34,847 nucleotides of DNA from Chloroflexota bacterium. GTDB taxonomy: Bacteria; Chloroflexota; Limnocylindria; P2-11E. The translations under genes and the position numbers were made by a program. Positions within the stretch are counted from its first letter, which is position 1, and each line of letters begins with the position of its first letter. The notes under the pieces were generated by a model. It saw nothing but the letters and a program-made list of their open reading frames with translations. It made no database searches and had not been told where the DNA came from. Below, in pieces: positions 1-34,847 of the stretch. Where the stretch lies: the NCBI GenBank assembly GCA_016875665.1, contig VGPA01000001.1, positions 1 through 34,847 on the forward strand, read 5' to 3'.

Positions 1-970
1 TCGACACCGTCGCCTTCCCGCGAGCCAGGTACTCGTGCAGCTTGGTCGGCCAAACGGTCTCGGTGTAGACCGAGCGGAGATACGGCACGAGACAGACGTC
101 CATGCCGTCGATGTACGCGGGGAGGTCGACCGGCTCCCGCCGTCCCAGGACGTGCACGTTGGGCCTCGTCGCGATCGGCCACGGAGCCGAGACCTGCGGA
201 CCGATGAAGACGAAGCTCACGAGCGGCATCCGGTCGACGAGCTCCTCCAGGAAAGCGAGGTCGACGTGGGCATGGAGCCCGCCGACATAGCCCACGCGCG
301 GCCCGGGAATCGCCGCGAGGTCGGCCGGCACGGCCGTCGGGGGGCCGTAGAACACGTCGCCCACGGAGAACGGCGCACGGAGAACCCGGGGGTGCCGTCC
401 GGCGAGCCGTGCCTCGAGCACCCGGCCGCCGGCGAAGACGATGTCCACCTCGTGCAGCAGCTCATCCTCGGCTTGCCGGAGCGCCTGCGGGTCATCCGTC
501 ACGGGCTCGAAGTCCGCGACGCAGTAGTAGATCGCGAGCGAGCGAGTACCGCGGAATGCCCGAAAGGAGTCGAGGACGAGCTGATTGGGAAGAAACGTCC
601 ACAGCACCGGCCGGTGAAGGCCCGCCCGCTCCATCCGCCGAGGAAGACCATCGGCGAAGAGCCACCGATTGATCGCGCGCGCTATCGGCGACCATTGGAA
701 CGGAAGCACGAGCGGAGACAGGATCGTCAATCCCTCGACGCCCGCGCGCTCGCTGCCGCTCGGCGCGGCGCGCCAGTTCCGGAACCGGGCCAGAACCCGG
801 CGAGAGTCCGTGAAGCGGGGCCGGCGCACGCCGGTGTTCTCGATGAAGACCACACGCGAGCCGGACCGTGCTAGCCGCGACGTCACTTCCTGCGGTCCCT
901 GCCAGAGATAGGACCAATCGATGCTCGAAAAGCACACGTGAGCGCGTATCGGGCGACTGACCTCAGTCAT
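1..970 (-). CDS. Glycosyltransferase, GT-B fold (GT4, TuaH-like); 3' end cut by window edge
   Basis: Absent from the supplied ORF track because it has no stop inside the window. My translation of the minus strand from ATG 970-968 reads MTEVSRPIRAHVCFSSIDWSYLWQGPQEVTSRLARSGSRVVFIENTG...VGYVGGLHAHVDLAFLEELVDRMPLVSFVFIGP...LGRREPVDLPAYIDGMDVCLVPY...WPTKLHEYLARGKATVS. The S.DW..WQ.PQ N-terminus and the C-terminal GT1-type motif fit TuaH-like transferases. The listed + ORF 35..874 is its antisense shadow. Confidence 0.75.
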   Translation of the reverse strand, partial: MTEVSRPIRAHVCFSSIDWSYLWQGPQEVTSRLARSGSRVVFIENTGVRRPRFTDSRRVLARFRNWRAAPSGSERAGVEGLTILSPLVLPFQWSPIARAINRWLFADGLPRRMERAGLHRPVLWTFLPNQLVLDSFRAFRGTRSLAIYYCVADFEPVTDDPQALRQAEDELLHEVDIVFAGGRVLEARLAGRHPRVLRAPFSVGDVFYGPPTAVPADLAAIPGPRVGYVGGLHAHVDLAFLEELVDRMPLVSFVFIGPQVSAPWPIATRPNVHVLGRREPVDLPAYIDGMDVCLVPYLRSVYTETVWPTKLHEYLARGKATVS

Positions 971-1079
971 CGAGCACACGCGCAGTGGGACACACGGCCC
1001 TGAAGCTGGTGAGAATCGGTCGACTGTAGTACAGGCGAGCGCCGCGCAGACACGACAGCGGTGCGAGAATCTGTCTCCG
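971..1079. promoter_or_regulatory. Divergent intergenic region (candidate promoters for the minus-strand GT and the plus-strand rmlD-like gene)
   Basis: 109-bp spacer. GAGAAT at 1065-1070 lies 9 nt before GTG 1080 and could be a -10 for a near-leaderless mRNA. A second GAGAAT sits at 1011-1016. Palindrome CTGTAgTACAG at 1023-1033. Sequence pattern only. Confidence 0.3.
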
Positions 1080-1955
1080 GTGCGGACACTGCCGACGGAC
1101 TATCTGCTCATCGGTGCGGGAGGACTTGTCGGGGCCGCGCTGCGCTCGGCGCTCGCCGGTCGTTCGTTCACCGCCACCGCGCACGAGCGCGCGGTCCCCG
1201 GGGCGGTCACGATCGACGTGACCGACAGCGCCGCTCTCCGCGCGCTCATCCGCGCGGTGCGCCCACGCGCGATCATCGTCGCCGCGGCCGCCGCGTGGGT
1301 GGAGCGCTGCGAGCGGGAGCCCGACGCGACACGAGCCGTAAACGTGACGCCCGTCCGGATCGCGACCGAGGAGGCGGAGGCCCTCGGCGCGACCGTGGTC
1401 GTCTTCTCGAGCGAGTACGTCTTCGACGGCGGCCTCGGCCGGAGCTATGACGAGTCCGATCTCCCCGCTCCGCTCAACGAATACGGCCGCCAGAAGGTCG
1501 AACTGGAGCGGATCGCCGCATCGCGGGAGGCGCATCTCATATGCCGGACCTCGGGCGTGTTCGGTCCCGAGGGCGCCCGGAAGAACTTCGTCCTATCCCT
1601 CGTCGACACCCTCCGGACGGGGCGCCCGTACACCGTGCCGAGCGATCAGCTGATCACGCCCACATACGCTCCGGCGCTCGCCGAGTCGGTGCTGGCGCTC
1701 CTGGACCGCGGCGCGAGCGGCACCTTCCACACGAGTGGCCCGCAGGTCGTCAATCGTTTCGACTTCGCACGTGAGATCGCCGATGTGTTCCACCTGGACG
1801 CCGGCCTGCTGCAGGGACGCCTTACCGAGGAACTCGGGCTCCTCACACGCCGGCCGCTCGCCGCCGGACTCGACGCGTCGAAGCTCGCCGGCGCGGTTGG
1901 GCCGATGCCCACAGCGCGAAACGGATTGCTGGAGCTCCTGCGGCGGGAGGGATAG
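1080..1955 (+). CDS. rmlD: RmlD-family NDP-4-keto-6-deoxyhexose reductase (dTDP-4-dehydrorhamnose reductase-like)
   Basis: 291 aa with a GTG start. Rossmann N-terminus LLIGAGGLVG, SSEYVFDG and the catalytic YGRQK (YxxxK). Length and layout are typical of RmlD. The substrate may be a C-methylated sugar rather than rhamnose, because no rmlB or rmlC is in the window. Confidence 0.7.
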   Translation: MRTLPTDYLLIGAGGLVGAALRSALAGRSFTATAHERAVPGAVTIDVTDSAALRALIRAVRPRAIIVAAAAAWVERCEREPDATRAVNVTPVRIATEEAEALGATVVVFSSEYVFDGGLGRSYDESDLPAPLNEYGRQKVELERIAASREAHLICRTSGVFGPEGARKNFVLSLVDTLRTGRPYTVPSDQLITPTYAPALAESVLALLDRGASGTFHTSGPQVVNRFDFAREIADVFHLDAGLLQGRLTEELGLLTRRPLAAGLDASKLAGAVGPMPTARNGLLELLRREG

Positions 1956-1957
1956 CG

Positions 1958-2695
1958 CTACTCGACGGGCTTGTTCGCTCCGCGTTCGGCGACCATCACG
2001 CTCGCCTTGAGCAGCAGTTCGATCGACTCACCGCAGTCGGCCCAGTACCCGCGAATCCGCTCGATCGCGACCTCACCACGCTTGATGTAGTGATTGTTGA
2101 CGTCGGTGATCTCGAGCTCGCCGCGACCGGACGGCACGAGCGTCTTCACGACCTCGAACACGTCCGCCGCATACAGGTACAGGCCCGTGACGGCGTAGCG
2201 CGAGGCCGGCACGGCCGGCTTCTCGACGATCCGGACAACACGGTCGCCGTCGAACTCCGGCACCCCGTACGCGGATGGATTGTCCACCTCCGCGAGCACC
2301 AGTCGGGCGCCGACGGGCCGCTCGCGGAAGCGCTTCAGGACCGGCGCGACCGAGTACTCGAAGATGTTGTCGCCGAGGAGCACCGCGACTGGATCGCCGG
2401 CCGCGAAGTGCTCCGCGAGGCCGAGGGCCTCGGCGATGCCGCCCGCCCGCTCCTGGTACGCGTAGTCGAGGTGCCGGAGACCGAACGCCGAGCCGTTCCC
2501 GAGCAGCTGCAGGAACTCGCCGGCGTGGTTGCCGCCGGTGACGACCATGATGCGGTCGATCCCCGCCCCGGCCAGCTGCTCGATCGCGTGGTAGATCATC
2601 GGCTTGTCGTAAACGGGCAGCAGGTGCTTGTTCGTGATGCGGGTCAGCGGGTGCAGCCGGGTGCCGTAGCCGCCGGCGAGGATGATCCCCTTCAT
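1958..2695 (-). CDS. rmlA: Glucose-1-phosphate thymidylyltransferase (short RmlA type)
   Basis: MKGIILAGGYGTRLHPLTRITNKHLLPVYDKPMIYH..., LGDNIF, YGVPEFD, EKP, RGELEITDVN. I take ATG 2695 as the start. The track ORF extends 32 codons further upstream into the preceding gene. ATGA overlap with the upstream stop (2692-2695). Confidence 0.88.
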   Translation of the reverse strand: MKGIILAGGYGTRLHPLTRITNKHLLPVYDKPMIYHAIEQLAGAGIDRIMVVTGGNHAGEFLQLLGNGSAFGLRHLDYAYQERAGGIAEALGLAEHFAAGDPVAVLLGDNIFEYSVAPVLKRFRERPVGARLVLAEVDNPSAYGVPEFDGDRVVRIVEKPAVPASRYAVTGLYLYAADVFEVVKTLVPSGRGELEITDVNNHYIKRGEVAIERIRGYWADCGESIELLLKASVMVAERGANKPVE

Positions 2696-3945
2696 GTCAG
2701 GAGCCGCGCTGTCGGCACCGGATGGATGAAGCATCCACCCGCCGCGGCGTACGCGCGGTAGCGGCGGACGATGTCGTCCGCGTAGTTCCAAGCGAGCAGC
2801 AGGGTGTAGTCCGGGCGCTCGGTGAGGATGGCGCCGTCCTCGCGCACCGGGATGTGGGTCCCGGGAGTGAGCAGCCCCTGCTTGTACGGGGTGGAGTCGC
2901 CGATGAAGTCGAGTGTCTCCGGACCGATCCCGCAGTAGTTGAGGAGCGTGTTGCCCTTGGCGCTCGCTCCGAGCCCCGCGAGCCGCTTTCCCGACGCGCG
3001 CAGGCTTCCGAGCAGGTCGCGCAGCGCGACCCGCGACGCGACGACGCGCTCCGCGAAACGGCGGGAGGCGTCGGCGCCCAGCAGCCCACCCGACTCCTCG
3101 CTGCGTCGCAGGTCGTGAAGCCGGGAGGTGGGCGCGTGACGGCCGGCCCGTCCCATGAAGACCCGGATGGAGCCACCGTGGAACGCGATCCGCTGCACGT
3201 CGAACACCTCCATCCCCGCGGTCTTCGCCAGGACCTCGAGCGGTCCGAGGGCGAAATACGACAGGTGCTCGTGATACATCGTGTCGTACTCGACCTGGTC
3301 GAAGAGGTCCTGAAGGTACGGCACTTCCGCTACGAACACTCCGTCGGGGGTGAGCAGGGTGTCGAGTCCCCCGAGGAAGTCGTGGATGTCGTCGATGTGG
3401 GCGAACACGTTGTTCGCGAGCACCGCCTGCGCCCTCCCCTTCTCCGCGGCGATGGCGCGCGCCGCCGCGCTGGAGAAGAACTCGACGCGCGTCTCGAGGC
3501 CCGCGCGATTGGCGATCGCCGCCATGTTCGCCGCCGGCTCGACGCCGAGCGCCGCGACGCCCCGGTCGCGCAAAGGCTTCAGCAGGATCCCGTCATTGCT
3601 GCCGATCTCGACGACGCACGCGCCGCGCAGCGGGAAGCGGCCGACCAACTCCTCGGCCAGCTCGTCGAAGTGCGCGTGGGTGGGCAGCGACGCCGACGAC
3701 GAGTAGAGGTAGTCGCCGAACATCAGCGCCGGGTTCACGACGACGCTCAGCTGCACGAGCCCGCACCGCGTGCAGCGCACGGCTTCGAGCGGGAAGCGCC
3801 GTTCCGGCTCCCCTGCTCTTGCCGGGTCGACGAACGAGTTCGCCAGCGGGGTGACGCCGAGCGAGACGACCAACTCGAGGTCGGCCAACCGGCAGATGCG
3901 GCATGCAGTAAGGACTCGATGGTCGCGCGTGCCTGCGCCGGTCAT
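2692..3945 (-). CDS. NDP-hexose C-methyltransferase (TylCIII-like; Zn ribbon + SAM MTase + C-MT C-terminal domain), paralogue 1
   Basis: 417 aa from ATG 3945 (MTGAGTRDHRVLTACRICR...). CxxC...CxxC ribbon, VVEIGSNDG SAM motif, NNVFAHIDD, EVPY...YDTMYHEHLSYF, GASAKGNTLLNY, PYKQG...PG..IPV. The 222-codon upstream extension in the track (to 4611) is Arg/Gly/Pro junk overlapping the next gene. Confidence 0.8.
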   Translation of the reverse strand: MTGAGTRDHRVLTACRICRLADLELVVSLGVTPLANSFVDPARAGEPERRFPLEAVRCTRCGLVQLSVVVNPALMFGDYLYSSSASLPTHAHFDELAEELVGRFPLRGACVVEIGSNDGILLKPLRDRGVAALGVEPAANMAAIANRAGLETRVEFFSSAAARAIAAEKGRAQAVLANNVFAHIDDIHDFLGGLDTLLTPDGVFVAEVPYLQDLFDQVEYDTMYHEHLSYFALGPLEVLAKTAGMEVFDVQRIAFHGGSIRVFMGRAGRHAPTSRLHDLRRSEESGGLLGADASRRFAERVVASRVALRDLLGSLRASGKRLAGLGASAKGNTLLNYCGIGPETLDFIGDSTPYKQGLLTPGTHIPVREDGAILTERPDYTLLLAWNYADDIVRRYRAYAAAGGCFIHPVPTARLLT

Positions 3946-5027
3946 CGCCCGCTCACGGCCCCGACCGCGTGCCAGAAGGGCATCTGCGGAGAGAAGCGGA
4001 TCGAAGTGAGCCCGGCCGCGCCGAGCAGCGCACGCATGGCTTCGCGCGTGAAGCGCTGCTCGACCTGCGTCCCGAATCGGTCGAGGCTGTCGTTGCGCAT
4101 GATCCTGAAGGGAAGGCCGCGATAGAAGGACAGCGGGAGCTGGTCCGCAAGTGCCTTCAGGCCCCACGCATGGAGCAGTCTCGAGAGGCGCGCGAGCGGC
4201 AGATACACCACGAGCGCCACGGCTGTGGCGAACGCGTGCGCCGCCGAGCGCGGCAGACGGCTGACCACACGGCGGGCGAGGTCGACCACGCGGAACATGA
4301 TCCGGTACGGGAAGGGGCGGCCGTCGAGCGCGTAGTAGAGGTAGATGAGCGCCAGGCCACCGGGCCGGATGGCCCGGACGACGCTCCCCAGAGCCCGTGC
4401 GGGCTCGGCGACGTGATGCAGAACCCCCAGCGAGTACGCCCAGTCGACCGCGCCGGCGCGCAGCGGCACCGCGTGCACGTCCGCCTGCACGAAGGCGATC
4501 CGATCGGACCCCGCGTTGCGCTGGGCCACGTCGACGCTGTACCCGAGGTCCATCGCCACGACGCGCGGGCCGCGCGCGGCCACCTCCACCGCCCACCGGC
4601 CCGCGCCACACCCGGCATCGAGCACGATCGCGGTCGAGGCGAAGCGCTCCTCATCGACGAGGTCGAAGTACTCGCCAAAGACCTTGCCGAGTTCCTCGGT
4701 ACCGGTCGCCGAATAGCGCGACCACTCGTAGTCGAATCCGCTCACGACGGCATCCTCGGTCGCCGTCTCCGCGGACCAGCGGCGCCCGAGGGCCAGAGCG
4801 CCGGCGTCGCGCTCGAACCAGCTGGCATGCCGGCGAACCAATGTCGCGCGATGGCCCCCGACCAGGAGGCGCGGGATGCCGTCGATCACGGGGAACGCCT
4901 CCTCGCACGGAGGGTGCTCGTGGACGAGAACGCCCTGCCGCAGATCGTCGGCCGCCGCGCGGAACGTGAGGGCGCCGCCGCACCCCGGGCAGCCGAGCAG
5001 GTCGACGAGCCAGTCGAGCGTGCTCAC
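3942..5027 (-). CDS. Class I SAM-dependent methyltransferase with N-terminal Trm112-like zinc ribbon, paralogue 1
   Basis: 361 aa from GTG 5027 (VSTLDWLVDLLGCPGCGGAL...CEEAFPVIDGIPRLL). SAM motif VLDAGCGAGRW, then RPGG. GTGA overlap with the upstream stop and ATGA overlap with the downstream start. Confidence 0.7.
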   Translation of the reverse strand: MSTLDWLVDLLGCPGCGGALTFRAAADDLRQGVLVHEHPPCEEAFPVIDGIPRLLVGGHRATLVRRHASWFERDAGALALGRRWSAETATEDAVVSGFDYEWSRYSATGTEELGKVFGEYFDLVDEERFASTAIVLDAGCGAGRWAVEVAARGPRVVAMDLGYSVDVAQRNAGSDRIAFVQADVHAVPLRAGAVDWAYSLGVLHHVAEPARALGSVVRAIRPGGLALIYLYYALDGRPFPYRIMFRVVDLARRVVSRLPRSAAHAFATAVALVVYLPLARLSRLLHAWGLKALADQLPLSFYRGLPFRIMRNDSLDRFGTQVEQRFTREAMRALLGAAGLTSIRFSPQMPFWHAVGAVSGR

Positions 5028-6112
5028 GGGGTCGCCGCCCGGCGCAGGACCTCGGCGAAGCGCGGGGCCTGCACCGTGACGGAGTAGCGCGCTTCCAAGC
5101 GCCGGCGTCCGGCGGCGCCGAGACGCTCGCGCAGCGCCGGGTCCGCGGCCAGCCGCTCGATCGCCTCGACCCACTCCTGGGTGCCGCTCACGCAGTACCC
5201 CGCCTCGTTCCCGCCGATGACGTCCTCGTTCACGCCGACGCGCGACGCGACGACGGGGATGCCCGCGGCCATGTACAGCATCGCCTTGAATGCTCCCTTG
5301 CCCCGCGTCCACGCGTCGTCGGGCTCCGGGAGAAGGCCGATGTCGAAGCTCGCGACGTCCTGGGGCTCCTGCTCCAGCCGGTAGGGCAGGCACTCCACCT
5401 TGACGCTGGGGTGCTCGTAGCGGCCACCGACGACGCGCACGACGAAGTCGCCCCTCCGAGCGAGGATCTCGAGCGCCTCGTCCATGAGGTGGAGGTAGGG
5501 CGCCGTGGTGCTCGACCCGACCCACCCGAGCACTACGGGCGGCACCCTGCCGGCGGCGCCGCGCAATTGATGGCGAACGGTATCGACCGCGGTCGAGATG
5601 ATCACGACCCGCGGATTGTGTTCCCGCGCCCAGGCCGCCAGGTATTCGTTGCCGACGATCACGGAGTGCGCGCGGCGCGTCGCCTCACGCACGCGCGACG
5701 GATGACGCAGCCACGCCCAGCGGCGGTTCGAGGGGTGCACTGGTGCGAGGAAGATCGCATCGTCGAAGTCGAACACATAGCGGCGTCGCAGGAGTGACAG
5801 CAGCCGTTCGAAGAGTGGCGGCCCAAGGGGCGCCGATTCGCGGTAGACCACCACGAGATCGAACCGGCCGATCCGCGCCGCGTCGCGGATTCGCCGCCCG
5901 ATCCCCCGGAGCACCGCGAGCGCCTTGGCGAAGGTGCGCCCGGGCTCGTAGAGCCCCGCGTAGGCCGAGTCATCGAAGAACGGCGAAACCTCGAGGACGA
6001 TGCCCATCCTTCGAAGCGGGCCGGCGAATTGCTCGATGCGGAGCCGGTTCCCCGCGCCCAGGGTGGGAAGCGTGGTGAGGCACAGGACTCGCAGCGGGTC
6101 AGAGCCGCTCAA
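5024..6112 (-). CDS. Glycosyltransferase family 4 (GT-B)
   Basis: 362 aa: LRVLCLTT...GAGNRLR, VLGWVGSSTT, KGAFKAMLYMAAGIPVVASRVGVNEDVI. The only in-frame start near the N-terminus is TTG 6112, which overlaps the upstream gene by 14 nt, so the start is uncertain. Confidence 0.72.
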   Translation of the reverse strand: MSGSDPLRVLCLTTLPTLGAGNRLRIEQFAGPLRRMGIVLEVSPFFDDSAYAGLYEPGRTFAKALAVLRGIGRRIRDAARIGRFDLVVVYRESAPLGPPLFERLLSLLRRRYVFDFDDAIFLAPVHPSNRRWAWLRHPSRVREATRRAHSVIVGNEYLAAWAREHNPRVVIISTAVDTVRHQLRGAAGRVPPVVLGWVGSSTTAPYLHLMDEALEILARRGDFVVRVVGGRYEHPSVKVECLPYRLEQEPQDVASFDIGLLPEPDDAWTRGKGAFKAMLYMAAGIPVVASRVGVNEDVIGGNEAGYCVSGTQEWVEAIERLAADPALRERLGAAGRRRLEARYSVTVQAPRFAEVLRRAATP

Positions 6113-7445
6113 CGGTCGCGTTTCCGCGCAGCCCCTTCGTCGCGTTCACGGCGTCGAACACGAGCGGCGCGTGCGCGAGGATTGCGGCGACGTCGACGTT
6201 CGAGTGGCCAACGAGGATCACGACGCAGTCGGTCGCCGCGAGGCGCTCAGGGGACAACGGGACGGAGCGCAGCTCGCGGCCTTTCCCGCCCTCGTGCGTC
6301 CCTCCGTACAGGCCGTCCGAGAGGGTCAGCCGCGGCACGAACGGATCGTGGTAGTCCAGCGCCGCGCCTTCGTTCGCCAGGATCTCCATCACCCGGATCG
6401 CTGCCGAGTTGCGCGCGTCGTCGATGTCGCGCTTGAACGACGCGCCAATCACCAGGATGCGCGCGCCGAACATGGCCTTCCCCGCGGCCGCGAGCATCCG
6501 TCGCACGCGGTCGGCGGTGAAGAACGGCATCTCGAGGTTCGTCTCCGCCGCGAGCTCGATGAACTTCGTGTGGAAGTCGAACTCACGCGCCTTCCACGAA
6601 AGGTAGTAGGGGTCGACCGGAATGCAGTGCCCTCCCACTCCGGGACCCGGGGTGAAGGCCATGAACCCGTACGGCTTGGTCGAGGCGGCCTCGATGACTT
6701 CCCAAAGATCGATGTCCATGCGATGGCTCAGCATCGCAAGCTCGTTCACGAGCGCGATGTTCACCGAGCGGAAGATGTTCTCGAGGAGCTTCGTCATTTC
6801 GGCCGCACGCGCGGAGGACACCGGGTGCACGGCACCCGCGGTGACGACCTGACGGAGCACCTGGACCGCCAGCTCCGTGCTTTCGGCGTCGATACCACCG
6901 ACGACCTTCGGGGTGCTGGTGATGGTGAAGCTCTTGTTGCCCGGGTCGATTCGCTCCGGAGAGAAGGCGAGGTGGAAGTCCGGTCCCGCGCGGAGACCGC
7001 CACGCTCGAGGATGGGGCGAAGCACCTCCTCCGTCGTGCCGGGGAAGGTCGTGCTCTCGAGAATGACGAGCTGACCCTTCCGAAGGCGCGGCTGGATGCC
7101 CTCAGCCGCACTGACGACGAATGTCAGGTCCGGTGCCTTGACCTTGTCGAACGGTGTGGGCACGGACACGAAGATGATGTCCGCCTCGCGCAGCGCGTCG
7201 TACTCATGCGTCGCACGAAAGACACCCTTGTTCACAGCCGCAGCGACCGTGTCGCTGGCGACGTCCAGGATGTGGCTCTCGCCGCGCTCCAGGCGCGCGA
7301 TCCGCCCGTTGTCGGTGTCGATCCCGATGGTGCGGAAGCCGACCTTCGCGAAGGCCATCGCGAGAGGCAGCCCCACGTAACCCAGCCCGATGACTGCGAC
7401 GACCGCGGAGTGATCGGCGATACGGCCGCGAAGGGCCTCGTTCAA
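6099..7445 (-). CDS. Nucleotide-sugar 6-dehydrogenase (UDP-GlcNAc/ManNAc dehydrogenase type; WbpO/TviB/Cap5O-like)
   Basis: VAVIGLGYVGLPLAMAFA, SVPTP, AFSPERIDPGN, catalytic GPGVGGHCIPVDPYYL, and a C-terminal UDP-binding domain (ILVIGASFKRDIDDARNS). Best start is TTG 7445, forming a TTGA overlap with the upstream stop. The track extension to 7784 is junk. Confidence 0.8.
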   Translation of the reverse strand: MNEALRGRIADHSAVVAVIGLGYVGLPLAMAFAKVGFRTIGIDTDNGRIARLERGESHILDVASDTVAAAVNKGVFRATHEYDALREADIIFVSVPTPFDKVKAPDLTFVVSAAEGIQPRLRKGQLVILESTTFPGTTEEVLRPILERGGLRAGPDFHLAFSPERIDPGNKSFTITSTPKVVGGIDAESTELAVQVLRQVVTAGAVHPVSSARAAEMTKLLENIFRSVNIALVNELAMLSHRMDIDLWEVIEAASTKPYGFMAFTPGPGVGGHCIPVDPYYLSWKAREFDFHTKFIELAAETNLEMPFFTADRVRRMLAAAGKAMFGARILVIGASFKRDIDDARNSAAIRVMEILANEGAALDYHDPFVPRLTLSDGLYGGTHEGGKGRELRSVPLSPERLAATDCVVILVGHSNVDVAAILAHAPLVFDAVNATKGLRGNATVERL

Positions 7446-8440
7446 TGCATCACCGGCTTGCCGGCGTAGTTGCGGCGGCACCAGTCGAGGGTCTGCCGCA
7501 GGCCGTCCTCGAATGTGACTGTCGCCTCGAAGCCAAGAACGGCGCGGGCGCGGGTGACGTCGGGGACGCGGCGGCGCGTGTCCTCGAAGCCCTTCGGGTA
7601 GTACGACTCGTACGGGACCATCTGGATCTCCGCGCGTGGGTTGAGGGTGGTGCGCACCATCTCGGCGAGGGTCAGGATGCTCACCTCGTGCTGCCCGCCG
7701 ATGTTCACCACGGTGCCCACCGCGGCGTCGCGCGTGGCGGCGAGCATCGTCCCGTGGACGGTATCGCTGACGAACGTGAAGCATCGCGTCTGCGCGCCGT
7801 CGCCGTGCACCGTCAACGGCTCACCGCGGAGCGCCTGGCCGGCGAAGCGAGCGATCACGCTCCCGTAGCCCGACTCGTCGATGCGCGGGCCGTACGAGTT
7901 GAAGTAGCGGACGACCGAGACGCGCAGCCCCATGTCGGCGTACGCGAACGCCAGGTGCTCGTCCATGGCCTTCCCGGTGGAGTACGACCAGCGGTGCACC
8001 CACGTCGGTCCGAGCACCCGCTCGCCGTCTTCGCGGAAGGGGACCTGGTCGCTGCGCCCGTACACCTCGGAGGTGGACGCGATCAGCATGCGCACCTTGT
8101 GGCGATGCGCGGACGCCAGCGCGTTCTCCGTGCCGCGCACGTTCGTCAGCATCGACGCCAGCGGGTCCGCGACGATGTGCCGGACGCCCACGGCGGCCGC
8201 GAGGTGATACGTCGTCGAAGAGTCGGCCACCAGCCTGTCGACGAGTTCGGCGTCGAGCACCGAGCCGCGGACGATCGACAGGCGATCGTGGCCCGCGGCA
8301 CCCGCGAGATTCGCATCCCGACCGGTCGAGAAGTTGTCGAGGACGGTGACCCGGGCACCGGCGGCGAGGAGTCGATCGACCAGGTGCGAACCGATGAAGC
8401 CGGCACCGCCAGTTACGAGGATTCGCTCCGCGTCAGACAA
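7442..8440 (-). CDS. Extended SDR, UDP-glucuronate decarboxylase / ArnA C-terminal-domain-like
   Basis: ILVTGGAGFIGSHLVDRL, STSEVYG, RWSYSTGKAMDE (YxxxK), RYFNSYGPR...ALRGEPLTVHGDGAQTRCFTFVSD. TTG start at 8440 overlaps the upstream gene by 8 nt. Confidence 0.7.
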   Translation of the reverse strand: MSDAERILVTGGAGFIGSHLVDRLLAAGARVTVLDNFSTGRDANLAGAAGHDRLSIVRGSVLDAELVDRLVADSSTTYHLAAAVGVRHIVADPLASMLTNVRGTENALASAHRHKVRMLIASTSEVYGRSDQVPFREDGERVLGPTWVHRWSYSTGKAMDEHLAFAYADMGLRVSVVRYFNSYGPRIDESGYGSVIARFAGQALRGEPLTVHGDGAQTRCFTFVSDTVHGTMLAATRDAAVGTVVNIGGQHEVSILTLAEMVRTTLNPRAEIQMVPYESYYPKGFEDTRRRVPDVTRARAVLGFEATVTFEDGLRQTLDWCRRNYAGKPVMH

Positions 8441-9659
8441 CGCGGACAGCCGGAACCGGCACGATGAACTTGCCTCCGCCCGCGCGGAACGCGGCCTGCT
8501 GGGCCATGATCTCGTCGGCGAGGTTCCACGCCAGCAGCAGCAGGAAGTCCGGCTTGTCGGCCGCGATCCGCTCGGGCGGCAGGATCGGGAGGTGGCTCCC
8601 GGGCATGTACTTGTTCTGCTTGTAGGTGCTCCGGTCGACCACGTACTCGAGGTGACGCTTGTCGATCCCCATGTAGTTCATCAGCGTGCTGCCCTTCGCC
8701 GCGGCCCCGTACCCGACGACGCGCTTGCCTTCGGCGCGGAGCTTGGTGAGCAGCGGGACCAGGTTGTCGCGGAGCGCGTCCACGCGCTTGCCGAAGTCGG
8801 CGTAGTACTTCGTGTCGCCGACCCAGGCCCTCTCGTCCTCGAGCATCTTCCGGACACGCGGGCGATCGCCCTCTTTCCCGGCGTGCGTGACCGTGACCTG
8901 AAGGGTGCCGCCGTGGATCGGGATCCACTCCACGTCGGCGGCCGCGAGGCCGTGACGGCGATAGAGGTGCTCGAGCGCGGTGAGCGAGTGGCAGTAGTAA
9001 TGCTCGTGGTACATGGTGTCGAACTCGAGGTTGTCGATCATGTCCTTTGCGTACGGGGTCTCCATGACGAAGATCCCATCCGGCTTCAGGAGGATCTTGA
9101 TGCCGCCGACGACGTCGTTGATGTCGGGGACGTGCGCCATCACGTTGTTCGCGAGCATCACGTCCCCGTGCTTGCCCTCGGCCTCGAGCCGCGAGGCCAC
9201 CTTGACGCCGAAGAACTCGGCGACGGTCGGGATGCCGTGCTCGATCGCGTACTTCGCGATGTTGCGCGCGGGCTCGACGCCCAGGACGGGCACGCCGGCG
9301 GCGACGAAGTTCTTTAGGAGGTATCCGTCGTTGCTCGCAAGCTCGACCACGAGGCTCTTCGCGTTCAGCTTGCGCTCCACGCGCAGCCGGTCGGCGACCT
9401 CCTTGGCGTGGCGAAGCATCGTGTCCGAGAACGACGAGAAGTACAGGTAGTTGCCGAACATGATCTCGGGATCGACGTCCTCGGTGATCTGGATCAGGGT
9501 GCACTGCTTGCAGAGGACGACCTTCAGCGGATAGAGCGTCTCGGGCTTGCCGAGGGTCTCGTCCGTGAGCAGCGCGTTCGCCAGCGGCTGCTCGTGGAGG
9601 TCCAGGAACGGGAAGAGGTCGCGTGACCCGCACGAGCGGCAGGCGGTGATCGTGGTCAC
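8433..9659 (-). CDS. NDP-hexose C-methyltransferase, paralogue 2 (coupled to the CDP-hexose genes)
   Basis: 408 aa with a GTG start and a GTGA overlap. Same architecture as 2692-3945: CRSCGS...CKQC ribbon, [22 protein letters not shown]...[36 protein letters not shown]. 25 Lys against 6 in paralogue 1. Confidence 0.8.
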
Positions 9660-10648
9660 GATCGGCTCCTATCGGTCGCGAAGAAGTCGCGGTACCAGGC
9701 GACCGTCCGGTCGAGCCCCTCGCGCAGGGTGTAGCGCGGCTTCCAGCTGAGCTCGCGCATCGCCTTGGTCGGGTCGAGGTACTGGTTGTCGATCTCGTTG
9801 GTCGCTTCGGCCCGCACGTCGGGCTGCAGATCCTCACGGCCACAGGCCGCGAGCGTCTCCTTCACCAGCTCGAGGACGGTCCACGGCTTGTGATGGCCGA
9901 AGTTGAAGGCCTGCCCCGCCAGCTCCCGCCGCTCGGCGAGCTTCTCGGCCAGGGTCATGTACGCGGACACCGCGTTGTCCACGAAGATGAACTCGCGCAG
10001 GCTCGAGCCGTCGCTTCGGATCACCGGCCGCTCGCCGTTGAGCGCGGCGCGGATCGTTCCCGGGACGATGCGGCTCCAGTTGAGGTCCCCGCCGCCGTAG
10101 AAGTTGCCGCAGCGCGTGATGGCCACCGGCAGTCCCCACGTGGCGGCGTACGCCTGGGCGATGAGGTCGGCACACGACTTGCTGACGTCGTACGGGTGCC
10201 GCCCCTGCAGCGGGACCCCCTCGTCGTAGGGCAGCTCGGCGTGGTAGCCGTAGGCCTTGTCCGACGAGGCGATGACGATCTGCTTGACGAGAGGGCTCCG
10301 CCGGCATGCCTCGAGGACCGTCCAGGTCCCCTTGATGTTCGTCTCAAACGTGGAGAGCGGATTGCGGTTGCCGATGCCGACGATCGCCTGCGCCGCGAGG
10401 TGGAGAACCGTGTCGACCTCGTACTCCCCGAGTGTCCGCTCCACCGCCTCCTGGTCGCACACGTCGCCGCGCACGACCTTCACCTTGTTGACCAGCCCGC
10501 TGAGGATGAGGTTCGACTGCGGCACCCAGTCGCGCACGAGGCAGACGACATCGGCGCCGTCTTCGAGCAGTTGGCGGACGAGCCAGCCGCCGACGAGGCC
10601 GGTGGAGCCGGTGACGAGGGTGCGGCGGCCGCGCCAGAACGCGCTCAT
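9656..10648 (-). CDS. rfbG: CDP-glucose 4,6-dehydratase
   Basis: [23 protein letters not shown]..., [19 protein letters not shown], and the characteristic FW.gkrVlvTG N-terminus. Start ATG 10648 forms an ATGA overlap with the rfbF stop. Confidence 0.85.
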
Positions 10649-11418
10649 GCCGACGCCAGCCAGCCGGGACGTCCGGACGCCCACTCGCTGTTCAACTGCA
10701 GCGTGTCGCGGTAGGTGTCCATCGACGCCCAGTAGCCGTCGTGCTCGTACACCGCGAGCTGGCCGCGCTCCGTGAGCCGCTGCATCGGTCCGCGCTCGAA
10801 GATCTCGTCCTCGCCTACGTCAGCGAGCGCTGACGCCTCCATCGCGAAGAAGCCGCCGTTGACGCGACCCGCGTGCAGCTGTGGCTTCTCCTGGAACGAC
10901 TTCGCGATGCCGTCCTTCGCTTCGATCTCGCCGAACCGGGACACCGGCCGCACGCCGGTCACCGTGGCGAGTTTGCCCTTTGCCCGGTGGAACGTGAGCA
11001 GCTTTCCGAGGTCGACATTGGACACGCCGTCCCCGTAGGTCCAGAGGAAGGTCCCCTCGTCGAGGTGGCGGCGGACCTTCTTGAGGCGGCCGCCCGTGGC
11101 CGTCTCCGCTCCGGTTTCGGCGAGGGTCACCGTCCATTCACGCTCGTCGGCCAATCCGTCGAGGTACTCGACCTTCGCCGCGCCGATGCCGATGCGCACG
11201 TCGCCGTTCATGGCCTTGTAGTCGAGGAAGTATTCGCGGATGAGATCCCCCTTGTAGCCCAGGCAGAGGATGAATTCGTGGAACCCGTGGCGCGAGTAGT
11301 GCTTCAGGATGTGCCAGAGGATCGGCCGGCCGCCCACCTCGACCATCGGCTTGGGGCGGAACTCCGTCTCCTCGCGCAGGCGGGTGCCCAGGCCCCCGCA
11401 GAGGATCACGACCTTCAT
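10645..11418 (-). CDS. rfbF: Glucose-1-phosphate cytidylyltransferase
   Basis: [41 protein letters not shown]...FILCLGYKG...TGGRLKK...[10 protein letters not shown]...EKPQ...INGGFF...DGYWASMDT. This is the textbook RfbF motif set. Confidence 0.9.
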
Positions 11419-11426
11419 TTCGCAGG

Positions 11427-11453
11427 ATTATCGCGGCTGCGCCGCGCAGCCGC
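11427..11453 (-). promoter_or_regulatory. Candidate leaderless promoter -10 (GATAAT) plus an adjacent 21-bp perfect palindrome (candidate operator) upstream of rfbF
   Basis: On the minus strand, GATAAT (plus coordinates 11427-11432) is followed by 8 nt (cctgcgaa) and then ATG 11418, with no Shine-Dalgarno. Immediately upstream is GCGGCTGCG-ccg-CGCAGCCGC (11433-11453), a 9-bp perfect inverted repeat that occupies the spacer and -35 position. Confidence 0.35.
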
Positions 11454-11487
11454 CCAAACGCGCCGCGTCCGATCTAGCGGGGCATCC

Positions 11488-11521
11488 AAAAAGAACAAAT
11501 CCGACGGGTTCGGCCCGTAGG
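11488..11521 (-). terminator. Intrinsic-terminator-like hairpin plus T-tract (minus strand)
   Basis: Minus strand reads CCTACGGG-ccgaa-CCCGTCGG (7 bp with one mismatch) followed by ATTTGTTCTTTTT. It sits exactly where the coding signal (GC3) of the orphan ORF decays. Confidence 0.4.
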
Positions 11522-11803
11522 TGGTGGGATTCGGCGAGATCGTCACGCCGTCGGCGCTCCGCACGCCCGTGATCGTGATGGTGTTCGTGCCGGCCAGGCC
11601 CCACACCCCGAGCGAACCGGTGCACTCGAGGAAGTAGCTGTTCGGTTGGTCCCCCTCCCTGACCGATGCGGTTCCGCCCGGGAGGCAAATCACCCCTGCG
11701 CCCTGGTTGTTGATGTTGTACGAGCTGACGTTCGCAACCGAACCGGCGGCACCCACTTGCCCTTGGACGGCGACCATCTGCTTGGAGAAGACGGGTCGCA
11801 TTT

Positions 11804-11992
11804 GGCTTTCTCATGCACAACTTCCCGCCGGCCCGTGCGTTCATGGGCGACGCCGGAAGCATGCTTCTCGGATTCCTACTCGCCGCAGCGGCGCTCGCCG
11901 GAACAGGACGCACCGCATCCAGCGTCGGGCTTTCATTGATCGGCCCGTTCGCCGTGCTCGCGCTGCCGATCGGCACCCGATTGTCGCGCCGT
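11804..11992 (+). pseudogene. Internal fragment of a WecA/MraY-family phosphotransferase gene (relic paralogous to 13559-13747)
   Basis: By hand alignment, 11804-11971 matches 13559-13726 at 142 of 168 nt with no indels. Protein: GFLMHNFPPARAFMGDAGSMLLGFLLAAAALAGTGRTASSVGLSLIGPFAVLALPI against GFLIHNFSPARVFMGDAGSMLLGFLLAATALADTSRTASNVGLSLIGPLAVLALPI. Weaker similarity (…SRR) continues to about 11992 with a deletion. No homology upstream of 11804. No start codon or N-terminal domain. Confidence 0.85.
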
Positions 11993-12010
11993 GTCCCGCA
12001 ACCGTACAAT
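11981..12010 (+). promoter_or_regulatory. Candidate sigma70/SigA-type promoter for the plus-strand operon (TTGTCG-18 nt-TACAAT)
   Basis: TTGTCG at 11981-11986 and TACAAT at 12005-12010, 19 nt upstream of ATG 12030. It is built from the tail of the wecA relic. Pattern only. Confidence 0.3.
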
Positions 12011-12029
12011 CGGCGGGCTGAACCGTCCG

Positions 12030-13004
12030 ATGAAGAGCATTCGCGTGGGTGTGATTGGCGTGGGCAACATGGGAATCCACCACGCGCGGGTGTTCTCGAT
12101 GATCCCCGGCGTCGAGGTCGTGGGAGTCGCCGACCCAGACCCGGAGAGGCTGGGGCGCGCGCGCGACGCCCATGACGTACCCGGTTTCGCGGACCACCGT
12201 GAGCTCTTGGGGATCGTCGACGCGGTTTCGATCGCCGTCCCGACCGCCCTCCACCGAAGGATCGCTGGCGAGTGCCTCGAGCGAAACGTGCATGTCCTCG
12301 TGGAAAAGCCGATCGCGGCGAGCGTCGGGGAGGGCGAGGAGCTATTCGCGCTCGCCCATCGCCACAAGGTCGTGCTCCAGGTCGGCCACATCGAGCGCTT
12401 CAATCCGGCGGTGCAGGAGCTGCGGAAGATTGTCGTCGGCCAGACGCTGTACGCGATCGGCACCCGGCGGTGCAGTCCGCCCACGCCCCAGATCGCGGAC
12501 GTCGACGTCGTATTTGATCTGCTGATCCACGATCTCGACATCGCACTCGCGCTCGCGGACGCCCCGGTCCGTTCGATCAAGGCGATGGGCCGTGCGGTCA
12601 AGGATCGCCGCACCGATCACGTTCTCGCACAGGTCGAGTTCGCGAACGGAATCCTCGCCGACCTTGTTGCGAGCAAGATCACCCAGCAGCGCATCAGGGA
12701 GCTTGCCGTGACGACGGACAGCTCCTACATCACCCTCGACTACATCAGCCGCGATATCGCGGTGTACCGCAACGCCTCGGTGACCGCGGCCGGCGGCGCC
12801 TCCAGTCCGCTGCAGCACACCGAAGGAGTCGTCGTCGAAAAGCCGGTCGTGCGGCCCATTGAGCCGCTCCGACTCGAGCTGGAGCACTTCATCGGGTGCG
12901 TCAACGGCGGGCCGGCGGTCACCAGCCCTTCCGATGCGCTGGCGGCGCTGCGCCTCGCCAGCGCCATCGCGGACCAGGTCGCGCTCCGTCCGAGCGGCTC
13001 CTAG
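12030..13004 (+). CDS. Gfo/Idh/MocA-family NAD(P)-dependent sugar oxidoreductase (WbpB/UDP-sugar 3-dehydrogenase-like)
   Basis: MKSIRVGVIGVGNMGIHHARVF..., VSIAVPTALH, VLVEKPIA, and the GHIERFNP motif. Start ATG 12030. The 13 upstream codons in the track read through the relic. Confidence 0.8.
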   Translation: MKSIRVGVIGVGNMGIHHARVFSMIPGVEVVGVADPDPERLGRARDAHDVPGFADHRELLGIVDAVSIAVPTALHRRIAGECLERNVHVLVEKPIAASVGEGEELFALAHRHKVVLQVGHIERFNPAVQELRKIVVGQTLYAIGTRRCSPPTPQIADVDVVFDLLIHDLDIALALADAPVRSIKAMGRAVKDRRTDHVLAQVEFANGILADLVASKITQQRIRELAVTTDSSYITLDYISRDIAVYRNASVTAAGGASSPLQHTEGVVVEKPVVRPIEPLRLELEHFIGCVNGGPAVTSPSDALAALRLASAIADQVALRPSGS

Positions 13005-13006
13005 AG

Positions 13007-14773
13007 ATGGATCACCTCGCGGCGGTCCTCATCGCTGCCTTCGCGGTCAGCGCCCTTTGCACACCGCTCTTCGCGCGGCTGGCCCGCCGGATCGGTCTCA
13101 CCTCGAAAGTGCGCGACGACCGCTGGGGAGCGGGTCGCACGATCCCGCTGCTCGGCGGCGCGGCCATGGCGCTCGCCCTGCTCGTGGTGCTCTCCGCGGC
13201 CCCGGGGCATGAGGATCTGCTCGCCGTGCTGGGTTGCGCGGCCGCCGCGTTCGCGCTCGGGCTCCTCGACGACTTCCGCCACCTCGAGCCCTCGACGAAG
13301 CTGGTGGGGCAGGTGGTGGTCGGCTCGGTTCTCTTCTTCGGCGGCGTCAAAGTCGAGTTCATCGGCTTCGCGCCCATCGCGTTCCTGCTGACGGTGTTCT
13401 GGGTGGTCGCGATGATGAACGCACTCAACCTCATGGACAATATGGACGGGTTGGCTGCGGGCGTCACCGCGATCGCGGCCATCGCGCTTGCCGTGGGCGC
13501 CACGCCGGACAGCCCGACCGCGGCGCTCCTTGCGGCGGCGACGGCGGGGATCTCCCTCGGCTTTCTCATCCACAACTTCTCACCGGCGCGCGTGTTCATG
13601 GGCGACGCCGGAAGCATGCTGCTCGGGTTCCTGCTCGCCGCCACGGCCCTCGCCGACACGAGCCGGACCGCGTCGAACGTCGGGTTGTCACTGATCGGTC
13701 CGCTCGCCGTGCTCGCGCTGCCGATCTTCGACACCACGCTGGTGGCCGTTTCGCGGCGGCTCGCCGGGCGATCGGTCGGCCAAGGCGGGAGAGATCACAC
13801 CTCACACCGGCTCGCGGCGCTGGGAATGTCGGACCGGAGTGCCGTGCTCACGCTGTACGCCGTCGCGGCGGCGCTCGCCGGTCTCGGGGTGCTCGCGGAT
13901 CTGCTTTCGACGCTCATCGTCCCGATCGTCGTGCTGTCGATGGTCGCGCTCATCCTGTTCGGGATCTTCCTCCAAGAGGTGCGGGTCTACGGCTGGCGGG
14001 GCCGGCCGGGATCGGACGCCGTCGAGCAGAGCGCCGTCCGCCGGAACATGTGGCTCATCGCGCGGTTCGGCGGTGAGATCGGCTTGGACGCCATCCTCCT
14101 CACCGTCGCGTACTACAGCTCGTTCCTGATCCGGTTCGAGGGCCCTCCGGAAGACTCGTGGCTGTACCTCTTCGTCGAGTCGGTTCCGATCGTCGTGGCG
14201 ATCCAGCTCGGCACGCTCGTGCTGTTCGGCGCGTACCGGACGCTCTGGCGCTACGTCGGAGTCTCGGATGCCACGGTGATCGTCCAGGCCGTCATCGTGG
14301 GCGCGGCCGCCGCGGCGTTCGCACTCCTTTTCATCTACCGCTTCGAGGGCTACTCGAGGGCAGCGTTCATCATCGACGGGCTCCTCGCCGCCGCCCTGCT
14401 CGTCGCGAGCCGCGCTTCACTCGTTTGGCTGCAGCATTGGTTCGCGCGTCTGCCGAAGGCCGACAGCACGCGCGTGCTGATCGTGGGCGCGAATGACGGG
14501 GGAGCTTTCGCGCATCGGCTGCTCACCCACTCGACCGAGCGGACCTACCACGTCGTCGGGTTCCTCGACGACGACCCGGGCAAGCGCTATCGCAACGTCG
14601 CCGGCGTCCGGATCGTCGGCACCACGGCGGACCTTCCGGCCGTGGTCGAGCGGCTGAACGCCGAGCTGGTCGTCCTGGCGCTCGGTCAGGACGATCGTGA
14701 AGCGACCGCCCGAATCCGGGCCGCCGCCAGCGAGGCCGGAATCGAGTGCCGCGAGCTCATCCTCCCCTTGTGA
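13007..14773 (+). CDS. Polyprenyl-phosphate hexose/HexNAc-1-phosphate transferase (WecA/MraY family) fused to a CapD/WbpM/PglF-type N-terminal membrane + Rossmann-like domain
   Basis: 588 aa from ATG 13007. N-terminal half: LLDDFRHL, NALNLMDNMDGLAAG, VFMGDAGSMLLGF, DHTSHRL. C-terminal half: 4 predicted TM helices, then RVLIVGANDGGAFAHRLL...YHVVGFLDDDPGKRYRNVAGVRIVGTTADLPAVVERLNAELVVLAL. That pattern normally precedes the dehydratase domain of CapD/WbpM or the catalytic domain of WbaP-type transferases. Confidence 0.8.
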   Translation: MDHLAAVLIAAFAVSALCTPLFARLARRIGLTSKVRDDRWGAGRTIPLLGGAAMALALLVVLSAAPGHEDLLAVLGCAAAAFALGLLDDFRHLEPSTKLVGQVVVGSVLFFGGVKVEFIGFAPIAFLLTVFWVVAMMNALNLMDNMDGLAAGVTAIAAIALAVGATPDSPTAALLAAATAGISLGFLIHNFSPARVFMGDAGSMLLGFLLAATALADTSRTASNVGLSLIGPLAVLALPIFDTTLVAVSRRLAGRSVGQGGRDHTSHRLAALGMSDRSAVLTLYAVAAALAGLGVLADLLSTLIVPIVVLSMVALILFGIFLQEVRVYGWRGRPGSDAVEQSAVRRNMWLIARFGGEIGLDAILLTVAYYSSFLIRFEGPPEDSWLYLFVESVPIVVAIQLGTLVLFGAYRTLWRYVGVSDATVIVQAVIVGAAAAAFALLFIYRFEGYSRAAFIIDGLLAAALLVASRASLVWLQHWFARLPKADSTRVLIVGANDGGAFAHRLLTHSTERTYHVVGFLDDDPGKRYRNVAGVRIVGTTADLPAVVERLNAELVVLALGQDDREATARIRAAASEAGIECRELILPL

Positions 14774-15753
14774 GCGGGCCTCTCGTCTCGGTCGTTCTCG
14801 GCACGTTCAACCAGGCCCCCTACATCGAGCAGGCGATCGAGAGCGTGCTGGCGCAGACGCACGGCGAGATCGAGTTGATCATCGTCGACAACGGCTCGAC
14901 GGACGGCACCACGGAGATCGTGATGGGCTACGCGGCCCGGCCGAACGTCCTGATTCAGCACCATGACGAGAACGGTCCGGTGACCGCGCGCCTGAACCGG
15001 GCTCTCGACGCAGCTCGTGGCGAGTTCGTTTCGTTTCTGTTCGGCGACGACTACTACCTTGCGGACAAGACGGCGCGCCAGCTCGCGCGGTTCGGAGCGC
15101 TCGGTCCCGAGTACGGAGTCGTCTACGGCCCCGGGTTTCGCCTGAACGCACGCACCGGGCGGCAGTGGCTCCACCGCGGTCGAGGCCCTTCCGGATGGGT
15201 GGCGGCCGATCTGCTGACGCACTTCCATTCCGCGTCACTCAACCCGATCGCACCGCTTATCCGGGCGAGCGCCCTGTCGCGGCACCGCTTCCACGAGGAG
15301 ATCTTCCTCGAAGGCACCGAGAGCGTCCTGCTCCGGTTGAGCCTGTCCTGCAAGTTCTCGTACCTGCCCGAACCGCTCGTGGTCATGCGCGATCACCCGA
15401 CCAACTGGGGGAAGGCCTTCCGCAAGAACGTGGAGTACAACTTCCTGCTGCTCGACCTGCTTCGGAAGGAGCCTTCATTCCCCGAGTCGCTGACACCCGT
15501 GCTCGTCTCCGTGAAAGCGCAGGCGCTTCGGAGCCTGGGGTGGACCACCGTCAGGCTCACCGATGAGGGAGCCACGGCGCGAGGCTACTTCCGCGACGCG
15601 ATACGACTGCGGCGCCGCCAGGCCTTCCACCCGCGCACGCTGGTGGGCCTCGCTCTCTCCTTCGTGCCTCGCGGCGTGCGCCGCGCGCTGAACGCGGTCG
15701 GCTTCCGACTCCGCCGCCACCGCGCGGAGCTCGGCTACGTTCGCGATGCCTGA
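14770..15753 (+). CDS. Glycosyltransferase family 2
   Basis: VSVVLGTFNQAPYIEQAIESVLAQT...ELIIVDNGSTDGT, and FLFGDDY (DxD). I take GTG 14770 as the start (GTGA overlap with the upstream stop). The track start at 14746 would overlap by 28 nt. Confidence 0.8.
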   Translation: MSGPLVSVVLGTFNQAPYIEQAIESVLAQTHGEIELIIVDNGSTDGTTEIVMGYAARPNVLIQHHDENGPVTARLNRALDAARGEFVSFLFGDDYYLADKTARQLARFGALGPEYGVVYGPGFRLNARTGRQWLHRGRGPSGWVAADLLTHFHSASLNPIAPLIRASALSRHRFHEEIFLEGTESVLLRLSLSCKFSYLPEPLVVMRDHPTNWGKAFRKNVEYNFLLLDLLRKEPSFPESLTPVLVSVKAQALRSLGWTTVRLTDEGATARGYFRDAIRLRRRQAFHPRTLVGLALSFVPRGVRRALNAVGFRLRRHRAELGYVRDA

Positions 15754-15792
15754 GGGAACGCGGTCAGGCGGCGAGCCCGCCGGGACTACAGA

Positions 15793-16743
15793 ATGGTCGC
15801 CGTGAGCGAAGGTCAGCGCATCCTCATCACGGGTGGCGCGGGGTTCATCGGATCGCATCTCATCGATCGCCTCCGCTCGAGGTACGACATCACCCTCTTC
15901 GACAACCTCCAACGCAATGCGCTCGCACGCGACGTGCTGAGCAAGGGTGTGCGGCTCATCGAGGGCAACGTGCTCGACGCCCAGGCGATGACGCGGGCGA
16001 TGGCCGGCCACACGCTGGTGCTCCACCTCGCGGCAATCGCCGGGACGCGATCCGTGGGCAAGGACAGCGCGCTCACCTCCAAGGTCAACTTCACCGGAAC
16101 GGTGAACTGTCTCGAGGCCGCGGCGGACGCGGGTGCCAAGCGCGTCGTGGCATTCTCGACGTCGGAGGTCTACGGCCGCCGAGCGCTGGATGTGACCGAG
16201 GATCAGCCCGCGCAGATCCCGCCCGCCGACGACGACGAGCGCTGGGCCTATGCCGCGAGCAAGCTCGCGGCCGAGCACGCCGCGATGGCATTCCATCGCG
16301 CGGGAAGGGTCGAGGCGGTCGTCGTGCGACCCTTCAACGTGTACGGACCCGGCCAGGTGGGCGAAGGGGCGATCCGGGACATGGTGGACGTCGCGGTGAG
16401 GGGCGGTCCCATCGTGGTCAAGGGCGACGGGACGCAGATTCGCTCGTGGTGCTACGTTGAGGACTTCGTCGACGGCACGGTCGCGTGCCTCGAGCGGCAG
16501 GAGGCCGCAGGACGCATCTTCAACATCGGGAACCCCGCGGCGACGGTCGACAGCAATGAGCTCGCCGCCACGGTCGCGCGGCTCGCGGGAGGAGTCCGGG
16601 TCACGCGCGTGGCCGCGAACGGTCCCGATGTCGAGCAGCGGCGTCCCTCGATCGAGCGCGCGAAAGCGCTGCTCGGCTTCTCGCCGAAGATCGGCCTGGA
16701 GGAGGGCATTCGCCGGACGATCGCGTGGCGCCGCGCCGTCTAG
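15793..16743 (+). CDS. Extended SDR NAD-dependent epimerase/dehydratase
   Basis: RILITGGAGFIGSHLIDRL, FSTSEVYG, YAASKLAAE, RPFNVYGPG, GDGTQIRSWCYVEDFV. Specific activity cannot be assigned. Confidence 0.75.
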   Translation: MVAVSEGQRILITGGAGFIGSHLIDRLRSRYDITLFDNLQRNALARDVLSKGVRLIEGNVLDAQAMTRAMAGHTLVLHLAAIAGTRSVGKDSALTSKVNFTGTVNCLEAAADAGAKRVVAFSTSEVYGRRALDVTEDQPAQIPPADDDERWAYAASKLAAEHAAMAFHRAGRVEAVVVRPFNVYGPGQVGEGAIRDMVDVAVRGGPIVVKGDGTQIRSWCYVEDFVDGTVACLERQEAAGRIFNIGNPAATVDSNELAATVARLAGGVRVTRVAANGPDVEQRRPSIERAKALLGFSPKIGLEEGIRRTIAWRRAV

Positions 16744-17444
16744 CGCCGGGTAAGCCGGCCGAGCTCGGCCAGCAACCTCCCGAATGGGGTCTGGTCGTCG
16801 GAGCGCGAGGCGCCGGGAGGGTTCGGCAGCAGCTTCACGATCTCCGGGTAAGCGATCCCGCCCGCTCCCTCCGGGCTGGCGAGCGTGCGGGTGAGCTCGG
16901 GGAAGGCGCGGAGCTGATCGAGGCTTGCCAGGCGCCCCGCCCCATCGCGCAGCGGGAACCCGCCCCGGACATCGAACACGCGCCAGTCGCCGTCGACCTG
17001 CGCGTAGGCCACGGCGTGCACGACTCCGCCATCGGGGCGGCGTGCGAACGCGAGCGCTCCGCTGATCCCCTGGTAGCCGACGAGCGTCGCGAACACGTCC
17101 GCCGCCTGATCGGAGTTGCCGTAGCCGCGGATCACGACGTTCAGGGTGTGGTCGTCCACGACCGGGAGCCCGGGCGGTTGAGGCCGCACGTTGCCGTGCA
17201 CCCAGCGCAGAATGGACAGAGCGCGATCCTCCTGTGACTCACCGGCACCCGCGACCGCCTGGGAGGCTACGCGGCGCAGCTGGAGGTCCCGCGAGACGAA
17301 CATGATCGCCTTCTCGTAGAGCGGGATCTGGTACGTCGACACCTTGAAATCGACGCCGACGCTCGTGGTCGTGGGGAGGCTCGCGACCACGACGAGAACC
17401 GCGGCGGCCGCGATGACGACCGCGAGACGGCGGTACCGCTGCAC
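16740..17444 (-). CDS. Membrane-anchored extracytoplasmic protein with a transglutaminase-like core (Cys position is Ser)
   Basis: 234 aa from GTG 17444 (VQRYRRLAVVIAAAAVLVVVASL = N-terminal TM anchor). Core: RGYGNSDQAADVFATLVGYQGISGALAF...VVHAVAYAQVDGDWRVFDV. This resembles the G.C..fa..f...lr..Gi.ar...HaW.ev...g.W..fD triad layout with Ser in place of Cys. The functional call is tentative. Confidence 0.45.
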   Translation of the reverse strand: MQRYRRLAVVIAAAAVLVVVASLPTTTSVGVDFKVSTYQIPLYEKAIMFVSRDLQLRRVASQAVAGAGESQEDRALSILRWVHGNVRPQPPGLPVVDDHTLNVVIRGYGNSDQAADVFATLVGYQGISGALAFARRPDGGVVHAVAYAQVDGDWRVFDVRGGFPLRDGAGRLASLDQLRAFPELTRTLASPEGAGGIAYPEIVKLLPNPPGASRSDDQTPFGRLLAELGRLTRR

Positions 17445-18715
17445 TATCTGCCAATGCCCAGGTAGGCGGCTCCTGCCCTGCGGACCCTCTCCGGATCGAG
17501 GACGTTCCGGCCGTCGAGGACGACCGAGGCTCCCGTCGCGGCAAGCCACGCCAGGTCGGCGTACTCGGGCGCGAGCGCCTGGACGATGACCGCGTCGGCC
17601 CGCGCGAACCCGGGGCCCTGCGCGGGAGTGAAGCCGAACGCGCTCAGCTCGTCCGGGGTGAGAAGCGGATCCGCGGCCAGCACAACCGCACCGGCGTCGC
17701 GGAGAGGCTTCAGCAGCCTGATCGCCGGGCTGTTCGCGGTGTCCTTCACCCCGGGGCGATAGGTCACGCCGAGGATCAGCACGCGAGCCCCGGCGAGCCC
17801 TCCCTTGCGTCCGGAAGCGAGCCGCTCCACCGCGTAGTCGACCATTTCGTCGTTCTGCTCGCGCGCACTGAGCACGATGTCCGCGCTCTCGGGAGAGCGC
17901 GCTGCGTAGAAGTAGGGGTACACGGGGATGCAGTTGCCACCCACGCCCACGCCCGGAGAGTGGATGTGCGAGTACGGCTGGGAGTTGGCGCAGCGGATCG
18001 CCTCAGTCGCGTCGACGCCGAGGCCATCGGCCGCGCGGGCGAACGCGTTCGCCAGACCGATATTCGTGTCGCGGTAGGTCGTCTCGATGAGCTTGACGAA
18101 CTCCGCCGTCTCGGCGTTGGCGACCTCCCAGGTCTCGAGGCCGAGCCCCTCGCGGTAGAAGCGCGCGGCGCGGCGGGTCGCCTCCTCATCGATGCCCCCG
18201 ACGATCTTCGGGTATGTGCGAAGGTCGCGGAAGACGACCCCGACGGAGACGCGCTCCGGGCTGTACGCCATCCAGAAGTCACGGCCGTGCTTGCGGCCCC
18301 CACGTTCGAGAACCGGAAGCACGCGATCGCGGGTGGTTCGCGCCGGGACGGTCGACTCGATGACGACCGTCGTGCCGGTGCCGAGGCCACGGCTGATGTC
18401 CTCGCTCGCCCCGTCGAGCGCCGAGAAGTCGATGTCATCGGCGGATGTGGCGTGGACGGGCACGATGACGATGACGATCTCGGCGTTCGCGACCGCCGCG
18501 GCCGTATCCGACGTCGTCCGCCACCTGCCGGTGGCCGCGCCCGCCGCAAGCGACTCGCGCAGCTCGGGCTCGAGGAGGAGCTCGTCGTCGAGCCGGTCGA
18601 TCACGCTTCTTCGGGACGGACTCACATCACTGCCGGTGACGTCGTGACCGGCCGCCAGATAGAAGCCGGCGAGCGGCAGGCCGAGCCTTCCCAAGCCGAC
18701 GACCGTCACACGCAT
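17444..18715 (-). CDS. Nucleotide-sugar dehydrogenase (UDP-glucose/GDP-mannose dehydrogenase family), second copy
   Basis: MRVTVVGLGRLGLPLAGF, YSPERV, GVGVGGNCIPVYPYF (catalytic Cys), VLILGVTYRPGVKDTANSP. Start ATG 18715. Stop TAG 17444-17446 shares 1 nt with the next GTG. Confidence 0.8.
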   Translation of the reverse strand: MRVTVVGLGRLGLPLAGFYLAAGHDVTGSDVSPSRRSVIDRLDDELLLEPELRESLAAGAATGRWRTTSDTAAAVANAEIVIVIVPVHATSADDIDFSALDGASEDISRGLGTGTTVVIESTVPARTTRDRVLPVLERGGRKHGRDFWMAYSPERVSVGVVFRDLRTYPKIVGGIDEEATRRAARFYREGLGLETWEVANAETAEFVKLIETTYRDTNIGLANAFARAADGLGVDATEAIRCANSQPYSHIHSPGVGVGGNCIPVYPYFYAARSPESADIVLSAREQNDEMVDYAVERLASGRKGGLAGARVLILGVTYRPGVKDTANSPAIRLLKPLRDAGAVVLAADPLLTPDELSAFGFTPAQGPGFARADAVIVQALAPEYADLAWLAATGASVVLDGRNVLDPERVRRAGAAYLGIGR

Positions 18716-18716
18716 G

Positions 18717-19454
18717 TCAGGCGACCCTCTTCTGCCTGAGGAGCGCACGGGTCCCCCTGAGGCCGCAGTGCATCAGCGCGTCGACGATCGAGAGACCGGG
18801 AACGAAGGCTTGAGCGCGCGGCTGCGGATACTGCGGATGCCTGAAATCCTGGTAGACGAGGCGGACCCCCGCGGCTTCGAACTCGTCCTCCTCGAGATAC
18901 CCCGCCGAGCCCCCGCCGCAGAGATAGGTGCTCCCACCCACCGCGCGCACCAGCGCGATGAGCAGATCGGTCGCGTGTCCGAAGTGCGGCAGCGTCGACA
19001 TGGGGACGAGACGTGCCGCCGGCAGGCCGAGCGCCACGGTGAGCTCCCTGATCGCATGTGAGTTGTAGTCGCACAGCGACGAGGTTCTGTTCTCGATGAG
19101 CGGGCGCACGAGCGCGAGCGTCTCCTCGTAGAAGGGGGTCTTCCCGTAGTTGTAGCGGAGGAGCTCGAGTACCCGCTCACGCCACGGCGTCTCCTCGCTG
19201 ATCTCGGTTTCGCGGATCGTTCGGACGCCGTGGTGGTTGCGAACGACCGGCACGGTCACCCACTTGGCCTGACCGCCCACGAGCATCGGGACTCGGTTGG
19301 TCCAGCCGCCGGCGCCCGACTTCGGGAACTGGACCTCATCCATGACGACGAAGACGTCCGACCGGGCGATCTTGTCGAAGAAGCCGAGCCATGGGAGGAA
19401 GTTCGGCTGATGGATCGCGACCACCTTGTCGCCGGCCGCAACGGGAGCCGTCAC
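18717..19454 (-). CDS. WbqC-family protein (O-antigen-cluster-associated, biochemical function unknown)
   Basis: VVAIHQPNFLPWLGFFDKIARSDVFVVMDEVQF...WTNR...I..W..K....I...Y.K.PFY...YL.GGGS..YL..FE..G. This is the characteristic WbqC layout. Start is GTG 19454 or the in-frame GTG 19424. Confidence 0.72.
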   Translation of the reverse strand: MTAPVAAGDKVVAIHQPNFLPWLGFFDKIARSDVFVVMDEVQFPKSGAGGWTNRVPMLVGGQAKWVTVPVVRNHHGVRTIRETEISEETPWRERVLELLRYNYGKTPFYEETLALVRPLIENRTSSLCDYNSHAIRELTVALGLPAARLVPMSTLPHFGHATDLLIALVRAVGGSTYLCGGGSAGYLEEDEFEAAGVRLVYQDFRHPQYPQPRAQAFVPGLSIVDALMHCGLRGTRALLRQKRVA

Positions 19455-19472
19455 ACCGAGAACATACTGCGC

Positions 19473-20768
19473 TCAGCCGGCCTCGCTCAAAAGACGGTCC
19501 AGCTGCGCGAGCGGAGCCTCGACGTGGTTCCGCATCGCCCACTCCCGACCCTGTGCGGCAGCGCGGCGTCGGGCTCCGGCATCGGTGAGCGCGAGCATCC
19601 GGTCCCGGATCGCGTCGACGGTGCTCGCCGAGAGGATGGGCGCGGGATCGTCGGCCGGATGTGGCTGGGGCTGCGCCGGATCGTAGGAGCTCACGACCGG
19701 CACACCGCACGCGAGCGCCTCGCGAGCGAGCATGCCGTACCCGCCGAGGATGAACTGCACCATTGCCACGTCGGCCAGACGGAGTGCGCGAATCAGGCGG
19801 CGCTTGCTGTACACGGTGGGCAGGAGGCAGACGTCGTCCGAGAGGCCGAGCTCGGAAATAAGGGAGGAGGCGACGGCCGCCTCGTGTCCCCATCCGAGCA
19901 GCAGGAGGAACGCAGGTACGCCGCGCGCGCGAACTTGAGCGAACGCGCGCAGCAGCAGGTCCTGACCCTTCTCGGCGAAGGAGACCCGGGAAGGACAGAA
20001 GTACACGATCCTGCCCTCCATGCGGGCGGCGACGTCCGCCCCGAACACCTCCGCGCGCGAGCCGGGCTCGATCGCGTCATAGCTCTCGACGTCGACCGGA
20101 ACCGGGAACGGCCGCAGGTGATCCGCCAAATCGAGCGCCCGCAGGAAACCCAGGTCCATCGATGGCATTCCGAGAATCGCGAGCGACCGCTTCAGAGCGG
20201 CACGCTGGAGGAATCCTCGGGCGCGCTGGACGGGATTGCGCGACGTCGTCATGAAGGGCAGCGTGAAGACGTCCCAGCCCATCGTGATCACCCCGTACGG
20301 CGGTCCGGCCAGATACGCACTCCCTGCGGACGGTCCGAGAGCGACGAGGACGTCGTACTCGCTCGCCGCCGCGATGATCGGCACCTCCGGCACGATCACG
20401 GGCAGACCGAACGGCATCACGCCGAGCGGCATGACCCGCGCCAGCGCCGCCGGCAGTCTGATGCCCACACAGACCGCGCGAACGCTGACGCCGGGGCGCC
20501 TCACCCACTCCGGCTTGTGCCAGCCGACCTCCTTCTCGAGCGCTCGCCAGTAGGCGTCCCTCGGCGTGCGGTCGTACACGTCCGCCACCGGGCGCGCGAG
20601 ATCCGCGTCTTCCCACACGGGCTGCTGATTGAACGGAAGATTCGGCTGCTGGATGAAGTCCGCGTCGTAGCCACGGCGCCGCAGCATCTTGGCGAATACG
20701 TACGACGCGTTCGTCGTGTTGTCCAGCAGAGCGATGCGCCGGTGACCACGGGTCATCGCGGCTGCCAT
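19473..20768 (-). CDS. Glycosyltransferase, GT-B/GT4-like with an atypical N-terminal domain
   Basis: C-terminal half: FCPSRVSFAEKGQDLLLRAF...LLLLGWG...VYSKRRLIRALRLADVAMVQFILGGYGMLAREALACGVPVV. Start ATG 20768 is favoured because TACGAT lies 8 nt upstream. ATG 20756 and TTG 20792 are alternatives. Confidence 0.6.
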   Translation of the reverse strand: MAAAMTRGHRRIALLDNTTNASYVFAKMLRRRGYDADFIQQPNLPFNQQPVWEDADLARPVADVYDRTPRDAYWRALEKEVGWHKPEWVRRPGVSVRAVCVGIRLPAALARVMPLGVMPFGLPVIVPEVPIIAAASEYDVLVALGPSAGSAYLAGPPYGVITMGWDVFTLPFMTTSRNPVQRARGFLQRAALKRSLAILGMPSMDLGFLRALDLADHLRPFPVPVDVESYDAIEPGSRAEVFGADVAARMEGRIVYFCPSRVSFAEKGQDLLLRAFAQVRARGVPAFLLLLGWGHEAAVASSLISELGLSDDVCLLPTVYSKRRLIRALRLADVAMVQFILGGYGMLAREALACGVPVVSSYDPAQPQPHPADDPAPILSASTVDAIRDRMLALTDAGARRRAAAQGREWAMRNHVEAPLAQLDRLLSEAG

Positions 20769-20840
20769 CGCGTTCCATCGTACCGATCCCAATGCGCGGT
20801 CGGCGTAGAATCACAGCGCAAACACCAGGAGGACAGTGAC
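20769..20840. promoter_or_regulatory. Divergent promoter region, including a strong RBS for the acetyltransferase gene
   Basis: Plus strand: TAGAAT at 20806-20811, AGGAGG at 20827-20832, then 8 nt to GTG 20841. Minus strand: TACGAT (plus coordinates 20777-20782), then 8 nt to ATG 20768 with no SD, which suggests a leaderless mRNA. Confidence 0.4.
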
Positions 20841-21368
20841 GTGAGTCCCGGCGGCCAACACGCATCGCATGGGACCGGCGAGCTGCAGCTGGATCGCTTC
20901 AAAGCTCTCGGCTCGAACGTCGTGTTCGAGCCCGGGGTGCTCGTCTTCCACCCCGAGACCATCAGCATGGGCTCGAACATCTATGTCGGGCACAACGCGA
21001 TCCTCAAGGGCTACTACAAGTCCGAGATGCAGATCGGGGACGACAGCTGGATCGGCCAGCAGTGCATGTTCCACAGCGCCGGAGGCCTCTACATCGGCAA
21101 GAAGGTCGGGATCGGGCCCGGCGTCGGGATTCTCACCTCCACGCACGAGGATCAGGGGCGCTTCGTTCCGCTCCTCACAAGCCCACTGGTCGCCGCCGAA
21201 GTGGTGATCGAGGACGAGTGCGATCTCGGCTGGGGTACGATCGTGCTGCCGGGGGTGACGATCGGGCGTGGCGCGCTCGTCGGTGCCGGCTCGGTCGTGA
21301 CGAGCGATGTCGAGCCCTACTCGGTCGTCGCGGGCGTACCGGCCAAGCTCCTGCGCATGCGGGAGTAG
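20841..21368 (+). CDS. Left-handed beta-helix (hexapeptide-repeat) sugar acetyltransferase
   Basis: 175 aa from GTG 20841, preceded by AGGAGG. Hexapeptide repeats: IGSNVVFEPGV, MGSNIYVGHNA, IGDDSWIGQQC, IGKKVGIGPGV, IEDECDLGWGT, IGRGALVGAGSVV..VEPYSVVAGVPAK. The 537 upstream codons of track ORF 19230..21368 are an antisense shadow. Confidence 0.8.
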   Translation: MSPGGQHASHGTGELQLDRFKALGSNVVFEPGVLVFHPETISMGSNIYVGHNAILKGYYKSEMQIGDDSWIGQQCMFHSAGGLYIGKKVGIGPGVGILTSTHEDQGRFVPLLTSPLVAAEVVIEDECDLGWGTIVLPGVTIGRGALVGAGSVVTSDVEPYSVVAGVPAKLLRMRE

Positions 21369-22121
21369 TCAGCCGCGATCGCGGGCGCGCCGGTCGAGAG
21401 TCGCCGAAAGTCCTCCGGTGACATCCTGCGCGTACGTCGCGTTGACGCTCATGTAGCCGTCAATGATCGCCATGCGCCGCCGCTCGATCCGATCGAAGAT
21501 CTCGTCGTAGCCGAGGCCCTGCTCGGTGAAATGCTCCGGATGGAGAAGCAGCTGAGCCACTCCGCCGCGCGTTCGCGAGACGAAGGCGAAGGGATCCTCG
21601 CCGACGATCATGCGCGAATCCGAGAGGTATCGACCGGGCACGAACAGCTCGGCGCCGTATGCCCCACGAAAGCCGTCGAAGGCCGGGTACAGCCCGTTGG
21701 CCGACGGGTTGTGCAGGCTCAGGGAGGTGACCGGCTGACCGGTGATGTCCTCGAGGAGACGCGCTTCGTTCCGCACGCGTGCGGCCAGCTGCGCGCGGTC
21801 GGCGCTTCCGTACGCGGCCGGCCAGAAGTGCAGTCCGATGTCGAAGCCCGCTTCGGCGAGGCTCCTGAGCACGGCACGGCTCGCGGGGGCGGCCACGTTG
21901 TAGAGGTCGCTGGTTGTCATGACGCAATACGTCGCCGGGATCCCGAGTTGCTGCTCGAGCTCGCTGACGCCCGCGGTGCCTGAGAGATCGAGGTCGACGT
22001 CATGCCGCAGCACGAGGGCGTCGCCGCCATCCCAGTCCCTGATCGACGTGAGCCGCCGCTCCGATCGGGCGAACTCGAAGAACCGGCGGAGCTCCGAAAG
22101 GCGGAAGAACGCTGGTCGCAT
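21369..22121 (-). CDS. Divergent polysaccharide deacetylase (CE4-like, HDVD type; WbmS/ArnD-like)
   Basis: 250 aa from ATG 22121: LVLRHDVDLDL, GIPATYCVM, AGFDIGLHF, SLSLHNPS, LLLHPEHF. The family call is by motif resemblance only. Confidence 0.55.
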   Translation of the reverse strand: MRPAFFRLSELRRFFEFARSERRLTSIRDWDGGDALVLRHDVDLDLSGTAGVSELEQQLGIPATYCVMTTSDLYNVAAPASRAVLRSLAEAGFDIGLHFWPAAYGSADRAQLAARVRNEARLLEDITGQPVTSLSLHNPSANGLYPAFDGFRGAYGAELFVPGRYLSDSRMIVGEDPFAFVSRTRGGVAQLLLHPEHFTEQGLGYDEIFDRIERRRMAIIDGYMSVNATYAQDVTGGLSATLDRRARDRG

Positions 22122-23116
22122 CAGGCGCCCACCGGCGCCCGTCGGCCGACCATGTTCAGGCCCACGCTCGGCAGCCGTCGGACGTCCACGACACCCGCGT
22201 TGCGGAGCGCGGCGGTGACCTCGCTCTCCCGTTGGGGCTGGTCGTACGCGGGCCCGAGCATGTCGAGGGTGTCGAGGAGCGCCCACTCGTAGCGCTGGCT
22301 CCGGCTGAGCTCCTTCAGGTCGACGTAGTTCGCGACCGGGATGGCGAAGCGGAAGACGCGTCCGAGAAGCGGGATTCGGAAGAGCACGTCCGTCAACGGG
22401 AACAGGACGGGCATGAGGCGGCGGACCAGGCTCAGCTTGCCCTCGGTGCCCAGCGGCCGGAGCACCGCCCGCGCGAGGTACTTGCTGTAGAGCGGGGTCG
22501 TCCGGCGCCGCTCGTACGCCGTCACGGCGATGTGGGCATCGGGGCGCGCCGGGACCGCCAGCGCCGCGACCGCACGTAGGGGATCAGGCGTGTGCTGCAC
22601 GACGCCGATGCAGTACACCGCCTCGAACGTCCCCGGGGCGAAGGGCATCGCATACACGTCGGCCTGGACGAGCTCGACGCTGGGGTCGCCCGCGACGTTC
22701 AGTGCCGCCGCATCGACTGCGTCGCTGTAGTCCAGGCCGACCACGTGCGCCCCGAGACGCGACGCGACTTCGACGAAGCGCCCCGCACCGCAGCCCACGT
22801 CGAGGACCCGCTTGCCCTTCCACCACTCCGCCGGCAGCCCGGTCTCCGACAGGAGTCGCCGCTCCGAAAGCGTCGTCCCGTTGAAGCGATCGATCTGCGC
22901 GGTCCGAAAGCGCTTCCACTGCTCACCGAAGGACCTGGCGTAGTTCTCCGCCGGTACGAAGCGCGGAATGCCGGCAACGATCGGGAACTCCCGACCGCAG
23001 GCATCGCACCACAGCGACCCGGACACGATGCGCTCACCCTCGCGGTCTCCGACCACGCAGCGCAGGGCGCCGCCGCACGACGGACAGCGGAGGAGGTCCG
23101 TGAAGCCGGCCTTCAA
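22121..23116 (-). CDS. Class I SAM-dependent methyltransferase with N-terminal Trm112-like zinc ribbon, paralogue 2
   Basis: LLRCPSCGGAL...LWCDACGREFPIVAGIPRFV, then VLDVGCGAGRF. Same architecture as 3942-5027. Favoured start is TTG 23116 (TTGA overlap with the asnB-like stop). The alternative GTG 23167 would overlap by 55 nt. Confidence 0.7.
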   Translation of the reverse strand: MKAGFTDLLRCPSCGGALRCVVGDREGERIVSGSLWCDACGREFPIVAGIPRFVPAENYARSFGEQWKRFRTAQIDRFNGTTLSERRLLSETGLPAEWWKGKRVLDVGCGAGRFVEVASRLGAHVVGLDYSDAVDAAALNVAGDPSVELVQADVYAMPFAPGTFEAVYCIGVVQHTPDPLRAVAALAVPARPDAHIAVTAYERRRTTPLYSKYLARAVLRPLGTEGKLSLVRRLMPVLFPLTDVLFRIPLLGRVFRFAIPVANYVDLKELSRSQRYEWALLDTLDMLGPAYDQPQRESEVTAALRNAGVVDVRRLPSVGLNMVGRRAPVGA

Positions 23117-24990
23117 TTCGGATCCGTGAACGCGCGGTGCCAGAGCTCGAGCATCAGGAGGGACCACACACGATGCGTATGATCCTCGCGGCCCGAGGTG
23201 TGGTCACGGACCAGGCGCTCGAGAACGTCGGGGCGGAAGTAGCCGCGGCCCCGCGCTCGTGCCGAGAGGATGATGTCCTCCGCGAATCCGCCGAGGTCGC
23301 CACGGAACCACGCTCCCACGGGAACGCCGAACCCTTGCTTCGGCCGGTACATGTTCTCGCGCGGTACGCGGTCGGCCAGCGCCTTCTTGAGGACGTACTT
23401 GCGCTCGCCCGCCTTGATCTTGAGCGACGTGGGCAGCGAGATCGCGAACTCGACGAGCTCGCGGTCCAGGAGCGGAGAGCGGACTTCGAGCGAGTTCGCC
23501 ATCGAGGCGATGTCCACCTTCACCAGCAGGTCGTCGGGAAGGTACACGGCGCGATCGATCGCCTGCGCGGTGGCGATGGGATCCGCCCATGTCCAGGTCT
23601 GCCCGGTGAGGCTCGCGACGTCGTCGGCGCCGGCGGTCTCGGCCGCGAAGGCCGGGTCGAGGAGTGGCGCGAGCTGCGCCGTGTCGAAGACCCCGAGCCA
23701 GCGGAGATAGCGCTCGCTCGGCGGGAGCGAGAGGGCGCCGACGAAGCGCTTGACCCTTCTCGCCCGTGACCGCGGGGAGAGCGAGTCGGGGAGCACCGAT
23801 CCGACGAGCCAGAGCGCGAGCTTCGCGGCCGACAGCGGCGCGCGATCGAAACGCGACGCGATCTGCGCGGCCTGGTGCCGCTCGTATCCGGCGAAGAGCT
23901 CATCGCCGCCGTCCCCGTTCAGCGCCACGGTCACGTGCCGACGCGTGAGCTTGGAGAGGAAGAACGTCGGCACCGCGGACGAGTCGGCGTACGGCTCGCC
24001 GTAGTGCCGGACCAGCTGGTCGAGCACCTCGAGCCCCTCGGGACGGACGACGAACTCATGGTGCTCGGTGCCGTAGCGCTCCGCGATGCGCCGGGCGTGC
24101 GGTAGCTCGGAGTACGCGGCGTCGTCGAAGCCGATCGAGAAGGTTCTGACGTGCGGCGTGAGCTCGGCCATCGTGGCCACCACGCCACTGGAGTCCACGC
24201 CACCCGAAAGGAACGCGCCGATCGGAACGTCCGCGATGAGGCGGCGGGCGACCGCAGCACGCAGGAGGCGGCGCAGCTCGAGCACGGCATCCTCCTCGCC
24301 GATCGTGAGCGTCCCGGCCTGGGGCGGCGTCCAGTACCGCCGGAGCGCGACCGTGCCGTCGCGCCAGACCAGGACGTGCGCGGGTGGGAGTTTTTGGAGG
24401 CCCGCGAACGCGTCGCCGGGCGCAGGAACGTATCCCAACCGGAGGTAGCGGCGCACCGCCTGGGGATCGATCGAAGGACGCCCGCGCAGGCCGGCGAGGA
24501 GGCTCGCGTGCTCCGACGCGAACGTGAGGCGGTCGCTCTCGGACACGTAGAGCAGCGGCTTCTTTCCCATCCGGTCGCGCGCGAGCACGAGCGTGCCGGT
24601 CCTCGTGTCCCAGACCGCGATCGCGAACATCCCCTCGAGCCGCTCGACGAAGCGCTCCCCGAGGTCCTCGTAGAGATGCACGATCGTCTCGGTGTCGGAG
24701 TGCTCGGTGACGAGCCGGTGTCCCTTGCGAGAGAGCTCCTCGCGCAGCTCCTGGAAATTGTAAATCTCGCCGTTGAAAACGGTCCACACGGTTCCGTCCT
24801 CGTTGCATTGGGGCTGATCTCCGGTGAGCAGGTCGACGATGGCGAGGCGCCGGATCCCGAGCGCGACGTGGGGGGTCACCTTCTCGCCCGCGGCATCGGG
24901 GCCCCGGTGGGCGATGAGGTCGCGCATTCGGCGAAGTGGAGCGGTGAGGTCGCTCGGTGTCCGGCTCGCGATGCCGGCGATGCCGCACAT
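23113..24990 (-). CDS. Asparagine synthase (glutamine-hydrolysing) family amidotransferase, WbpS-like (probable sugar-carboxylate amidation)
   Basis: MCGIAGIAS (Ntn Cys2), so the start is ATG 24990 and not the track start at 25047. Also RGPD, NGEIYN, and the PP-loop FLSGGVDSS. 625 aa. Confidence 0.85.
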   Translation of the reverse strand: MCGIAGIASRTPSDLTAPLRRMRDLIAHRGPDAAGEKVTPHVALGIRRLAIVDLLTGDQPQCNEDGTVWTVFNGEIYNFQELREELSRKGHRLVTEHSDTETIVHLYEDLGERFVERLEGMFAIAVWDTRTGTLVLARDRMGKKPLLYVSESDRLTFASEHASLLAGLRGRPSIDPQAVRRYLRLGYVPAPGDAFAGLQKLPPAHVLVWRDGTVALRRYWTPPQAGTLTIGEEDAVLELRRLLRAAVARRLIADVPIGAFLSGGVDSSGVVATMAELTPHVRTFSIGFDDAAYSELPHARRIAERYGTEHHEFVVRPEGLEVLDQLVRHYGEPYADSSAVPTFFLSKLTRRHVTVALNGDGGDELFAGYERHQAAQIASRFDRAPLSAAKLALWLVGSVLPDSLSPRSRARRVKRFVGALSLPPSERYLRWLGVFDTAQLAPLLDPAFAAETAGADDVASLTGQTWTWADPIATAQAIDRAVYLPDDLLVKVDIASMANSLEVRSPLLDRELVEFAISLPTSLKIKAGERKYVLKKALADRVPRENMYRPKQGFGVPVGAWFRGDLGGFAEDIILSARARGRGYFRPDVLERLVRDHTSGREDHTHRVWSLLMLELWHRAFTDPN

Positions 24991-25015
24991 GAAGGTGAAA
25001 CCTACGATAGGCCCC
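24991..25015. promoter_or_regulatory. 25-bp divergent spacer with overlapping -10-like boxes (both flanking genes probably leaderless)
   Basis: Sequence gaaggtgaaaCCTAcgaTAGGcccc. Plus strand: TACGAT at 25003-25008, then 7 nt to ATG 25016. Minus strand: TAGGTT (plus coordinates 24999-25004), then 8 nt to ATG 24990. Neither side has a Shine-Dalgarno. Confidence 0.35.
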
Positions 25016-26452
25016 ATGCTGACGCTCCGGAGCCTCGGCGCCGCCATCGCGACACTGTCCGTCGGCAGCTACGCGGCGATCGTCACCGGTGTCGCGACGA
25101 ACATCATCGTCGCGCGATACCTCGGCGCCGGCGGATATGGACGCCTGGCGCTCCTGCTTATGGTGTCGCAGGTTCTGCTCACGCTCGCGTCGGCCTGGAC
25201 CCTCCCCGGACTCATCCGGTTCGGTGCGCAGGAGCACGCGCTTCGGGGCACCGTGGCGGCGTCGCTGCGGTCGCGGACCGTGATCCTCGCGCCGTGCCTG
25301 ATCCTCGCGGTCCTCGCGCTGTGGGCGGGCCGCGCACCGATCGCCGCCTACGTCGACGTCCCGGAGGAAGGCTTGCTCGTCGTATCCGTGCACCTCCTCG
25401 CCGCGGCCTTCGCGCAGACGATCGGCGGGGCACTCCAAGCGGCCGGTCGGATGCCCCTCTACGGCGCGAGCCTCTTCGCCGAGAAGGCGGCCGCGCTCGT
25501 CGCGATCCTCGCGCTGGCGACCCTTGCCGGACCGCTCGACGCGCCGGGAGTGCTCGGGGGCATGGCGCTCGCGGCGGTGACGATCGGCGGCGCCGGGCTG
25601 ACGCTCATCTGGCGAGCCGGCCTGCTGCGCGACGCCGCGCCGGAGAGCCGCCGGTTGCGCGAGCTCTGGCGCTTTTCGCTGCCGCAGCTCGGCGGAAGCT
25701 GGGCCGGCATCTTCGGCAGCCAGTGGATCGACTTCGTGATCATCCGGCAGTTCCTCACCCTGCCGCAGCTCGGGCTCTACGCCCTCGCGTTCCAGATCGC
25801 CGGTACGGTGCAGCAGCTCCCGGTCGTCGCGTCCACCGTCCTGCTGCCCTGGCTCTCGGCCGCCGCCGCGCGCGGCGACGACCGTGAGGTCCGCTCGCTT
25901 CTCGGACGGCCGGCGCGCCTCGCGCTGGTGGCGTTCGCGACCGGCACGGGCCTGCTGCTGACGTTCGCCGATCCGATCGTCCCGCTCATCTTCGGCGAGA
26001 CGTTCGCCGAGGCGATCGTCCCGCTCTCGGTCCTGCTTGTCGCGTCGTGCGTCGCGGCCGTCTTCCACATGATCAATCCCGCGCTGACGGCGCGTGGCAT
26101 CGTCTGGCCGGTGACGCTCGCGGTTGTCGCGGCCGTGGCGACCAACGTCGCGTTCGACCTGCTCCTGATCCCGCAGCACGGCATCACCGGTGCGGCGCTG
26201 GCGACCCTCGCCGCCTATCTGGTGTCGACCGGGATCATCACGATCGCCGGCCACGTGAAGCTTCAGGCGCCGGTCGCGGGTTACGCGCTCTTCATCCTCC
26301 CGGTGATCGCCCCCTTCGCCGCGACGACGCTGCTGTCGGGAACGTTCGGCGCGATCGCGTCGCTGACGCTCATGCTCGCGCTCGCGGCGGTTCTGGCGGT
26401 CGCTGCCGGGGCGGCGCGGCGCGCTGATACATTCGCTCCTACGAATCGATGA
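25016..26452 (+). CDS. wzx: Wzx-type oligosaccharide flippase (MOP superfamily polysaccharide biosynthesis protein)
   Basis: 478 aa from ATG 25016, about 12-14 predicted TM helices, and an N-terminus ...VATNIIVARYLGAGGYGRLALL typical of PF01943/PF13440-type flippases. Confidence 0.72.
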   Translation: MLTLRSLGAAIATLSVGSYAAIVTGVATNIIVARYLGAGGYGRLALLLMVSQVLLTLASAWTLPGLIRFGAQEHALRGTVAASLRSRTVILAPCLILAVLALWAGRAPIAAYVDVPEEGLLVVSVHLLAAAFAQTIGGALQAAGRMPLYGASLFAEKAAALVAILALATLAGPLDAPGVLGGMALAAVTIGGAGLTLIWRAGLLRDAAPESRRLRELWRFSLPQLGGSWAGIFGSQWIDFVIIRQFLTLPQLGLYALAFQIAGTVQQLPVVASTVLLPWLSAAAARGDDREVRSLLGRPARLALVAFATGTGLLLTFADPIVPLIFGETFAEAIVPLSVLLVASCVAAVFHMINPALTARGIVWPVTLAVVAAVATNVAFDLLLIPQHGITGAALATLAAYLVSTGIITIAGHVKLQAPVAGYALFILPVIAPFAATTLLSGTFGAIASLTLMLALAAVLAVAAGAARRADTFAPTNR

Positions 26453-27408
26453 CGCTCCGCCCAGATCCCCTTCGTCGTGCTCTCGTCACGGGCGGCGCCG
26501 GCTTCATCGGCTCCCACCTCGTTCGCGCTCTCGTCGACCAGAACATCGACGTCACCGTCGCCGACGACTTCTCGACGGGAAGCCGCGCGAACCTCGCGGG
26601 AGTCCGCGCGGAGATCGCCGAGGTGGACCTCTCCTCCGCGCCGCTCGACGACGTCGTCCGCGGCAACGACGTCATCTTCCACCTCGCGGCCCTCGGGTCG
26701 GTACCCCGGTCGGTGCGCGATCCTCTGCGCTGCCACGAGGCCGCCGCGACGGCCACCTTGCGCCTCCTCGTCGCGGCCCGCGATGCGGCGGTCCCGCGCT
26801 TCATCACCTCGTCGTCGTCGTCCGTGTACGGCAACGTGTCGGAGCCCCCGATGCGCGAGACCATGCCCACCGTCCCGCGCTCGCCGTATGCCGTCGCGAA
26901 GCTCGCCGCCGAGTGCTACACGCGCGTCTTCGCGGAGCTGTACGGGATGCAGACGGTGAGCCTGCGGTACTTCAACGTCTTCGGGCCCCGCCAGGACCCC
27001 AGCTCGGCGTACGCGGCGGTGATCCCGCTCTTCGTGACCGCGTATATGCGCGGGGACGCGCCTCGCGTCTTTGGCGACGGCCGGCAGTCGCGCGACTTCA
27101 CGTACGTGGACAACGTGGTTCGCGCGAACCTCCTCGCCGCGCGCGCGCCCAAGCTCGCGGGCGAGTCGGTCAACGTCGCGGCCGGCGCACCGCACTCGCT
27201 CCTCGCGCTGCTCGACAGCATCTCGGCCATCTTCGGCCGGCGCCTGGAGCCGACCTTCGCCCCCGATCGGCCCGGGGACATCCGCAACTCGCACGCGGAC
27301 ATCGGGCTGGCGCGGCGGCTGCTCGGGTTCGAGCCCGTCGTCGACTTCGAAGCGGGCCTGCGCCGCACGGTGGACTGGCTTCGCGAGAGTGCGGGGGCGA
27401 AGCCGTAG
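26449..27408 (+). CDS. UDP-HexNAc(A) 4-epimerase-type extended SDR (WbpP/TviC/CapI-like)
   Basis: ALVTGGAGFIGSHLV, SSSSSVYG, SPYAVAKLAAE, LRYFNVFGPRQDPSSAYAAVIPLF, GDGRQSRDFTYVDNVV. ATGA overlap with the wzx stop. Confidence 0.75.
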   Translation: MTLRPDPLRRALVTGGAGFIGSHLVRALVDQNIDVTVADDFSTGSRANLAGVRAEIAEVDLSSAPLDDVVRGNDVIFHLAALGSVPRSVRDPLRCHEAAATATLRLLVAARDAAVPRFITSSSSSVYGNVSEPPMRETMPTVPRSPYAVAKLAAECYTRVFAELYGMQTVSLRYFNVFGPRQDPSSAYAAVIPLFVTAYMRGDAPRVFGDGRQSRDFTYVDNVVRANLLAARAPKLAGESVNVAAGAPHSLLALLDSISAIFGRRLEPTFAPDRPGDIRNSHADIGLARRLLGFEPVVDFEAGLRRTVDWLRESAGAKP

Positions 27409-27413
27409 CGCGC

Positions 27414-28565
27414 ATCCGGGTCCTTCGGGTCATCACCCGTCTGAACGTGGGCGGTCCGGCCATTCACACCGCCCTCCTCACGTCTCGGCTCGATCCCTCC
27501 CGCTTCGAGACCCTGCTCGTCGCCGGCCAGGAGGGCGAGACCGAGGGCAGCATGCTCGAGCTCGGCCGCATCGCGCAGGTCCGGCCGGTCCGCGTGCCGG
27601 CGCTGGGCAGGAGGATCTCGCCGCTCGACGACGTGCGCGCGCTGGGCGCGGTCCTGGGCATCGCGCGGCGCTTCCGCCCGCACATCGTGCATACCCATCT
27701 CGCCAAGGCCGGCATGTTCGGACGCATCGCCGGACGGCTCGTCGGCGCGCCGGTGATCCTGCACACGTACCACGGCTCGGTGTTCCAGGGGTACTTCGGC
27801 GGCGGGGCGTCGCGGATCTACGCGTCGGCCGAGCGCATGCTGGCGCGGATGAGCACCCGCCTCATCGCGATCACGCCGAGTGGTCGCCGCGAGCTCGTGG
27901 ACCGCGGGATCGCTCCGACGGAGAAGATCGTCGAGGTGCCGCTCGGCTTCGACCTCGAGCCGCTGCGTCGGCCCGTGAGCGGGTCGGCGATTCGGGCCGA
28001 GCTCGGCATCCCCGCCGGGGCGCCAACCGTGGGGATCGTCGCGCGGCTGGTGCCGATCAAGGACGTCGCCACGTTCCTGCGCGCGGTGGCCCGGGCGCGT
28101 GCCGACGTTCCCGGCCTGGTCGCGGTCGTGGTGGGCGACGGCGAGGAGCGCCGGCGCTTGGAGGAGGTCACGGCGGCGCTGGGCCTGACGGCATGCTGCC
28201 GCTTCGTCGGCTGGCGCGCGGACATTCCCGAAGTCCTCGCCGCGCTCGACGTCCTCGCGCTCACCTCCCTCAACGAGGGCTCGCCCGTAAGCGTCATCGA
28301 GGGCATGGCCGCGGGAAAGGCGATCGTGGCCACCAACGTGGGCGGCGTGCCCGATGTGGTCACGGACGGGGTGACCGGCCTCCTCGTGCCCGCGGGTGAC
28401 GCCGAGGCGATCGGCGCCGCCATCGGTGCGCTCCTGCGCGACCCCGCGCGGCGGGCGAGCCTCGGAGCGGCCGCAGCGCGCGCCGTGTTCCCCAAGTACG
28501 ACGCCGGCCGCCTCGTCGGCGATATCGAGCGCCTCTACCTCGAGCTCCTCGGTGACCGCGCATGA
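27414..28565 (+). CDS. Glycosyltransferase family 4 (GT-B); start codon non-canonical or unresolved
   Basis: IRVLRVITRLNVGGPAIH..., THLAKAG, VGIVARLVPIKD, ALTSLNEGSPVSVIEGMAAGKAIVATNVGGVPDVV. There is no in-frame ATG, GTG or TTG within about 50 codons upstream of the conserved first beta-strand. ATC 27414 sits where Met is expected, 5 nt after the upstream TAG. The next canonical start, GTG 27447, would delete strand beta-1. Confidence 0.65.
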   Translation: MRVLRVITRLNVGGPAIHTALLTSRLDPSRFETLLVAGQEGETEGSMLELGRIAQVRPVRVPALGRRISPLDDVRALGAVLGIARRFRPHIVHTHLAKAGMFGRIAGRLVGAPVILHTYHGSVFQGYFGGGASRIYASAERMLARMSTRLIAITPSGRRELVDRGIAPTEKIVEVPLGFDLEPLRRPVSGSAIRAELGIPAGAPTVGIVARLVPIKDVATFLRAVARARADVPGLVAVVVGDGEERRRLEEVTAALGLTACCRFVGWRADIPEVLAALDVLALTSLNEGSPVSVIEGMAAGKAIVATNVGGVPDVVTDGVTGLLVPAGDAEAIGAAIGALLRDPARRASLGAAAARAVFPKYDAGRLVGDIERLYLELLGDRA

Positions 28566-29743
28566 AGGTCGTCTTCCTCACCCACAACGGGTCGGCGACC
28601 GCGCTGGTCCGGAGCCAGGTGCTCCCCTACCTCCGCCGCCTCATCGCCCGCGGCGTGACGATCGACCTGGTCAGCTTCGAGCGCGGGGATCTTCCCGCGC
28701 CGCCCGAGGGCATCGCCCGCTGGCATCCGATCCGCGCGACCGCCGGCCAGGGGCTCCTTGCCAAGGTCCGCGACATCCTCATCGGCGGCTTCCGGGTCGG
28801 CGCTTTGCTGCTCCGCGGAACCGACGTGGTGCATGCGCGGAGCTACCTGCCGGCCGCGATCGCGTGGGCCGCGCACGCGGTCTTGCGGCGCCCGTACATT
28901 TTCGATATGCGCGGCTTCCTCCCCGAGGAGTACGTGGAAGGCGGCCACTGGACCGAACGGGATCTCAGATACCGCGTGCTGCGCTGGGTCGAATGGCATC
29001 TGCTGCGCGGTGCCGCGGCCGTGGTGGTGCTCACGCACCGTGCGGAGGAGCGCCTACGCACGGAGCCGCGCTACGCGCGCGCGCTTCCGCAGGAGACCCC
29101 GGTCACGGTCATCCCGTGCGCGGTCGATCTCGATCGCTTCCGCCCTGCGCCCGAGCGGCGGCCCCATCCGACGCTCGTCTACGCCGGCTCGCTGGGCATG
29201 TGGTATGCGCTCGACCCGATGCTGCGGGTGTTCGCCCAGGCGCGGCGCGCCGTGCCCGATCTGCGCTTCCTCGTGCTGAACGTCGGCCAGCACGAGATCG
29301 TCCGCGAGCGCGCGGCGGCGCACGGCCTCCTAGACGCCGTCGAGATCCGGGCGGCGTCGTTCGATGAGATGCCGGGCCTGCTCGGCGGGGCGCACGCCGG
29401 GATCTGCCTGCTAGAGCAGGCCTCCTCGAAGCTCGGCTCGTCGCCGATCAAGGTCGCGGAGTACCTCGCGTGCGGGCTCCCCGTGGTGGTGAATGCCGGC
29501 CAGGGGGACACCGATTCGCTCGTGGCGCGCGACGCCGCGGGGCACGTGATCACGGGCTATTCCGACGCCGAGATCGCCCGCGCCGCGGCCGGGCTGGTCC
29601 GGCTCCTGGGGGACGAGGACGCCCGTGCGAACGCCCGCCGTCTCGCGGAGCGGGAGTACTCGGCGGACCGCGCCGCCGAGGACTACCTCGGGATCTACGA
29701 AGCGGTCAGCGCGACCCGAAGAACCGCCCGAACGACTCGATGA
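28562..29743 (+). CDS. Glycosyltransferase family 4 (GT-B)
   Basis: MKVVFLTHNGS..., LVYAGSLG, SSPIKVAEYLACGLPVVVN. ATGA overlap with the upstream stop. The last 38 nt overlap the convergent gene. Confidence 0.75.
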   Translation: MKVVFLTHNGSATALVRSQVLPYLRRLIARGVTIDLVSFERGDLPAPPEGIARWHPIRATAGQGLLAKVRDILIGGFRVGALLLRGTDVVHARSYLPAAIAWAAHAVLRRPYIFDMRGFLPEEYVEGGHWTERDLRYRVLRWVEWHLLRGAAAVVVLTHRAEERLRTEPRYARALPQETPVTVIPCAVDLDRFRPAPERRPHPTLVYAGSLGMWYALDPMLRVFAQARRAVPDLRFLVLNVGQHEIVRERAAAHGLLDAVEIRAASFDEMPGLLGGAHAGICLLEQASSKLGSSPIKVAEYLACGLPVVVNAGQGDTDSLVARDAAGHVITGYSDAEIARAAAGLVRLLGDEDARANARRLAEREYSADRAAEDYLGIYEAVSATRRTARTTR

Positions 29744-30983
29744 CCCGTCCGAGCTGACGCTCGGTCAAGGCCGGGTGCACCCCGATGAAGAACGCGTTGT
29801 CGCGGAGCATGCGCGCGTTGGGCAGATCACCCGCCACGCGACCCGGCTGGTTGCGGAATCCCGGCTGGTCCGGAAGGCATCCCGCGAAGATCGGTCGCGT
29901 CTCGATGCCGTCCCGCTCCAGGTGGCGCACGAGCTCGCCGCGCTTCACGCCCGAGCCCGGCACCACAGTGAGCGGGTACGTGTAGTACGTGTGCGTCAGG
30001 CCCGCAGGCACCTTCGCCGGCCGCACATAGCTCGCGAACCGCGCGAGCTCGCGCGTGTAGAACGCGGCGTTCGCGATGCGCTTGGCGTTCATCGCGTCCA
30101 GCTTGCGCAGCTGCTCGACGCCGAACGAGGCGGTCACATCGGTCATGCGGACGTTGTACCCGATGCGCTCGAAGATGTAGCGCTTGTCGTAATCGACGAG
30201 CTTGTCGTCGGTGTAGAAGCGCCCCTCGTCGATCGCCGCCTGGTCGAGGCGCCCGAACTCGCGGAGCGACCGGTTGACCTTGGCATACCTGTCGTCGTTG
30301 GTCAGGACCATCCCGCCCTCGCCGGTGGTCATGTTGTGCGCGACGAAGAAGCTGTGCGTCGCCAGAGTGCCGAAGCTCCCCACCTTGCGGTCCCCGATCG
30401 CCGCGCCGTGCGCCTCGCAGCAGTCCTCGAGAATCTTCAGGCCGCGACGCTCGGCGACACGCGCGATCGCTGGGATGTCCGCGGGATACCCGAGCGTGTG
30501 GACGGCCATGATCCAGCGGGTGCGCGGCCCGACGGCGGCGTCGCACGCGCCCGCGTCGAGGTTGTACGTGAGGGGATCGACGTCGGCGTAGACGGGGACG
30601 CATCCGACCTGGATCACCGGGGAGGCAACGGTGGCGAACGTCGTCGCCGGCACGATCACCTCGTCGCCGGGTGCGAGGTCGCCCATCTCGATCGCGGACG
30701 CCAACGCGAGCAGATTCGCCGACGAGCCCGAGTTCACCGCGACCCCATGCCGCGTGCCGACGTATGCCGCGAAAGCGGCCTCGAACTCGCGGACCTTCGG
30801 TCCCTGCGAGATCCAGTTGGACAGGATGGTGCGCAGCGCCGCCTGCGGCTCGCGGGCGTCGTACGCCACGGAGCTCAGCGGCACGCGATCGGTGGTCGCC
30901 TCGTTCGCGATCCGCGACGCCACGTACCGGGCGATGAGGGCATCCATCTCGGCGAGGAGCCGCTCGCGCTCCTGATCACTCAC
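29706..30983 (-). CDS. DegT/DnrJ/EryC1-fold NDP-4-keto-6-deoxyhexose 3-dehydratase (RfbH/E1- and ColD-like; catalytic His in place of Lys)
   Basis: 425 aa with a GTG start (GTGA overlap). NSGSSANLLAL, EDCCEAHG, HSFFVAH216NMTTGEGG (His codon at 30336-30338), and C-terminal FFIGVHPALTERQL..ESFGRFFG, which resembles RfbH. It lacks the Cys cluster of E1. Confidence 0.7.
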   Translation of the reverse strand: MSDQERERLLAEMDALIARYVASRIANEATTDRVPLSSVAYDAREPQAALRTILSNWISQGPKVREFEAAFAAYVGTRHGVAVNSGSSANLLALASAIEMGDLAPGDEVIVPATTFATVASPVIQVGCVPVYADVDPLTYNLDAGACDAAVGPRTRWIMAVHTLGYPADIPAIARVAERRGLKILEDCCEAHGAAIGDRKVGSFGTLATHSFFVAHNMTTGEGGMVLTNDDRYAKVNRSLREFGRLDQAAIDEGRFYTDDKLVDYDKRYIFERIGYNVRMTDVTASFGVEQLRKLDAMNAKRIANAAFYTRELARFASYVRPAKVPAGLTHTYYTYPLTVVPGSGVKRGELVRHLERDGIETRPIFAGCLPDQPGFRNQPGRVAGDLPNARMLRDNAFFIGVHPALTERQLGRVIESFGRFFGSR

Positions 30984-31900
30984 GACAGCGTCCCCGCTCC
31001 AGAAGCCAATGCACGTCGGATCCCCTCCTCGAATTCAACCGAAGCCTCCCAGCCGAGGAGGCGCTTCGCTTTCGCGGTCAGCGCGGCGTGTCGCGAGTGC
31101 CCCGAGCCCTTCTCGTCCGGCCGGACGGGAAGCTTCTCGAACACCAGCGCGAGGTCGCCCTTTCCGAGCACGCGCGCGATTGCGTGCGCCGCATCGCGGA
31201 TCGATCGCTCGCGGCCGCTGGCGACGTTCACAGCCTCGGCCCCCCGCACGGCCTGCACCTTCGCCACGGCGGCGCGGATCGCGCCCACCACGTCGTCGAT
31301 GTAGATGAAGTCACGCGTCGACTCGCCGGGACCGAACTCGACCTGCCCGCTCGCGCCGGCGATCTTGCGGATCGCCGAAGCCATGAATGAGGAGTCCTTC
31401 GCACCTGGGCCGTAGACCGTGAAGATGCGCAGCAGGATCGACGGCACCGAGAAGCAGCGCCAGAACGCGATCGCCGCCGCCTCAGCGCCGAGCTTGGACG
31501 CTCCGAGCGGGGAGATCGGATCAAGCCGGGTGGATTCGTCCCACGGCAGCTCGGAGGAGCCGTCATAGACGTACACGCTGCTCGCGAGCACGACCGCTCC
31601 GCCCGAAGCGCGCGCGAGCTCGAAGATGCGCGCCGTGCCGGCCGCGTTCACGCGCATCGCTTCCATCGGTGCAGCCAGCGCATCACCTGGCGCGACGACA
31701 CCCGCGCAGTGGACGATCACGTCGAACGGGGGCAGATCCGCGGGTTGCGCGAGCACGTCGGCTTCCACATACCGCTCGCGCGGGATGCCGGCGCGCTCGC
31801 TGTAGGTCCGTGACCAGCCCCAGACCTCATTGCCGTCGGCGAGGGCCCGCGCCGAGGCGCCTCCGATGAATCCGGATGCCCCGGTGATCAGTAGCCGCAT
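30980..31900 (-). CDS. Extended SDR, probable NDP-4-keto-sugar reductase coupled to the 3-dehydratase
   Basis: 306 aa from ATG 31900: MRLLITGASGFIGG, ASSVYVYD, SPLGASKLGAE (YxxxK region), RIFTVYGPG, TRDFIYIDDVV. The track extension to 32035 is antisense to the GT2 gene. Confidence 0.7.
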   Translation of the reverse strand: MRLLITGASGFIGGASARALADGNEVWGWSRTYSERAGIPRERYVEADVLAQPADLPPFDVIVHCAGVVAPGDALAAPMEAMRVNAAGTARIFELARASGGAVVLASSVYVYDGSSELPWDESTRLDPISPLGASKLGAEAAAIAFWRCFSVPSILLRIFTVYGPGAKDSSFMASAIRKIAGASGQVEFGPGESTRDFIYIDDVVGAIRAAVAKVQAVRGAEAVNVASGRERSIRDAAHAIARVLGKGDLALVFEKLPVRPDEKGSGHSRHAALTAKAKRLLGWEASVEFEEGIRRALASGAGTLS

Positions 31901-31934
31901 GCGATGGGGGGCTGCACGCCGCGATACTACGGGA
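31901..31934. promoter_or_regulatory. 34-bp divergent spacer with back-to-back -10-like boxes (GATACT / TAGTAT)
   Basis: Plus strand: GATACT at 31923-31928, then 6 nt to GTG 31935 (leaderless pattern). Minus strand: TAGTAT (plus coordinates 31924-31929), 23 nt upstream of ATG 31900. Confidence 0.35.
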
Positions 31935-32678
31935 GTGTCCGAGGCCGAGCCAGAGCTTTCGATCCTCCTTCCCGTGTACCACGAGGAAGAGAACGTCGGA
32001 CAGGCGATCGAAACGATCGCGACCAACGTGCGCACCGCCTACGAGCTGCTCGTCGTGTACGACAGCGAGAGCGATCCCACGGTGGCAGTGGTCGAGCGGA
32101 TTCGCGCGGCCGACGCGCGCGTGCGCCTGGTCAGGAACCGCTTCGGCGCCGGTCGCGGCCTGCTGAACGCGATCCGCACCGGCATCGCGGAGGCCCGCGG
32201 GGACGCGCTACTCGTGACGATGGCGGACAACACCGACGACATCGCCGCGGTCGACCGCATGGTCTCGCTCCATCGTGAGGGCAACGTGGTGGTGAGCGCG
32301 ACCCGCCACTCGAGGGGGGGCTCGATGAGCGGGGGGCCGTTCATGAAAGGCTTCCTGTCGCGCTGGGGAGGCATCACGCTGCACTGGCTGACCGGCCTGC
32401 CGACGTCCGATCCCACGAATGCCTTCAAGCTATGGGACGCGGCGTTCGTCCGCAGGACACCCATCGAGACCACCGGCGGCTTCGAGTACTCGCTCGAGCT
32501 CTGCGCCAAGGCCTACGCCGCCGGCGAACGGATCGTCGAGATCCCGACGGCGTGGCGCGAGCGCGAGGTCGGCACGTCGAAGTTTCAGCTCTGGAAGTGG
32601 CTTCCCCGCTACGTTCGCTGGTACGCGTGGCTCGTCCGCCGCACCTGGGCCGACCGGCTGCTACGCCGACGGCGCTGA
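31935..32678 (+). CDS. GT2 polyprenol-phosphate glycosyltransferase (DPM1/ArnC/GtrB-like)
   Basis: LSILLPVYHEEENVGQAIETI, LLVVYDSESDPT, TMADNTDD (DxD), NAFKLW, GFEYSLEL, and a C-terminal amphipathic or TM tail. I favour GTG 31935 because only 5 of the 11 codons between ATG 31899 and it end in G or C. ATG 31899 would overlap the divergent ATG 31900 (CATG). Confidence 0.75.
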   Translation: MSEAEPELSILLPVYHEEENVGQAIETIATNVRTAYELLVVYDSESDPTVAVVERIRAADARVRLVRNRFGAGRGLLNAIRTGIAEARGDALLVTMADNTDDIAAVDRMVSLHREGNVVVSATRHSRGGSMSGGPFMKGFLSRWGGITLHWLTGLPTSDPTNAFKLWDAAFVRRTPIETTGGFEYSLELCAKAYAAGERIVEIPTAWREREVGTSKFQLWKWLPRYVRWYAWLVRRTWADRLLRRRR

Positions 32679-33737
32679 GTACCACTCCAGGGTCTGCAGG
32701 AGGCCTTCCGCGAGCCAGTGCTGCGGCGTGAATCCGGTCAGGTGCCGGAGCCTCGTGGTGTCGGGACAGCGCCGCGAGACCGATCCGTCGCGCCGCCCGG
32801 CCTCGCGGATCGGCCGGTCGATTCCCATGAGCTTCATGAGCAGGCGCGTGAGGTCCTCCACACGGATCTCCTCCCGCGCATCCCCGATGTGCACCAGGTC
32901 GGGAGCTTCGGGCAGCGCGCCGACGAGCCGGGTGGCCTCGACCGCGTCGGCCACGTAGCAGAACGCGCGCGTCTCATCGAGGCCGAACACGTCGAGCGGC
33001 CCGGACCCCCCGCGGATGCGGGCGATCAGCTCAGGCACCACATGGCGGTGGCCCATCCGAGGGCCGTAGACGTTGTGGTAGCGGATCACCGTCGTAGGCA
33101 CGCCCTTCGCCTCAGCGAAGCGCAGGGCGAGGAACTCGCCCATGAACTTGCTGGTGGCGTACGAGAACCGGATCTTCGTCGGCTGCGTGAAGACGACGGG
33201 CGCGGATTCATCGGTTGGGACCTGCAGCAGCCCGACGGCGCCGGCGTCGGCATAGACCTCCGAGGTCGAGGAGTAGACGAGGCGCCCGGGCCGCCCTCGC
33301 TCGGCGGCGTCGAGGACGTTCATCATGATGCGTAGGTTCGCGGTCGAGACTTCGTACGGCTTCTCGTAGAAGAGCTGCGTGCCGTTGATCGCGGCGAGGT
33401 GGTACAGGACGTCCACGCCGGCGTGCGGGGCGAGCGCCGCCGCGCCATCGGCCGTGGCAAGGTCGATCCGCTCGAGGTGCACGGAGCCGGAGGCGAGCAG
33501 GCGAGCGAGGTCGGCGTCGACCGCTCCATCGCCCTTCGCGAGGCTGTCGACCAGGGTGACCCGGTCGCCCCTCGAAGCGTGCAGACGAGCGAGGTGGAAG
33601 CCGATGAAGCCGCCGCCGCCGGTGATGAGAACCGTCGCGATGCGGTCAGTGTACGGGCGTTGCGAAGCCGTTTCCGGTAATCTGAGCCTCTGGGCACGGA
33701 TCTTCAGCGGCGCGTCATGGCATACATCCGCGCGCAT
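32661..33737 (-). CDS. Extended SDR, UXS/ArnA-decarboxylase-like; true start uncertain
   Basis: VLITGGGGFIGFHLA, SSTSEVYA, FSYATSKFMGE, RYHNVYGPRMG, ETRAFCYVAD. ATG 33737 is the only canonical in-frame start, but the 32 codons before IATVLITGGGG look non-coding. Only 21 of 31 end in G or C, and they include AGA, TTA, GTA and CAA. See the finding on ATC 33641. Confidence 0.68.
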   Translation of the reverse strand: MRADVCHDAPLKIRAQRLRLPETASQRPYTDRIATVLITGGGGFIGFHLARLHASRGDRVTLVDSLAKGDGAVDADLARLLASGSVHLERIDLATADGAAALAPHAGVDVLYHLAAINGTQLFYEKPYEVSTANLRIMMNVLDAAERGRPGRLVYSSTSEVYADAGAVGLLQVPTDESAPVVFTQPTKIRFSYATSKFMGEFLALRFAEAKGVPTTVIRYHNVYGPRMGHRHVVPELIARIRGGSGPLDVFGLDETRAFCYVADAVEATRLVGALPEAPDLVHIGDAREEIRVEDLTRLLMKLMGIDRPIREAGRRDGSVSRRCPDTTRLRHLTGFTPQHWLAEGLLQTLEWYSAPSA

Positions 33738-34847
33738 CCATGGCTCTCGGCGTTCGCTGCCGTCACCGGCCTGTTGCTGGGCCTCGGCATCGGACTGCCC
33801 CTCTCAAGAGGGCAATTCGGCGCGGTGGTGCTCATCGCCGTCACGTCGGCGCTGGTCGGCCTTCTCTTCCGCCTGCTCGTGCCGAATGAGCACCGGCCGG
33901 CGGTCGGTATCGCGCTGCTGCTCGGGCTGGGCCTGCGGTTCGCCTCCGCCGCGGTCCTGTACTTCGGTGCCGAGGCGCTCGGCCGGACGGTGTTCTCCTC
34001 GACCGTTCCGATCTATTACGTCGTGGGTGATGACGCGAGCTATGCGGAGCTCTCCTGGGGCGTCCTCCAGTGGATGCAGGGCCGACCCGACCCGCGCTTC
34101 TTCCCCGTGTCCTGGTTCGGGCAGGCGTATCTCATCGGATCGTTCTTCTTCCTCGAGCTCTTCGTTTTCTGGATCTTCGGACCGGTCATGCTGCACATCC
34201 AGATTGTCAACGCGGCACTGGGTGGGGCGACGGTGCTGCTCGTGTATGGCATCGCGTCTAGGCTCCTCGGCGCCCGGCCGGCGCTGCTGAGCACGTTCGC
34301 CGTAGCCCTCCTCCCCTCGATCGTGCTGTGGAACTCGGTTGGGCTCAAGGACTCGCTCGCGCTCGCCTTGATCGCGGCGGTCCTATGGCTCTTCCTGCGC
34401 TTCCAAGAGCGGCCGCGCTGGCCGCTCATGCTCGTGATCTTCGTCACGCTCATTCCGATCGAAACGACGAGGCGTTACCTGTACGTCGTCCTCTCGGGCC
34501 TCTTCCCGGTGGCGGTCGCGCTCACCCCGCGCCTCGCGCTGCCGCGACGCATCCGCATGACCGCCGGTGCCGCCCTGCTTGCGTTCGTCCTGCTCTCTCT
34601 CGGCGCCGCTGCCGGCCAGGGTACGTACGGCATTCCCACCGGATTCGCCACGTTCGAGGCCATACGCCTCGGCATGGGTGAGGGAGCCCGGACGAGCTAC
34701 GCCGACCCGCGGGCGATCGTGGTGAACACCGGAGATCGGTTCGTCGTCGTGGACGCGGACCGGACACCGGCACCCACCCTTCAGCCATCCGCGACACCGG
34801 CACCCACCCTTCAGCCATCCGCGACACCGGCACCCACCCTTCAGCCA
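33717..34847 (+). CDS. Polytopic membrane protein, GT-C superfamily glycosyltransferase-like (ArnT/PMT_2-like); 3' end beyond window
   Basis: Absent from the ORF track because it has no stop in the window. My translation from ATG 33717: MAYIRAHPWLSAFAAVTGLLLGLGIGL...YYVVGDDASYAELSW (acidic DD loop)...IQIVNAALGGATVLLVYGIASRLLGARPALLSTFAVALLPSIVLWNSVGLKDSLALALIAAVLWLF... It has at least 9 hydrophobic helices, then a soluble region ending in TPAPTLQPSA repeats. 377 codons are open to the window end. Confidence 0.6.
   Translation, partial: MAYIRAHPWLSAFAAVTGLLLGLGIGLPLSRGQFGAVVLIAVTSALVGLLFRLLVPNEHRPAVGIALLLGLGLRFASAAVLYFGAEALGRTVFSSTVPIYYVVGDDASYAELSWGVLQWMQGRPDPRFFPVSWFGQAYLIGSFFFLELFVFWIFGPVMLHIQIVNAALGGATVLLVYGIASRLLGARPALLSTFAVALLPSIVLWNSVGLKDSLALALIAAVLWLFLRFQERPRWPLMLVIFVTLIPIETTRRYLYVVLSGLFPVAVALTPRLALPRRIRMTAGAALLAFVLLSLGAAAGQGTYGIPTGFATFEAIRLGMGEGARTSYADPRAIVVNTGDRFVVVDADRTPAPTLQPSATPAPTLQPSATPAPTLQP
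34763..34847 (+). repeat. Perfect 30-bp tandem repeat (2.8 copies visible, continues past window end), in frame, encoding (TPAPTLQPSA)n
   Basis: gacaccggcacccacccttcagccatccgc occurs at 34763-34792 and 34793-34822, with a partial copy at 34823-34847. All copies are identical. The repeat lies in frame with the GT-C-like CDS. Confidence 0.95.

Follow-up and report, generated by a model that had tools for sequence, protein, structure and literature searches.

A sugar aminotransferase-fold protein of the His type without the E1 iron-sulfur loop, a candidate nucleotide-sugar 3-dehydratase of a conserved gene cassette

To our knowledge, the 3-deoxygenation of sugars is known for only a few enzymes (E1, ColD, and SpnQ), the substrates of which are all 6-deoxyhexoses or heptoses. 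E1 (RfbH, DdhC, or AscC), the CDP-6-deoxy-L-threo-D-glycero-4-hexulose 3-dehydrase, has a [2Fe-2S] cluster, the ligands of which we take to be C193, C251, C253, and C261 (motif C-X57-C-X1-C-X7-C; positions checked on structure 3bcx). The replacement of Lys by His is the key difference between the 3-dehydratases E1, ColD, and SpnQ and the aminotransferases (PMC8987622). ColD (WbdK; 2GMS), the GDP-4-keto-6-deoxymannose 3-dehydratase, is a His-type enzyme with neither Fe-S cluster nor reductase partner, and PMP is regenerated with glutamate in its reaction (PMC8987622). SpnQ, the dTDP-4-keto-2,6-dideoxyglucose 3-dehydrase, is likewise of the His type and has no dedicated E3, however it retains the [2Fe-2S] motif and depends on general reductases (PMC8987622).

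The window investigated here is the whole 34,847 nucleotide stretch of contig VGPA01000001.1, from a Chloroflexota bacterium. On its minus strand, an ORF at 29706-30983 encodes a 425 aa enzyme of the DegT/DnrJ/EryC1 fold, proposed here to be a PMP-dependent sugar 3-dehydratase. The translation is the same protein that was quoted in the first-pass annotation of this DNA, and its GTG start and the TGA stop of an upstream SDR gene overlap as GTGA (30980-30983). The complete DegT/DnrJ/EryC1 architecture claimed in that annotation is borne out by Pfam (PF01041), the profile of which matches residues 44-418 of 425 with an E-value of 2.6e-100. E1 is the best match in both sequence and structure. In a HMMER comparison with the PDB, residues 2-423 align end to end with residues 2-434 of Yersinia E1 (3bcx; 1e-74, 255 bits), with GDP-perosamine synthase at 208 bits, 9WVY at 195 bits, and ColD at 1.6e-47. 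The AF2 model (pLDDT 91.6) also has 3bcx as its best Foldseek match (TM 0.90, 34% identity), in keeping with the RfbH-like length and N-terminal helix previously noted, and many structures of the family match at TM 0.75-0.9. Common to E1 and this protein are the N-terminal helix, the His at the Lys position, the frame of the R-x-(W/F)-G-R...RF loop, and the C-terminal FxIGxHP...FF.

The residue at the position of the aminotransferase Schiff-base Lys is His216, encoded by CAC at 30336-30338 on the minus strand, within HSFFVAHNMTTGEGG. It aligns with the catalytic His220 of E1 (SFYPAHHITMGEGG), as first annotated, and with the Lys of perosamine synthase; the E1 motifs quoted in the annotation are correct in the HMMER alignment with 3bcx. 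When compared with Lys aminotransferases, E1, and ColD, the protein has His, not Lys, at the catalytic position. It therefore lacks the internal-aldimine Lys found in the SF..xK..TxGEGG motif of catalytic sugar aminotransferases and has the His that replaces it in the PMP-dependent 3-dehydratases E1, ColD, and SpnQ. H216 is kept in 124/124 aligned members of the clade described below and is invariant in alignment A1, and two base changes separate CAC from a Lys codon, therefore chance or sequencing error does not account for it. Assignment to the His-type members of the sugar aminotransferase fold is supported.

The protein is not an oddity of one contig, because it has thousands of homologues and because an E1-like, Cys-less structure with His, 9WVY, has been deposited. 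It belongs to a large and well conserved clade with the signature SFFVAHN...REFGR, present in CPR bacteria, DPANN archaea, Omnitrophota, Nitrospirota, marine Proteobacteria, and soil bacteria. Invariant residues specific to the clade are AHN (AHH or SHH elsewhere, with AHH in E1), F243, Y334, and R391. No homologue of more than 55% identity was found in the GTDB species genomes. Placement by HMM and by phylogeny, both proposed as checks in the first-pass annotation, puts the protein outside canonical RfbH: it scores 340.7 bits against the NCBIfam RfbH equivalog (NF011936), the cutoff of which is 423, and in a neighbour-joining tree (100 bootstraps) its clade is separate from canonical RfbH, ColD, and the 9WVY type with 49% support. 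The group of all His-type enzymes has 91% support in this tree, the deep nodes of which are unresolved. These sequence comparisons set the clade apart from canonical RfbH, ColD, and the 9WVY type. Other features also differ. ColD is about 390 aa in length, has no N-terminal helix, and carries the motifs SSFYSHH and RAHGW; neither a GDP-mannose pathway nor a GMD gene, the context of ColD, was found in the window. 9WVY, deposited as a 'putative NDP-4-keto-6-deoxyglucose-3-dehydratase', is E1-related and of the His type (SFYAGHHLTMGEGG) with a Cys-free loop (RAFGRNPDYRLGRF), however it belongs to a different, small clade, is 399 aa in length, and is without the AHN, H192, and Y334 signature. With this structure, cluster-free E1-like enzymes have already been recognised; a literature search found no paper describing it. 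No characterised enzyme falls within the clade of the window protein in the neighbour-joining tree, and a literature search for a characterised member returned nothing relevant.

The equivalent of the E1 loop that bears three of the Fe-S ligands is residues 240-256 (LREFGRLDQAAIDEGRF; 30216-30266, minus strand), which contain no Cys; in the HMMER alignment with 3bcx, REFGRLDQAA--ID---EGRF lies on the E1 Cys loop. There are only five Cys in the protein (128, 147, 188, 189, and 369). Two of these, C188 and C189, are in EDCCEAHG (30417-30422, minus strand), and C189, the equivalent of E1 C193, is the only ligand position retained, the loop ligands C251, C253, and C261 being absent. The first-pass claim of a loop without Cys is therefore confirmed, with one of four E1 ligand positions matched. 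Since a Cys at the C189 position is also present in ColD and 9WVY, neither of which has the cluster loop, it is not diagnostic of a cluster. The same annotation had noted no E3 reductase gene, and a search for E3/AscD-type domains (Fer2, FAD_binding_6, and NAD_binding_1) found none among the sizeable ORFs of the window, which ends at 34847. None was found in the flanks of relatives either.

It has been reported that SpnQ does not need a dedicated E3 (PMC8987622), and a cluster might be held by non-canonical ligands (C188, C189, C369, and H192) with electrons supplied by general ferredoxin or flavodoxin reductases, as in SpnQ. Conservation is 100% for H192 and 90% for C369, which is specific to the clade; C188 and C189 are also conserved. 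However, C369 is replaced with Asn in clade members L027, L029, L036, and L038, for which reason this alternative Cys/His site was rejected. In addition, C189 is conserved in the cluster-free ColD, H192 is common among Lys-type aminotransferases, and the loop provides no second or third ligand. A cluster of this kind is very improbable.

As there is neither an E1 Cys loop nor an E3 nearby, the reductase-independent mechanism suggested in the first-pass annotation, with ColD as the model, is kept as the most economical reading: product would be released by hydrolysis and PMP would probably be regenerated from L-glutamate, as described for ColD (PMC8987622). Archaeal AHN-type relatives in the same gene context still have CxC loops, aligned with E1 C251 and C253, which makes loss of the cluster within one functional lineage plausible.

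The gene context also differs from that of E1, being one of uronate dehydrogenase and decarboxylase rather than CDP-glucose genes. Translationally coupled to the His-type gene is that of SDR-A (30980-31900, minus strand), an extended SDR and orthologue of the 'SDRup' of other clade loci (44-48% identity to those of L001 and L003). Its frame is open to 32035 and the ATG at 31900 suits a Rossmann start. SDR-B (32661-33737, minus strand) is an orthologue of 'SDRdn' (39-44% identity; 59-60% to those of L085 and L086) and has STSEVY and YxxxK, as in UXS/ArnA-type enzymes. Divergent from SDR-A is a GT2 glycosyltransferase of the ArnC/GtrB polyprenyl-phosphate type (31830-32678, plus strand), identified through weak ArnC and PgfS matches, and a domain search identified an ArnT-like PMT_2 (GT-C) glycosyltransferase (33681-34847, plus strand), truncated where the window ends. 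In the closest relatives, L085 and L086, the cassette is likewise accompanied by ArnC-like GT2 and ArnT-like PMT_2 genes; the GT2 genes that adjoin it are 60-64% identical to that of the window, and the PMT_2 genes are 58% (L086) and 36% (L085) identical.

Across many phyla, the cassette has the orders NSDH-SDRup-DegTHis-SDRdn, NSDH-SDRdn-SDRup-DegTHis, or NSDH-SDRdn-DegTHis, where NSDH is a nucleotide-sugar 6-dehydrogenase. In the clade loci from GTDB genomes, NSDH is within 6 kb in 32/45 and a UXS/ArnA-like SDRdn in 29/45; for AHN-type loci, SDRdn is no more than 9 kb away in 37/50 and a second SDR no more than 2.5 kb away in 38/50. The SDRdn proteins have YxxxK and an invariant Glu in S-x-E-V-Y, which aligns with the STSEVY of human UXS1. 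GDP-mannose 4,6-dehydratase has the S-x-E motif as well, therefore the decarboxylase assignment depends mainly on adjacency to the dehydrogenase. Scores of SDRdn against the NCBIfam UDP-4-keto-pentose/UDP-xylose synthase models are far under cutoff, and NCBIfam assigns no equivalog to the two neighbouring SDRs or to the cassette dehydrogenase. The latter is closer to UDP-ManNAc dehydrogenases than to UDP-Glc dehydrogenases, so the identity of the sugar is uncertain. The window has no cassette-type dehydrogenase, its two NSDH genes being only 25-30% identical to that type and at least 11 kb away. SDR-B is proposed as a UDP-uronate 4-oxidase/decarboxylase that would make the 4-keto substrate. 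NeuB and CMP-transferase genes are present in some loci; a link with nonulosonic-acid synthesis was rejected because it does not hold from locus to locus and makes little chemical sense.

The coupled SDR had been described in the first-pass annotation as the obvious 4-ketoreductase. Its role as partner stands, since it is conserved and, in homologue P0104, fused to the His-type enzyme, paralleling fusions of E1-type enzymes with RmlD-like reductases. The ketoreductase label is premature, however, as the canonical Tyr is missing: SDR-A has Leu at this position (SPLGASK), YxxxK being LGASK in this lineage. This unusual active site, the clade's own invariant signature (AHN, F243, Y334, and R391), and the lack of a characterised member would also suit a PMP/PLP reaction of another kind with a keto sugar, such as an elimination, epimerisation, or isomerisation new to the fold. 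We consider this quite improbable, as positive evidence is nil and the exchange of Lys for His is so far tied only to 3-dehydration (PMC8987622).

Two substrates were suggested initially, CDP-4-keto-6-deoxyglucose, which was put first, and a UDP-4-keto sugar of the Arn-like block. The latter is supported by the frequency of NSDH and SDRdn in clade loci. The former would make the protein an RfbH equivalent free of Fe-S, using CDP-4-keto-6-deoxy-D-glucose from the rfbF and rfbG homologues of the window to form a CDP-3,6-dideoxyhexose. These homologues are a glucose-1-P cytidylyltransferase (10645-11418; NCBIfam 300.2 bits, at cutoff) and a CDP-glucose 4,6-dehydratase-like SDR (9656-10684; NCBIfam), and in L086, the closest relative, their counterparts (66% and 80% identity) lie right next to the cassette; E1 is also the nearest solved relative of the protein. 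Yet a cytidylyltransferase is within 6 kb in 0/45 clade loci and a close CDP-glucose dehydratase homologue is present in only 1/45. The CDP genes of the window lie 19 kb from the gene of the protein and share an operon with a sugar C-methyltransferase able to use the same intermediate, and the protein falls short of the NCBIfam RfbH cutoff. The CDP-sugar substrate is therefore rather unlikely.

The gene set is equivalent to that in which ArnB, the UDP-Ara4O aminotransferase, is found: dehydrogenase, ArnA-type SDR, ArnC-like GT2, and ArnT-like GT-C. It is full in L085 and L086, and only the cassette-type dehydrogenase is missing from the window. ArnB shares the fold (TM in Foldseek of about 0.8 when normalised to the query and about 0.9 when normalised to ArnB), however its catalytic residue is Lys and its product is an amino sugar. 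In addition, the Arn pathway lacks a second SDR and includes formyltransferase and deformylase steps, for which no gene (ArnA-N or ArnD) was found in the window. Because of the His-type DegT, the extra SDR, and the lack of a formyltransferase, the pathway is at most an Arn-like variant.

An ArnB analogue would convert a UDP-4-keto-pentose to a 4-amino-4-deoxy-pentose or, if dehydration takes place, to a 4-amino-3,4-dideoxy sugar, with His216 shuttling protons and the amino sugar entering the ArnC/ArnT-like route. Besides the Arn-like context, this would agree with the active-site positions H192, N217, and H331, in which the clade is like the Lys-type aminotransferases and unlike E1 or ColD, and with the score for GDP-perosamine synthase being near that for E1 (208 against 255 bits). 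SpnQ, moreover, transaminates with PLP and glutamate when the reductase is absent (PMC8987622). Against this, ColD and E1 have no transferase activity under such conditions, and transamination by E1 required H220K (PMC8987622); Lys is used by all characterised catalytic sugar aminotransferases of the fold. The missing formyltransferase and deformylase are a further difficulty. A keto product would need a second SDR, so the conserved SDR, fused in P0104, and the invariant His favour a dehydratase over an aminotransferase. An aminotransferase function is unlikely.

We judge it on balance probable that the protein is a PMP-dependent nucleotide-sugar 3-dehydratase of a distinct clade, with the architecture of E1 and without its [2Fe-2S] cluster, acting in a uronate-derived pathway. 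The observed His substitution, fold, absence of the Cys loop, clade, and conserved cassette are the basis from which we infer its chemistry, substrate, and order of steps. From its gene content, the cassette is predicted to serve an Arn-like pathway in which a uronate-derived UDP-4-keto-pentose is 3-deoxygenated. A UDP-uronic acid would be made by the nucleotide-sugar 6-dehydrogenase, and C4 oxidation and decarboxylation by SDR-B (32661-33737) would give a UDP-4-keto-pentose or its 2-acetamido analogue. On the His-type enzyme, PMP would form a ketimine with C4 of the sugar, His216 would take the C4' proton, and the 3-OH would leave. The ene-amine adduct would then be hydrolysed as in ColD, with no Fe-S cluster or E3, to a 3-deoxy-4-keto sugar, ammonia, and PLP, and PMP would be regenerated on the enzyme by L-glutamate. 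SDR-A (30980-31900) would handle the 4-keto product, most simply by reduction. In this lineage, the ArnC-like GT2 may load the product onto polyprenyl phosphate for transfer by the ArnT-like GT-C to a surface acceptor.

It is possible, though we suggest it only tentatively, that the clade, with its WecC-like dehydrogenase, UXS/ArnA-like decarboxylase, and atypical second SDR, represents a widespread undescribed pathway. The products would be UDP-3-deoxy-pentose, a 2-acetamido-2,3-dideoxy-pentose, or a 4-amino-3,4-dideoxy variant. An enzyme descended from E1 would have lost the cluster and passed from reductive to hydrolytic, glutamate-recycled chemistry, with Arn-like lipid-carrier delivery in the soil lineage. 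No report of any of these sugars, the 3-deoxy-pentose included, as a constituent of bacterial or archaeal glycans was found in the searchable literature.

Should the protein prove to be a ColD-type enzyme of the ordinary kind, with a substrate already known, the outcome would be routine refinement of an annotation. If the proposal is true, the annotations 'aminotransferase' and 'CDP-6-deoxy-D-xylo-4-hexulose-3-dehydrase' are probably both wrong for the clade, and a new cell-surface sugar is predicted. The archaeal relatives with a Cys loop and the bacterial members free of Cys in this loop, in the same context, would be a natural experiment in the change from a one-electron mechanism with Fe-S cluster and reductase to one of cofactor recycling. 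Sugar 3-deoxygenation would then extend to uronate-derived pentoses, through a clade that occurs in thousands of genomes, among them those of the little-understood CPR bacteria and DPANN archaea.

The minus-strand ORF at 29706-30983 is rich in GC at third codon positions, as genuine genes in this window (69 % GC) are, and its GTG start shares bases with the TGA stop of the upstream SDR gene, SDR-A (30980-31900, minus strand). The encoded protein contains a full DegT/DnrJ/EryC1 domain (Pfam, 2.6e-100). Codon 216 is CAC (30336-30338, minus strand), and translation agrees exactly with the His claimed in the first-pass annotation. In HMMER comparisons with PDB sequences, residues 2-423 align end to end with residues 2-434 of the Yersinia E1 3-dehydrase (1e-74), placing His216 on E1 His220 and REFGRLDQAA..ID...EGRF on the corresponding 21-residue E1 stretch; both E1 motifs quoted in the annotation are correct by this alignment. 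An AlphaFold2 model has high confidence (pLDDT 91.6, pTM 0.90) and is weak only in the cofactor loop, residues 214-221. Its top PDB match is E1 (TM 0.90 over 426 columns, N-terminal helix included), followed by GDP-perosamine synthase, ArnB, and ColD.

Of the five cysteines in the protein (128, 147, 188, 189, and 369), only C189 matches an E1 ligand position (C193). Since ColD-like and other relatives lacking the cluster conserve this Cys to the same extent, it is uninformative on the presence of a cluster. A cluster held at another site is unlikely, given that several clade members have Asn in place of C369. Pfam scans of every sizeable ORF in the window identified no ferredoxin or FNR-type domain. 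The annotation's observation of a His-type enzyme with a Cys-free loop and no E3 reductase in the window is thus confirmed.

A large protein search with this sequence scored 8000 candidates, 7595 of them below 1e-30. Among the best 120 matches, 116 fit the motif pattern and four do not; all 116 carry SFF(V/I)AHN(M/I)TTGEGG with the His, and they have between zero and two scattered cysteines downstream of the motif. In a representative library at 50 % identity, the nearest relatives are mostly His-type and fall into recognisable classes: E1-like (SFYPAHH...RDWGRDCWC...C, with four aligned cysteines), ColD-like (SHH...RAHGW), the target type (SFFVAHN...REFGR, with no Cys), and smaller classes, including that of PDB 9WVY (SFYAGHHLTMGEGG...RAFGRNPDYRLGRF). 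Four E1-type proteins (P0185, P0194, P0237, and P0253) are approximately 780-830 aa long; their intein-like insertions of about 400 residues coincide exactly in position with the first Fe-S loop Cys (RDWGRDCF ... HNCWC). In a bootstrapped neighbour-joining tree the target type forms its own group of 16 leaves (49 % support), distinct from the E1, ColD, and 9WVY groups; all His-type sequences together have 91 % support, with the deep branching unresolved. Across 124 sequences the clade signature is H216, N217, H192, F243, and Y334 (each 100 %), with H331 and V214 at 98 %. Against the NCBIfam RfbH equivalog the target scores 340.7 bits, under the cutoff of 423, and the clade contains no characterised enzyme.

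What chiefly sets sugar 3-dehydratases apart from aminotransferases is the change from Lys to His (PMC8987622). In E1 and SpnQ, reduction of the ene-amine adduct depends on a [2Fe-2S] cluster and a reductase, whereas in ColD the adduct is hydrolysed and PMP is regenerated from glutamate (PMC8987622), a route shared by the ColD-type enzymes of C. jejuni. The target combines the His with absence of the cluster motif and of any neighbouring reductase, so that its mechanism is most likely ColD-like, carried out on an E1-like scaffold. Two members with the target-type AHN motif from archaeal metagenome-assembled genomes (L041, 9995-11284; L049, 1312-2607) have Cys-rich loops, GRACTCPIC...C and GRACFCDHC, in which the CxC aligns exactly on E1 C251/C253. 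Both are next to a gene of the type of SDR-B, the other SDR encoded near the target in the window, and L041 also has the dehydrogenase. These members thus keep the dehydrogenase-SDR context, which suggests loss of the Fe-S cluster inside a single functional lineage.

Contigs with homologues contain a repeated cassette of a nucleotide-sugar dehydrogenase, an SDR, the His-enzyme, and a second SDR. By BLAST, SDR-A is the orthologue of the usually upstream SDR (44-48 % identity) and SDR-B of the other (39-44 %). Of 80 loci surveyed in GTDB species genomes, 45 are of the target type; a dehydrogenase is within 6 kb in 32 of these, an SDR-B type in 29, and an SDR-A type in 20. With wider limits, SDR-B types are found within 9 kb in 37 out of 50 loci and a second SDR within 2.5 kb in 38 out of 50, those without being mainly on short contigs. 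This association is rare in the ColD-like loci of the same survey. Cultured carriers of the target-type gene include Neptuniibacter caesariensis MED92 (locus L027) and Nannocystis exedens.

In the two closest relatives, L085 and L086 (62 % and 66 % identity), GT2, the upstream SDR, the His-enzyme, the downstream SDR, and the dehydrogenase form one block; two PMT_2 genes lie past the dehydrogenase in L085, and a PMT_2 homologue past GT2 in L086. In the window, the target and SDR-A are followed by GT2 (31830-32678, opposite strand), SDR-B (32661-33737, minus strand), and PMT_2 (33681 to the window end). The window GT2 is 60-64 % identical to those of the two relatives, and its PMT_2 is 58 % identical to that of L086 and 36 % to that of L085. 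The window thus carries a rearranged copy of the cassette, with every gene except a dehydrogenase of the cassette type, whose gene may be located beyond the end of the contig; the two dehydrogenases encoded in the window share only 25-30 % identity with that type. The L086 contig and the window probably represent rearranged versions of one locus in related soil organisms.

A large polysaccharide locus makes up the window, with glycosyltransferases, a Wzx flippase, an AsnB-like amidotransferase, WbqC, two nucleotide-sugar dehydrogenases, and a sugar C-methyltransferase that comes after an rfbF/rfbG-like pair. An apparent operon at 6099-11418 (minus strand) encodes a glucose-1-phosphate cytidylyltransferase, a CDP-glucose 4,6-dehydratase-like SDR, this C-methyltransferase (zinc-binding, methyltransferase, and C-methyltransferase C-terminal domains), a UXS/ArnA-like SDR, and a nucleotide-sugar dehydrogenase, which suggests a CDP-linked branched-chain deoxysugar as product. 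Another C-methyltransferase is encoded at about 2692-3900 (minus strand). The 625 aa protein at 12896-14773 (plus strand) joins a Glycos_transf_4 (WecA/MraY-type) domain to a C-terminal CoA_binding_3 domain, the latter being more usual with WbaP-type phosphoglycosyl transferases. Genes for a class I SAM methyltransferase (about 3942-4700, minus strand) and a hexapeptide-repeat acyltransferase (about 20900-21368, plus strand) lie within long spurious ORFs; three minus-strand ORFs (11415-11801, 16740-17549, and 21369-22286) combine gene-like GC3 with the absence of Pfam matches.

The first-pass annotation was supported in part in its interpretation: the ColD-like mechanism stands as most likely, but of the two substrate options that it named, CDP-4-keto-6-deoxyglucose is unlikely. 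Although rfbF and rfbG homologues of the window genes (66 % and 80 % identity) directly adjoin the cassette in L086 (6790-8399), being 19 kb away in the window, the comparative locus data are against it: a glucose-1-phosphate cytidylyltransferase is within 6 kb in none of the 45 target-type loci in the GTDB genomes.

In the SDR-B family the Glu of S-x-E-V-Y is invariant and YxxxK is normal, and the sequences align with human UDP-glucuronate decarboxylase over STSEVY, the Tyr, and the Lys. Based on these motifs and the adjoining uronate-forming dehydrogenase, SDR-B is best read as a putative ArnA/UXS-like oxidative decarboxylase releasing a UDP-4-keto-pentose. Caution is needed, as a T-S-E motif of similar form occurs in GDP-mannose 4,6-dehydratase, and the NCBIfam scores for the assignment fall far under the cutoffs. 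The cassette dehydrogenase is closer to UDP-ManNAc than to UDP-glucose dehydrogenases, therefore the sugar may be a 2-acetamido one. For the predicted product, a 3-deoxy-pentose, the searchable literature gave no report in glycans, therefore the prediction is either novel or incomplete.

Coupling of the SDR-A family to the His-enzyme is clear: the genes overlap in the window, and in P0104 (742 aa) a target-type His-enzyme and an SDR-A-type partner are naturally fused, which parallels E1-type proteins joined to RmlD-like reductases. Such N-terminal reductase fusions are frequent in E1-type enzymes (P0160, P0161, P0163, P0176, P0178, and P0200). An ArnB-like aminotransferase would be in keeping with the Arn-like gene context and with H192, N217, and H331, which resemble aminotransferase active-site positions; however, with a further SDR following the PMP enzyme, a keto product is the better fit, and hence dehydration rather than amination. 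SDR-A reads SPLGASK at the YxxxK position of extended SDRs, the change of the catalytic Tyr to Leu being confirmed by PDB alignments and conserved in at least nine orthologues (for example L001, 7063-8004; L003, 1488-2456; L086, 2159-3112). Orthologues of this Leu type have a conserved Tyr two residues ahead of the VY motif (ASSVYVYDG), and the catalytic Tyr is kept in CPR orthologues, which read STDR(L/V)YG. With Leu at this position, a standard ketoreductase role for SDR-A is not obvious.

The target clade is one of Fe-S-free, His-type enzymes of E1 architecture, with a probable new substrate class. Cluster-free 3-dehydratases are already known in ColD and 9WVY, therefore the surprise is moderate; the value of the clade is as a testable, widespread, and unannotated pathway.
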